A DNA stretch of 41,007 bases, taken from NCBI GenBank assembly GCA_035519355.1, contig DATIWM010000232.1, positions 1-41,007 on the forward strand, read 5' to 3'. Positions 1 through 41,007 of the stretch are shown here, piece after piece. A program made the position numbers and the translations under genes. Source of the DNA: Thermoanaerobaculia bacterium. GTDB lineage: Bacteria > Acidobacteriota > Thermoanaerobaculia > UBA5066. Positions within the stretch are counted from its first letter, which is position 1. Every line of letters begins with the position of its first letter. The notes beneath the pieces were generated by a model. That model had not been told where the DNA came from, searched no databases, and worked only from the letters and a program-made list of their open reading frames with translations.

Positions 1-1806
1 GTTCGCCGCCGGGACGAGAAGGGGCGCCGGGCCCGGGGCGCGCGCGCCCGCCCCGAGGTCCGCCGTCAGGATCGCCGGCGCCTGATCGGGAAGAGCGGGG
101 GGCACGCCGAGGAGCCGGAGCGACTCTCCCATCACGGCCGAGAAGATCGGCGCCGCGACGTCGCCGCCGTAGTAATTCCCTTTCGGTTCGTCCACGACGA
201 CCGCCACGACGAGGCGGGGCGCCTCGACCGGCGCGAAGCCGACGAAGGAGGCGACGTGTCGGTCCTTCGAATAACCGCCGCCCGGCGCCGCCTTCTGCGC
301 CGTACCGGTCTTTCCCGCGGTCGTATAGCCGGGGACGGCGGCGAGCTTCCCCGTCCCCCCTTCCACGACGCCGGTCATGAGTCGCCGCAGGGTGGCCGCC
401 GTCGCCCCCGATACGACCCGGACCAGCGGCCGCGGCGCGATCCGCCGGACATCGCTCTCGCTGCGTCGGATCTCCTGGACGAGGTACGGCGCCGGAAGGA
501 GGCCGTCGTTCGCGATTGCCGCGTAGCCGCGGGCCATCTGGAGCAGCGTCACGCCGATTTCCTGCCCGAACGACATCGTCGGGAGGGAGAGCGCGCTCCA
601 GGACGCCACGTCGGACAGGAGCCCGCTCGTCTCGCCGTCCAGGTCGATTCCCGTCCGCTGACCGAAGCCGAAGGCGCGCACCGCCCGGTAGAAGGGCCCC
701 CGGCCGAGGGAGAGTCCGATCCGCGCGCTTCCGATGTTCGAGGAGTAGGCGAGAACCGCCGGGAGCGGGAGCGTCGCCCACGCCTTGTGCCCGTGTTCGT
801 GGATCGTCGTCGGGCCGATCGTCAGCGCCCCGTTCCCGCAGTCGATGACGTCGTTCTCGGCGACGGCACCGGCGTCGAGCGCCGCGGCGAAGGTGATCAC
901 CTTGAACGTGGAGCCCGGCTCGAACGCGTCGGCCAGCGGCCGGCAGCGGCGTGTCTCGGCGTCCACGTCGCCGTAGTGATTCGGGTCGAAGCCCGGAGTC
1001 GTGCCAAGCGCGAGGACGGCGCCGGTCTTCGGATCGAGGACGACGGCCGACACCGACCGCGCGCCGTGTTCCCGCTGGGCCTTCTCGATTTCGCGCTCGA
1101 CGACATGCTGGATCGAGGCGTCCAGCGTCAGGACGAGCGTCGACCCCTCGGTTCCCGAGGCGGAGGCCCCCCGCGCCGGGGACCGGCCGAGCTGCCGCGT
1201 GGCGTAGTGACGTTGGGCCGCGTCACGCAGGAGCGTGATGCGGACCGGCTGGCCGCGGATCTCCGCGTCAAAGCGGTGCTCGAGTCCCGCGAGACCGACG
1301 TTGTCCATCCCGACGTATCCGAGGAGCGCCGCGGCCAGCGTCCCCTCCGGGTAGCGCCGCGCCGACTCCTTCCAGAGCTTCACGCCGGGCGGGAGGGATC
1401 GCCCGAGCTTCGCGGCCGTCTCCTCGGAAACCCTCCGGGCCAGCCAGACGAAGTCCTTCTCCACGTTGGAGAGGCGCCGCTCGAGCTCGCGGGCCGGCAC
1501 GCCCAGGACGGGCGCCAGGGCCGCCGCCGTCGTCATCGGATTCTCGACGTCGGACGGGATCGCGAAGACCGAGTCCACGTAGACCGTGACGGCGAGGGAT
1601 TTCCCCTGCGCGTCGAGGATCGCGCCGCGCCACGGCGCGAGCTCCACCGTCCGCTCCTGCTGCTTCTTCGCGCGCCGGACGAACTCCTCCTTCCGGAAGA
1701 CCTGCAGGTCCACGAGCCGAAACAGCAGGACGAAGATCCAGAGCCCCGCGCCGGCGAGGAGGACCAGCGCGCGACGGGACGCGTCCGGGCGGCCGGCCGT
1801 CGTCAG
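1..1806 (-). CDS. ftsI: Class B penicillin-binding protein / peptidoglycan D,D-transpeptidase (FtsI-like); C-terminal end lies beyond position 1
   Basis: Absent from the ORF track because no stop lies in the window. My minus-strand translation (codon starts at positions divisible by 3) gives an N-terminal TM helix RRALVLLAGAGLWIFVLLFRLVDLQV (about 1776-1700). It also gives SXXK as GSTFK (901-915), SXN as YSSN (736-747) and KTG as GKTGT (301-315). The gene follows mraZ-rsmH-ftsL as in dcw clusters. The start codon is unresolved: the only near-cognate codon is CTG at 1806. Confidence 0.85.
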   Translation of the reverse strand, partial: MTTAGRPDASRRALVLLAGAGLWIFVLLFRLVDLQVFRKEEFVRRAKKQQERTVELAPWRGAILDAQGKSLAVTVYVDSVFAIPSDVENPMTTAAALAPVLGVPARELERRLSNVEKDFVWLARRVSEETAAKLGRSLPPGVKLWKESARRYPEGTLAAALLGYVGMDNVGLAGLEHRFDAEIRGQPVRITLLRDAAQRHYATRQLGRSPARGASASGTEGSTLVLTLDASIQHVVEREIEKAQREHGARSVSAVVLDPKTGAVLALGTTPGFDPNHYGDVDAETRRCRPLADAFEPGSTFKVITFAAALDAGAVAENDVIDCGNGALTIGPTTIHEHGHKAWATLPLPAVLAYSSNIGSARIGLSLGRGPFYRAVRAFGFGQRTGIDLDGETSGLLSDVASWSALSLPTMSFGQEIGVTLLQMARGYAAIANDGLLPAPYLVQEIRRSESDVRRIAPRPLVRVVSGATAATLRRLMTGVVEGGTGKLAAVPGYTTAGKTGTAQKAAPGGGYSKDRHVASFVGFAPVEAPRLVVAVVVDEPKGNYYGGDVAAPIFSAVMGESLRLLGVPPALPDQAPAILTADLGAGARAPGPAPLLVPAAN

Positions 1807-2225
1807 AAGCCCTCCTCGTTCGAGACGGGCGCCGGGGACGACGTCGGCGCGGCGCGGCGCGGCGTCGGCGGGACCGGTGTGGCGCCGGACGTGACGCCGG
1901 CGATCAGGAGGATCTGTTCGGGAGCGGGCGGCACGAGGCCCAGGCTCCGCCGTGCGATCTCGTCGACCCGCCCCAGCGCCGTGGCCTGCGCCCGGTCCAT
2001 CCGGAGCTGGCGGTTCCGTTCGAGCAGGGTCTCCCGCTGCTTGCCGACCTTCGCGAGCTGGTAGCCGAGGCGGACGGTCTCGAGATTGGCCCAGATGGCG
2101 GCCAGGAGAACGAGCATCGGCGGCACGGCTGCGAGAGCGAGGGCCGCGAACTCCCGCGTCCTCTTCCGGTCGCGCTCGCGGACGAGGTAGACGTTCTCGA
2201 CGGGCCGGCGGACCGCGTAGGCCAT
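1803..2225 (-). CDS. ftsL: Cell division protein FtsL-like (single-pass membrane, coiled coil)
   Basis: Track ORF 1803..2315 trimmed to the internal ATG at 2225 (MAYAVRRPVENVY...), 14 nt after the rsmH stop. It has one TM helix (FAALALAAVPPMLVLLAAIWA) followed by a heptad-like segment (LETVRLGYQLAKVGKQRETLLERNRQLRMDRAQ). It sits between rsmH and ftsI. Confidence 0.7.
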   Translation of the reverse strand: MAYAVRRPVENVYLVRERDRKRTREFAALALAAVPPMLVLLAAIWANLETVRLGYQLAKVGKQRETLLERNRQLRMDRAQATALGRVDEIARRSLGLVPPAPEQILLIAGVTSGATPVPPTPRRAAPTSSPAPVSNEEGF

Positions 2226-2238
2226 GGGCCGCCCCCCC

Positions 2239-3192
2239 TCACCGCGGCGGCGAACCCGGCCGCCCGTTCTCCTCGGCGGCGCGCTCCAGGACCCGGAGAC
2301 GCGCGGAGCGCGCACGCGGGTTCTGGGCCAGCTCCGGGAGCGACGGGCGGATCGGTTTCCTCGTGACGAGCGCCATCACCCGGCGCCGGGGGCAGACGCA
2401 GACGGGAAAGGACGGCGGACAGGTGCACCCGGCCGTCTGACGCGCGAAGACGTGCTTGACGATCCGGTCCTCCAGCGAGTGGTACGACAGCACCGCGACG
2501 CGCGCGCCGAGCGCGAGCCGGGCGATGGCGTCGTCGAGAAACCGCTCGAGGTCGATCAGCTCGCGGTTCGTCGCGATCCGGAGAGCCTGGAAGACGCGCG
2601 TCGCCGGGTCCTTGTGGCGCTCCCGCTTCGGTCCCGTGGCCTTCAGCACGAGGCGCCGAAGCTCCCCCGTGGTGACCACCGGTGCCGCGGCGCGAGCTTC
2701 CACGATTTCCCGGGCGATGCGTCCGGCCATGCGCTCCTCCCCGTACTCGCGGAAGATCCGCGAGAGTTCCTCCCGAGACAGCCCGTTCACGAGATCCGCG
2801 GCGGACGGTCCTGCCTTCGACATCCGCATGTCGAGCGGCCCGTCCTTCATGAAGGAGAACCCCCGCTCCGCGCGGTCGAGCTGCAGCGACGACACGCCGA
2901 GATCGGCCAGGATGCCTTCGACCGCGGCGATCCCGAGCCGGTCGAGGTGGGCGGCGATTTCCTCGTAACGTCCTTCGACGGGAACGAGACGGCCGCCGAA
3001 GCGGGCGAGGCGTTCGCGCGCCAGGGCGAGCGCCTCGGGGTCCGCGTCGATCCCGACGACCCGGACGGCGGCCGACGCGTCGAGCAGCGCTTCGGCATGT
3101 CCGCCGAGGCCGAGCGTCGCGTCGACGAACGTCCCGCCCCGCTCCGGCCGGAGGAGCGTGACGACCTCGCGGAGCAGAACCGGAACGTGCAC
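2239..3192 (-). CDS. rsmH: 16S rRNA (cytosine1402-N4)-methyltransferase RsmH/MraW
   Basis: 317-aa ORF with GTG start at 3192 and GGAGGAG about 5 nt upstream. The N-terminus HVPVLLREV...FVDATLGLGGHAEALL, the YHSLEDRIVK motif and the Cys-rich tail (CTCPPSFPVCVC) are typical of RsmH. Confidence 0.95.
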   Translation of the reverse strand: MHVPVLLREVVTLLRPERGGTFVDATLGLGGHAEALLDASAAVRVVGIDADPEALALARERLARFGGRLVPVEGRYEEIAAHLDRLGIAAVEGILADLGVSSLQLDRAERGFSFMKDGPLDMRMSKAGPSAADLVNGLSREELSRIFREYGEERMAGRIAREIVEARAAAPVVTTGELRRLVLKATGPKRERHKDPATRVFQALRIATNRELIDLERFLDDAIARLALGARVAVLSYHSLEDRIVKHVFARQTAGCTCPPSFPVCVCPRRRVMALVTRKPIRPSLPELAQNPRARSARLRVLERAAEENGRPGSPPR

Positions 3193-3207
3193 CGGTCTCC
3201 TCCGTCC

Positions 3208-3654
3208 TCAGAGCAGGTGGCGCGACAGCGCGTCGTAGTCCTCATCCGTCAGCTTTTCGGCCTTGAGGGCCTTCAGGTGCTTCGTCTTGTTCACGAGCTT
3301 CAGGTGATCCGTCTGCCCGAGGACCAGGGCCTCGCCCGAGATGCCGGCCACGTCCCGGAGAAGCGACGGAATGAGAAGGCGCCCCTGCGGGTCCATCTTC
3401 ACGGGCTGACCGAACGTGTTGAACCGCTCCAGAAACTTCGAGCGAGCCCGGTGGACCGGCGGGAGCGCCGCGAGCTTCTCTTCGAAAGCGTTCCAGACCG
3501 GCATCGGGTAGACGAGCACGTCGCCTCCGGTGATCGACGTGAGGAAGAAATCCGCCCCCCACGCTTCCTCGATCGGCTCGCGGAAGATCGCCGGGACCTT
3601 GAACCGGCCCTTCTCGTCCACCGTCGTCTCCGCGCTGCCTCGAAGCCGATCCAT
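3208..3654 (-). CDS. mraZ: Transcriptional regulator MraZ
   Basis: 148 aa with two SpoVT/AbrB-like halves (VDEKGRFKVPAIFRE and MDPQGRLLIPSLLRD). It is the first gene of the dcw cluster, directly upstream of rsmH. Confidence 0.95.
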   Translation of the reverse strand: MDRLRGSAETTVDEKGRFKVPAIFREPIEEAWGADFFLTSITGGDVLVYPMPVWNAFEEKLAALPPVHRARSKFLERFNTFGQPVKMDPQGRLLIPSLLRDVAGISGEALVLGQTDHLKLVNKTKHLKALKAEKLTDEDYDALSRHLL

Positions 3655-3705
3655 GTTCCTTCCCGGAAAACAGAAGCCCCTGTGGGCCCTCGGGGGCCCT
3701 CAGAG

Positions 3706-3740
3706 CCCACGATGCACCACAGATGACCACTTTTTTCCAC
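3706..3740 (-). promoter_or_regulatory. MraZ operator: four direct GTGG[A/T/G] boxes at exact 10-bp spacing
   Basis: The plus strand shows CCCAC (3706-3710), ACCAC (3716-3720), ACCAC (3726-3730) and TCCAC (3736-3740). On the gene strand this reads GTGGA-N5-GTGGT-N5-GTGGT-N5-GTGGG, 52-86 nt upstream of the mraZ ATG. It matches the known MraZ-box architecture of GTGG-type direct repeats with 5-nt spacers. Confidence 0.7.
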
Positions 3741-3745
3741 CGACG

Positions 3746-3775
3746 AGTATCGAACCCCGGGGTCCGCTCCGTCAA
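3746..3775 (-). promoter_or_regulatory. Candidate sigma70-type promoter of the mraZ/dcw operon (TTGACG-N18-GATACT)
   Basis: The minus strand reads TTGACG (3775-3770), an 18-nt spacer, then GATACT (3751-3746), immediately upstream of the first MraZ box. The predicted transcription start would fall inside the operator. Confidence 0.45.
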
Positions 3776-3810
3776 GGGGAAAAGGAACGAAGGTCCCGCC
3801 GTGGAAGGTT

Positions 3811-4974
3811 TTGCAGGGTGCTACCCTCCCGGGTCCCGTGACCCTAGACGCCCCGCGGTCCCCGGCCGTCCTCGACGACGAAGCCTCCCTCCCGGCTCTC
3901 CTCTCCCGTCTCGACGCGCTGGCGCCCGCTCCGGTCTCGCTCGACACCGAGGCCGACTCGTTCCACCACTATTTCGAGAAGGTCTGCCTCGTGCAGGTCG
4001 AGGTGGCGGGAGAGATCTTTCTCGTCGATCCGCTCGGTCCCGTTCCGCTCGCGCCGCTCCTGTCGCGCCTGGCGCCGCGGAAGCTCCTGATGCACGGGGC
4101 GGACTACGACCTCCGCCTTCTCTATCGCGATCAGGGTTTCCGCGCCGGCACGCTCTTCGACACGATGATCGCGGCCCAGCTCCTCGGCGAACGGGAGATC
4201 GGCCTGGCGGCCCTCCTGGCGAAGCGGCTCTCCGTCTCGCTCGACAAGGCGCACCAGCGGGCCGACTGGAGCGCGCGTCCGCTGCCGCCGGGCCTGGTCG
4301 CCTACGCCGCGGCCGACGTGGCGCACCTCCCCGCCCTCGCGGCGTCGCTCGAGGGCGAACTCGCGGAGAAGGGGCGCCTGGCCTGGCACGAGGAGGAGTG
4401 CCGACGCCTGGCCGCCGCGCCGTTCCCCCCGGAGCGCGAGACGGACCCGGAAAACGACTGGCGGATCAAGGGGACGAACGCGCTTTCGGCGAAGGAGCGC
4501 GCCTTCGTCCGCGCCCTCTGGGAGGTCCGCGAGGCGCGGGCGCAGGCCCTCGACCTTCCCCCCTTCCGCGTGATGACGAACGAGCGGCTGCTTCCGGCCG
4601 CCCGGCTCGCCGCCGCCGGCGAAGGCGATCTCCTGACGCTCTTTCCCGGCCCTCGCCCGCTTCCGGGCGCTCTGGCCCTCGAGATCCGGCGGGCCCTCGA
4701 TGCGACGCGGCGGCTGCCTCCGTCCGCGTGGCCGGCGCCCCGGCGCGGCGCGGCGTCCGAGTCCGACCCCGAACTCGATCGGTTCGTCGACCGGCTGAAG
4801 AAGGAACGGGATCGGAAGGCTCAGGAGCTCGGTCTCGACCCCGGCGTCCTCGCGTCGCGGACCGTCCTGACCGCAGCCGCGCGGGCTCTCCTCCTCGAGA
4901 AGCCGACTTCCCCCGAGCGTCTCGCCGCCGCCGCCGGCATTTCGCTCTGGCGGGCCGGGCTGCTCGCTCCCTGA
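3811..4974 (+). CDS. rnd: Ribonuclease D (DEDDy 3'-5' exonuclease plus HRDC region)
   Basis: Exonuclease motifs are present: LDTEADSF, HGADYDLRLL, FDTMIAAQLL and YAAADVAHL. The C-terminal HRDC-like segment contains FRVMTNERLL. The start is TTG at 3811 or GTG at 3838. Confidence 0.85.
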   Translation: MQGATLPGPVTLDAPRSPAVLDDEASLPALLSRLDALAPAPVSLDTEADSFHHYFEKVCLVQVEVAGEIFLVDPLGPVPLAPLLSRLAPRKLLMHGADYDLRLLYRDQGFRAGTLFDTMIAAQLLGEREIGLAALLAKRLSVSLDKAHQRADWSARPLPPGLVAYAAADVAHLPALAASLEGELAEKGRLAWHEEECRRLAAAPFPPERETDPENDWRIKGTNALSAKERAFVRALWEVREARAQALDLPPFRVMTNERLLPAARLAAAGEGDLLTLFPGPRPLPGALALEIRRALDATRRLPPSAWPAPRRGAASESDPELDRFVDRLKKERDRKAQELGLDPGVLASRTVLTAAARALLLEKPTSPERLAAAAGISLWRAGLLAP

Positions 4975-4984
4975 ACGGCCGCCG

Positions 4985-6640
4985 TCAGAACTTCCAGGTG
5001 AGGCCCGTGTAGGCGTCGCCCTGCGACAGGTAATTCGAGCCGTAGTAGGAGTAGCAGCCGTAATAAGGGCTGCAGGTGCCGTAGCCGGCGCTCTTCGAGT
5101 TGATGTAGACCGGCATCCAGCGGAGTCCCAGGCGCGCGCCAAAGTGGTCGGCGAAGGCGTACTTGATGCCGCCGCCGAAGCTCCCCGAGAAGCGCAGCAC
5201 GCTCGAGAACTCGGGTGACGGCGTGAGAAGCGTCGCGCCGAAGAGCAGGTCCAGATAGAGCCGCGCGGCGTTGGAGCGGTCTCCCGAGAGCCACATGCCG
5301 CCGATCTGGAAGGTGTCGATGTTCAGGTGCGACAGCTTCTGGTCGTAGCCGATTCCGGCGGCGGTGAACTTGGCCTCGAGCTCCGTGTCCTGGTGGCTCC
5401 AGAGCAGCTCCAGGTTCAACTTCTCGGAGACCCGGTATTCCACGGTCGCGCCCCAGCTCATCGAGGCGGGAACGCCGATCTTCTCGATGTAGGAATTCGC
5501 CAGCTGCGAGGTCGTGCCGCCGAAGCGATAGCCGAACATCGCCGTGATCTCGATGCCGAAGTCCCGCGAGGCCTTCCCCGGCGTGACGGCCGGGACGTCG
5601 TACGGCGTGGCGCCGGGCGCCGCCGGTGTCAGGGCGGAGAACGTGGCGTCCTGGGCCGGCGCCGGCGGCGTGTAGTAGGCCGCCGCCTCCGGCGCGACGC
5701 GGATGACGGCGTCCCGCCTGAGCTTTTCGAGGTACTCGGCGAGCTTCTTCTGGAACTGCGTCTCCTGCTCGCGCTTCAGGATTTCCGCCTTCACCTCCGA
5801 GAAGGGCTTGTACGCGACGGGGGATTTCTCGAGCACCTTGACGAGGTGCCAGCCGAACTTGGTCGCGATCGGGTCGGAGACGGTGTTCACCGGGAGGGAG
5901 AAGACCGTCTTGTCGATCTCGGACAGCAGCTCGCCGCGGCTCACCCATCCCAGGTCGCCCCCCCGGTTCTTCGTCGAGCCGTCGGAATACGCCTTCACGG
6001 CCTCCTCGAACTTGGCGCCGCTCCGGAGCATGTCGACGGCGGCCTGGACGCGCTGCTGCGTCGTGGCGGGGTCGTCCCCCCGGGAGATGAGGATCTCCGC
6101 GAGTCGTGCCTTTTCGGGGATCCGGTATGACTCCTTTTCCCGCTCGTAGATGATGCGGAGCGCGTCGTCCGACGTGTCCACCTTGCTCTGCACCTCGCGG
6201 CCGACGACGCGCTGCACGGTTCCGGCGTTCCGGAGCTGGTCGCGGAGCTTCTCGAGCGTCAGTCCCTGAGACTCCAGGGCTTTCTCGAACTCCGCGTCGG
6301 TCGTGATCTTGTTCTCCTCCTTGAGCCGCCGGATCTGATCCTCGATCTCCTTGTCGTTCGTGATCAGGTCCAGGTCGCGCGCCCGGTCTTCGAGAAGCGC
6401 CTCGTTGATGAGCGTGTTGAAGAGCGCCTTCTTGAGTTCGTCCACACGCGCGGCGTTGGCCGGCGGGCCCTGCTCCCGGATCGCCTGCTCGTACCGGGCG
6501 TCGAAGGCGCTTTGCGTGATGATCCGGGAGTTGACGTAGGCGAGGATCCGCTCGATGGTCTCCACGGCCGGCGCGGAGGCCGCTGCGAGGAGCGCGAGCA
6601 GGATCGGCACGGCGGGGCGGGCGAGCCGGGTGGACGTCAC
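4985..6640 (-). CDS. SurA-like periplasmic chaperone / parvulin PPIase fused to a C-terminal outer-membrane beta-barrel domain
   Basis: GTG start and signal peptide (LARPAVPILLALLAAASAPAVE). A SurA-N-like region (ILAYVNSRIITQSAFD...) is followed by a parvulin core (ARLAEILISR...GGDLGWVSRGELLSEIDKTVFSLPVNTVSDPIATKFGWHLVKVLE). A Pro/Ala linker then leads to about 180 aa of alternating-hydrophobic strands ending in the beta-signal TGLTWKF. Confidence 0.8.
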   Translation of the reverse strand: MTSTRLARPAVPILLALLAAASAPAVETIERILAYVNSRIITQSAFDARYEQAIREQGPPANAARVDELKKALFNTLINEALLEDRARDLDLITNDKEIEDQIRRLKEENKITTDAEFEKALESQGLTLEKLRDQLRNAGTVQRVVGREVQSKVDTSDDALRIIYEREKESYRIPEKARLAEILISRGDDPATTQQRVQAAVDMLRSGAKFEEAVKAYSDGSTKNRGGDLGWVSRGELLSEIDKTVFSLPVNTVSDPIATKFGWHLVKVLEKSPVAYKPFSEVKAEILKREQETQFQKKLAEYLEKLRRDAVIRVAPEAAAYYTPPAPAQDATFSALTPAAPGATPYDVPAVTPGKASRDFGIEITAMFGYRFGGTTSQLANSYIEKIGVPASMSWGATVEYRVSEKLNLELLWSHQDTELEAKFTAAGIGYDQKLSHLNIDTFQIGGMWLSGDRSNAARLYLDLLFGATLLTPSPEFSSVLRFSGSFGGGIKYAFADHFGARLGLRWMPVYINSKSAGYGTCSPYYGCYSYYGSNYLSQGDAYTGLTWKF

Positions 6641-6670
6641 GTCGCGGAGTCTAGCGAAATCGGGGCCCGC

Positions 6671-7534
6671 TCACCGCGAAGACCCGACGTACCGCGGATT
6701 CGTCCCGACGTACGGAAACGGCAGGTGCTCCTCCACGACGGCGACCGGATGCCGCCGCCTCGCCCGGGCCACGAGGTCGGAGGCCGCCTTCACGCTCCGT
6801 TCCTCGGCCAGCGAGAGGCGGAGCGCCGATTTCGCTTCGTCGAAGGGGATGTCGCGCCCCTCGAACCGCTCGTCGACCCGGAGGATGTGAAAGCCGTGGG
6901 GGGCCGCGACGATCCCCGTCGTCTGCCCGGCCGGCAGCCCCCAGAGGACCTTTTCGAACTCGCGCGGCAGGTCGGTCCTCGAGAGAAGCCCGAGAGAGCC
7001 GCCCGTCGCCGCGTTCGGAGCGAGGCTCAGCGTCCGCGAGATCTCCGGCCAGGGCTCCCCCGCCTGAAGGCGCTTCTGTGCCGCTTCGGCCGCCTCACGG
7101 CTCCGGAAGAGGAGCTGGGAGACACGGATCAGGGCGGGTCGACGGAACCGGTCCGCGTGGGCGGCGTACTCCCTCCGGAGGTCGTCCTCCGAGATGGTCT
7201 CCACGCCGGCCTGCCGCGCGATCAGCGATCGGCGCCGCTCGGCCGCCGTGTTTCCCTCGGGAGGCGGCGCCGCATCCTCCTCCGCCCGGTCGAGGAGAAG
7301 CTCGTCGACATACTGATCGAGAAGGCTCGACGCGACGCGCGGCGCCACGTCCTTCGGCTCCTCGCCGGCCGCGGCCTTCAGATAGGCCGCCACGTCGTCC
7401 CACCTCACCGGGCGATCGCCGACGAGCGCGACCACGGATGGGTCGGCCGCCGGTCGGGGCGCCCGCCTCGCGCACGCCGGCAGGAGAACGACGCCCGAAA
7501 GGAGAAGCGTCCCGAGGGCGAGCCGCCGTCTCAC
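6671..7534 (-). CDS. Parvulin-type peptidyl-prolyl isomerase, probable lipoprotein (PrsA/SurA-like)
   Basis: This is the 3' 864 nt of track ORF 6671..10510. GTG at 7534 overlaps the mfd stop (GTGA), with GGAGG 4 nt upstream. The signal has a lipobox-like end (RRRLALGTLLLSGVVLLPAC). The parvulin core reads ALIRVSQLLF...GGSLGLLSRTDLPREFEKVLWGL...GIVAAPHGFHILRVDER. Confidence 0.8.
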   Translation of the reverse strand: MRRRLALGTLLLSGVVLLPACARRAPRPAADPSVVALVGDRPVRWDDVAAYLKAAAGEEPKDVAPRVASSLLDQYVDELLLDRAEEDAAPPPEGNTAAERRRSLIARQAGVETISEDDLRREYAAHADRFRRPALIRVSQLLFRSREAAEAAQKRLQAGEPWPEISRTLSLAPNAATGGSLGLLSRTDLPREFEKVLWGLPAGQTTGIVAAPHGFHILRVDERFEGRDIPFDEAKSALRLSLAEERSVKAASDLVARARRRHPVAVVEEHLPFPYVGTNPRYVGSSR

Positions 7535-10500
7535 GCCGCCTCCCCTCCGGCGAACGCCGCCGGGAGCGCGTCGGAGAGGGCCGGGCGTGACATCGACGCG
7601 AGAAGGCGCGCGGCCCGTGCGCAGACTTCCGTGCCGTGCGGCCGCGTGCCGGTGAACGCGCGCGGCAGGCGGAAGGCGTCCGGGCCGGCGGCGACGAGCT
7701 CTCCCTTCCGGAGGAGCGCGAGCACCCGCTCCGGGTCGAGCCGGTGCTCTTTCTCGAGGGTGGCGTGCATCTCGTCTCCGCGGCGCTGGAGGGCCTTCAC
7801 GCCCAGTGCCCGCGCGAACAAGCGTAACCGGGCCACGTCGAGGAGCCGGGAAAACTCCGGTGGCGGGACGCCGTACCGGTCCGCCGCCCCGGCCGCCTCG
7901 GCCTCCAGGGCTCCGGCGTCCGGCGCCGCCGCGATTCTCTTGTAGAGCGCCATCCGGAGGCTCTCGTCCGGAATCCACGAGGGCGGGAGCGCGAGCGGAA
8001 GGCCGAGCTGCAGCGTCACGTCGCGCGTCTCGCGAGCCGGTTCGCCCCGGAACTCCGCCATCGCCTCCTCGAGGAGCCGGACGTACGTCTCGAAACCGAC
8101 CGACTCGATGTGCCCCGACTGCTCGGCTCCGAGGAGCGAGCCCGCTCCGCGGATCTCCAGGTCCTTCGCCGCGATCCGGAATCCCGCACCGAGATCCGAG
8201 AACTCCTGCAGGACGCGGAGGCGCCGGCGCGCATCGTCGGAGAGCGGCGCACCCGGCGGGACGAGCAGCCAGCAGGAGGCGGGCTTGTCGCTTCGCCCGA
8301 CGCGCCCGCGGAGCTGGTAGAGCTGGGCCAGGCCGTAGAGATCGGCGCGATCGATGAGCATCGTGTTCGCCGAGGGGATGTCGAGCCCGTTCTCGACGAT
8401 CGTCGTGGCGAGGAGGAGATCCGCCGCGCGCGTCACGAAGGCCCGCATGGCCCGCTCCAGGGAGCCTTCCGACATCCGGCCGTGGGCGACCACCACCCGG
8501 GCATGCGGCGCCAGCTCCGCCAGCTTCTCGCGCCAGGCGCCGAGGCCGCCGATCCGGTTGTGGACGACGTAGACCTGGCCGCCCCGCTCGAGCTCGGCGG
8601 CGACGGCTTCCCGGACGACCTCGTCGCTCACGGGGACGACGTGCGTCGCGACGGCGAGCCGGTCCTTCGGCGGCGTTTCGATGACCGACAGCTCGCGGAT
8701 CCCCGCCAGCGACAGGTGGAGCGAGCGCGGGATCGGCGTGGCGGACATCGAGAGAACGTCGACCGACGTCCGCATCTCCTTGATCCGCTCCTTCTGCGCC
8801 ACGCCGAAGCGCTGCTCCTCGTCGACGACGAGGAGGCCGAGGTCGCGGAACGAAACGTCCTTCGACAGGATCCGGTGGGTTCCGACGACGACGTCGAGCG
8901 TCCCTTCCGAAAGGCGGCGGAGCACCCCGTCGATCTCGACGGACGAGCGGAAGCGCGAGAGGAGGTCGATCGTGACCGGAAACGCCGCGAAGCGGCGCTT
9001 CAACGTCCGGAAGTGCTGGTCGGCCAGGATCGTCGTCGGCGCGAGAAAGGCGGCCTGCTTTCCGTCGAGGACGCACTTGAAGACCGCCCGCATGGCGACC
9101 TCGGTCTTGCCGTAGCCGACGTCCCCGCAGAGGAGGCGGTCCATCGGCCGCTCCGATTCCATGTCGCGCTTCACGTCGCGGATCGCCACCGCCTGGTCCG
9201 GCGTCTCGGTGAACTCGAAGGCGTCCTCGAACTCCTTCTGCCACGGCGAGTCCTTCGAGAAGGCGTGCCCGGCCGCGGCGGCGCGCTGCGCGTAGAGCTT
9301 CACGAGCTGGTCGGCCAGATCGCGGACGGCCTTGCGCACCCTCGACGTCCGCTTCGCCCAGCCGGTCCCTCCGAGACGGTCGAGGGGCGGCGGCGCGCCG
9401 TCGCCGGCCGCGGAGTACTTCTGGATCAGGTCGAGCCGCTCGACCGGGACGAGGAGCTTCGCCTCCCCGGCGTAGCGGAGGTCGACCATCTCGCGCGCCG
9501 CGCCGGCATCGTCGATCGTGACGAGGCCAGCGAACTTCCCGAGTCCGTAGTCGCGGTGGACGACGACGTCGCCCGGCTTCAGGTCGCGGAGGTCCGAGAG
9601 GAACGCCTCGGAGGCCGACTTCCGCTTCGGGGCCCACGCGCGCGGCTCGCCGAAGAGGTCGATGACGGTCAGGACGAGCAGCCCGGCGGCGCGGAACGTG
9701 AAGCCGGACGCCGGCCCGCCGTCCATGACGCGGCACGAGCCGGGCGCGAGGGGCGAGGTCGCCTCGCCGGCGTGGTCCACGTCGTACTCCGCAAGGAGCC
9801 GCTCGAGGTGTTCGCGCTCCCCCTTCGAGGGCGCCGCGAGGACCACGGCGAGGCCGTCCCGGCGGGCGCGGGAGATCTCCTTCGGAGCGTCGGGGAGGCG
9901 GTCCTCGAACGACAGGACCGACTCGGCGCCGAGCGCGACGATCTCTCCGCCCGGGACGGCGGGCGCGAGGGCGAGCAGCGTCCCGGCCGCCACCCGGGCC
10001 GCCACGGCCCCCGGGTCGCCGGCGAGACGGATCGGGTCGGGCGCCACTTTCCCCGACGCCCGCGCCTTTTCGTAGTCGAGCCGGAGGAGGTCGGCGGCGG
10101 CCGACAGTTCCTGCGCGACGGCGTCGGGGTCGTCCACCGCGAGGACGAAGGCGTCCGCATGGTCGAGAACGTGCGATGCGGGGGCACCGCCGGACAGTAG
10201 GGGCAGCAGCTCCTCCAGCCCGTCGCTCTTCCGGGCGAGCGAGGGATCGCGCGGCACCGGCGGCTCGTCGTCCGCCGTCCGGCAGTCGTCGAGGACCCGC
10301 CGGGCCGCCTCCCGCGTCTCCCCGGTGTCGGGCGTCGACGCCATCGGCGGGAGGAGGACGGTCTCGAGCGTTCCCGTCGACCGCTGCGTGTCGGGGTCGA
10401 AGCTCCGGAGCGACGCCACCCGCTCGCCGTCGAACTCGATCCGGACGGGCTCGCCGAGGTGCGGCGGATAGACGTCGACGAGGCCGCCGCGGACCGCCAC

Positions 10501-11046
10501 GTCGCCGCACTCGGTCACGAGGTCCGCACGGACGTATCCCTCGGTCAGGAGCGGCGCGACGAGCCGCGCCGGCGCGCCGCCGTCGCCCGGCGCGAGCCGG
10601 AGGCAGCGACGGGCGAAGTCGTCCGGGGACGGGAGGATCCGGAAGAGGGCCTGCGCGGGGACGATGAGGAGGTCGGGTTCCCGAAGCCTGAGACGGGCGA
10701 GCGCGCCGAACTCCTCGCGTCGCACCTTCAGAGACGGCGCGATCCCCTGATAGGGCGTCAGGGACGGAGCGGGAAAGAACGCCACGCGCGGCAGGCCGAG
10801 AACCGCCTCGGCGTCGCGCCGGAAGGCGAGGGCGTCCCGCTCGTGGGCGAAGACGACGGTGAACCGGAGGCCGGCTGCGGCGCCGGCGGTCTCGAGGAGG
10901 TACGGCAGGAGCCCCGGAGGGGCCCCGACGAGCGACACGAGTCCCGCCCGCGTCCCGAGGACCCCCTCCTCGAGCCGCGCCGCGAGGCGCGCCACCGGCT
11001 CCGCGGCGGCGATCGCGTGAAGAAGCGGATCTCCCCGCCGCTGCAC
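7531..11046 (-). CDS. mfd: Transcription-repair coupling factor Mfd
   Basis: 1171 aa with GTG start. It has a CarD/TRCF RNAP-interacting segment (GDVVVHRDYGLGKF). Superfamily-2 helicase motifs are present (LLCGDVGYGKTEVA, VVDEEQRFGV, SATPIPRSL, QLRGRVGRS), followed by a C-terminal TRCF domain. Confidence 0.95.
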   Translation of the reverse strand: MQRRGDPLLHAIAAAEPVARLAARLEEGVLGTRAGLVSLVGAPPGLLPYLLETAGAAAGLRFTVVFAHERDALAFRRDAEAVLGLPRVAFFPAPSLTPYQGIAPSLKVRREEFGALARLRLREPDLLIVPAQALFRILPSPDDFARRCLRLAPGDGGAPARLVAPLLTEGYVRADLVTECGDVAVRGGLVDVYPPHLGEPVRIEFDGERVASLRSFDPDTQRSTGTLETVLLPPMASTPDTGETREAARRVLDDCRTADDEPPVPRDPSLARKSDGLEELLPLLSGGAPASHVLDHADAFVLAVDDPDAVAQELSAAADLLRLDYEKARASGKVAPDPIRLAGDPGAVAARVAAGTLLALAPAVPGGEIVALGAESVLSFEDRLPDAPKEISRARRDGLAVVLAAPSKGEREHLERLLAEYDVDHAGEATSPLAPGSCRVMDGGPASGFTFRAAGLLVLTVIDLFGEPRAWAPKRKSASEAFLSDLRDLKPGDVVVHRDYGLGKFAGLVTIDDAGAAREMVDLRYAGEAKLLVPVERLDLIQKYSAAGDGAPPPLDRLGGTGWAKRTSRVRKAVRDLADQLVKLYAQRAAAAGHAFSKDSPWQKEFEDAFEFTETPDQAVAIRDVKRDMESERPMDRLLCGDVGYGKTEVAMRAVFKCVLDGKQAAFLAPTTILADQHFRTLKRRFAAFPVTIDLLSRFRSSVEIDGVLRRLSEGTLDVVVGTHRILSKDVSFRDLGLLVVDEEQRFGVAQKERIKEMRTSVDVLSMSATPIPRSLHLSLAGIRELSVIETPPKDRLAVATHVVPVSDEVVREAVAAELERGGQVYVVHNRIGGLGAWREKLAELAPHARVVVAHGRMSEGSLERAMRAFVTRAADLLLATTIVENGLDIPSANTMLIDRADLYGLAQLYQLRGRVGRSDKPASCWLLVPPGAPLSDDARRRLRVLQEFSDLGAGFRIAAKDLEIRGAGSLLGAEQSGHIESVGFETYVRLLEEAMAEFRGEPARETRDVTLQLGLPLALPPSWIPDESLRMALYKRIAAAPDAGALEAEAAGAADRYGVPPPEFSRLLDVARLRLFARALGVKALQRRGDEMHATLEKEHRLDPERVLALLRKGELVAAGPDAFRLPRAFTGTRPHGTEVCARAARLLASMSRPALSDALPAAFAGGEAA

Positions 11047-11096
11047 GGGGGGATTATGAACGGCAGCGCTAGACTTCCGCCCGCCCGGACTTCGCC

Positions 11097-11642
11097 ATGA
11101 GACGCCCTCTCCTTCCGGCTCTCGCTGCTCTCCTCGTTCCGGCTCTGCCTTCTTCGGCCGCCGCGGCGGGATGCGCTTACGACTCGATGCTCGCGGGCGA
11201 CGGCGTGACCGTCCACGTGACGGTGCCTCCGAAGGAGGCGTGTTCGATCGGGACCTATACGGTCAGGATCGCGAGGAAGGGAACGAAGCCCCAGGCCGTC
11301 TCCCTCAAACGCGACGGGACGATCACGGACGTCTTCTTCGAGGACGTCACGGGCGACGGCCGCCGCGACCTCGTCGTCTTCGTCTCGTCGGCCGGGAGCG
11401 GCGCGTACGGCCGCCTCGACATCTGGGAGTGGAACGGCGACCGCTTCAGGGGAGGGATCGTGGCCGACCTGATGCCCGGCCAGCGCGACGGCTATCGCGG
11501 GCATGACGATTACCGGGCCGCCGGCGGCGTTCTCCGCCGGCGTTTCCCCGTCTACCGGGAGGGCGACGCCAGCTGCTGCCCGTCGGGAGGGACGGCGGCC
11601 TTCCGCTGGGACGCGAAGACAAACGTCTGGGTCCGCGAGTAG
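11097..11642 (+). CDS. Secreted/lipoprotein-like hypothetical protein with FG-GAP/VCBS-like motif
   Basis: ATG start and signal peptide (LLPALAALLVPALPSSAAAAGC). It carries the motif DVTGDGRRDLVVF and a C-terminal GDASCCPSGG motif. I recognise no family with confidence. Confidence 0.6.
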   Translation: MRRPLLPALAALLVPALPSSAAAAGCAYDSMLAGDGVTVHVTVPPKEACSIGTYTVRIARKGTKPQAVSLKRDGTITDVFFEDVTGDGRRDLVVFVSSAGSGAYGRLDIWEWNGDRFRGGIVADLMPGQRDGYRGHDDYRAAGGVLRRRFPVYREGDASCCPSGGTAAFRWDAKTNVWVRE

Positions 11643-11661
11643 GCGGACCGGGAGAACTTCG

Positions 11662-12243
11662 ATGCCCGAAGAGCCCGAAGTCGAAACGGAAAAGCTCCAC
11701 GAAGCGATCCACGAGGAACTGGAAAAGGAGGGGGGGCGCCTCCTCCGGAGAATCGCCCTGACGACGGCGCTCCTCGCCGCGTTGGCGGCGATCGCCTCTC
11801 TCCGCGCCGGCGCGACCGTCAACCAGGCGCTCGTCCTGAAGACCGAGGCGACGCGCCTCCAGGCCGAAGCGTCGGACCAGTGGGCCTTCTACCAGGCCAA
11901 GGGGATCAAGGCCTCCGTTCAGGAGGCTTCCGCGACGCCCTGGTCCGCCGCCGGCAAGGAACCGCCGGCGAAGTTCGCCGAGGAGCGGGAGCGTTACCGG
12001 CAGGAACAGGCCGAGATCAAGAAGAAAGCCGAGGAGAAGGAGCGGGAGCGCGACGCGAAGGAAAGGGAAGCCGAGCACCTCCTCCACACCCACCACGGCT
12101 TCGCGAATGCGGTCGCCCTGTTCCAGGTCTCGATCGCCCTCGGCGCCGTCGCCGCCCTCACGCGGAACCGGCCCATCTGGTTCGGCTCTCTCGCTCTCGG
12201 CGCCGCCGGCCTCGTCGTTTTCGCGACCGCCCTGTTCGCCTGA
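11662..12243 (+). CDS. DUF4337-like membrane protein
   Basis: Track ORF 11503..12243 trimmed to the ATG at 11662, with GGAGA about 6 nt upstream. The upstream extension overlaps the previous gene. The protein has an acidic N-terminus, a TM helix (IALTTALLAALAAIASL), a charged helical region (EERERYRQEQAEIKKKAEEKERERDAKEREAE) and two C-terminal TM helices. The DUF4337 (PF14235) assignment is from memory. Confidence 0.6.
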   Translation: MPEEPEVETEKLHEAIHEELEKEGGRLLRRIALTTALLAALAAIASLRAGATVNQALVLKTEATRLQAEASDQWAFYQAKGIKASVQEASATPWSAAGKEPPAKFAEERERYRQEQAEIKKKAEEKERERDAKEREAEHLLHTHHGFANAVALFQVSIALGAVAALTRNRPIWFGSLALGAAGLVVFATALFA

Positions 12244-12258
12244 GCGCCGGCGCCCCCC

Positions 12259-15200
12259 TCAGGGAAGCGTCACGATGGCGACGCCCCCTTCCCTGACGGC
12301 AAAGCTCTGCTGGGAGCCTCCGGTGACGGCGAGGATGTAGCTTCCGGGGGCGAGGTTGTTGATCTGGCGGACCGGTGTCGAGACGGCGAAGGTCCCGCCC
12401 GCACTGAAGAGATTGAGGGGATACGGCACTCCCGCGGACGTCACGATCTGCATCTGGGCGGTACCGGCCGCGAGTGTCTTCGGCCCGGAGTGGATCTCCA
12501 CGCTCCCGCCCGGCGTCAGCGAGACCGTGACGGAGGCCGACGGGACGGTGATCCCCGGGATCGTCGCGACCGCGTAGCCGCTCGCGCTCGCCATCAGCGT
12601 GTAGTTCCCGGGCGGGAGCGACGGGATCTCGCCGAGTCCGTTTCCGTCGAGCGTGATCGACCCGGTGAAGACGGGGGCATGATTCCCGTCGAGAACCCGG
12701 GCCATCAGCCCGTGAAGCGGAACACCGAAGACGCCGTCCCGGCCGATGACGCCGATCCCCTGGCCGCGGCTCATCTGGAGGGTGAGCGCGTCCGTCCCCT
12801 GCTCGGCCGCCGTGATGCTCTGCTTGCTGAAGACGTAGTCCTGCAACTGGATGTTCACGGTGTAGCTGACGGGGTCGAGGTCGGTGATCAGGAACGCCCC
12901 GTTGCTGTCGGTGGTCGCCGATGGGGCGATGCGCCCTCCGGCGGAGGCCGCGTTCGGGTCGGAGGGCGCGATCCGGACGACGGCATTCGGGAGCGGCATC
13001 GAGGCCTGCGCGTCCACGACCGTCCCTCCGAGCTTCGCCGACGGGAACGTGATGTCGACGTTCTGGTCCCCCGACATCGTCACCTGCTGGCTTCTCGTCG
13101 ACCCGCCGAGGACGTTCGCCATGGCCATGATGTTGTAGGTCCCCGCCGTCAGCCCTTCCATCTGGTACGCGCCGCCGCCGTCCGTCTGCGAAGAGGCCTG
13201 CCGCCCGCCGCCGCCAATCAGGTTCGCGACGACCGTAACGCCCGGAAGGGGCTGCCCGCCGCGGGCGACATGCCCCGAAAGGGCGTAGCCGCTGTCGAAG
13301 ACGATCTCCGTCTGAACGACCGGCTGGCCGTCGGGCATCTCGACCTGCTTGAGGACGCTGCGGGATGAGGTGGCGACGTTCCCGGTCGTCGCGCGGAGCG
13401 TGGCGGTCCCGGGCGGAACGCCGGAGAACTGGAAGCTCCCGTCCGCGGCGGTCCGCGTCGTGGCGCTGAAACTGTCGGCGCCGCTGGCCGTGACCGTCAT
13501 CCCGCTCCTCAGGGAATCGGGGATGCCGGACACGACCCCTTGCAGGGTCGCGCCGGTCGCGATCTGGAGGACGGCGTCGTCCCGCGACTGGCCATCCTGA
13601 AGGACGATCGTCTGCGTCGCGCTGGTCCGGCTCTGGACCGACGCGACGAGGTTGTACCGCCCCGACGCGAGGTGGTCGAACCGGAAGCGACCGGATCCGT
13701 CCGATACGGCCGACTGCCCGCCGCCGAGCATCCCGCGGCCGAAGCCGGCATCGCCCGCCGACTGGAGGGAGACGCTGGCCCCCGGGAGGGGCTGCTGCGC
13801 GTCGGAGAGGACCAGGCCGCCGAGGGCGCTCCCCGGCGTCAGCCTGATCTCGGCGGTGGCCGTCCCTTCCTTCACGTCGACCGTCTGGGTCGCGTCGGAA
13901 TAGTCGGGGTGCTTCACGGTCAGCGAGACCTTTCCGGGGGCGAGACCGTCGAGTTGAAACGCCCCGTCGGCATCGGTCGTCGTCTCCTCGTCGCTCGCGG
14001 CGTTGGCGAGAGCGGCGAGCGGACCGCCTCCGCGGCCCGTGCCGGCCGTGCCGTGCGTCACCGCGGCATTCGGGACGGGACCGCCGGAGATCGCGTCGAG
14101 AACGCGCCCTTTGAGCGCGCTCCCGAGGGAGGCCTTCACCTCGACGTCGCGGACGGTGGCTCCCTCCTCGACGACGACGTTTCCCGCGCGGGCGGGCTGG
14201 TACCCCTTCGCCTCGACGACGACGGACCAGGTCCCGGGCGGGACGTCGTCGAGCTGGAACGTTCCGTCCTCTGACCGGACCTCGGTCTTCTCTCCCATCC
14301 CGGTGAGGCGCTGCCCCGCCACCCGGTTCACGATCCGGAAGGCGCCTCCGCCGCCCGTCCGCTCCGGCTCGAAGGAGACGGCGTAATCGAGAAGCGGCTG
14401 TCCCGACTGCGCGTCGACGGCGCGCCCGGAGATCCGCCCCGCTGCCGCGACCACGACTTCGACCCCGTCGGCGGGCGGGACGACGCCCTTTCGCGACGGG
14501 CCGATCCCCGGCCCTCCGAAGAGCTGGAGGTCGTACGGCTGCCCCGGCTTGAGCCCCTCGAGGATGAAGAGGCCGTCCGGGCCCGTCGGGTTCATGTTGC
14601 CGCGCGCCCGCGGTCCGATCGCCGACGTTCCGGCCTCGCTGGCGAGAACCGACCACCCGCCGGCCGGCGTGCCGCTCCGCAGCCTGACGAGGCCCGTGAT
14701 CGCCGCGCCCGGCCCGAGCGTGACGGCGAGCGGTTCCGGCGAGCCGCTCTCGGGCACTTTTACGGGGTCGATCCGTTCGGTGGCATATCCGCTCTTCTTG
14801 ATCCAGAGCGTGTAGTCGCCCGGGGAGAAGCCGCGGGCCTCGAAGCGGCCGTCCGCGCCGGTCCTCACGGCCGGGCGCCCGCGCGTCCCGCCGGAGCCCG
14901 GGAAGCCGCCGATCTGGGCGGCCGCGCCGCCGCGTCCTCCGCGGAAGTTCATTCCCTGCTGGACATCGGCCTCGGCCCCCTCCACGGGATTTCCGTCCTT
15001 GTCCCGGACGACACCGGCGATGACCGCCCCCCGATGAAGAACGACGGCCACGCTGGCAGCCGTCTGTCCGGGAAGGAGGTTGATCCCGCCCACCGTCGAC
15101 GCCGCGTATTCGGGATGACTGACGAGGAGCCGCTGGTTCTCGCTCGGCGCGAGGCGCGACGCCCGAAACGTCCCGTCAGCGGCCGTCCGGAACGCGGGGG

Positions 15201-16470
15201 CGGCTCCTCCCGTCCGGGCCTGGCGCAAGAGCGCCGCGATGCCGGTCAGAGTGGCCGGCGCGAGCGCTCCCTGCGCGCCCGCGACGGGCTGTCCGTTCTC
15301 GTCCGTCACGCGTCCGGCCAGCGTGGCGCCGGGGACGAGCGGGGCGTCCAGCTTCTTCGCTTCGCCGAAGGCGATTTCGATGTTCTTCCGCATGAGGACG
15401 AATCGCGGCTCGTCGGCCTGAAAGCTCCATGCGCCCGGAGAGACCGACGCGAGGACGTACCGGCCATCCGGGCCGGAGCGGACCGTCAGCCGCCGGGCTT
15501 CCCGGCCGATGCTCACCCTGGCGCGCGGGACCGCCCGGAGCGTCTTCGCGTCGACGACGCGCCCTTCCAGCGAGGCCGGCCGCCCGAGCGGGACGGCGAC
15601 GCTTCTTCCTTCCGGGAGCGGGAGCACGAGACCGGTCACCTCGCCGAATCCCGCCTCTCCGGCGTCGGCCACGAGGCGGCCCTTTCCCTCCGGGGCATCC
15701 GGAATCGTGAAGGTCCCGTCCGGGCTGGTTACGACCCATCGGCTCTCGATGCGTCCTTCGAAGCGGACGACGGCTTCCGCGGCGCTCTTCCCGGGCACCG
15801 GCTTCACGGTGCCGGAGACGGCGACCCCGGGTGCGAGGACGACCGGCTCCCGAAGGGCGCCCGCCTTCGTCAGGGTCTCCGCGAAGGGCGCGTACCCGTT
15901 CTTTTCGACCCGGAGGAGGTTCGTCCCCTGGCTTCCCGCCGCGCCGCCGAGGCGGAAGGTGCCGTCCGCTTCCGTCATCGCCCGGGCCGGTGCGGCACCG
16001 AGATCCGGGTCCCCCGGCGTCGTCGCGAGGAGCGTGACCTCCGCTCCCGCCACCGGCTGCCCCTGCCGGTCGAGAACCGTCCCGGCCAACGGCTCGCCTA
16101 CCGCGAGGACGTGCTCGCCGAGATCGGCCGTCTCCGAAGCCTCGAAGACGCCATCGAACTCCACCGCTCGGACGCCGCCGCCCGCCGCACGGACGAGGAA
16201 AGTCCCCGGTGTTCCCCCGGGAACGGCCAGCGCGAACCGCCCGTCGGATCCGACCGTCGTGCTGGCGACCGGCTTGGGCTCCCCGCCCCCCCGGGCCTGC
16301 CGCCGGGCGGTGTCGAGAGGCGATTCGTAAGGGATGGCATAGACCGGGACTCCCGACGCCGGCTTCTGGTCGAGGACAAGACGCCCCCGGATTTCGCCGG
16401 CCAGGGCGGGAATTGCGGGCGGGACGAAGAAGACGACGAGCAGCGGAAGAGCGAAGCGGCGGACCGGCAT
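12259..16470 (-). CDS. Giant secreted protein (1403 aa) of about 14-15 tandem carboxypeptidase-regulatory-like (CarboxypepD_reg, Ig-like beta-sandwich) domains
   Basis: Track ORF 12259..16833 trimmed to the ATG at 16470 (MPVRRFALPLLVVFFVPPAIPALAGE, a signal peptide) with GGAGGGG about 12 nt upstream. The extension would overlap the divergent gene at 16541. The module start G-x-V-x-D-x-x-G-x-P-x-x-G-A-x-V recurs, for example LAGTVLDRQGQPVAGAEVTL, LAGRVTDENGQPVAGAQ, IAGVVRDKDGNPVEGAE, ISGRAVDAQSGQPLLDYAVS, LKGRVLDAISGGPVPNAAV and LGGTVVDAQASMPLPNAVV. No TonB-receptor barrel or catalytic domain is visible. Confidence 0.85.
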   Translation of the reverse strand: MPVRRFALPLLVVFFVPPAIPALAGEIRGRLVLDQKPASGVPVYAIPYESPLDTARRQARGGGEPKPVASTTVGSDGRFALAVPGGTPGTFLVRAAGGGVRAVEFDGVFEASETADLGEHVLAVGEPLAGTVLDRQGQPVAGAEVTLLATTPGDPDLGAAPARAMTEADGTFRLGGAAGSQGTNLLRVEKNGYAPFAETLTKAGALREPVVLAPGVAVSGTVKPVPGKSAAEAVVRFEGRIESRWVVTSPDGTFTIPDAPEGKGRLVADAGEAGFGEVTGLVLPLPEGRSVAVPLGRPASLEGRVVDAKTLRAVPRARVSIGREARRLTVRSGPDGRYVLASVSPGAWSFQADEPRFVLMRKNIEIAFGEAKKLDAPLVPGATLAGRVTDENGQPVAGAQGALAPATLTGIAALLRQARTGGAAPAFRTAADGTFRASRLAPSENQRLLVSHPEYAASTVGGINLLPGQTAASVAVVLHRGAVIAGVVRDKDGNPVEGAEADVQQGMNFRGGRGGAAAQIGGFPGSGGTRGRPAVRTGADGRFEARGFSPGDYTLWIKKSGYATERIDPVKVPESGSPEPLAVTLGPGAAITGLVRLRSGTPAGGWSVLASEAGTSAIGPRARGNMNPTGPDGLFILEGLKPGQPYDLQLFGGPGIGPSRKGVVPPADGVEVVVAAAGRISGRAVDAQSGQPLLDYAVSFEPERTGGGGAFRIVNRVAGQRLTGMGEKTEVRSEDGTFQLDDVPPGTWSVVVEAKGYQPARAGNVVVEEGATVRDVEVKASLGSALKGRVLDAISGGPVPNAAVTHGTAGTGRGGGPLAALANAASDEETTTDADGAFQLDGLAPGKVSLTVKHPDYSDATQTVDVKEGTATAEIRLTPGSALGGLVLSDAQQPLPGASVSLQSAGDAGFGRGMLGGGQSAVSDGSGRFRFDHLASGRYNLVASVQSRTSATQTIVLQDGQSRDDAVLQIATGATLQGVVSGIPDSLRSGMTVTASGADSFSATTRTAADGSFQFSGVPPGTATLRATTGNVATSSRSVLKQVEMPDGQPVVQTEIVFDSGYALSGHVARGGQPLPGVTVVANLIGGGGRQASSQTDGGGAYQMEGLTAGTYNIMAMANVLGGSTRSQQVTMSGDQNVDITFPSAKLGGTVVDAQASMPLPNAVVRIAPSDPNAASAGGRIAPSATTDSNGAFLITDLDPVSYTVNIQLQDYVFSKQSITAAEQGTDALTLQMSRGQGIGVIGRDGVFGVPLHGLMARVLDGNHAPVFTGSITLDGNGLGEIPSLPPGNYTLMASASGYAVATIPGITVPSASVTVSLTPGGSVEIHSGPKTLAAGTAQMQIVTSAGVPYPLNLFSAGGTFAVSTPVRQINNLAPGSYILAVTGGSQQSFAVREGGVAIVTLP

Positions 16471-16540
16471 CACGGGAGAACCCCTCCGTAGGAAGTATGG
16501 ACGCGGCAACCCGCCCGAAGGTTGCGGTCTAATCGCCGGG

Positions 16541-17449
16541 ATGCGGCGCTCGTACGCTCCCCCCGGCGACCGACTGAGCCTCGAGGCCGACGATCGCCGC
16601 CTCCACGATCTCGCGAGCCGTCTCTGGGATCCGGCGGACGAGGGGCCTGGCGCCATCGAGTTCCGGATCGAGTCGTTCGACGGAGCGCCACCCGACGAGG
16701 AGGCGGAGCGAGCGGTGACCTGGTCGAGAGTCCCGCAAGGCTTCCGGGTGGCCGCTCCGGGACTCGTCGACCTCCTGGTCGACCTCGGTGCCGCCCACGT
16801 CTCGGGACGCGTCTCGACGGGGCTCGTCTCCAAGGCGCCCGACCTCGCAGCCCGCTCGGTCCTCGAGGCTCCCGCGGCGGTCCTTCTCGGAGAGCGCGGA
16901 TGGCAGATCCTTCACGCCGGTGCGGCCGTCGGGGGGCGCGGCGCGGTGGTTCTCCGGGGTCCGGCCGGAGCCGGCAAGTCGACGCTCGTGGCCGCTCTTC
17001 GGGCCGCCGGGCTCTCCGTCCTCGCCGACGAAGGCCTCTTCGTTTCGCGGGACGACCCCGAGCGGCTCGCCGCATCCGTCCGGGACCTGACGCTGCTTCC
17101 GGAAAGCCTCTCCCTCCTCCGCTCGGACACCCCGACTCGCTTCGCGTTTTCGGGAGGCGAAGTCAAACGGCGGATCGACCTGTCCTCGGAGAGCGGGCCT
17201 CGCTTCCGTGAGGCGCGCCTCGCCGCCGCCGTCCTTCTCGGCAGACGGGACCGGGCCGGGGTCCGGCTCGTCCCCCTGTCGCCGGGAGAATTCGAGGAGG
17301 CCTTCCGGGCGGGCGAGATCTCCCGGGAGCGCGAAACCGGAGACGCCGGGTTCATTGCCCGTGCGTGGGGAGCCCGGGGAGGATATCGTCTCGACGGCGC
17401 CCGGGACCTCGCCGGGGCCGTGTCGATTCTCGAGGCGATCGTACGATAA
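16541..17449 (+). CDS. HPr kinase/phosphorylase C-terminal-domain-like P-loop protein (HprK-related kinase)
   Basis: 302 aa. The P-loop and following strand (VLRGPAGAGKSTLVAALRAAGLSVLADEGLFV, P-loop at 16958-16984) resemble the HprK G-x-S-G-x-GKS...L-x-ADD pattern. It is the first gene of the long plus-strand operon. Confidence 0.65.
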   Translation: MRRSYAPPGDRLSLEADDRRLHDLASRLWDPADEGPGAIEFRIESFDGAPPDEEAERAVTWSRVPQGFRVAAPGLVDLLVDLGAAHVSGRVSTGLVSKAPDLAARSVLEAPAAVLLGERGWQILHAGAAVGGRGAVVLRGPAGAGKSTLVAALRAAGLSVLADEGLFVSRDDPERLAASVRDLTLLPESLSLLRSDTPTRFAFSGGEVKRRIDLSSESGPRFREARLAAAVLLGRRDRAGVRLVPLSPGEFEEAFRAGEISRERETGDAGFIARAWGARGGYRLDGARDLAGAVSILEAIVR

Positions 17450-17450
17450 G

Positions 17451-18935
17451 ATGAGAACGGGTCTCATGCAGGCCGGCCGGCGCGTCCTCCTCGCCCACTC
17501 CTACTTCCTCGCCCACGACGAGAAACAGACGAGGAAGATGAAGCCCTATCCTCCGCTGGCGACGCTCCTCGCGGCGGCGCTCCTCCGAAAGACAGGCCGC
17601 GAGGTCCATCTCTTCGACGCGATGCTCTCGCCGGGAGAGGAGGAGTTCGAGCGGACCCTTCGCGCGGTGCGGCCCGACGTCGTGGCCCTCCTCGAGGACA
17701 ATTTCAACTTCCTGACGAAGATGTGCACGACCCGGATGCGGGAGGCGGCGGTCCGGATGATCGGCATGGCGAAGTCCGCCGGCTGCTTCGTCGCGGTCAA
17801 CGGCTCGGACATGTCGGACCATCCCGAGATCTACCTCGCGGCGGGCGCCGACGCCGTGATCCTGGGCGAGACCGAGCTGACCCTTCCCGAGCTGCTCGAC
17901 GGCCTCGCCTCCGAAGACCATCGTGATCTCCCGGGGATCGCCGGCCTCGCTCTTTCCGGGCCATCCGGGACCCTCTCGCGGACGGCCCGACGCCCGTTCG
18001 TGGAAGGCCTCGACGCCCTGCCGCTCCCGGCGTGGGATCTCGTCGACGCCGCCCGGTACCGGAAGGCCTGGATCGGCGCCCACGGCCGGTTCTCGTGGAA
18101 CGTCGTGACGACCCGCGGCTGCCCCTTCAGATGCAACTGGTGCGCGAAGCCGCTCTACGGGACACGTTACGCGCAGCGGAGCCCCGGCGCCGTCGCGGAC
18201 GAACTGGTCGCCCTGAGGCGCGCCGTCAACCCCGACCACGTCTGGTTCGCCGACGACATCTTCGGCCTGACGCCGAGCTGGATCGAGTCGTTCGCCGGGG
18301 AGATGGCGCTTCGCGGCATTCGGGTTCCGTTCACGATGCAGTCCCGCGTCGACCTGATGACCCCGTCGGCCGTCCAGGCCCTCGCCGCCTCCGGCTGCGA
18401 GGAGGTCTGGCTGGGGGTGGAGTCCGGCTCCCAGAGGATTCTCGACGCCATGGACAAGGGGACCCGCGTGGAGCAGGTCCGCCGCGCCACACGTCTCCTG
18501 CGGCTTCACGGAATCCGGGCGGCCTGGTTCCTCCAGCTCGGCTACCCCGGCGAGGAGTGGAAGGACCTTCTGGCCACGCGCGAACTTCTCCGTTCCGAGC
18601 GCCCCGACGACATCGGCGTCTCGGTCGCGTATCCGCTTCCCGGCACCCTGTTCCACGAGCGGGTGAAGGCGCAGCTCACCGCCCAGACGAACTGGAAGAA
18701 CACCGACGATCTCGCCATGCTGTTCGAAGGAACGTATTCGAGCAACTTCTACCGGCAGGTGAGGGACCTCCTCCACGCCGAGGCGTTCGCCTTCAAGGCG
18801 CCGCGTTCCGACCTCACCTCCGCCGGGATCGACGCCGCGTGGACCGATCTGGGACGCCAGGAGTCGGCGGACCGCGAACGGCGCGGCGGCCGGGGCGAAG
18901 ACGATGGCCTGCGGGTCGCCGCCGGCGGCTCTTGA
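17451..18935 (+). CDS. B12-binding-domain radical SAM protein (class B rSAM, methylase-like) 1
   Basis: Track ORF 17208..18935 trimmed to the ATG at 17451, 1 nt after the upstream stop. The N-terminal cobalamin-binding-type Rossmann region reads RVLLAHSYFL...YPPLATLLAAALLRKTGREVHLFD...VVALL. The rSAM cluster motif CPFRCNWC lies at 18120-18143, followed by GVESGSQRILDAMDKG. Confidence 0.85.
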   Translation: MRTGLMQAGRRVLLAHSYFLAHDEKQTRKMKPYPPLATLLAAALLRKTGREVHLFDAMLSPGEEEFERTLRAVRPDVVALLEDNFNFLTKMCTTRMREAAVRMIGMAKSAGCFVAVNGSDMSDHPEIYLAAGADAVILGETELTLPELLDGLASEDHRDLPGIAGLALSGPSGTLSRTARRPFVEGLDALPLPAWDLVDAARYRKAWIGAHGRFSWNVVTTRGCPFRCNWCAKPLYGTRYAQRSPGAVADELVALRRAVNPDHVWFADDIFGLTPSWIESFAGEMALRGIRVPFTMQSRVDLMTPSAVQALAASGCEEVWLGVESGSQRILDAMDKGTRVEQVRRATRLLRLHGIRAAWFLQLGYPGEEWKDLLATRELLRSERPDDIGVSVAYPLPGTLFHERVKAQLTAQTNWKNTDDLAMLFEGTYSSNFYRQVRDLLHAEAFAFKAPRSDLTSAGIDAAWTDLGRQESADRERRGGRGEDDGLRVAAGGS

Positions 18936-19756
18936 CGGCACCGGGCCTCTCTCCGGCCGTTCGTGCCTTCGACGCGGTGGCCGACGTTTTCGACGAGCGG
19001 TTCGGCGAGTGGGCGAGCGTCGCGTGCCAGCGCCGGGCCGTTCGCGCGGAGCTCCTGGCGGCCTTCCCCGAAGGCTTGCGGCTCCTGGAGCTGGGGGGAG
19101 GGACGGGCGAAGACGCGCTCTTTCTCGCGCGGCACGGCCGGAGAATCCTCGTGACGGACGGGGCTCCGAAGATGATCGAGAGGACGCGGCGAAAGACGGC
19201 CGGGGAAGGGCTCGGAGACCGGATCGAGGCCGAGGTCGTCGCCATCGAGGATCTCGAGGACTTCGCGTCGCGGCGCGCCGCCGAAGGCGCGCCGCCGTTC
19301 GCGGGCGCCTACTCGAATTTCGCGTCCCTCAACTGCGTCACCGATCTTCCGGCCGCCGGTCGGGCCCTCGCAGGCCTCCTCGCCCCCGGCAGCCGGGCCC
19401 TTCTCGTCGTCTTCGGACCGTGGGCTCCCGGCGAAATCGTGACGCTCCTCCTCCGCGGCCAGCCTCGGGCCGCGTTCCGGCGTTTCTCGCGGGGGCCCGT
19501 CTCCGCCCGGCTCGGGGGCCAGGAGTTCGGCGTCTCCTATCCGAGCCCGGCCGAATTCGCCCGCGCCCTCTCACCAGGGTTCCGGCTCCGGCGCGCCGTC
19601 GGCATCGGCGTCTTCGTTCCGCCCAGCTCCGCCGAGCCGGCGATCTCCCGATGGCCGCGGCTTCTCTCGGCCCTCGAGGCGCTCGACCGCGTCGTGGCGC
19701 GTCCGCTCTGGCGTCTCGGCGACCACGTCCTTCTCGATTTCGAGAGGGTGGAATGA
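18932..19756 (+). CDS. Class I SAM-dependent methyltransferase 1
   Basis: This is the 3' part of track ORF 18032..19756. The SAM-binding motif I is LLELGGGTGEDALFLARHGRRILVTDGAPKM. The likely start is TTG at 18932, overlapping the rSAM stop (TTGA). GTG at 18977 is an alternative. Confidence 0.75.
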   Translation: MTAPGLSPAVRAFDAVADVFDERFGEWASVACQRRAVRAELLAAFPEGLRLLELGGGTGEDALFLARHGRRILVTDGAPKMIERTRRKTAGEGLGDRIEAEVVAIEDLEDFASRRAAEGAPPFAGAYSNFASLNCVTDLPAAGRALAGLLAPGSRALLVVFGPWAPGEIVTLLLRGQPRAAFRRFSRGPVSARLGGQEFGVSYPSPAEFARALSPGFRLRRAVGIGVFVPPSSAEPAISRWPRLLSALEALDRVVARPLWRLGDHVLLDFERVE

Positions 19757-20559
19757 CCGGCTCGCCGTCGGCGCAGGAAAGATGGGAACGTGCTTACGCC
19801 GCTCTCCGGGATCGGGAAGGGCGGTCCGATCCGGAGGTCCGCCTCGCCCGGCCGTATCTGACGAAAGGCCCCCTGGCGGCTCAATGGCAGATCCGGGCGC
19901 GGACTTTCGACCGCTTCGTCGCCGCGGTCCTCGCCCCCCTCGAACGCGAGAGAGGACGGCCGCTCGGCATTCTCGATGTCGGTGCGGGCGACGGATGGCT
20001 CGCGGCCCGGATGGCGGGCCGCGGCCACCGCGCGGTCGCTCTCGACGTGAGGCTGGACGCCGTCGACGGCCTCGCGGCGGGCGCTCTCTTCACACGTCCG
20101 AGCGTGCGGCGCTTCGGCCGTGTCGCCGCCTCCTTCGAGGCCCTCCCGGTCCCCGGAGCGTCCTTCGACCTGGCCGTCTTCAACGCGTCGATCCACTACG
20201 CCGCCGACCTTCGGCGCGTCCTCTCCGAGGTGCGCCGCGCCGTCCGGAAAGGAGGGTGGATCGCCGTTCTCGACTCGCCGTTCTACGGAAGCGCGGAGGC
20301 GGGCGAGGCGATGGTGAGACAGAAGGAGCGGCGGACGCGCGAGACGCTTCCGGATCTCGCCGACGGACTTCTCGCGCTGCGGTCGATCGAGTACCTCACC
20401 CGGGAGCGGCTCGCCGCCGCGGCGGAGCCGTCGGACCTCGCGTTCCGCCGGATCCGCGTCCTCTACCCCCTCTCGTACGAGCTTCGGGGCCTTCAGGCCT
20501 TCCTTCACCGCGATCGGCCGCCCTCGCGATTCGACGTCTGGGTCGCGAGCGTCACGTGA
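19753..20559 (+). CDS. Class I SAM-dependent methyltransferase 2
   Basis: This is the 3' part of track ORF 18904..20559. ATG at 19753 overlaps the upstream stop (ATGA). Motif I is ILDVGAGDGWLAARMAGRGHRAVALD, with post-motifs FDLAVFNASIHY and GGWIAVLDSPFY. Confidence 0.8.
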   Translation: MTGSPSAQERWERAYAALRDREGRSDPEVRLARPYLTKGPLAAQWQIRARTFDRFVAAVLAPLERERGRPLGILDVGAGDGWLAARMAGRGHRAVALDVRLDAVDGLAAGALFTRPSVRRFGRVAASFEALPVPGASFDLAVFNASIHYAADLRRVLSEVRRAVRKGGWIAVLDSPFYGSAEAGEAMVRQKERRTRETLPDLADGLLALRSIEYLTRERLAAAAEPSDLAFRRIRVLYPLSYELRGLQAFLHRDRPPSRFDVWVASVT

Positions 20560-20566
20560 GCCACCC

Positions 20567-21931
20567 GTGATCCTCCTCGTCAACCCGCGGGCCACGAGGC
20601 CGAAGAACCGGCGCTTCCCTCTTTCGCTGATGGCGATCGGCGCCGCCCTGCCGGAGGACGTGCCCTGGAAAATCCTCGACGGGAATCTCCCGGACGCCGA
20701 TCCGTTCGCCGAGGCGGCGGGCGAGATCGAACGACGCCTCGGCACGGCGGATCCGGTCACCCTCGTGGCGATGACCGTCATGCCGGGACCCCAGCTGGTC
20801 GCGGCCGTCCCGATCGCGAGGCGACTGAAGGAGCGCTTCCCCGGAATCCCGGTCGTCTGGGGCGGCTACTTTCCGACGCTCTACCCCGGCCCCTGTCTGA
20901 AGGCGCCCTACGTGGACTGGGTCGTCCGCGGGCAGGGAGAACGGACGATCCGGGAGCTCCTCGACGTCCTGGCCGGGATGCGGACGGCGGAGACCGTCGC
21001 CGGCCTCGCCTGGAAGGACGGCGCGACGCCGCGGATCAACATCGAACGGCGATGGGAGGGCCCTGACGCGTTTCCCGACCCGCCGTACGGGAAGATCGAC
21101 GTCGAGACGTACCTCCATCCGACGCTCCTCGGCCGGCGGAATGCGGTCCATCACGCGTCGATCGGGTGCCCGTACACCTGCAACTTCTGCGGTGTCATCG
21201 CGGCTTTCGGGAGCCTCGAGAAGTTCGCCTCGCCGGCCCGGACGGAGGCCGTGCTCTCGTACCTCGTCAGAGCCCACGGTGTCGACGCGGTCCACTTCTA
21301 CGACAACAACTTCTTTCTGCGGGAAGAGTATGCGGAGGAGCTCTGCGGGCGGCTGATCCCCCTCGGCCTCCGCTGGTGGTGCGAGGCGCGGATCGACGTG
21401 ATGCTCCGCTACTCGGACCGGACCTGGGAGACGATCCGCCGCTCCGGCTGCGCGATGATCTTCTTCGGCGCCGAATCGGGCTCGGACGAGACGCTCCGGA
21501 GGATGTCGAAGAACCTGACCACGGCCGAGACGCTCGCGCTCGCGGAGAAGGCGAGGACGTTCGGCATCGTGCCGGAGTTCTCGTTCGTCTTCGGCGACCC
21601 GGACGATCCCGTCGGAGAAGCGGAGAAGACCCTCGCCTTCATCGGAAAACTGAAGGCGGTCAACCCGGCGATGAAGCTGATCACCTACTTCTACACCCCG
21701 ACGCCCCAGCGCCGGGGGACGTACGGAAACATCGATGCCCTCGCCGGAACACCCGAATCCCTCGAGGAGTGGGTGACGCCCGACTGGGTCGGATGGATGA
21801 CGCACGAGAGTCCGCCCGTGCCGTGGCTGACGCCGGAGCTGAAGGAGAGGATCGAGGCCTTCGCCGCCGGGTTCGGGCGCGGATCGCCCGCCGACCCCGA
21901 GGCCTACGGCCATCTGAGAGTCTCCCCGTGA
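20567..21931 (+). CDS. B12-binding-domain radical SAM protein (class B rSAM) 2
   Basis: 454 aa with GTG start. The N-terminal B12-type domain reads ILLVNPR...FPLSLMAIGAAL...VAMTVM. The rSAM motif CPYTCNFC lies at 21167-21190, followed by FGAESGSDETLRRMSK. It is clearly a paralog-type partner of 17451..18935 but divergent in sequence. Confidence 0.85.
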   Translation: MILLVNPRATRPKNRRFPLSLMAIGAALPEDVPWKILDGNLPDADPFAEAAGEIERRLGTADPVTLVAMTVMPGPQLVAAVPIARRLKERFPGIPVVWGGYFPTLYPGPCLKAPYVDWVVRGQGERTIRELLDVLAGMRTAETVAGLAWKDGATPRINIERRWEGPDAFPDPPYGKIDVETYLHPTLLGRRNAVHHASIGCPYTCNFCGVIAAFGSLEKFASPARTEAVLSYLVRAHGVDAVHFYDNNFFLREEYAEELCGRLIPLGLRWWCEARIDVMLRYSDRTWETIRRSGCAMIFFGAESGSDETLRRMSKNLTTAETLALAEKARTFGIVPEFSFVFGDPDDPVGEAEKTLAFIGKLKAVNPAMKLITYFYTPTPQRRGTYGNIDALAGTPESLEEWVTPDWVGWMTHESPPVPWLTPELKERIEAFAAGFGRGSPADPEAYGHLRVSP

Positions 21932-22620
21932 GCGGACGCGACGCCGCGGCGCTCCCCGCCGAGACGGCTTACCGTCTCTGGGCCGAAAGCTACGACGAGG
22001 AGAATCCGCTGACGACGCTCGACCATCGCGCGGCCGCGCTTCTGACGCCGCCGCTCGCCGGCCGGACGCTCCTCGACGCCGCGTGCGGGACCGCGCGCCG
22101 TCTGGCGTTCGGCGGGAGTGCCGGCCCACGGCTCGCCGCCGGCGTCGACCTCGTCTTCGAAATGCTGCGCCGGGGACGCACCGACAGAGCCCGCCGCCAG
22201 ACGACCGCCGCCGGCGATCTCCGTGCCCTGCCGCTGCGGTCTTCCCGATTCGACGTCGTCTGGTGCCGCCTCGCCGCCGGGCACCTTCCCCGGATCGCCC
22301 CCCTCTATCGCGAGCTGGCTCGGGTTCTCGCTCCCGGAGGGAGAGCGATCGTCACCGATTTCCACCCGGCCGCGGTCGCCGCCGGCCACCGCCGGCTCTT
22401 TCGCGACACCTCGGGGAAGAGCCATCTCGTGGCGCACGTCGTTCACGAGCCGGAGGCGCACGAGCGTGCGGCCGCCGCCGAGGGCCTTCTCCTCGAGAGC
22501 CGGATCGACCTCCCGATCGGAGAGGAGGTCCGCGTCTTCTTCGAGCGCGCCGGCGCCCTCTACTGGTACGAGCGCGATCGGGGTCTGCCGCTTCTCCTCG
22601 CCCTCCGATTCCGCCGATGA
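21928..22620 (+). CDS. Class I SAM-dependent methyltransferase 3
   Basis: This is the 3' part of track ORF 21166..22620. GTG at 21928 overlaps the upstream stop (GTGA). Motif I is LLDAACGTARRL, with later motifs FDVVWCRLAAGHL and LAPGGRAIVTDFHP. Confidence 0.7.
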   Translation: MSGRDAAALPAETAYRLWAESYDEENPLTTLDHRAAALLTPPLAGRTLLDAACGTARRLAFGGSAGPRLAAGVDLVFEMLRRGRTDRARRQTTAAGDLRALPLRSSRFDVVWCRLAAGHLPRIAPLYRELARVLAPGGRAIVTDFHPAAVAAGHRRLFRDTSGKSHLVAHVVHEPEAHERAAAAEGLLLESRIDLPIGEEVRVFFERAGALYWYERDRGLPLLLALRFRR

Positions 22621-23696
22621 AGCTCCGGCTCGTCACGAAAACGCGCACGATCGACGTGGCGGGGGACCGGATCGTGTCGCGAAGCGGCGAAGCGGACCTC
22701 GTGCTCGACGTCGGCGGGGCGGACCTCCGACCCGGGCTCGTGAATGCGCACGATCATCTCCACCGCAACCACCTCCCGCGCCTCGGCGAGCCGCCCTATG
22801 CGAGCGCCGCCGCCTGGGGAGCGGACCTCCATGCGCGTTTCGCCGACGACCTCGCGCGCCGGCGCCTGCTGCCGCGCCGCGACGCGCTGCTCTTCGGCGC
22901 TCTCAAGAACATCCTCGGCGGCGCGACCTGGGTCGTCCACCACGACCCGTGGGAAGACGAATTCGACCGGGACTTCCCCGTGCGGGTCGTGCGCATTCCG
23001 GCCGTGGACGCCCTCGACGACGCGACGGCCGCTCCGTCCACCGGTCCCTGGGCCCTTCACCTCGCGGAGGGTACCGACCCGAGATCCATCGTCGAGATCG
23101 ACGAGGCGGCGGCGCGCGGCCTCCTCTCGGACCGGCTGGTCGCGGTTCACCTCGTGGGCGCGGCCCCGTGGGGAGTCTCCCGGCTCGCAGCGGCCGGCTG
23201 CGCCGCTGTCTGGTGTCCGACCTCGAACCGATTCCTCTATGGAGCGACGGCTCCGCGGGCGCTCTTCGACTCCGGCGTCGACGTGCTCATCGGGACCGAC
23301 GCGCTCGTGAGCGCCGAGGGGACGCTCTTTGCGGAGCTCAAGGCCGCGCGCACACTCGGCTTTCTGTCGGACTCGCGGCTCGAGGAGGCGGTCGGCGGCA
23401 CGGCGAGGAGGCGGCTTCTTCTTCCGCCGCCGTCGCTCGAGCCGGGCGCGAGAGCGGACGTCATTGCGCTCGGTGCGCCGCTCCTCGAGGCGGCGCCGCG
23501 CGACGTCATGCTGGTGCTCACGGGCGGGCGGCCCGTCCTGGCGGACGAGAGGTATGCGGAAATCTTCGACGCCGCGGCCGTTCCACCGGAGGCTCTCACG
23601 GTCGGCGGTGTTCCGAAGCGCGTGGCCGCGCCGCTGGCTTCCGTCGCGCAGGCGGCCATCCGCCTCGCGCCCGAGTGCGGCCGTATCCTCCGCTGA
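22617..23696 (+). CDS. Amidohydrolase-superfamily protein, MtaD/chlorohydrolase-like (putative nucleoside/aminohydrolase deaminase)
   Basis: This is the 3' part of track ORF 22083..23696. ATG at 22617 overlaps the upstream stop (ATGA). It carries the metal-binding HxH (GLVNAHDHLH, from about 22737), ALHLAEG, VAVHLV, WCPTSNRFLYG and LIGTDALVS, which follow the MtaD/ATZ-TRZ family pattern. Confidence 0.7.
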   Translation: MKLRLVTKTRTIDVAGDRIVSRSGEADLVLDVGGADLRPGLVNAHDHLHRNHLPRLGEPPYASAAAWGADLHARFADDLARRRLLPRRDALLFGALKNILGGATWVVHHDPWEDEFDRDFPVRVVRIPAVDALDDATAAPSTGPWALHLAEGTDPRSIVEIDEAAARGLLSDRLVAVHLVGAAPWGVSRLAAAGCAAVWCPTSNRFLYGATAPRALFDSGVDVLIGTDALVSAEGTLFAELKAARTLGFLSDSRLEEAVGGTARRRLLLPPPSLEPGARADVIALGAPLLEAAPRDVMLVLTGGRPVLADERYAEIFDAAAVPPEALTVGGVPKRVAAPLASVAQAAIRLAPECGRILR

Positions 23697-23700
23697 ACAG

Positions 23701-25293
23701 ATGGACCTCGGCCGGCGGCCCCCTGGCCCCCACCTCGTCGTCGCGACTCTGCTCGCGCTGTTTGTCGGCTTCTCTCTCCGCGACCTCGGCCGGGCGCCGA
23801 AGGTCTACGAGGACGAGCCGGTGATTGCAGCGCCGGGATACATGCTCGTGACGACAGGCGTCTTCGGAAACCCTCTCCAGCGCGGCTTCTTCGGGAGCGA
23901 GCGGCACTGTTACGAGTTCATGCCGGTCTTCCCGATTCTCGACGGGGCGTCGATGCGGCTCTTCGGGACGGGGCTTTTCGCGGTCCGGATCGTCGCCCTG
24001 GGGCTCGCGGCGGGAGTGCTTCTGCTGACACATCGCATCGCGTCGAGGATTCTCTCGGCCGCGCACGGTGCGACGGCGGTCGCCCTTCTCGTTCTCGCGC
24101 CGGTCATGTCTCCCGTGGAGCACCTCCGAACGGGGATCCCGATGGTGGATCTCGCGCGCCTCGCGCGCTACGACGTGGCGGTGTCTCTGTTCGGTCTCGC
24201 GGCGCTCTTCGTCCTGGCGCCCGTCCTCGAAGAAGGGGCTGCGCCGGGCGCGGGACGGCTCTTCGCAGTGGGGATCCTCACCGGCGCGGCCACGCTGAGC
24301 CATCTCTACGGAGTCTTCTGGCTGCCGGCTCTCCTGCTGGCGATCCTCGCCACGCGGGGACAGCGCGTCCTCCGGCGGGCGTGCGTCGTCTCCGGCGCGG
24401 GGTTCCTGCTCGCGCTCCTCCCCTGGATCCTCTTCGTCGCATCGGGATGGTCCGACTTTCTCGCGCAGAACCGCCACTACGGCGAGAGGTTCGACCTTCT
24501 CGACTCACGCTTCTACGCCTCGAACCTCCGCGGAGAGATCGCCCGGTACGGGCTCATCCTGGCCGCGGCGACCCGGCACCTGGCGCCCGTGCTTTTCGCC
24601 GCATCGGGGCTGGCCGGCGTCGTCCTTCTCGTCCGGCGCAGCCGCTCCGGGGATCGCGCGTCGCGGGCGCTCCTCGTGATTCCGGGTCTCATCGGCCTCC
24701 TCTTCGCCCTTCTCCTCCAGTCCAAGAACGTGATGTATCTCGCGACGCTCTGGCCGCTCTTTGCGCTCGTGGCCTCGCTGGGCCTTCACGTGGCCTGGGG
24801 GCACGGACGGCTCGCCCGGTCCTTCCTCGTCGCGGCCGGCCTCCTCGTCGCCGGCGAGGGGATCTTCTCCCTGCGGCGCTTCTCTCTGGAGGCGGCGGTC
24901 ATGACGCCCTACGGCGACTTCACCTCGAGACTCTCGGGTCTGGTGCCGGGCGGCACGCGCGTCATGGGCATGCAGCACTGGTGGCTCGGCCTCGTCCGGA
25001 CCTCGCCGGATTACGTGACCGTGCCTTTTCCGGGCATGCTCCGCCGCTACACGCCGGAGCCCGTCCGCTTCGAGGAGGCCACGGACGCGCTGGCTCCGCG
25101 AGTTCTCCTGCTCGACGAGATCCTGCGCGGATTTCTCCGCGCGAACGTTCGGGTCGACTCCGAGTTCCACGATCTGGCCGTGGCCATGCAGGGCTGGCTG
25201 GCGGTGAGAGGCGTGAGCGTGGGGGCGGTGGAAGATCCGACATACGGCCGCGTCGAGGTCTACGCCATTCGGCCCGGCGTGCTGTCAAAATGA
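23701..25293 (+). CDS. Polytopic membrane glycosyltransferase, GT-C fold (ArnT/PMT, GT39/83-like)
   Basis: Track ORF 23329..25293 trimmed to the ATG at 23701. There are about 10-12 hydrophobic helices. An acidic first-loop motif (VYEDEPVIAAPGY) follows TM1, as in GT-C enzymes. The C-terminal soluble domain is about 150 aa. Confidence 0.7.
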   Translation: MDLGRRPPGPHLVVATLLALFVGFSLRDLGRAPKVYEDEPVIAAPGYMLVTTGVFGNPLQRGFFGSERHCYEFMPVFPILDGASMRLFGTGLFAVRIVALGLAAGVLLLTHRIASRILSAAHGATAVALLVLAPVMSPVEHLRTGIPMVDLARLARYDVAVSLFGLAALFVLAPVLEEGAAPGAGRLFAVGILTGAATLSHLYGVFWLPALLLAILATRGQRVLRRACVVSGAGFLLALLPWILFVASGWSDFLAQNRHYGERFDLLDSRFYASNLRGEIARYGLILAAATRHLAPVLFAASGLAGVVLLVRRSRSGDRASRALLVIPGLIGLLFALLLQSKNVMYLATLWPLFALVASLGLHVAWGHGRLARSFLVAAGLLVAGEGIFSLRRFSLEAAVMTPYGDFTSRLSGLVPGGTRVMGMQHWWLGLVRTSPDYVTVPFPGMLRRYTPEPVRFEEATDALAPRVLLLDEILRGFLRANVRVDSEFHDLAVAMQGWLAVRGVSVGAVEDPTYGRVEVYAIRPGVLSK

Positions 25294-25324
25294 AGAGCGA
25301 AGAGAGGCAAGGGAGGGAGACCCG

Positions 25325-26125
25325 GTGAGTTCGGCGGCTGGAGAGACCCCCGCGCCTGGGCCCTCGTTCTTTGACGACATCGCGAGGGACTACGACGCCC
25401 AGATGTCCCGCGTGCCGGGCGATCTCTGGATGCGCGAGGCGTTCCAGGAATTCGTGATCCGCGGGCTCGCTCCGGGGGAGGTCGTGCTGGATTTCGGCTG
25501 CGGCACGGGCGTCGACGCCCGGGTCTACTCCGAGCGGGGGTTCCGGGTGATCGGATACGACTCCTCGGTGGCGATGACGCAGGTGGCGGCGAATCGCTGC
25601 GGGACCGGCATCGGCGGAAACCTCGTCGAGATCTTCAGCGGCCCGTACGAAGAGTTCCTGGGGAGACCCTGGTCGAGGACCCCACCGTCCGCCATCGTCT
25701 CGAACTTCGCGGTCCTGAATCTCGTCCCCTCGCTTCGCGCCGCCTTCGCGCGCTTTCACGAGATCCTTCAGCCGGGCGGGAGCGTCTTTCTGAGCCTTCT
25801 CAACCCCTGTTACGTCCGGAATCTCGTGACCCCCGGGCTCCGGCGTCTCTTCTTTCGGGCCCTCCGGCACGGGATCACGGAGTTCCCTTCGGCGAAGGTT
25901 CCGACGCTCCTCTACCGCGAGCGCTTCGTGAGGCAGGCGGCGGAACCGTTTTTCGCGCTGGACCTTCGGGCCGGGGTCGGCGCCGTCGTGAACCACGCGG
26001 CGATCGCCGGATCGTGGCGCGAGCCCCGGGGGTGGCGAGAACGGATCGAGCACCGGTTCTCCTCCACGCGCGTCCTGGCCGGCGCCGGCAAGTTCACGTT
26101 CCTGAAGCTTCGAAGGCGCGGGTGA
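25325..26125 (+). CDS. Class I SAM-dependent methyltransferase 4
   Basis: GTG start with GGGAGGGAG upstream. Motif I is VLDFGCGTGVDARVYSERGFRVIGYDSS, with later motifs IVSNFAVLNLV and LQPGGSVFLSLLNP. Confidence 0.8.
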   Translation: MSSAAGETPAPGPSFFDDIARDYDAQMSRVPGDLWMREAFQEFVIRGLAPGEVVLDFGCGTGVDARVYSERGFRVIGYDSSVAMTQVAANRCGTGIGGNLVEIFSGPYEEFLGRPWSRTPPSAIVSNFAVLNLVPSLRAAFARFHEILQPGGSVFLSLLNPCYVRNLVTPGLRRLFFRALRHGITEFPSAKVPTLLYRERFVRQAAEPFFALDLRAGVGAVVNHAAIAGSWREPRGWRERIEHRFSSTRVLAGAGKFTFLKLRRRG

Positions 26126-26168
26126 AGGAATCCCGGAGTCCCACGCGACCCTCGCGGCACCCCGAGCC

Positions 26169-27140
26169 ATGAAAGAGGCCCTCAAACGGCTGATCTTCGG
26201 AGCGCACCGGATATCGCAGTGGTGCGCCGTCGGCGTCCAGGACCCTTCCCGTCTCTTTCGCCTCTCCCTCGAAGACGGGACGCTCTCCGTCGACGTGACC
26301 GAGACGAGCTCGGTGGCCGCCTTGCGGCCCGTGACGTTGGCGATCCGCACCGGGGACCGAATTCCCCGGTACGCCCTCGAGAGCAGCCGGTTCGTCCTGA
26401 AGGTACGCCCCTCGGCGGCCGACGACTGGGTGGGCGAGATCACTCTTCGTTACCTGAGGGACGTGAGGACGGACGTGGCGGGAATCTCCCTCTTCACGGT
26501 CGCTTCTCACCGGAACCGCTCCCTTCCGCCGGTGACCTATCTCCGCTTCCGCCTCCGGCAGCGGTGGGAGATTTTCCGTGACAAGACGCCCTACAACTTC
26601 CGGATGATCCCCTCGGAACTCTTTGCGCTCTACGTCTTCTACTACGTCCCCCGGCCGGTCTATCTCGTTTCCGTGGCGTTCGAGGGGGCGTCCAACATCT
26701 TCCCGATGGACCTCGTCGGCCGAATGGGGGACGACCTGTTCCTTCTGGCCCTGCGGAGCACGAGCCCCGCGATCCGGCTCATGACGGGCTCGAAGCGCCT
26801 CGCGCTGACGGCCGTGCCGTTCGAGGAGAAGGACGTGGCCTACCGGCTCGGTACGCACCACAAGAAGGAGACGATCGACTGGGACACGCTTCCCTTTCGA
26901 GGGATCCCGTCCCCTCACTTCGGCCTTCAGGTCCCGGCCTCGGCGCTCGGCCTTCGCGAGGTCGAGGTCGTGACGACCGACGTGGTGAGCACCCACGTTC
27001 TCTTCGTCACGAGGATCGTCCGCGACGAGAGGTGGCGGGAGGGCCGGCAGCTCTGCCACATCCCCGGCATCCTGCGCGAGGTCCTCACGGGCGCCTCCCC
27101 GTCCCTGGCCGCGGGCCACGAAATCGACGGGCTTTCATGA
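26169..27140 (+). CDS. Hypothetical protein; C-terminal half resembles a flavin-reductase-like FMN-binding split-barrel domain
   Basis: 323 aa with protein-like composition. Residues about 150-300 (VSVAFEGASNIFPMDLVG...LALRSTSPAIRLM...ALGLREVEVVTTDVVSTHVLFVTRIVRDE) match my recollection of the Flavin_Reduct (PF01613) layout. The N-terminal 140 aa are unrecognised. Confidence 0.45.
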   Translation: MKEALKRLIFGAHRISQWCAVGVQDPSRLFRLSLEDGTLSVDVTETSSVAALRPVTLAIRTGDRIPRYALESSRFVLKVRPSAADDWVGEITLRYLRDVRTDVAGISLFTVASHRNRSLPPVTYLRFRLRQRWEIFRDKTPYNFRMIPSELFALYVFYYVPRPVYLVSVAFEGASNIFPMDLVGRMGDDLFLLALRSTSPAIRLMTGSKRLALTAVPFEEKDVAYRLGTHHKKETIDWDTLPFRGIPSPHFGLQVPASALGLREVEVVTTDVVSTHVLFVTRIVRDERWREGRQLCHIPGILREVLTGASPSLAAGHEIDGLS

Positions 27141-28187
27141 CCCGCGCATCAGCTCCCGGGACCTCCGGAAGACCTCGTCGACGCTGACCCGCATCAGACA
27201 GAGAAGGTCTTCCCGGCCGCAGACGGGCTGCAGACAGGCGCCGCATTCGAGATCCTCACTGTAGAAGCCTGCGGCGTTCGGCCCTTCCGGACGGCTCCAC
27301 GAGGAGCGGCTCGAGCCGAAGAGGGCCAGAGTCGGCACGCCCTGCACCCAGGCGAGGTGCATCAGTCCCGAATCGTCACTGACGACGAGCGACGCCAGAG
27401 ACATGACGGCGAGCGCGACGGCCGGGGTCGTGGCGCCCGCAAGATCAAGAAGACTCTCCCCCAGGGCCTCGCGCAGCGCGACGAAGCGTGGCGGCACGGG
27501 GGTGGCGGCGAGCGACATGAGCTGGCACCCCTCTCGTTCGAGGCGGCGCCCGAGCTCCACGTAGCGCTCGAGGGGCCATTGCTTCGTCTTCCACCCTCCG
27601 GCCGGATTGAGGCAGACGAGGGGCCGCGCCTCATCCCGTCCGGCTCCCGCGAGAAGCTCGCGCGCCTCGGCGAGCGGCCCCGGCTTCACGTGCGATGCGA
27701 GCACGGGATCGAGTCGTCCCAGGCCGATCCACTCGGCCGCATCGAGGTACCGTGTCAGCGCGGTCCGGGGCGCGTGCCGGTCGAAGCCGACCCAGGCTCC
27801 GGGCGCGAGAAGCCGCGTCAGGAAGCGCGACCAGCGGTTGCGCTGAAGGTCGAGGACGGCCGGGACGCGGTGCCGTCGCAGCGCGAGCGCGACGCGGAGG
27901 ATGGAAAGTCCCTTGGGGATCTTCGGGCGGCGCGCGTCGATCGAAAAGACGGAGTCGACGTCCCGGTGGGCGGCGAAGAGCTCCCGGGAGCGGACATCGG
28001 TCACGACGTCGATTCGGGCTTCCGGGAGTCGGCGCCGAAGCGCGGCGATCAGCGGCAACGTGATGGCCGTGTCGCCGAACGCGTGAAGGCGGATGACGAC
28101 GAGCCGCCCCGGATCCGACGTCCCCGCGAGCGGAACGCCGATCAGTCCGTCGGGGCTGAAGGGAGGGACGGGGAACGGCCCGGACAT
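27135..28187 (-). CDS. Glycosyltransferase family 9 (heptosyltransferase-like, RfaF/WaaC type)
   Basis: Track ORF 27135..28337 trimmed to the ATG at 28187 (MSGPFPV...). The GT9 N-terminal signature is LVVIRLHAFGDTAITLPLIAALRRRLPEARIDVVT, with C-terminal VVSDDSGLMHLAWVQGVPTLALFG. It overlaps the preceding convergent gene by 6 nt. Confidence 0.8.
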   Translation of the reverse strand: MSGPFPVPPFSPDGLIGVPLAGTSDPGRLVVIRLHAFGDTAITLPLIAALRRRLPEARIDVVTDVRSRELFAAHRDVDSVFSIDARRPKIPKGLSILRVALALRRHRVPAVLDLQRNRWSRFLTRLLAPGAWVGFDRHAPRTALTRYLDAAEWIGLGRLDPVLASHVKPGPLAEARELLAGAGRDEARPLVCLNPAGGWKTKQWPLERYVELGRRLEREGCQLMSLAATPVPPRFVALREALGESLLDLAGATTPAVALAVMSLASLVVSDDSGLMHLAWVQGVPTLALFGSSRSSWSRPEGPNAAGFYSEDLECGACLQPVCGREDLLCLMRVSVDEVFRRSRELMRGS

Positions 28188-28233
28188 CGCGGGGAATGCT
28201 ACGCGCGCAGGCCGCGGATTGTTACGATGGTGC

Positions 28234-29352
28234 GTGCGCGTGGCGCTCGTCGTGCCGGGGGGCGTGGACCGGAGCGGGCAGCAGCGCGTCATCCCGGCTC
28301 TGCTCTGGCTGATCGAGAGGCTCGCCCGTCGGCACACGGTGCACGTCTTCGCGCTCTCGCAGGAGGCAGAGCCGGGGGACTACCCTCTCCTCGGCGCCCA
28401 CGTCCACAACCTCGGCATGCCCTCCCGCTCGGCGTGGCCGGGGCAGGCGCTGCTGCTCGCCGGGCGGAGGCTCCTTCGTGGAGTCGCGCGGCACGGCCCC
28501 TTCGATGTCGTTCACGCCTTCTGGGCGAACAATCCGGGCTTTCTCGCCGCGCTGGCGGCGCGCCGCCGGCACCTGCCCCTCGTGGTGAGCCTCGGCGGAG
28601 GGGAACTCGTGGCCCTCAGCGACATCCAGTACGGCTCCCAGCTCCTCGCCCGGGAGAGGCTGAAGGTCCGGTGGACCCTGCGCAGCGCCTCGCGCGTCAC
28701 GGTCGCCAGCGGCCCCATGGACGAGCTCGCACGCCGCCACGGCGCGACGCCGCAGATCGTCCCTCTCGGCGTCGACGGCGCCTTCTTCGCCGAGTCGACC
28801 CCGGGCGGTCCTCCCTTCCGGCTCCTCCACGTCGGAAGCCTCAATCGCGTCAAGGACCAGGCGACTCTTCTTCGCGCCCTCCGCCGGGTCGTCGACCGCG
28901 GCGAAGACGTTCACCTCGACGTCGTCGGCGAGGACACGCTCGACGGCTCCGTGCAATCGCTCTGCGCCGCTCTTGGTCTCGTGTCTCGCGTGACGTTCCA
29001 CGGGTTCCTTCCGAGCGCCCGGACGCAGCCGCTGTACCGCCTCGCGCACCTCTTCGTTCTGAGCTCCCGTCACGAGGCGGGCCCGCTCGTCGTTCTGGAA
29101 GCCGCCGCGTCCGGGGTACCGACGGTCGGGACCGCCGTGGGACACGTCCGGGACTTCGCCCCGGACCGCGCCCTCGCCGTCGCCGTCGGCGACGACGGCG
29201 CCCTCGCCGAGGGCGTCCTCTCCCTCCTCCGCGACGAGCCGCGGCGACGGGCCATGGGTGCGGCGGCCCGGCGCCAGGCCCGCGAGCACGACGCCGACGC
29301 GACCGCCGCCGCGTTCGAGGAGATCTACCGTCAGGCCGTCGGAGCCCCGTGA
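28234..29352 (+). CDS. Glycosyltransferase family 4 (GT-B, RfaB-like)
   Basis: Track ORF 28093..29352 trimmed to the in-frame GTG at 28234 (VRVALVVPGG...); GTG at 28240 is an alternative. The GT-B E-x7-E region is SSRHEAGPLVVLEAAASGVPTVGTAVG. It is divergent from the GT9 gene across only 46 bp. Confidence 0.8.
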   Translation: MRVALVVPGGVDRSGQQRVIPALLWLIERLARRHTVHVFALSQEAEPGDYPLLGAHVHNLGMPSRSAWPGQALLLAGRRLLRGVARHGPFDVVHAFWANNPGFLAALAARRRHLPLVVSLGGGELVALSDIQYGSQLLARERLKVRWTLRSASRVTVASGPMDELARRHGATPQIVPLGVDGAFFAESTPGGPPFRLLHVGSLNRVKDQATLLRALRRVVDRGEDVHLDVVGEDTLDGSVQSLCAALGLVSRVTFHGFLPSARTQPLYRLAHLFVLSSRHEAGPLVVLEAAASGVPTVGTAVGHVRDFAPDRALAVAVGDDGALAEGVLSLLRDEPRRRAMGAAARRQAREHDADATAAAFEEIYRQAVGAP

Positions 29353-31766
29353 GCGCCGGCGAGAAAACGCCGGATCCGCCGCGCACCGGCCGAAAATTCC
29401 CACGAGTCCCTCACGGCCCGCGCCAGCGCGCGCGGATGCCGAAGAAACGATCGCCAGAACGCGGACCGCGAGATCGGAAGCCCGAATCGCGAGCCGCCGG
29501 GGAACAGGTCGTCGTGCAGCCGGGCAAGCGCGAAGCAGCCCAGTATTCCGCGGCGGAAATAGGAATCGAGGAGGGCCATTCGCGCGAGCACGCGCGGGCC
29601 GACCCAGCCGCCGATCAAGCGGGTGTTCGTGATGGCATCGAACCGGACGAATTGCCCTTGCTTCTCGAGGTTCAGGAGCTTCAAGGTGAAGCCCGCCGCT
29701 TGAACCGCCCGCGTCGCCAGGTCAGCCGTGTCGTGTCCGCGGAAGCGCCCGGGGGCGCCGCCGGCGGTCTCGTCCTCCCGGAACGGGAAGAAGCCGTCCG
29801 GCACCGCGCGCAGGGCCTCGCGATAGGCCGCGACGCGCATGACGACTGCGAACGTCCCGTGGCTGGCCGTCGCCGTGCGCGAGACGCAGGAAACGGCCGC
29901 GACGTTCGGATCCTCCAGCTCGCGAAGGACGTGCCTCCACGGGTCCCGCGAGACCCAGAAGACGTCCGTGTCGACGAAGGCCAGAAAGGGCGTCGTCGCG
30001 CGGGCCAGGGCGTCGTTGTAGGCCTCGTGGAAGTCCCGGCACGCGGGAGATCGCATCAGCAGCGTCACGCCTTCGAGCCGTTCCCCGGAGAGATTCCTCT
30101 CCTCGGAGTCGTCGAAGACCTGCAGGTCCGCGTCGTCCGGCGGGACGGCCCGGGCGATGCTGGCGCGCCAGACCCGCACGAGATCCGGATAGACCGACGC
30201 CGTGTGGATCGTGACGCGACGCCTGCCGTCTGCCGCCGGCGCCGGAGACGCGGGAGGGGGCTGCAGAGGAGCGGTCGTGCGGGGAGACCAATCGCGCGGG
30301 CGGTAGCGCCCGTCCTCTCCGAAGCCGTTGTGCCAGAAGCCTCCGGCCCACGTCCCTCCCTTCCAGTGACTCGACCAGAAGACGCCGCCGCAAAACGTGC
30401 CCGACTTAAAGACGCCTCCGAGCATGACGCCCGACTCGAAGACCCCGCCGTCCCACTCGCACTCGAACAGGACGGCGCCCCGGTTCACCGTCGCGGGGCC
30501 GAAGCGCTCATGGATCCGAAGTTCGCCGGGCCGAAGTACCCGCCCTCGATCCGCGTCCTCCCGGTGGCGCGGCCGCCCGAGGAGACGGCCCGCCCGCCTC
30601 ACGAAGAGGCGGAGCCACGCGGCGGCGAGCCTCGGGCCGGAGGCTTCGGGCGCCACGTTGACCTTCACCTCTTCGGGGGGCGGAAAGACGGACCGGAGGA
30701 GGAAGCGGGCCTTGGCCACGGGAGACTCGATGAGGGACAGCCCCCTCGCCGTCCCCCCTTCGGAGGGACGGGTTCCTCGAAGCGCCGGAACTTCCGACGC
30801 CCGATCGAGCAGCGCCTTCGGCACGTCGCGCCGCAGCGCATCGAGAAATTCCGGAGCGAAGCTCCCCGGGAAGAGCTTCTCGATGACGTGGGCCGCACAG
30901 GCGACCGGCGCCAGACCGGCTCGCCGGTCGGCGTCGGAGAGCACGATCTGGAGAGGACCCGCCGGACGGGAGAGGAGTCGAAAGTCGTGAGCCTGAATGC
31001 CCCGAATCCCGAGCGCAGCAAAGTCCTCGGTCGCGTGGACGAGGAGATGCCTCCGGAGCGCGTTTCCGGTCGAAAGGAGACCGCGTATCCCCTCGCGTTC
31101 GAAGGGCTCCGCCGATGCGAGGAGCTCCTGCGTCAGATCGTAGGCTCTTCCGAGAACGGGGATCCGGAGGGCATAGTGGAGTTCGATCCGGATCGGATTT
31201 TCGGGGTCGGAGCACCCGGGGCGCACGACCTGCTCCCCTTTTCGGGCGAGAACGCGATGGCGCCGGGTGTCGAAGAGCCCCGTCCAGCCGAGAAGCGCGA
31301 GCGCGCGCGCCGCCTCATCCATCCGCCCGGGGTCGGCGAGGAGGAGATCGATATCCCCCATCGGGCGGTGCCCCGGGTCGGCCGTCCCCGCGAGGAGAAG
31401 AGCCGCTCCCTTGAGGGTGACGGCCTCGATCCCCTCGTGGAAGAGCGCCGACGAGACGTGGCCGTAGACCTCGAGCAGCTTCCCGCCCCGCGCCGCCGAC
31501 TGCCGGGCCTCGAACCGATGGAACTCCGCCAGCTCCGGCGGGAGCTCCTCGAGGTCCGGGAGGGTGGCGATCCGCGGGGCGACGCCCTGAAACGCGGAGG
31601 CGAAGGCCGCCAGCTCGACCGCGGAGGCTGCGGGCCGACGTCCGAGCGCCTCGAGAAGCGGGGCGGCCGTCTCCCGCGAGAGGGCGGCGACCGCCGCTTC
31701 GGAGAACCGCCCGAAGCCCGGCTCGCGAGAGAGTCTTTCCCAGTCGAAGCCGCGCGCGCCGAGCAT
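29331..31766 (-). CDS. Three-part fusion protein: N-terminal uncharacterised nucleotidyltransferase (NTP_transf_5/PF14907-like), central GGxF decapeptide repeats, C-terminal GT-A (GT2-like) glycosyltransferase domain
   Basis: 811-aa single ORF. The N-terminus has GHRPMGDIDLLL and IRIELHYAL, typical of PF14907. The centre reads EWDGGVFESGV/MLGGVFKSGT/FCGGVFWSSH/WKGGTWAGGF/WHNGFGEDGR. The C-terminus has VTIHTASVYPDL..., LQVFDDSEE and a DxD-like FVDTDVFW. Confidence 0.65.
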   Translation of the reverse strand: MLGARGFDWERLSREPGFGRFSEAAVAALSRETAAPLLEALGRRPAASAVELAAFASAFQGVAPRIATLPDLEELPPELAEFHRFEARQSAARGGKLLEVYGHVSSALFHEGIEAVTLKGAALLLAGTADPGHRPMGDIDLLLADPGRMDEAARALALLGWTGLFDTRRHRVLARKGEQVVRPGCSDPENPIRIELHYALRIPVLGRAYDLTQELLASAEPFEREGIRGLLSTGNALRRHLLVHATEDFAALGIRGIQAHDFRLLSRPAGPLQIVLSDADRRAGLAPVACAAHVIEKLFPGSFAPEFLDALRRDVPKALLDRASEVPALRGTRPSEGGTARGLSLIESPVAKARFLLRSVFPPPEEVKVNVAPEASGPRLAAAWLRLFVRRAGRLLGRPRHREDADRGRVLRPGELRIHERFGPATVNRGAVLFECEWDGGVFESGVMLGGVFKSGTFCGGVFWSSHWKGGTWAGGFWHNGFGEDGRYRPRDWSPRTTAPLQPPPASPAPAADGRRRVTIHTASVYPDLVRVWRASIARAVPPDDADLQVFDDSEERNLSGERLEGVTLLMRSPACRDFHEAYNDALARATTPFLAFVDTDVFWVSRDPWRHVLRELEDPNVAAVSCVSRTATASHGTFAVVMRVAAYREALRAVPDGFFPFREDETAGGAPGRFRGHDTADLATRAVQAAGFTLKLLNLEKQGQFVRFDAITNTRLIGGWVGPRVLARMALLDSYFRRGILGCFALARLHDDLFPGGSRFGLPISRSAFWRSFLRHPRALARAVRDSWEFSAGARRIRRFLAGAHGAPTA
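30305..30470 (-). repeat. Five tandem about 30-nt (decapeptide) repeats encoding xxGGxFxSGx inside the fusion gene
   Basis: The DNA shows a recurring gaagacg/cccgcc...gac unit, for example gactcgaagaccccgcc, gacttaaagacgcctcc and accagaagacgccgcc. The translation has 10-residue periodicity of GG-x-[FW]. Confidence 0.6.
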
Positions 31767-31778
31767 CGCCCGGAAAGG

Positions 31779-33068
31779 TCAGCGCACCGGCGCCCTCGGC
31801 GCGAGGAACCGGTCGTAAAGGAGCATCAGGGCCGTCGAGACGAAGCCAATGCCGGCAATCCAGAGCCACATCATCTCCGGGTGGCCGGTCCCCCCCGCCT
31901 TGAAGGGGTTGACGTAATGCTCCACGAGCGGCCCGGCGATGGCGCCGGCGACGAAGGTGCCGATGGCGATCGGCAGGAAGGCGAAGCCCATGTACGTCCC
32001 GACCTGCTCCGGCGGGGCGAGGTTGGCCACGTACTCGTAGTAGCGCGGGGACTGGAGCCCCTCGCCGAGGGCGAAGAGCATGATGCCGGCGATCGTGACG
32101 GAGAGCGTCGGCGAGGAGGCCAGGACGAGCCAGCAGACGCTCGCCAGAAGGAACCCGATCGTCATCGCGCGGATCGGCTTGAGCTTCTTGGCGAACGCCG
32201 TGATGGGGATCGTGACGAGGATGATCGCCCAGGCGTCGACGGTCTCGATCAGCTCGAAGCGCGGGAACTTCAGGACGTCGCGGACGTAGAACGGCAGCGA
32301 GTAGAAGACCTGCCAGAACATCGCCCAGAAGCCGGAGAAGATGACGAGAAAGGTCATGAAGCGCAGGTTCCCGAAGACCCGGACCATGTCGAGGAGAACC
32401 CCGGCCATCGACTTCGGCGGCGCGGCGTCGGGGGGACGGGGCGGCTCCCGGAAGAAGAGCAGGGTCGCCACGAAGAGGCAGAAGCTCGTGGCCGACGACA
32501 TGACGAGGACCCACGCGATCCCCACGTTCTCCCTCACCGGGATGGCGAGGATCGGACCGACGGCGCCGCCGATGTTCACCAGCGTGTAGTAGATCGAGTA
32601 ACCGAAGGCCTTGGTCTGGTCGGTCGTGGTCCGGGCGACCGTCCCGACGACGCACGGCTTGATCAGCGACCCGCCGACCGCCGTGACGACGAGGGCGAGG
32701 AGCGTGTAGGTCTTCGGCCCCCCGAAGGCCTCAACGAGCGGGGCGCTGGCGGGGAGGCCCGCCAGCCCGATGAGAAGGTAGCCCGCCGAGAAGATCGCGA
32801 AGCAGGTCATCAGGCTCCGCCGGAAGCCGAACCGGTCGACGACGGTCCCGGCCAGCGGCGGCAGGAGGTAGAGCAGCGTGTTGAAGACGCTCCCCGCCAG
32901 GAGCCCCGCCGTCGTCGGTCCGAGGCCGATGCCGTCCGCGATGTAGACGGCCAGGACCGCCTTCGACGCGTAGTAGGCAAAGCGCTCGAAGAGCTCGAGG
33001 GTGTTGGCGATCCAGAAGGTCTTCGAGAAGCCGGACTTCAGTTCGGCGAGCCGTGCGGCGAGATCCAA
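31779..33068 (-). CDS. POT/PTR2-family proton-dependent oligopeptide transporter (MFS)
   Basis: 429 aa. The ExxERFxYY signature (TLELFERFAYYASK) lies in TM1, and there are about 12 TM helices. The start is TTG at 33068 with AAGGAG 5 nt upstream. The gene ends 12 nt before the fusion gene start. Confidence 0.85.
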   Translation of the reverse strand: MDLAARLAELKSGFSKTFWIANTLELFERFAYYASKAVLAVYIADGIGLGPTTAGLLAGSVFNTLLYLLPPLAGTVVDRFGFRRSLMTCFAIFSAGYLLIGLAGLPASAPLVEAFGGPKTYTLLALVVTAVGGSLIKPCVVGTVARTTTDQTKAFGYSIYYTLVNIGGAVGPILAIPVRENVGIAWVLVMSSATSFCLFVATLLFFREPPRPPDAAPPKSMAGVLLDMVRVFGNLRFMTFLVIFSGFWAMFWQVFYSLPFYVRDVLKFPRFELIETVDAWAIILVTIPITAFAKKLKPIRAMTIGFLLASVCWLVLASSPTLSVTIAGIMLFALGEGLQSPRYYEYVANLAPPEQVGTYMGFAFLPIAIGTFVAGAIAGPLVEHYVNPFKAGGTGHPEMMWLWIAGIGFVSTALMLLYDRFLAPRAPVR

Positions 33069-33152
33069 GCGGTCTCCTTCATGTCGGCGACGCCCGGGAT
33101 CTTCCGGGGCGCCGCGGGCCGCGTCAACCGCCCGCCGCCTCCCGAGGAGGCC

Positions 33153-33437
33153 TCAGCGGCGCTCGCGGCCGACCAGCCAGCCGACGAGAAGGCCGACGAC
33201 GAGGGCTCCGATCGCCATCACGAAAGCGTTCTCGCGGCCCGCCCGGTCCACCGTCCGCCAGCGCCGCTGCAGCTCCCTCCGGACCTTCCGGCCGCGGGCC
33301 TGGGCGCTCTCCAGGGCCTCCTCGACGCGGTCGGCGATGACCTCCGCCAGCTCGCCGCCGCGCCCTTCGGCGTCCTTCAACCCGTCGCGAACCGATCCGA
33401 GAATGTCACGTCCCATGGAAAACCTCTCGGAAAGCAT
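33153..33437 (-). CDS. Small tail-anchored membrane protein, DUF883/ElaB-YqjD-like or YtxH-like
   Basis: 94 aa with ATG at 33437 and GGGAGGG about 7 nt upstream. A charged helical N-terminus is followed by a single C-terminal TM helix (AFVMAIGALVVGLLVGWLVG) ending RERR. Confidence 0.55.
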   Translation of the reverse strand: MLSERFSMGRDILGSVRDGLKDAEGRGGELAEVIADRVEEALESAQARGRKVRRELQRRWRTVDRAGRENAFVMAIGALVVGLLVGWLVGRERR

Positions 33438-33471
33438 CTTACGCCCTCCCTTCCGATAGACTTCGCCCGCT

Positions 33472-34821
33472 CTGGACGCGCGCGACCTTCTGACCGAGCT
33501 GTATCGCGCCGCCGTCGCCGCCGTCGAGCCGGGCCGGCTCGTCCGCGAGGCCGTCGGGCGGCGCGGGGACGCTCTCCGCGTCCGGTCTCTCTCGTCGCGG
33601 ACTCAGCGGGAGTTCGTCTTCGTCCCCGCGCGGGTCGCCGTCCTCTCGGTCGGGAAGGCCGCCATGCCCATGGCCCGGGCGGCGCACGACGCTCTCGGCT
33701 CGCGGATCGACGAGATGATCGTCGTGGCGCCGTCGTACGAGCCCGGGGCCGGCCTGCCGCCGGGCGCGCGCCTCATCCGCGCGGGACACCCGGTTCCTGA
33801 CGAAGGAAGTCTCGCCGCGGGCGCAGCGGCGCTCTCGCTCGCGGCGAAAGTCCGGCCGGACGATCTCCTGATGGTCCTCCTCTCGGGGGGGGGCTCCAGC
33901 CTGATGGTCGCGCCCGCGGAGGGACTCTCCCTCGCCGACAAGGTGCGGGCGATCACCCTCCTGATGGCCGCCGGGGCCCCGATCGGCGAGATCAACGCCG
34001 TCCGGGGCGCCCTGTCGCGCGTGAAGGCGGGACGGCTCTCGGCCGCCTGCGGCGGCGCCGAAGTCGTCACGCTCGTCCTCTCGGACCTCGGCGACGACGG
34101 CTGGCACCTCGTCGCCTCGGGGCCGACGCTCGGGATCCGGCCCTCCCCGGGCGCCGCGCTCGCGATCCTCGACCGTTACCGGGTCACGCCCCTTCTTCCG
34201 CCGGCCGTCCGGGCCCTCCTGGCCCTGCCACCCCTCCCCTCCTCCGGACGCCCGCCCGGAGTGCGCTGGAGCGTCCTCCTCGCCGACATCCGGACGGCGC
34301 TCGAGGGGGCCCGGCTTTGCGCCCTCCGGCTCGGCGCCGACGCCCGCGTCGTTCCGGAGCTCCTCTCGGGCGAGGCGCGCAGCGCCGCCCGGCGCCTCGC
34401 GGTCGCCGGCGCCTCGGCGGGACACCTGTGGCGGCGCGGCAGCGGCCGTCCCCTCGTCACGCTCTTCGGCGGCGAGACCACCGTCACCGTAAAAGGGCCG
34501 GGACATGGCGGCCGCAACCGGGAGCTGGCCCTCGCGACGGCCCTGCACCTGCGCGGCGCCACGGGCGCCTCGGCGCTCGTGGCCGGCACCGACGGCGTGG
34601 ACCACGAGAGCGACGCCGCGGGCGCCTTCGTCGACGACACGACGGTCGACCGCGCCGAGGCCGCCGGGCTCGACCCGTGGAAGGCGCTCAGGGACAACGA
34701 TACGGGCCCGTTCTTCGCCGCCCTCTCCGACGCGTTCTCTCCCGGTCCGACCGGAACGAACGTCGGCGACGTCGCCTTCGTCCTCGCCCCCGGCCGGGAC
34801 GCCGGGACGGCGGGGGACTAA
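33472..34821 (+). CDS. Glycerate 2-kinase / hydroxypyruvate reductase family (DUF4147 plus MOFRL domains)
   Basis: Track ORF 33664..34821 carries VGKAAMPMARAA, AGHPVPDE, LLSGGGSSLM, INAVRGALSRVKAGRL, GGETTVTV and GGRNRELAL. The conserved N-terminal domain continues in frame upstream (LDARDLLTELYRAAVAAVEPGRLVREAV). That frame opens after TAG at 33457-33459 and contains only CTG as a possible start (33472). Confidence 0.8.
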   Translation: MDARDLLTELYRAAVAAVEPGRLVREAVGRRGDALRVRSLSSRTQREFVFVPARVAVLSVGKAAMPMARAAHDALGSRIDEMIVVAPSYEPGAGLPPGARLIRAGHPVPDEGSLAAGAAALSLAAKVRPDDLLMVLLSGGGSSLMVAPAEGLSLADKVRAITLLMAAGAPIGEINAVRGALSRVKAGRLSAACGGAEVVTLVLSDLGDDGWHLVASGPTLGIRPSPGAALAILDRYRVTPLLPPAVRALLALPPLPSSGRPPGVRWSVLLADIRTALEGARLCALRLGADARVVPELLSGEARSAARRLAVAGASAGHLWRRGSGRPLVTLFGGETTVTVKGPGHGGRNRELALATALHLRGATGASALVAGTDGVDHESDAAGAFVDDTTVDRAEAAGLDPWKALRDNDTGPFFAALSDAFSPGPTGTNVGDVAFVLAPGRDAGTAGD

Positions 34822-34839
34822 GATAGCCGTCCGACTCCC

Positions 34840-35316
34840 ATGACGGCGTTTCTGATCGTCGAAGACGGCGGAGGGAAGAAACACGAGATCGTCGGACGCG
34901 CCGTCATCGGCCGCGACGCGGACTGCGAGATCCAGCTCCTGAACCTCTCCGTCTCCCGCAAGCACGCGGAGATCCAAGAGACCGCCTCCGGCTGGGCCCT
35001 GAAGGACCTCGCCAGCGTGAACGGGACCTTTCTCCGGGGAAAGAAGATCCACGACTCCGTTCTCCAGGGCGGCGACGAGCTCCGCTTCGGGGACGTCAAG
35101 GCCGTCTTCCGCGTCGAGGAGAGACGGGCCGAGGTCAGCGGCACCGGAAAGCTCCTGCAGACGCTCTCGGTCAAGCCGGTGCGCCGGGCGCGTCCGGTGG
35201 CGGTCGTCGTCGTCACGCTGGTCGGCATCGCCCTTCTCGTCGCGGCGACCGTCTGGTCGAGGCAGTGCGGCGGAGGCCACAAGGCGCCCGCCGCCGTCAC
35301 CGACGCGCCCCGCTGA
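34840..35316 (+). CDS. FHA-domain protein with C-terminal membrane anchor
   Basis: The FHA core is VIGRDADCEIQLLNLSVSRKHAEI...WALKDLASVNGTFLRGKKI. The C-terminal TM helix is VAVVVVTLVGIALLVAATVW. Confidence 0.85.
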   Translation: MTAFLIVEDGGGKKHEIVGRAVIGRDADCEIQLLNLSVSRKHAEIQETASGWALKDLASVNGTFLRGKKIHDSVLQGGDELRFGDVKAVFRVEERRAEVSGTGKLLQTLSVKPVRRARPVAVVVVTLVGIALLVAATVWSRQCGGGHKAPAAVTDAPR

Positions 35317-35337
35317 GGCGGCGGTCGCGGGGCGCTT

Positions 35338-36759
35338 CTATCTCGGCGCCACCTCGAGCCGCCGGTCGAGCCGGAACGTCCCGACGCCCGCGGGCGTGAG
35401 GATCAGGAGGGCGCCGGCGTAGCCGGGGACGAGGAGCTCTCCTTCGGGCATCCAGGCCTTCACCTCGAGCGAGAGCTGCTCGGGCGACAGGAGCAGATTG
35501 CCGCCCTCGTCGGCGCGCTTCCTCTCGCGAAGCCGCGCGAGCGTCCCGCGCCATCCCTCCTCGCCCCCGGGCGGCGCCGGAACGAGGACGCTCCCTTTCG
35601 CCCTGATCTCCTCCTTTCCCCTGAAGGTCGAGAGATCGCCCATCTCCACGACGCCGGGATGCCCGCTCCCCGCCGGCCCGCCGAAAGAACGCGGGCGGAG
35701 GAGGGCCACGTCGGCGAGGTACGGGGGAAGGCCGCTGCCGTTCGCAACGCGCGCCTCCCGGACGAGGACGTCGAAGAGCCCTTCGCGCACGAGGGCCGGG
35801 ATCGCGTCGTACGCCTTCGGATCCACCTCCGCGAGCGAGCCGTCGGCCAGCGCCTGGAGCGAGCGGAGGATCGCGACGAAGTTGAGACGGACGAGCGTCC
35901 CCGCCTCGTCGGGCGCACCGGCCCCGCCCGTCTCGATCAGCAGCGTCGCCGTTCCCCAGCGCGTCATCGCGTCCCCGAACGCGCGCGCCGTGTAGTCCGC
36001 GTCGTACCGGGCGATCTTTCCGGCGGCCCAGGGCGCCAGGTCGTCGCGCAGGAAGACGGCGAGCCGCTTCGTCGTCCGTCGCCCCTCGTTTTCGGTCAGC
36101 GCCTCGTCGAACGGCACGGAGAGAACCGCGAGCGCCACCTGCTCCCCGTTCTTTCCGGCGAGCGTCAGCGGTTCCTGGTTGTGGAGGTTGTAGCCGACCG
36201 CCGGCTGGAAGCGATCCCGGACGTTCTTGAGGTAGCGCCCTTCCGGCGTCTGGAGCCGGAGCGCGTCGCGGTTGATGTCGATCCCCTGGGCGTTCCGCCG
36301 GGTCGCCCGCTCCGCCCCGTCCGGATTCAGCATCGGAAGGAGGTAGAGCGTCACGCCCGAAAGGAGGCGCTTCACCGCCCCGCTCCCCCGGTTCTTCCCG
36401 AGATAGGCGAGGACGTCGAGCAGAGCGCTCGTCGCGGTCGGCTCGTCGCCGTGCATCTGCGACCAGAGGAGGACGCCCAAGGGGCCGCTCCCGAGCGAGA
36501 GGACCGTGAGCTTCCGCCCCTCGCCCGAGCGTCCCTCGTCCACGACGGTGAAGAGGCCGGGATAGTCCCGCCCCAGCGTGTCGAGGACGGCCTGAAGCCG
36601 GGCGCTCCGGAGCGACCAGGGGTCGGACGGCGAGACGCGCACCGACGGCCAGGCCGTCCAGAGTCCGGCCGCGGTGAAGCTCTCGGGCGGCGCGGCGGCC
36701 AGGGGGAACGCCCTGCCCAGGAGCGCGATGGAGAACGCGGCGAGGAGCTGTTTCATCAC
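35338..36759 (-). CDS. M14-family zinc carboxypeptidase, secreted
   Basis: Signal peptide (MKQLLAAFSIALLGRAFPLAAA). Zinc ligand motif HxxE (SQMHGDEPT), plus LPMLNPDG and DINRD. The start is GTG at 36759 or the adjacent ATG at 36756. Confidence 0.8.
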   Translation of the reverse strand: MMKQLLAAFSIALLGRAFPLAAAPPESFTAAGLWTAWPSVRVSPSDPWSLRSARLQAVLDTLGRDYPGLFTVVDEGRSGEGRKLTVLSLGSGPLGVLLWSQMHGDEPTATSALLDVLAYLGKNRGSGAVKRLLSGVTLYLLPMLNPDGAERATRRNAQGIDINRDALRLQTPEGRYLKNVRDRFQPAVGYNLHNQEPLTLAGKNGEQVALAVLSVPFDEALTENEGRRTTKRLAVFLRDDLAPWAAGKIARYDADYTARAFGDAMTRWGTATLLIETGGAGAPDEAGTLVRLNFVAILRSLQALADGSLAEVDPKAYDAIPALVREGLFDVLVREARVANGSGLPPYLADVALLRPRSFGGPAGSGHPGVVEMGDLSTFRGKEEIRAKGSVLVPAPPGGEEGWRGTLARLRERKRADEGGNLLLSPEQLSLEVKAWMPEGELLVPGYAGALLILTPAGVGTFRLDRRLEVAPR

Positions 36760-36846
36760 ACCTCTGACATTCCGGGCATCGATCGGACAGTCCGATTCTC
36801 CGTCAGCCGCCCGCCGGGAGGCGGGCCATAATCTCCGTAAACGCGC

Positions 36847-39459
36847 ATGGCGCTTTCCAGTGGGTCACGCCTCGGCCCGTACGAGATTCTGGCCACGCTC
36901 GGGGCGGGCGGCATGGGCGAGGTCTGGAGGGCCCGGGACACGCGCCTCGGACGCGAAGTGGCCCTGAAGGTCCTCCCCGAGGCTTTCGTCGACGACCGCG
37001 AGCGGATCTCGCGCTTTCAGCGCGAGGCGCAGCTCCTCGCCGCCTTCAACCACCCGAACATCGCCGCGATCTACAGCTTCGAGAACGTGGAGGGGATGCA
37101 GCTCCTCGTCATGGAGATGGTGCCGGGCGAGACGCTCAAGCAGCTTCTCGCGGGCGGTCCGCTCGGCGTGTCGCGCGCACTCGCCGTCGCGCGGCAGGTG
37201 GCCGAGGCCCTCGACGCGGCGCACGGCAAGGGGATTCTCCACCGCGACCTGAAGCCCGCCAACGTGAAGGTCACCCCCGAGGGAAAGGTCAAGCTCCTCG
37301 ATTTCGGCCTCGCCAAGGCCTTCGCCCCCGGGCCGAATGCGTCCGACATCTCCGAGTTCCCCACGCTCGACACGGGCGCCACGCGGCAGGGGATGGTGCT
37401 CGGGACCGCTCCGTACATGAGCCCCGAACAGGCTCGCGGCAGGCCGCTCGACTGGCGAACCGACGTCTGGGCGTTCGGATGCCTCCTCTACGAGATGCTC
37501 GCGGGAAAGAGGGCGTTCACCGGGGAGTCGCCGTCGGACATCCTCGTAGCCATCCTCGACAAGGCACCCGATTTCGCGGCCCTTCCCCTCGACACGCCGC
37601 CGCAGATCCTGGACCTCATTCACGAATGCCTCGCGAAGAACCGCGATGAACGGACCCCCGACCTCGCCCACGCCCGCCAGGCCATCGACGCCGTCCTGGA
37701 AGGTCGCACCACGTTCGTTCCCTCGAGCGGCGCTTCGATGTCGGCCCGGATCCGTCGCCGGCCCGGCCTGTACGCGACGACGGGCGCCCTCGCGGCCGTC
37801 GCCGCCGCGGCCCTTCTCTACCTGACGTTCAAGGGACGGGACACGACGGCCCTGCCGGCCTCGAAACTCCTCGCCATCCTCCCCGCCACCGACCTCACGG
37901 GCCGCCAGGACGGCCGCCAGCTCTGCGACGGCGTGTCGTTCAGCCTCGGCGTGAAGCTTCAGAACGTTCCGGGGCTGGCCGTCATGCGCCCCTCCGGTCC
38001 GGCGATGCTCAAGGAGACCGACCCGTCGAAGTGGGCACGCGACACGGGAGCCAACCTCCTCCTCCAGCCCGCCGTCCGCCAGATGGGAGACCAGCGCCAG
38101 CTCTCGTTCTCCGTCTCCCTCGCCGGCTCGCCGGTCCAGATCGCCGCCGACGAGGTGACAGGGCCGGCCTCCGACCACTTCCGTCTCGAGGAGCAGCTGA
38201 CCCGGAAGCTCATCTCGGCCCTGCAGGTCCATCTGGCCGGCGGCGTCTCCGCTGCGACCCCCGCCTCTCCGGCCGTATCGCCCGGCCCCGCGCAGACCGA
38301 CTACGTCGTGGCGCTCGGCTACCTCGAGCGGTACGACGACAGGGATTCCGTCGACAAGGCGATCGACCTTCTCTCGAAAATTCCCGGCGGGCAGAACTCC
38401 GCCCTCGTGCAGGCGACGCTCGGGCGCGCCTACCTCGCGTCGTACGACCTCTCCCAGGACGTGTCCACGGCCGAACTCGCCAAGAAGACCGCCGAGCGCG
38501 CCATCGCGCTCGATCCGAGGCTGCCCGAAGCCCAGGTCACGCTCGGCCGGATCCTGACGGCGACCGGCGAGCCGGAAAAAGCGGTCGACCTCGTCCGGAA
38601 GGCACTCGAGAAACGGCCGGACGACGCGGAAGGCGTTCGCGCGCTGGCTTTTGCGCTGAACAAGGCCGGACGGCTCGCCGAGGCGGAAAGCGCTTTCCGG
38701 CGGGTCGTCGAGCTGAAACCGCGGGCCTGGAGCGCCTACAGCGCGCTCGGTTATTTCTATTTCAACGCTCATCAGCTTCAAAAGGCGATCGACGCGTACC
38801 AACGGGGGATCGAGCTGAATCCGGACGTCGCGCGTCTTTACGACAATCTCGGGGCCGCGTACATGCGCAGCCGTCGATACGGCGAAGCCGAGAAGGCTTT
38901 TCAGCGCTCGAACGACATCGCGCCGCAGCCGACCGGTCTCTGCAATCTCGGAACGCTCTACTACATCCAGGGGAGATACCGGGAGGCGGCTGACGCCTTC
39001 AGCCGGGCCGTCCGGCTCAACCCGCTCGACTACTGGAACCACAAGTCCCTGGCGGACGCCCTTTTCCGCCTGCCGGCCGAGAGCGGCCGGGCGAAGGGCG
39101 AGTTCGAGGAAGCGATCCGTCTCGCCCGCGAAACTCTCCGCGTCGATCCGAAGAGCGGCGAGGCCTATGCGGCCATCGGGGCCGCGCTGGCGAAGACGAA
39201 GGGCCCGGCTTCCGGCCTCGACGAGATTCGCCGGGCGCTCTCCCTCGAGCCCGACAACCCCGTGGTCCTGCAGTGCGCGGCCCTCGTCTACGCCTCCGCC
39301 GGAAAGGCGGACGAGGCCCTCGATGCGATCGATCGAGCTCTCACGGACGGACTCAGTATCGACGAGATCGAGACCGAGCCCGATTTCGCTCCTCTTCATA
39401 CCGACAGCCGATTCCGAATCATCCTGGAAAAGCACCGGAGCCGAAAGGAGACATCATGA
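36847..39459 (+). CDS. Hanks-type Ser/Thr protein kinase with transmembrane segment and C-terminal TPR repeats
   Basis: Kinase motifs are present: LGAGGMGEVW, VALKVL, HRDLKPANV, DFGLAK and YMSPEQ. The TM helix is LYATTGALAAVAAAALLYL. Multiple TPR-like repeats follow (for example AYSALGYFYFNAHQLQKAIDAYQRGIELNPD). Confidence 0.9.
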   Translation: MALSSGSRLGPYEILATLGAGGMGEVWRARDTRLGREVALKVLPEAFVDDRERISRFQREAQLLAAFNHPNIAAIYSFENVEGMQLLVMEMVPGETLKQLLAGGPLGVSRALAVARQVAEALDAAHGKGILHRDLKPANVKVTPEGKVKLLDFGLAKAFAPGPNASDISEFPTLDTGATRQGMVLGTAPYMSPEQARGRPLDWRTDVWAFGCLLYEMLAGKRAFTGESPSDILVAILDKAPDFAALPLDTPPQILDLIHECLAKNRDERTPDLAHARQAIDAVLEGRTTFVPSSGASMSARIRRRPGLYATTGALAAVAAAALLYLTFKGRDTTALPASKLLAILPATDLTGRQDGRQLCDGVSFSLGVKLQNVPGLAVMRPSGPAMLKETDPSKWARDTGANLLLQPAVRQMGDQRQLSFSVSLAGSPVQIAADEVTGPASDHFRLEEQLTRKLISALQVHLAGGVSAATPASPAVSPGPAQTDYVVALGYLERYDDRDSVDKAIDLLSKIPGGQNSALVQATLGRAYLASYDLSQDVSTAELAKKTAERAIALDPRLPEAQVTLGRILTATGEPEKAVDLVRKALEKRPDDAEGVRALAFALNKAGRLAEAESAFRRVVELKPRAWSAYSALGYFYFNAHQLQKAIDAYQRGIELNPDVARLYDNLGAAYMRSRRYGEAEKAFQRSNDIAPQPTGLCNLGTLYYIQGRYREAADAFSRAVRLNPLDYWNHKSLADALFRLPAESGRAKGEFEEAIRLARETLRVDPKSGEAYAAIGAALAKTKGPASGLDEIRRALSLEPDNPVVLQCAALVYASAGKADEALDAIDRALTDGLSIDEIETEPDFAPLHTDSRFRIILEKHRSRKETS

Positions 39460-39950
39460 CCGAAAACCGGACTCCGTTCCCGAAGCTGGCCGTATTTGCC
39501 GTCGCCGGATTGATCGTTGGATACCTTCTTGCTGGCCTTCTGAAACCATCGGCGCCGGTTCAACCCTCTGAAAATGAGAGAAGTAAAGAGCGAATTGCAA
39601 CGATCCAGCTCGTTCAGGATCCGAGCGGACAGATCACCGGGATTCTCGATCCGGTTTCAGACGACCAGCAGTCGCAGGGGCGAGAAATAGCACTCAGTAG
39701 GAATGGTGGCCACTATGCGCATTGGGTGACGAATCCGCCGTGGGTAGACGTCACGCTCGAGATCGGTATCAAGAAGGATTCCGAGAATCCCTTCTCCGGA
39801 CCCTTCGAGAAACACGGCAGACATCTCTTCTCCGCGAAAGTCCGACCTGACGCCGCGTTGGGGTCGCAGTACAAGTACTGGGTGAAGGTCCACGACAACA
39901 AGACCGGAATGGACTGGCCTCTCGACCCGATCATCCGCGTCGTTCCCTGA
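39456..39950 (+). CDS. Membrane-anchored hypothetical protein (164 aa), compositionally atypical
   Basis: Track ORF 39273..39950 trimmed to the ATG at 39456. That ATG overlaps the kinase stop (ATGA), with AAGGAG 5 nt upstream. An N-terminal TM helix (LAVFAVAGLIVGYLLAGLL) is followed by a probable beta-rich domain (YKYWVKVHDNKTGMDWPLDPIIRV). I recognise no family. Confidence 0.65.
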   Translation: MTENRTPFPKLAVFAVAGLIVGYLLAGLLKPSAPVQPSENERSKERIATIQLVQDPSGQITGILDPVSDDQQSQGREIALSRNGGHYAHWVTNPPWVDVTLEIGIKKDSENPFSGPFEKHGRHLFSAKVRPDAALGSQYKYWVKVHDNKTGMDWPLDPIIRVVP

Positions 39951-39968
39951 GCCGCCGCCGTCCGCCGG

Positions 39969-41007
39969 TCAGTTTCGCGGCGCAGAAGCGGCTCCCTCGG
40001 CGGGCGCCGTCGAGAGCCGGATCACGGCGGTCCCGTCGGGGGACGGAATCACGACGCCGAGTCCCTGCTCCTGGAGGCTGCGGCCCGACTCGACGCCGCG
40101 GCCGAGGCCGCCAGCCAGCGTTCCGGCCCCCCGGCCGCCTTCGCAGACGATGTCGATCGTCGCGGCGGCCGGAAGGCCGCGAGGGAAGAGCGTCGATTCG
40201 GGCGGCGTGTCCTGTCCCCGGAAGGCCAGGAGGACTCCTTCGCCCCGCTCGGCGTCCCAGCTCAGGATGCCGTCCCATCCGTTCCAGGCGGGAGGGCCGA
40301 GGACGTGGGTGACCGTGCCGTCGCGAAGGACCGGCCGAAGCTCCTTAAAGAGGGCGATCGCGTCCCGCGCCGCCGCCGTCGTCGCGTCGTCCCACGCTGT
40401 GGGAGAGCCCATGAGAAGCAGAGGTCCTCCCGGGAGCCCGCTGGTAAAGCGGTAAGCGGGGGGCGTGCCGTCGTCTCCGATGTACTTTCCGGCGTAGCGC
40501 GGCGGGAGGACGTACGTGGCTCCGTAGGCGCCCCGCCGGCCGGTCACGGCGCTGTTCAAGTCGGAGGTGTTCGACGTGTCGTGCCGCCGGACCATCCCGA
40601 AGTCGATCATGCTGCCGCCGTTCCAGCAGTTCTCGATGACGAGCTTCGGGTGTCGTCGCCGGATTTCGTCGAGGATGGCGTAGTAACCCGCCGTCGTGGC
40701 CCATTCGCCGTCCCCGGCCTGGTGACCGTGGGATTCGCTGGTGCACGGGGCGATGACGGCGAAGTCGTGGAGAAGCCAGTCGACCCCGTACTCCGTCACG
40801 ACGCGGTCGATCTCCGAGATCACCCAGGAGCGGACGTCCGGATTTCCGAGACAGAGGACGACGGTGCCGAAGTCGCCCGGAAGGGGCTGGCCGCCGGCCG
40901 TCGCCACCCAGTCGGGGTGCGTCCGGACGACTTCGGTCCGGGGGTCGGCCACGCCGAACGCCATCCAGAGTCCGAACCTCAGGCCGCGCGCGTGGGCGCG
41001 ATCCGAG
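39969..41007 (-). CDS. Alpha-galactosidase-like glycoside hydrolase (clan GH-D, GH36-like), N-terminus outside window
   Basis: Track ORF 39969..40964. The frame stays open upstream to the window edge and reads ...GLRFGLWMAFGVADP...HPDW, the GH36 G-x-K/R-FGLW...HPDW pattern. The ATG at 40964 is therefore internal. Confidence 0.6.
   Translation of the reverse strand, partial: SDRAHARGLRFGLWMAFGVADPRTEVVRTHPDWVATAGGQPLPGDFGTVVLCLGNPDVRSWVISEIDRVVTEYGVDWLLHDFAVIAPCTSESHGHQAGDGEWATTAGYYAILDEIRRRHPKLVIENCWNGGSMIDFGMVRRHDTSNTSDLNSAVTGRRGAYGATYVLPPRYAGKYIGDDGTPPAYRFTSGLPGGPLLLMGSPTAWDDATTAAARDAIALFKELRPVLRDGTVTHVLGPPAWNGWDGILSWDAERGEGVLLAFRGQDTPPESTLFPRGLPAAATIDIVCEGGRGAGTLAGGLGRGVESGRSLQEQGLGVVIPSPDGTAVIRLSTAPAEGAASAPRN

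Follow-up and report, generated by a model that had tools for sequence, protein, structure and literature searches.

A conserved radical SAM, methyltransferase and hydrolase cassette with a possible role in surface glycan tailoring in Acidobacteriota

A run of ten tightly packed genes in a Thermoanaerobaculia bacterium raises the question of which substrate a set of B12-dependent radical SAM (rSAM) enzymes, methyltransferases (MTs) and a hydrolase would act upon. The original prediction read these genes as one translationally coupled unit outside any known pathway, with a glycan, lipid or peptide as substrate. We examined them in the window (the whole 41,007-nucleotide stretch of DNA analyzed) and in related loci of other genomes.

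The operon and its gene products

Ten consecutive coding sequences, backed by a GC3 frame plot and a GC3-based gene caller, occupy the plus strand from 16541 to 27140:

16541-17449, +, g1: PEPCK/HprK-superfamily P-loop phosphotransferase of 302 aa (Walker A GPAGAGKST, AF2 fold)
17451 (or 17466)-18935, +, g2: class B (B12-binding domain) radical SAM enzyme 1, core (PF02310, PF04055)
18932-19756, +, g3: class I SAM methyltransferase, core (Methyltransf_23/25)
19753-20559, +, g4: class I SAM methyltransferase, core (Methyltransf_11, 55.7 bits)
20567-21931, +, g5: class B radical SAM enzyme 2, core (PF02310, PF04055)
21928-22620, +, g6: class I SAM methyltransferase, core (Methyltransf_11, 55.6 bits)
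22617-23696, +, g7: COG0402 deaminase/chlorohydrolase-type Zn amidohydrolase of 359 aa, core (conserved residues, AF2 fold)
23701-25293, +, g8: GT-C-like polytopic membrane protein, an accessory insertion between g7 and g9
25325-26125, +, g9: class I SAM methyltransferase, accessory (Methyltransf_23, 57.9 bits)
26169-27140, +, g10: protein with a C-terminal flavin-reductase-like domain, accessory (PF01613, residues 159-285)

The gaps from g1 to g10 are 1, -4, -4, 7, -4, -4, 4, 31, and 43 nt, and all junctions quoted in the prediction were confirmed (TAAGATG at 17447-17453, TTGA at 18932, ATGA at 19753, GTGA at 21928, and ATGA at 22617). Operon structure holds, whereas the translational coupling proposed for all ten genes fails at the last two junctions, which are short gaps. 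A transcription-signal scan found no sigma-70-like promoter inside the operon, and its terminator-like matches, all within coding sequences, were at chance level (6 vs. 5.8 +/- 2.5 expected).

Profile and fold searches bore out the proposed enzyme families at the superfamily level (HprK-like, two B12 rSAMs, four MTs, amidohydrolase, and GT-C). The motifs CPFRCNWC (18120-18143, g2) and CPYTCNFC (21167-21190, g5) translate as quoted, and both rSAMs, which are 29% identical to each other, combine a B12-binding domain with an intact Cys triad (PF02310 and PF04055 scores of 40 and 63 bits for g2, and 43 and 46 bits for g5). The four MTs, one of which (g3) carries motif I as LLELGGGTG, are mutually divergent as had been claimed, with a top pairwise identity of 27% (g3/g9) and no significant alignment for the remaining pairs. 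For g1, an AF2 model (pLDDT 93.5) best matched ATP-dependent PEP carboxykinases in the PDB (TMq about 0.5), and profile matches were weak (TIGR04352 HprK_rel_A at 33 bits vs. a 200-bit cut-off; AAA_16). GT-C-like g8, with ~10-11 TM segments and a soluble C-terminal domain, scores 21.9 bits against PMT_2, under the 26.1-bit cut-off, and its acidic first-loop motif YEDE also occurs in a 40% identical homologue at another locus (L008). The label "orphan" does not fit g10, whose 29.1-bit score for Flavin_Reduct PF01613 exceeds the 27-bit cut-off and which weakly matches flavoredoxin 1usc.

The earlier statement that these genes match no known pathway agrees with our searches: no NCBIfam equivalog attained even a quarter of its cut-off score against the operon proteins, PADLOC defence models gave no match, and a literature search found no publication describing such a cassette. 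Likewise, no curated NCBIfam subfamily reached its cut-off for g2 or g5, the best for g2 being BchE (119 bits vs. 481), and the best PDB sequence matches of the rSAMs were AprD4 (6fd2), TokK (7kdx), and 9ccb.

A rare six-gene core in three phyla

The g2-g7 order, rSAM-MT-MT-rSAM-MT-hydrolase, recurs across 80 genome loci and is kept in Acidobacteriota, Gemmatimonadota, and Alphaproteobacteria, with cultured Sphingomonas and Caulobacter among the carriers; relatives with the same gene order have g5 identities of 87%, 70%, and 64%. The cassette is rare, with 184 hits among 185,579 species genomes. Counts were made in long loci of at least 17 kb (n = 49 for neighborhoods, n = 48 for core-gene presence) and are approximate because the GC3-based gene caller mis-calls some genes. 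Each of g2-g7 was present in 41-47 of the 48 loci (g2 in 47, g3 in 45, g4 in 41), and accessory genes were found in 2 (g8), 5 (g9), and 6 (g10) of the 49. The evolutionary unit is thus the six-gene g2-g7 core and not the full set of ten. The closest relative (L001/L005) lacks g8, and its g9 comes straight after g7. Because g8 is not conserved, the predicted handling of the scaffold by a GT-C enzyme does not belong to the conserved features of the system. A homologue of g1 (F10/F6) adjoins the core in 34 of the 49 long loci.

The most conserved core gene is g5, whose homologues fall into over 100 protein clusters at ≥62% identity, retain 60-89% identity over the three phyla, and share an invariant Cys triad (C201/C205/C208). 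The g6 and g7 genes co-vary over the 48 loci (both in 41, neither in 4, discordant in 3) and are neighbors in 33 of the 41; at two loci (L004/L025) the g7 homologue is fused to an MT, with a g9-like MT domain. The g7 product has the fold and the intact active site of a deaminase-type enzyme, as seen in its invariant residues (H45, H47, H148, E151, H178, and D228) and an AF2 model (pLDDT 94.5) whose top Foldseek matches (TMq 0.63-0.69) were AtzA, MTA/SAH/5'-dA-type deaminases (4dzh, 4dyk, 4gbd, 4f0r), and isocytosine deaminase; its best PDB sequence match was 2imr DR_0824. The fold and the metal and catalytic residues (HxH / HxxE / H / D) are common to g7 and COG0402 deaminases (Tm0936, DR_0824, PA3170-type, AtzA), but g7 is just ~18% identical to them, about 80-100 residues shorter, matched by no equivalog model, and linked genetically to an MT, either through g6 or by fusion in L025, a linkage not known for these deaminases.

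Partner genes and the candidate substrate

Four further genes lie beside the operon:

27135-28187, -: GT9 (heptosyltransferase-family) glycosyltransferase (PF01075, 84 bits), an acidobacterial accessory
28234-29352, +: GT4 glycosyltransferase (Glycos_transf_1, 99 bits), a frequent cassette partner in all three phyla
29331-31766, -: NTP_transf_5 nucleotidyltransferase fusion (PF14907, 75 bits), one 811-aa ORF
31779-33068, -: MFS transporter, possibly an exporter (MFS_1, 113 bits), window-specific

The most consistent partners, NTP_transf_5, GT4, and GT9, fall outside the stretch that the original prediction covered and were missed there. Homologues of the GT9 (65-87% identity) occur in 7 of 12 long acidobacterial loci, and the GT4, partially similar to EpsE-type EPS GT4, has homologues of 41-90% identity. 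Blastp against the split genes of four loci (L005, L002, L010, L026) divided the 811-aa ORF into NTP_transf_5 (aa 1-400, GDID at 137), a G/W-repeat domain (410-495), and a GT2-like domain (503-810); this fusion links the nucleotidyltransferase to glycosyl transfer. The MFS gene lies 12 nt upstream of it on the same strand, and no homologue was found in the other loci. Among the 49 long loci, 44 carried the HprK-like kinase and/or NTP_transf_5 (the latter in 33), and 38 carried any glycosyltransferase (GT4 in 29, GT2-like in 17), although co-located GT genes alone are weak evidence because they are common in bacterial genomes. Polysaccharide assembly/export genes lay within 10 kb in 14 of 49 loci; Longimicrobiales, Gemmatimonadales, Caulobacter, and Sphingomonas loci contained Pfam-confirmed Wzx (Polysacc_synt), Wzy_C, Wzi, CapD-type Polysacc_synt_2, and GT4. 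None of Wzx, Wzy, Wza, and an initiating phosphoglycosyl transferase is encoded in the window.

Since the cassette adjoins kinase, nucleotidyltransferase, and sugar-transfer genes in three phyla, decoration of a cell-surface sugar polymer is the most likely function, and we propose with middling confidence that the cassette adds several methyl groups to a sugar or phospho-sugar unit in a surface glycoconjugate. As putative methylases, g2 and g5 would act on unactivated carbons, with C-methylation the likeliest outcome; their non-methylase relatives BchE, HpnJ, and AprD4 weaken this reading. The g3, g4, and g6 products would add O- or N-methyl groups; the earlier figure of up to six methyl groups on one scaffold is pure conjecture. 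With its partner MT g6, g7 may couple a hydrolytic deamination-type step to methylation or, alternatively, clear SAH or 5'-deoxyadenosine. An attachment module of g1 kinase, NTP_transf_5, GT4, GT2-like, and GT9 proteins would phosphorylate, activate, and attach the modified sugar or phospho-sugar unit. The window-specific additions could contribute a periplasmic transfer step (g8), a single further methylation (g9), and electrons (g10), the MFS transporter being another such addition. Counting in favor of a glycan is the chemistry of the characterized HprK-like/NTP-transferase pair, in which a hydroxyl is phosphorylated and a hexose is then added onto the phosphate (PMC6993621). Counting against it are the lack of polysaccharide assembly/export genes in the window, their presence in just 14 of the 49 long loci, the peptide substrates of the characterized HprK-like/NTP_transf_5 pairs, and the substrate preference of g7 relatives. 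The usual substrates of COG0402 enzymes are heteroaromatic amidines (nucleobases, triazines, pterins) rather than sugars.

That same preference suits a soluble small-molecule natural product or cofactor, nucleobase-containing or otherwise. Its scaffold would be methylated repeatedly as well as deaminated, phosphorylated, nucleotidylated, and glycosylated, and the polysaccharide genes would be unrelated neighbors. By fold and sequence matches, g7 belongs to a deaminase group with purine, pyrimidine, and triazine rings and adenine nucleosides as known substrates; a kinase followed by a nucleotidyltransferase is a typical small-molecule activation sequence, as in LicA/LicC logic; an exporter of the MFS or ABC type frequently lies close by; and the high cross-phylum identity suggests a single fixed, small substrate. 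However, no enzyme that would form a scaffold (NRPS, PKS, terpene synthase, PEP mutase, amino-acid ligase) is conserved with the cassette, glycosyltransferases are the most consistent partners beyond the kinase and nucleotidyltransferase, and the NTP_transf_5-GT2-like fusion and Wzx/Wzy/Wza contexts point to envelope glycans, leaving this explanation improbable. Modification of a membrane lipid (branched-chain/brGDGT-type methylation, hopanoid or lipid head-group tailoring) is very unlikely. Acidobacteriota are known brGDGT producers, GT-C and sulfatase/LtaS-type genes act at the membrane, and the rSAMs partially resemble HpnJ, HpnR, and a ladderane-associated lipid rSAM (54-107 bits), but every such match is far under its cut-off (360-650 bits) and the conserved neighbors include no gene for fatty acids, ether lipids, glycerol, squalene, or hopanoids. 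The rarity of the cassette and its presence in Sphingomonas and Caulobacter are also unlike a general membrane-lipid trait, and a 2026 review of lipid-modifying rSAM enzymes contains nothing comparable.

Modification of a peptide or protein encoded elsewhere (RiPP-like, or protein glycosylation) is, beside the small-molecule product, one of the two main rivals and is retained as an unlikely option because of the HprK-like/NTP-transferase pair: characterized HprK-like/NTP_transf_5 pairs have peptide substrates only (PMC6993621, PMC13381572), being known from paeninodin/pseudomycoidin lasso peptides and LPP RiPPs, the latter likewise located inside capsule loci. Here the kinase would phosphorylate Ser, NTP_transf_5 and glycosyltransferases would build a phospho-glycan there, and the rSAMs and MTs would methylate amino-acid side chains or the attached glycan. 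An example substrate would be the secreted 1404-aa CarboxypepD_reg-repeat protein encoded next door in Acidobacteriota, where it divergently adjoins most loci, but this giant protein is missing from Gemmatimonadota and Alphaproteobacteria loci. An additional SPASM-domain rSAM occurs in 9 of 49 loci, and both core rSAMs partially match the RiPP enzymes ApyD (91-96 bits) and rSAM_ocin_1 (about 70 bits), albeit far under the cut-offs of 750 and 282 bits; the low HprK_rel_A score of g1 is a further point against. A discrete RRE/PqqD, a leader-bearing small ORF, a lasso cyclase, and a leader peptidase were absent from every locus examined, and F19, the one small protein that recurs, is part of a GT2-like enzyme, as a domain or a subunit. 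The absence of a conserved precursor peptide, PqqD/RRE, leader peptidase, and lipid-synthesis gene counts for the glycan reading. Among the originally proposed substrates, a glycan fits the conserved neighborhood best, a lipid is without support, and a peptide lacks a precursor or RRE.

Relation to known systems

The PsmK/PsmN and LppK/LppN modules of paeninodin-type lasso peptides and LPP RiPPs share with the cassette loci a P-loop HprK-superfamily protein, a PF14907 nucleotidyltransferase with DxD, and a glycosyltransferase- or capsule-rich setting, sometimes with an MsbA-like ABC exporter. Unlike those modules, the cassette loci have no precursor peptide, RRE, leader peptidase, or macrolactam synthetase, their g1 is just distantly HprK-like, and their hosts are Acidobacteriota, Gemmatimonadota, and Alphaproteobacteria rather than Bacillota; two class B rSAMs, three or four MTs, and a deaminase-like hydrolase are not described for the modules. 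With class B rSAM methylases of carbohydrates and other small scaffolds (GenK, Fom3, TokK, HpnP/HpnR) and non-methylases (BchE, HpnJ, AprD4), g2 and g5 share an N-terminal B12-binding domain followed by a CxxxCxxC core, but they score under a quarter of each curated subfamily cut-off and form highly conserved families of their own. A context of three MTs, a COG0402 hydrolase, and kinase, nucleotidyltransferase, and glycosyltransferases is not described for any of them.

As in Wzx/Wzy-dependent polysaccharide loci, some related loci surround the cassette with Wzx, Wzy_C, Wza, a Wzc-like protein, Wzi, an initiating sugar transferase, a CapD-type dehydratase, and several GT4/GT2 genes; radical SAM/B12 enzymes, in contrast, are not a recognized component of such loci, and a 2026 B12-rSAM review makes no mention of polysaccharides. 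On the glycoconjugate reading as a whole, which we judge about as likely to be right as wrong, the window would hold the acidobacterial version of a conserved, so far uncharacterized tailoring system. If this is true, these bacteria would decorate a cell-surface sugar polymer by a route not yet characterized.

The operon and its surroundings

At 71% GC, the window yields raw ORF lists crowded with spurious frames, and genes were called from GC content at third codon positions, by a frame plot and by a GC3-based caller. This analysis placed ten consecutive genes on the forward strand at 16541-27140: an HprK-like protein (g1), two B12-binding radical SAM enzymes (rSAMs; g2 and g5), four methyltransferases (g3, g4, g6 and g9), a hydrolase (g7), a GT-C-like protein (g8) and a flavin-reductase-like protein (g10). 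The gaps between them, from g1 to g10, are 1, -4, -4, 7, -4, -4, 4, 31 and 43 nt; the frame plot, the caller and these gaps of -4 to 43 nt bear out the same-strand packing of ten genes that had been proposed from the sequence alone. The strings reported at the junctions (TAAGATG at 17447, TTGA at 18932, ATGA at 19753, GTGA at 21928 and ATGA at 22617) and in the two rSAMs (CPFRCNWC at 18120-18143 and CPYTCNFC at 21167-21190) were likewise recovered, as was the mutual divergence of the four methyltransferases (identity at most 27%). The two rSAMs are 29% identical to each other.

No promoter-like site was seen within the operon, and terminator-like matches were at chance level (6 versus 5.8 ± 2.5 expected) and located in coding sequences. 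An Rfam search for riboswitches or other RNA regulation gave no match in the window or five other loci. Additionally, no tRNA or integration-site signal was found, a tblastn search of PLSDB with g5 for plasmid carriage (E <= 1e-40) returned no match, and a compositional island was rejected, the operon matching its flanks in both GC content and GC3. The surrounding features are as follows.

1-3621, reverse strand: start of the dcw cluster (division/cell-wall genes), at the left end of the window
1-1713, reverse strand: PBP transpeptidase, extending past the window end
1803-2225, reverse strand: FtsL-like ORF, 140 aa
2239-3192, reverse strand: rsmH/mraW
3208-3621, reverse strand: mraZ
12259-16473, reverse strand: secreted protein of 1404 aa with at least 11 CarboxypepD_reg repeats and a signal peptide (MPVRRFALPLLVVFFVPPAIPALA), upstream of and divergent from g1
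27135-28187, reverse strand: GT9, downstream of g10
28234-29352, forward strand: GT4, downstream
29331-31766, reverse strand: one 811-aa ORF combining NTP_transf_5 (PF14907, 75 bits, GDID motif), a G/W-repeat domain and a GT2-like domain

An MFS transporter gene lies 12 nt upstream of the NTP_transf_5 fusion ORF on the same strand. Within this ORF, the window's Gly/Trp-repeat module is fused between NTP_transf_5 and the GT2-like domain. This module of ~90 aa (e.g., GGVFESGVMLGGLFRSGTFRGGVFWGGVWLGG) is undescribed, with no Pfam or NCBIfam match, and in Thermoanaerobaculia it is also found free-standing just upstream of GT2-like genes (13129-13410 and 15314-15610 in related locus L002; 13158-13439 in L010). 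The other flanks are housekeeping in nature (mfd, surA-like genes and the dcw start). A stop-free forward-strand ORF of 2147 aa at 27357-33800 overlies four real genes, of which one is read in a different forward frame and the others from the opposite strand; it is a high-GC artefact, and ORF length is no evidence of a gene here. We also observed a local GC dip to ~0.62 at 39400-39970 around a 74-aa forward-strand ORF (39726-39950), which sits between a Ser/Thr kinase-TPR gene and a melibiase-like gene.

A conserved six-gene cassette

The g5 family is strikingly conserved: it comprises more than 100 protein clusters at 62-89% identity, and g5 is 60-89% identical across three phyla. When each species was represented by a single genome, the scan confirmed 184 copies, and the cassette thus occurs in at least 184 species-level genomes. 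The loci compared come from Acidobacteriota (Thermoanaerobaculia), Gemmatimonadota (Longimicrobiales and Gemmatimonadales) and Alphaproteobacteria, the closest relative being MAG MFD01872.bin.1.224 (g5 identity 87%). Cultured carriers of complete copies include Sphingomonas kyeonggiensis DS2008, Sphingomonas sp. JC676 and UNC305MFCol5.2, and Caulobacter sp. S45 and BK020. For 80 of the 184 confirmed copies, loci were fetched and compared by tblastn and protein clustering.

The order g2-g3-g4-g5-g6-g7 is constant throughout the loci, and in 48 long loci the six genes were present 47, 45, 41, 48, 43 and 42 times, respectively. These six genes form the conserved core of the ten-gene unit, and g8, g9 and g10 are accessory genes present in 2, 5 and 6 of 49 long loci, respectively. 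A GT-C step is not a conserved feature, with g8 in only 2/49 loci; in the nearest relative g9 directly follows g7, which makes g8 a local insertion. An HprK-like P-loop protein of one of two sub-families occurs in 34 of the 49 long loci and NTP_transf_5 in 33, together in 23, with one or the other present in 44; any glycosyltransferase (GT) is found in 38 and a GT4 in 29. The original prediction was therefore over-scoped: the conserved entity is the six-gene cassette with a kinase/nucleotidyltransferase/GT module that lies partly beyond 16541-27140.

The loci of Gemmatimonadota, Caulobacter and Sphingomonas also carry Wzx, Wzy_C, Wza, Wzc-like and Wzi proteins, an initiating sugar transferase, CapD-type dehydratases and ABC exporters, and Wzx/Wzy-type assembly or export genes occur in 14/49 related loci. 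The window itself contains none of the parts of a Wzx/Wzy-dependent locus (flippase, polymerase, export, initiating transferase). Homologues of the 1404-aa secreted protein (47-79% identity) hold the same position in most long acidobacterial loci and are not found in those of Gemmatimonadota or Alphaproteobacteria; this protein could be an acceptor, or its adjacency could merely reflect lineage synteny. In Sphingomonas loci the cassette is followed by a beta-barrel porin resembling OmpL and by a small plastocyanin-like cupredoxin of ~79 aa as called (13382-14946 in L084, with equivalents in L073, L081 and L057).

Enzyme families of the cassette

The original family calls held at the superfamily level, g8 counting as GT-C-like. 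Both g2 (PF02310, 40.2 bits; PF04055, 62.6 bits) and g5 (43.4 and 46.3 bits) exceed the Pfam cut-offs and have the class B architecture, an N-terminal cobalamin-binding domain followed by a CxxxCxxC rSAM core, and the Cys triad is invariant among g5 homologues. Neither protein reaches the curated NCBIfam subfamily cut-offs for BchE, HpnJ, HpnR, PhpK, ApyD, QCMT, BzaD, AprD4 or the ladderane-lipid rSAM; the top scores are against BchE (119 for g2 and 99 for g5, versus 481), every other match falls further short of its cut-off (251-750 bits), and no score exceeds a quarter of any cut-off. The closest PDB sequence matches are AprD4, TokK and 9ccb. Class B rSAMs carry out some of biology's hardest methylations, and their relatives BchE, HpnJ and AprD4 are non-methylases; because such relatives exist, we only infer methylase chemistry for g2 and g5. 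Some variant loci add a SPASM-domain rSAM and a third B12-binding rSAM (L007 6577-9041; L017 11374-16000; L055 6174-9850; L072 14273-15385), the latter with HpnJ as its top partial match (124 bits), and these additions suggest expanded versions of the chemistry.

Among the HprK families tested (TIGR00679, TIGR04352, TIGR04355 and the Hpr_kinase_C domain), g1 falls short of the cut-offs, with 33.1 bits versus 200 for TIGR04352 (HprK_rel_A) and no Pfam Hpr_kinase_C match; its sequence matches, to HprK_rel_A and AAA_16, are weak. The g1 homologue family F6 is similarly placed (Hpr_kinase_C 22 bits versus 33.3; TIGR04355 35.9 bits versus 200), and the Walker A motif GPAGAGKST of g1 is invariant. 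The AF2 model of g1 (pLDDT 93.5) aligns best to ATP-dependent PEP carboxykinases, and the top 50 Foldseek PDB matches are without exception PEP carboxykinases (probability 0.97-1.00, TMq up to 0.52). HPr kinase itself belongs to the PEPCK superfamily, and the modeled fold places g1 among PEPCK/HprK P-loop kinases at that level.

Profile searches identified g3, g4, g6 and g9 as generic class I methyltransferases. In g7, the residues H45 and H47 (HxH), H148/E151 (HxxE), H178 and D228 are invariant across 20 homologues, and the AF2 model (pLDDT 94.5) is a TIM barrel of the COG0402 deaminase/chlorohydrolase type. Its top Foldseek matches all belong to that group, namely AtzA, the MTA/SAH/5'-dA-type "adenosine deaminases" 4dzh, 4dyk, 4gbd and 4f0r, and isocytosine deaminase (TMq 0.63-0.69); the closest sequence match is DR_0824, and a role as a NagA-type sugar deacetylase was set aside, motifs and fold being those of COG0402 deaminases. 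NCBIfam gave no equivalog-level match for g7. The presence of g7 co-varies with that of g6 (both in 41, neither in 4 and discordant in 3 of 48 long loci), and the two are adjacent in 33/41 loci. Furthermore, in a Gemmatimonadales MAG (L004/L025 12057-13826) a single protein of 589-600 aa joins a g7-type amidohydrolase to a class I methyltransferase resembling g9, a Rosetta-stone fusion which shows the hydrolase as a probable working partner of a methyltransferase.

The polytopic g8 is an unproven, GT-C-like candidate: it crosses the membrane ~10-11 times, has a soluble domain at its C terminus and conserves an acidic motif in its first loop (YEDE/HEDE); PMT_2 scores 21.9 bits versus a cut-off of 26.1, and there is no PDB sequence match. 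The label of orphan given to g10 had to be dropped, since residues 159-285 exceed the Pfam gathering threshold for a flavin-reductase-like domain (PF01613, 29.1 bits versus 27); its match to the flavoredoxin 1usc is weak, and no domain was assigned to its N-terminal 150 residues.

Substrate and significance

Gene content, order, folds and motifs are established, and we infer everything further. In our estimate the chance is about even that the cassette system acts on a surface glycoconjugate, tailoring one of its sugar or phospho-sugar units. The core would then account for three polar methylations and two radical steps, the latter probably C-methylations, with g6 and g7 contributing a hydrolytic deamination-type step coupled to methylation; the kinase, nucleotidyltransferase and GTs would phosphorylate, activate and attach the unit, and g8, g9, g10 and the MFS transporter of the window would be lineage-specific additions. 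Alternatively, g7 may clear SAH or 5'-deoxyadenosine, inhibitory by-products of SAM-consuming enzymes, of which the operon encodes six; the co-variation of g7 and the methyltransferase fusion fit both tailoring and by-product removal.

A peptide substrate is suggested by the presence of a kinase and a PF14907 NTP transferase with a catalytic DxD (GDID) in the window, as in paeninodin-type lasso/LPP systems. In pseudomycoidin an HprK-like kinase phosphorylates Ser and the NTP transferase is needed for placing a hexose on the phosphate (PMC6993621), and LPP RiPPs, which are defined by the same pair, sit within capsule loci, their precursors measuring 35-200 aa and accompanied by an RRE and a signal-peptidase-like protease (PMC13381572). 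Unlike in the paeninodin-type systems, however, neither a precursor peptide with a YxxPxL-type leader nor a discrete, PqqD-like RRE was found here; the precomputed Pfam hits of three loci included no PqqD/RRE, and when 2,087 small ORFs taken from 81 loci were clustered against one another, no conserved small ORF emerged, only antisense artefacts, a cupredoxin family and a G/W-repeat family (F19). Inspection of intergenic gaps likewise showed no recurring coding-like ORF. Neither of two candidate precursors survived: the 93-aa F19 belongs to a GT2-like enzyme as a domain or subunit, fused to it in the window, L005 and L026 and elsewhere immediately upstream of it, and the small ORF F27 of the Sphingomonas loci is a cupredoxin. 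The peptide reading is thus weakened to a lesser probability, in which the substrate would be encoded elsewhere. A lipid substrate, also raised in the original prediction, is very improbable: no lipid-synthesis genes are conserved with the cassette, lipid-type rSAM models score far under their cut-offs, and a 2026 review of lipid-modifying rSAMs describes nothing similar. Anti-phage defence was rejected, with no PADLOC match for g1, g2, g5, g7, g8, g10 or the NTP_transf_5 fusion.

Known enzyme superfamilies are found throughout, no component reaches a curated equivalog, no PADLOC model applies, literature searches on the gene combination, on brGDGT/B12-rSAM methylases and on B12-rSAMs in polysaccharide loci turned up no characterized cluster that matches, and a 2026 review of B12-dependent rSAMs never mentions polysaccharides. 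For these reasons the combination is undescribed, in a tailoring cluster that is widely conserved, and the original statement that it fits no known pathway stands. The finding is real, and cultured strains with complete copies make the question it raises open to direct test. Curators of NCBIfam/TIGRFAM may already have flagged other B12-rSAM families as neighbours of oligosaccharide genes; if so, the context has some precedent at the level of annotation.

To our knowledge, nearly all class B rSAMs characterized so far belong to the pathways of antibiotics, cofactors, lipids or RiPPs, and an envelope-glycan role would open a new substrate class for them. More tentatively, and with the balance somewhat against it, the cobalamin-dependent rSAMs may perform radical C-methylation of a surface glycan or phospho-glycan unit, which would be the first such system. 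If true, the cassette would be mobile and would bring about "hyper-methylation" through two radical and three polar methyl transfers and a step coupled to deamination, working with a kinase-to-nucleotidyltransferase-to-glycosyltransferase attachment module. Acidobacteriota, Gemmatimonadota and Alphaproteobacteria would share it through horizontal transfer, and its product would be a branched, poly-methylated sugar undescribed in these bacteria. With this system the HprK-like/NTP_transf_5 pair is, moreover, no longer confined to Bacillota RiPPs, which may help to define the role of that poorly understood pair. For the organisms themselves, an envelope-glycan role would indicate an unrecognized, heavily methylated surface structure in lineages abundant in soil and freshwater (Thermoanaerobaculia, Gemmatimonadota, Sphingomonas and Caulobacter).

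Follow-up and report, generated by a model that had tools for sequence, protein, structure and literature searches.

A single Acidobacteriota reading frame joins a PF14907 nucleotidyltransferase, a pentapeptide-type repeat module and a GT-A-like glycosyltransferase domain

Is a single reading frame that appears to encode a nucleotidyltransferase (NTase), a repeat and a glycosyltransferase-like domain a genuine protein and, if so, what might its three parts do together? We addressed this question in a 41,007-nucleotide stretch of DNA from a Thermoanaerobaculia bacterium (GCA_035519355.1 DATIWM010000232.1:1-41007), an uncultured, soil-type member of the Acidobacteriota; the stretch is hereafter called the window. 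An ORF opening with ATG was located at 29331-31766, where a preliminary description had placed an uninterrupted 811-aa frame, and the motifs named there, GDIDLLL, IELHYAL and FVDTDVFW, fall at aa 137-143, 194-200 and 597-604 (Table 1). The 22-nt convergent overlap claimed with the GT4 gene proved exact, as it is bounded by the two stops, TCA (on the plus strand, 29331-29333) and TGA (29350-29352). Codon-position GC (0.74/0.54/0.84), the PF14907 match (E=7e-21), the existence of homologues and the pLDDT of the AlphaFold model (mean 86.9) together demonstrate that the ORF is a real coding sequence, whose N-terminus, MLGARGFDWERL, is kept in homologues P0002-P0004 and P0007. The pTM of the same model is 0.59, so the placement of the domains relative to each other is predicted unreliably. 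On the opposite strand lies a spurious 2147-aa ORF (GC, 71%).

Table 1 Features of the 811-aa ORF and of its neighbourhood, in window coordinates
Feature	Position	Strand	Basis
Whole 811-aa ORF, NTase - module - GT-A-like	29331..31766	(-)	ATG start, uninterrupted frame
N-terminal PF14907 (NTP_transf_5) nucleotidyltransferase region, aa 1-394	30585..31766	(-)	Pfam match
PF14907 Pfam core, aa 58-299	30870-31595	(-)	Profile positions 17-248 of 249
GDIDLLL, DxD metal-binding motif (D138, D140)	31338..31358	(-)	Invariant in 7 sequences
IELHYAL, candidate third carboxylate E195, and H197	31167..31187	(-)	Alignment A1
Flexible junction, aa 395-408, fusion point	30543..30584	(-)	pLDDT <50 for aa 395-404
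Conserved beta-solenoid module, aa 409-495 (~87 aa)	30282..30542	(-)	Model and homologues
Ten pentapeptide-type repeats, aa 440-489	30300..30449	(-)	5-residue units
Pro-rich tether, aa 496-514, module to GT-A-like domain	30225..30281	(-)	Sequence SPRTTAPLQPPPASPAPAADG
GT-A-fold glycosyltransferase-like domain, aa 515-806	29349..30224	(-)	Foldseek, homologues
FVDTDVFW, DxD motif (D599, D601)	29955..29978	(-)	100% in 120 sequences
HDTADL, second invariant acidic pair (D679, D682)	29718..29735	(-)	100% in 119 sequences
GT4 glycosyltransferase, convergent, 22-nt 3' overlap with the 811-aa ORF	28219..29352	(+)	Glycos_transf_1 4e-28
GT9 (heptosyltransferase-family) gene	27135..28187	(-)	Glyco_transf_9 1.6e-23; 73% identical to L010 GT9
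MFS transporter, upstream of the 811-aa ORF, 12-nt gap	31779..33068	(-)	MFS_1 2e-32
Rest of collinear cluster: B12-rSAM, MTase, MTase, B12-rSAM, MTase, amidohydrolase-like, PMT_2-like GT-C, MTase, flavin-reductase-like	17208..27140	(+)	First six genes 58-77% identical to L010

The PF14907 profile matched the N-terminal part with E=7.3e-21 and 75.3 bits, against a gathering threshold of 31.2, upholding the earlier assignment. With the standalone PF14907 gene (329 aa) of a related locus (L010) this part shares 46% identity, and Foldseek matched its fold to that of TM1012, a minimal nucleotidyltransferase (2ewr; E=1.5e-4, TMt 0.62, rmsd 3.9, 163 columns). The residues K119-G120-A121, D138-I-D140-L and I-E195-L-H197 are invariant in 7/7 NTase-bearing sequences (alignment A1). 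We assign the domain to the Pol-beta-type nucleotidyltransferases and, from its intact G...DxD...E site, predict that it is active. The earlier statement that no function is defined for PF14907 is slightly outdated, a putative member, PsmN, being genetically needed for hexosylation (PMC6993621).

The C-terminal part had been described as GT-A glycosyltransferase-like, which the fold bears out. Foldseek returned, with probability 1.00, 6yv7 (PcManGT), 8yrl, hyaluronan and cellulose synthases, 6p61 (TMt 0.60), TarP, LH3 and K4CP; the pLDDT is mostly 90-98, and the DxD segment aligns with that of 6yv7 (E=4.5e-6 and 2.4e-6). The profile, by contrast, did not reach its threshold: PF00535 scored 17.2 bits, under its gathering score of 23.3, as it did in the relatives P0173, P0178 and P0181 (17.8-22.8 bits), and a precomputed PF00535 match is present in a minority of the homologues. 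These number 140 and measure ~295 aa when standalone and ~405 aa when fused to the module. In addition to the two invariant acidic motifs, an upstream Asp, D553, is kept in 97% of 120 sequences. D679 and D682 of HDTADL could provide the catalytic base or the acceptor site, and the domain is predicted, from its modelled fold and invariant DxD, to be a metal-dependent GT-A glycosyltransferase. It shares the GT-A fold, DxD-segment similarity and an invariant DxD with GT2 enzymes such as PcManGT of Pyrobaculum calidifontis, TarP and the hyaluronan/cellulose synthases, but differs from them in its score below PF00535, the absence of a transmembrane part and a ~100-aa helical C-terminal extension. 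Unlike these enzymes, the GT-A-like proteins are always paired or fused with the module, and they form two paralogous subfamilies (type A and type B), both without a Pfam model. With a PF14907 domain above threshold at one end and a GT-A fold carrying an invariant DxD at the other, the three-part fusion stands.

Between the two enzymes, the module consists of an N-cap (VLxxGExxxHERFGPxxVNRGAVLxxCEWDGG), ten xGx[F/W]x units and a C-cap (GFGxDGRYRPRxxxP). The five decapeptide repeats noted previously are indeed there, and the same stretch, aa 440-489, reads as ten 5-residue units (GGVFE SGVML GGVFK SGTFC GGVFW SSHWK GGTWA GGFWH NGFGE DGRYR) with F, W or M at position four, in the five-residue tandem manner of pentapeptide-repeat proteins. 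No DNA-level tandem repeat was found beneath this protein repeat. AlphaFold predicts an all-beta structure with a pLDDT of 96-98 over about aa 411-490, and of 94-98 for the module. No Pfam profile matched the module in the 811-aa protein at E<=1, and Foldseek gave a best E of 0.79 with probability <=0.21 and TM <=0.47, pentapeptide-repeat proteins making up most of the 50 matches listed. A transitive link to Pfam is provided by P0187, whose aa 220-276 match the module profile as well as LD_SV2 (E=6.7e-13) / Pentapeptide_4. The module resembles pentapeptide-repeat proteins (MfpA/Qnr, the Rfr proteins, the SV2 luminal domain) in its five-residue period, its central aromatic or hydrophobic residue and its all-beta, solenoid-like model, but its consensus is xGx[F/W]x instead of A(D/N)LXX, it comprises ~2.5 coils with dedicated N- and C-caps, it has no significant Pfam or Foldseek match, and it is proposed to be a transferase partner domain instead of a DNA mimic. 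It would represent a previously undescribed type of beta-solenoid without a Pfam family.

Does this module merely connect the two enzymes? The suggestion of a beta-solenoid linker fared well in its first half, given the solenoid-like, high-pLDDT model, but not in its second, since the module is usually a separate gene. Standalone module homologues number 40, and the typical free-standing protein, of ~95 aa, lies beside a GT-A-like gene. Against one and the same genome, the module is the best conserved part (75% identity, compared with 59% for module plus GT-A and 46% for the NTase). In a census of 69 module-bearing ORFs, 43 were standalone, 13 had the module before the GT-A-like domain, two after it and one on both sides, two had it behind the NTase and one behind an HprK-like P-loop protein. 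We conclude that the repeat module is an autonomous, very conserved domain, mostly encoded by its own gene, and not a passive linker. The Pro-rich tether that follows it differs in length and sequence between homologues.

The complete NTase - module - GT-A-like arrangement is unusual, as had been noted, accounting for 6/69 ORFs in this census, and, in line with the preliminary description, we know of no characterised protein with this architecture. Such an ORF could be an artefact, namely an assembly chimera, an uncorrected indel merging two genes, or a chance product of GC-rich DNA, in which long spurious ORFs arise. A one-base indel within the linker would switch between fused and split states, and neither L012, which represents the closest genome, nor the 86%-identical P0052 is fused; in L012 the NTase gene ends in the low-pLDDT linker and the adjacent module-GT-A gene lies in another frame. 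However, the six fused ORFs, with four divergent sequences besides the present one, derive from assemblies of JGI, ENA, Logan and NCBI. Independent assemblies yielded the full-length homologues P0002-P0006 (at 50-69% identity) as well as P0001 and P0317, and a 103.5-kb contig carries another 811-aa sequence that belongs to the same 90% cluster. Moreover, the linker region is of conserved length among fused homologues, and coding signal and domain evidence run along the entire ORF. Split states occur too: in L010, PF14907 (329 aa), a GDSL gene and module-GT-A (404 aa) belong to a cluster that is collinear in all other respects, and in L005/L006 a 498-aa PF14907-module gene shares 4 nt with the 296-aa GT-A-like gene that comes next. 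Because fused homologues occur in independent assemblies and the parts are separate, collinear genes in relatives, an artefact is scarcely credible and largely refuted, and we conclude that the fusion is natural and recurrent.

The surroundings of the gene are conserved as well. The first six genes of the cluster keep the order of L010 at 58-77% identity, and the GT4 gene is 71% identical to its L010 counterpart from residue 1. Its convergent arrangement recurs in L001, L003, L010, L012 and others, and the MFS gene also adjoins the counterpart of the 811-aa ORF in L001-L004 and L014. No cluster enzyme reached a curated NCBIfam cut-off. The 50 related loci all belong to Acidobacteriota, mostly Thermoanaerobaculia/Holophagales, and usually carry B12-radical-SAM and methyltransferase genes. 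A GT-A-like gene is present at every module locus, minimal loci consisting of the module and a type-B GT-A-like gene only. Within +/-10 kb, an NTase occurs at 17 of the 50 loci, an HprK-like gene at 20 and both at none, counts that ignore phylogenetic non-independence and in which HprK-like denotes sub-threshold matches (E 1.4e-3 to 0.029) and a P-loop motif only. The window holds no HprK-like gene.

From the gene, its domain identities and intact motifs, the pattern of fusion and fission and these co-occurrences, we infer an order of reactions, an adaptor role and the nature of the acceptor. The protein is probably a Rosetta-stone fusion that places phosphoryl/nucleotidyl-transfer and glycosyl-transfer steps on a shared beta-solenoid adaptor within an Acidobacteriota tailoring/glycosylation cluster; parts that relatives encode in two or three neighbouring genes and that are fused here would work jointly in one modification pathway. 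Both catalytic domains would act consecutively on one cytoplasmic acceptor. First, a hydroxyl would undergo phosphoryl-type activation or decoration, by the NTase in the present flavour of the cluster and by an HprK-like P-loop kinase in the alternative flavour, and a sugar would then be transferred from an NDP-sugar. The module, possibly a rigid mini beta-solenoid dedicated to the GT-A-like enzymes of this system as their subunit or docking/recognition domain, would hold together the enzymes and/or the acceptor. Further elaboration of the product might fall to GT4, GT9, B12-radical-SAM and SAM methyltransferases, and the MFS protein next door may export it.

A related succession of steps is known for pseudomycoidin, a lasso peptide of Bacillus pseudomycoides: the HprK-family kinase PsmK phosphorylates, and its tailoring partner PsmN, an 'uncharacterised nucleotidyltransferase', is then required genetically for the hexose on the phosphoserine phosphate (PMC6993621). 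Whether the NTase transfers the glycosyl group or pairs with a separate glycosyltransferase was explicitly left open (PMC9266682), and sets of NTase, HPr kinase and GT2 co-occur in Butyrivibrio lasso clusters (PMC7533575). The 811-aa protein resembles PsmN in its DxD (D138/D140, versus the essential D134/D136 of PsmN) and in its link to glycosylation and an HprK-family kinase, and GT2 genes co-occur in both settings. It differs in that its locus has no lasso core genes or precursor, that NTase and HprK-like genes are alternatives at such loci, never found together, and that the NTase is fused to GT-A through a beta-solenoid module of a kind not known from lasso clusters. PsmK/PsmN is therefore the nearest precedent by analogy only, because the locus lacks lasso or other RiPP core genes.

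Since the triad of NTase, HprK and GT2 is a known lasso-peptide tailoring set, the cluster might alternatively specify a RiPP-type pathway, with the module as a new type of precursor-recognition element. Like a PqqD-type RRE in function, it would offer a peptide to the kinase/NTase, the GT-A, B12-rSAM C-methyltransferases and methyltransferases. RRE domains likewise occur standalone or fused, and a SPASM rSAM is present in L003 and L014. The B12-rSAMs are weakly similar to RiPP C-methyltransferases, but they are as near to lipid, hopanoid and tetrapyrrole enzymes, all far under cut-off, and GT9, GT4 and the PMT_2-like GT-C point to a glycan or glycolipid. Furthermore, no conserved small or precursor-like ORF was found, and lasso core genes (the Asn-synthetase-like cyclase, B1/B2 and the precursor peptide), a protease and PqqD are absent among the window's genes and, as far as the components searched extend (an HMM set without lasso models), from the 50 related loci. 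We consider this pathway unlikely.

The lack of any other conserved small ORF or precursor also bears on whether the module itself is the acceptor. Cys436 or Tyr488, both invariant in 61/61 distinct module instances, would in that case be primed by the NTase or HprK-like kinase, glycosylated by the GT-A-like enzyme and tailored by rSAM and methyltransferases, with a carrier-protein or self-priming logic as in glycogenin, enzyme-fused borosin precursors and S-glycosylated glycocins. Carrier domains show the same distribution, standalone or attached before or behind any enzyme of the pathway, the two-gene minimum of module and GT-A-like resembles an enzyme-target pair, and the Pro-rich tether to the GT-A domain is flexible. 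However, the invariant residues are for the most part Gly or aromatic, that is, structural for a solenoid, and unrelated multi-repeat proteins such as P0186 share the Y-R-P-R tail as a capping motif, so that Y488 need not be a modification site. An invariant Ser is absent, T426 is conserved at just 92%, and a position between two enzymes is awkward for a released product. Such a role is quite unlikely, and we find it highly doubtful that the module is a new carrier/primer whose Cys436 or Tyr488, activated by a PF14907 NTase or an HprK-like kinase as mutually exclusive priming options, bears a phospho-linked glycan or small molecule that GT-A-like enzymes build before B12-radical-SAM and SAM methyltransferases tailor it. 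If it were, the logic of acyl/peptidyl carrier proteins would operate in glycosylation chemistry, and the 811-aa protein would be a self-contained primer with two enzymes.

For the favoured reading, with the module as an adaptor, GlmU-type enzymes offer an architectural analogy only. In these, a nucleotidyltransferase is fused to a beta-helix that is itself catalytic (a hexapeptide-repeat acetyltransferase). A sequence or significant structural relationship is absent, left-handed beta-helix proteins appearing only at E>6 in the module Foldseek search; the likeness lies in a nucleotide-binding alpha/beta domain and a beta-helical repeat that would serve consecutive steps in one polypeptide.

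The 811-aa ORF reads from its ATG through 29331..31766 of the minus strand as the single unbroken frame claimed in the preliminary description, with the expected motifs in place: GDIDLLL at aa 137-143, IELHYAL at aa 194-200 and FVDTDVFW at aa 597-604. The 22-nt convergent overlap with the GT4 gene proved exact, and the stop codon of the upstream same-strand MFS gene lies 12 nt before the ATG. The window has a GC content of 71%, and a spurious 2147-aa ORF (27357-33800, plus strand) crosses the GT9, GT4, 811-aa and MFS genes in frames or strands other than theirs. We regard this long ORF as an artefact of the GC-rich DNA because its translation is Arg/Pro/Gly-rich and has no coding signal; ORF length alone is therefore no proof of coding in the window. 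Codon-position GC (0.74/0.54/0.84), domain matches, homologues and a confident structure model show that the 811-aa ORF is coding. In the AlphaFold model, the mean pLDDT is 86.9, with values that reach 96-98 over the repeat module (about aa 411-490) and are mostly 90-98 across the GT-A domain, and low-confidence stretches at aa 331-356 and aa 395-404. No membrane segment was predicted in this model, which would place the chemistry of the protein in the cytoplasm.

Full-length homologues of about 800 aa, with 50-69% identity, are present in JGI, ENA, Logan and NCBI assemblies, and a second 811-aa sequence, from the same 90% cluster, resides on a 103.5-kb contig. That the single frame is an assembly artefact or a chance ORF is thus essentially excluded: homologues from independent assemblies, the second 811-aa member and the codon-position GC all argue for a genuine fusion. 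One partial homologue, P0005 (NCBI MGE5345726.1), comes from a 3.8-kb contig of an 'Acidithiobacillales bacterium' MAG and is the only one labelled non-Acidobacteriota; this label is probably a binning error, since every other locus is from Acidobacteriota.

The enzyme domains of the protein come from known superfamilies. The assignment of the N-terminal part to PF14907 (NTP_transf_5) was confirmed at 75.3 bits, against a cut-off of 31.2, and Foldseek matched the region to the minimal nucleotidyltransferase TM1012; G120, D138, D140, E195 and H197 are invariant in the sequences bearing this NTase domain. The C-terminal ~290 aa score below the gathering threshold of the GT2 family PF00535 (17.2 vs 23.3). 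Nevertheless, the GT-A-like fold proposed for this domain is well supported, as Foldseek matched it to many GT-A enzymes with probability 1.00, and the GT2 enzyme PcManGT (6yv7) was retrieved with the single sequence (E=4.5e-6) and with the family profile (E=2.4e-6), both matches centring on the DxD segment. Across 120 members of this family, hereafter type A, conservation is 100% for D599/D601 (DxD) and D679/D682 and 97% for D553. Judged by these conserved motifs, both transferase domains, which belong to different superfamilies, are predicted to be catalytically intact. A literature search for PF14907 or NTP_transf_5 yielded one mention, unrelated, in phosphonate clusters, and when annotated plasmids were searched for NTase-domain relatives that might show lasso contexts, no match was found.

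The two transferase domains flank a repeat that had been described as five decapeptides. Residues 440-489 equivalently form ten 5-residue units, the description we prefer, in which positions 1-2 are Gly-rich and position 4 is F, W or M. No tandem repeat exists at the DNA level, which rules out recent DNA slippage as its source. The suggestion that the repeat is only a linker was not borne out: used as sole query, the module retrieved 40 clusters of free-standing 84-124-aa proteins (57-75% identity), it has 21-22 invariant columns, it occurs in diverse architectures (see the census below), and when folded alone it gives an all-beta model with a pLDDT of 94.4 and a pTM of 0.85. When 1.84 billion representatives were searched exhaustively with the profile, the complete module was detected in about 20 clusters. 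A far larger set of long proteins matches the repeat part only, 4-16 times each, and consists of plain (G-G-x-F-x)n or (N-G-x-F-x)n arrays; in one of these proteins, P0187, the module profile and the Pfam SV2-luminal/Pentapeptide_4 models match the same residues, and another, P0186, has the C-terminal cap GYDxxGxYHPRGDSP in common with the module. The N-cap, …NRGAVLxxCEWDGG, is specific to the module. Foldseek comparison of the module model with solved structures gave no significant match (best E=0.79, TM at most 0.47), pentapeptide-repeat proteins making up most of the 50 structures listed, and a PDB sequence search found no relative, the best match (E=0.34) being a spurious membrane carrier. 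From these results we take the module to be a capped mini beta-solenoid that represents a divergent xGx[F/W]x pentapeptide-repeat class, at most a candidate member of the canonical pentapeptide family. This highly conserved domain is autonomous and previously undescribed; it has no Pfam model and is promiscuously fused to three enzyme classes. The xGx[F/W]x array proteins themselves (P0182-P0316; for example P0186, P0187 and P0215) reach 3553 aa and form a family with 670 representative clusters (E<=1e-3), mostly lacking Pfam coverage; many are AT-rich and Lys/Asn-rich, and some carry a GYDxxGxYxPRxDxP C-cap.

To our analysis of architecture, we applied a custom HMM per component to the six-frame ORFs of 54 loci. 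The module was found standalone in 43 ORFs, as module-GT-A in 13 and as NTase-module-GT-A in 6, with rarer NTase-module (2), GT-A-module (2), HprK-like-module (1) and module-GT-A-module (1) forms. A single AMH-module ORF, in locus L016, was taken as an artefact of a visibly frameshifted contig. The fused state is thus a minority (6 of the 69 module-bearing ORFs), and the tri-domain NTase-module-GT-A architecture is new. Ahead of the same convergent GT4 and GT9, the 718-kb Thermoanaerobaculia contig L010 carries three separate genes, for a standalone 329-aa PF14907 protein, a GDSL lipase and a 404-aa module-GT-A protein; amidohydrolase, methyltransferase and B12-radical-SAM genes come next, the gene order matching that of the window at 46-77% identity. 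The split point differs in L005 and L006, where a 498-aa PF14907-module gene overlaps a 296-aa GT-A-like gene by 4 nt. L012 is the closest genome representative; there the NTase gene has its own stop and the module-GT-A gene lies in another frame, the break falling exactly within the stretch that corresponds to the disordered linker of the window protein. Because the frame break sits in that linker, a single indel there could interconvert the fused and split states. When L012 (8787-11218) is compared with the window gene, DNA identity is 86% over the module-GT-A part and 67-68% over the NTase part, reflecting either much faster evolution of the NTase or a mosaic locus produced by recombination.

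A scan of species-representative genomes identified 42 loci, all in Acidobacteriota, mostly Thermoanaerobaculia and Holophagales, with a few in Bryobacteraceae, Ca. Acidoferrum and Ca. Angelobacter. Thermoanaerobaculia and Holophagales are abundant soil and sediment Acidobacteriota that are almost entirely uncultured. A GT-A-like gene is present in every locus. The gene directly downstream of a standalone module is, in almost all cases, a second, type B GT-A-like paralogue, which shares 29-33% identity with type A over the N-terminal ~140 residues, has a DAD motif and matches no Pfam or NCBIfam family whatever. Three loci with full flanks contain the module and type B gene only; around these minimal loci (L046-L048), the neighbouring genes are unrelated apart from those for lineage-specific secreted proteins. 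The clusters come in two flavours, one combining PF14907 with GT4, GT9, amidohydrolase and MFS genes, the other encoding a P-loop protein (GGGGKTTLAYAAAS…AEDVVWI) weakly similar to HprK-related kinase A (TIGR04352, E=1.4e-3 to 0.029), a label that is tentative because searches of PDB and Pfam gave no match. Among 50 non-redundant loci, 17 have the NTase, 20 the HprK-like protein and none both, a count to be read as descriptive since the loci are related to each other. In most loci with sufficient flanking sequence, either flavour comes with B12-radical-SAM genes; genes for SAM methyltransferases are common, chiefly in the flavour with PF14907. These features define a conserved, apparently unstudied Acidobacteriota gene cluster, marked by the module and by NTase/kinase alternation. 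A conserved secreted protein of ~1050-1110 aa adjoins the PF14907 gene in about 15 NTase-flavour loci; none was seen in the window.

Two transferase domains and a rigid conserved module are therefore co-encoded, fused or adjacent, across a phylum-level clade, and the fusion is direct evidence from the genome for joint action of a PF14907 nucleotidyltransferase and a GT-A glycosyltransferase. Among experimentally studied systems, the closest precedent is the pseudomycoidin lasso-peptide cluster, in which the HprK-family kinase PsmK phosphorylates the C-terminal Ser and PsmN, an 'uncharacterised nucleotidyltransferase' with essential D134/D136, is required for the addition of a hexose to that phosphate (PMC6993621). 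Reviewers of that work have left room for PsmN being a true nucleotidyltransferase, with the sugar added by a separate glycosyltransferase (PMC9266682); other lasso clusters combine NTase, HPr kinase and GT2 genes (PMC7533575). PsmN is a putative PF14907 member. The fusion bears on whether PsmN is a new glycosyltransferase or a nucleotidyltransferase needing a separate one (PMC6993621, PMC9266682), and it provides one polypeptide for testing that question; the locus is a concrete handle on PF14907 function, with the mechanism still inferential. Unlike the pseudomycoidin cluster, the window has no lasso or other RiPP core gene among its genes, and none turned up among the cluster components searched for in 50 related loci.

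The two transferase domains may act in consecutive steps on one acceptor, and the fusion and the kinase-or-NTase alternation are consistent with a four-part scheme. An acceptor hydroxyl would first gain a phosphoryl-type group, either phosphate from the kinase or a nucleotidyl/phosphodiester group from the NTase; the GT-A enzyme or enzymes would then glycosylate the primed acceptor; the module would serve as a shared docking or recognition element; and further glycosylation (GT4, GT9) and methylation (B12-rSAM, methyltransferases) would follow. The strict alternation points to two chemistries that can replace each other at one pathway step, an interchange that is experimentally tractable. The module itself being the acceptor or carrier is compatible with its fusion pattern, with the two-gene minimal unit and with the invariance of Cys436 and Tyr488, but most of the invariant module residues have a structural role, and the tail that holds the Tyr is a cap also present in unrelated repeat proteins. 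Tyr488 as a module-specific modification site is weakened by the same Y-x-P-R cap in unrelated multi-repeat proteins. A RiPP pathway using the module as recognition element is possible, but it lacks a precursor: no conserved precursor-like small ORF was found, the only candidates being antisense shadows of a large neighbouring gene.

Coordinates of the features in the window and in related loci
Locus	Coordinates	Strand	Feature	Remarks
Window	12259-16833	-	1524-aa protein	At least 11 CarboxypepD_reg (transthyretin-like) repeats
Window	17208-23696	+	Two B12-binding radical-SAM, three class-I methyltransferase and one amidohydrolase-like genes	Collinear with L010, 58-77% identity
Window	23329-27140	+	PMT_2-like GT-C, fourth methyltransferase and flavin-reductase-like genes	
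Window	29331-31766	-	NTase-module-GT-A fusion	811 aa
Window	33171-33416	-	Conserved 87-aa protein, C-terminal membrane anchor	Upstream of MFS, same strand
L006	3706-4695		Type B GT-A-like gene	~320-340 aa
L007	11514-12488		Type B GT-A-like gene	~320-340 aa
L008	9379-10344		Type B GT-A-like gene	~320-340 aa
L010	13424-14446		Type B GT-A-like gene	~320-340 aa
L005	6583-9912		Secreted conserved protein	~1050-1110 aa; no Pfam match
L009	3458-6622		Secreted conserved protein	~1050-1110 aa; no Pfam match
L010	3790-7050		Secreted conserved protein	~1050-1110 aa; no Pfam match

In the window, no gene of the radical-SAM/methyltransferase block reached a curated NCBIfam cut-off, the best resemblances, far below threshold, being to BchE, HpnJ/HpnR, a lipid 'ladder' rSAM and RiPP C-methyltransferases. 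As NCBIfam gave nothing near a curated cut-off for the radical-SAM, glycosyltransferase, methyltransferase, amidohydrolase or MFS genes of the cluster, its product cannot be named. The GT-C, methyltransferase and flavin-reductase-like genes stand where L010 has a second standalone module and type B gene. Of the 20 HprK-like loci, 7 likewise carry a flavin-reductase-like gene, usually just upstream of the HprK-like gene. The divergent GT9 and GT4 genes are ~31 nt apart (28188-28218) by homology-supported starts, leaving very small space for two promoters; with the longest-ORF starts, the two would instead share 245 nt. Proteins with CarboxypepD_reg repeats, such as the 1524-aa protein, are typical among Acidobacteriota surface proteins. 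The 87-aa protein, which we take to resemble YqjD/ElaB-type proteins, is 80% identical over 82 residues to an 87-aa protein of the related locus L003, and appears to be part of a conserved MOFRL/87-aa/MFS/fusion gene synteny rather than of the tailoring cluster.
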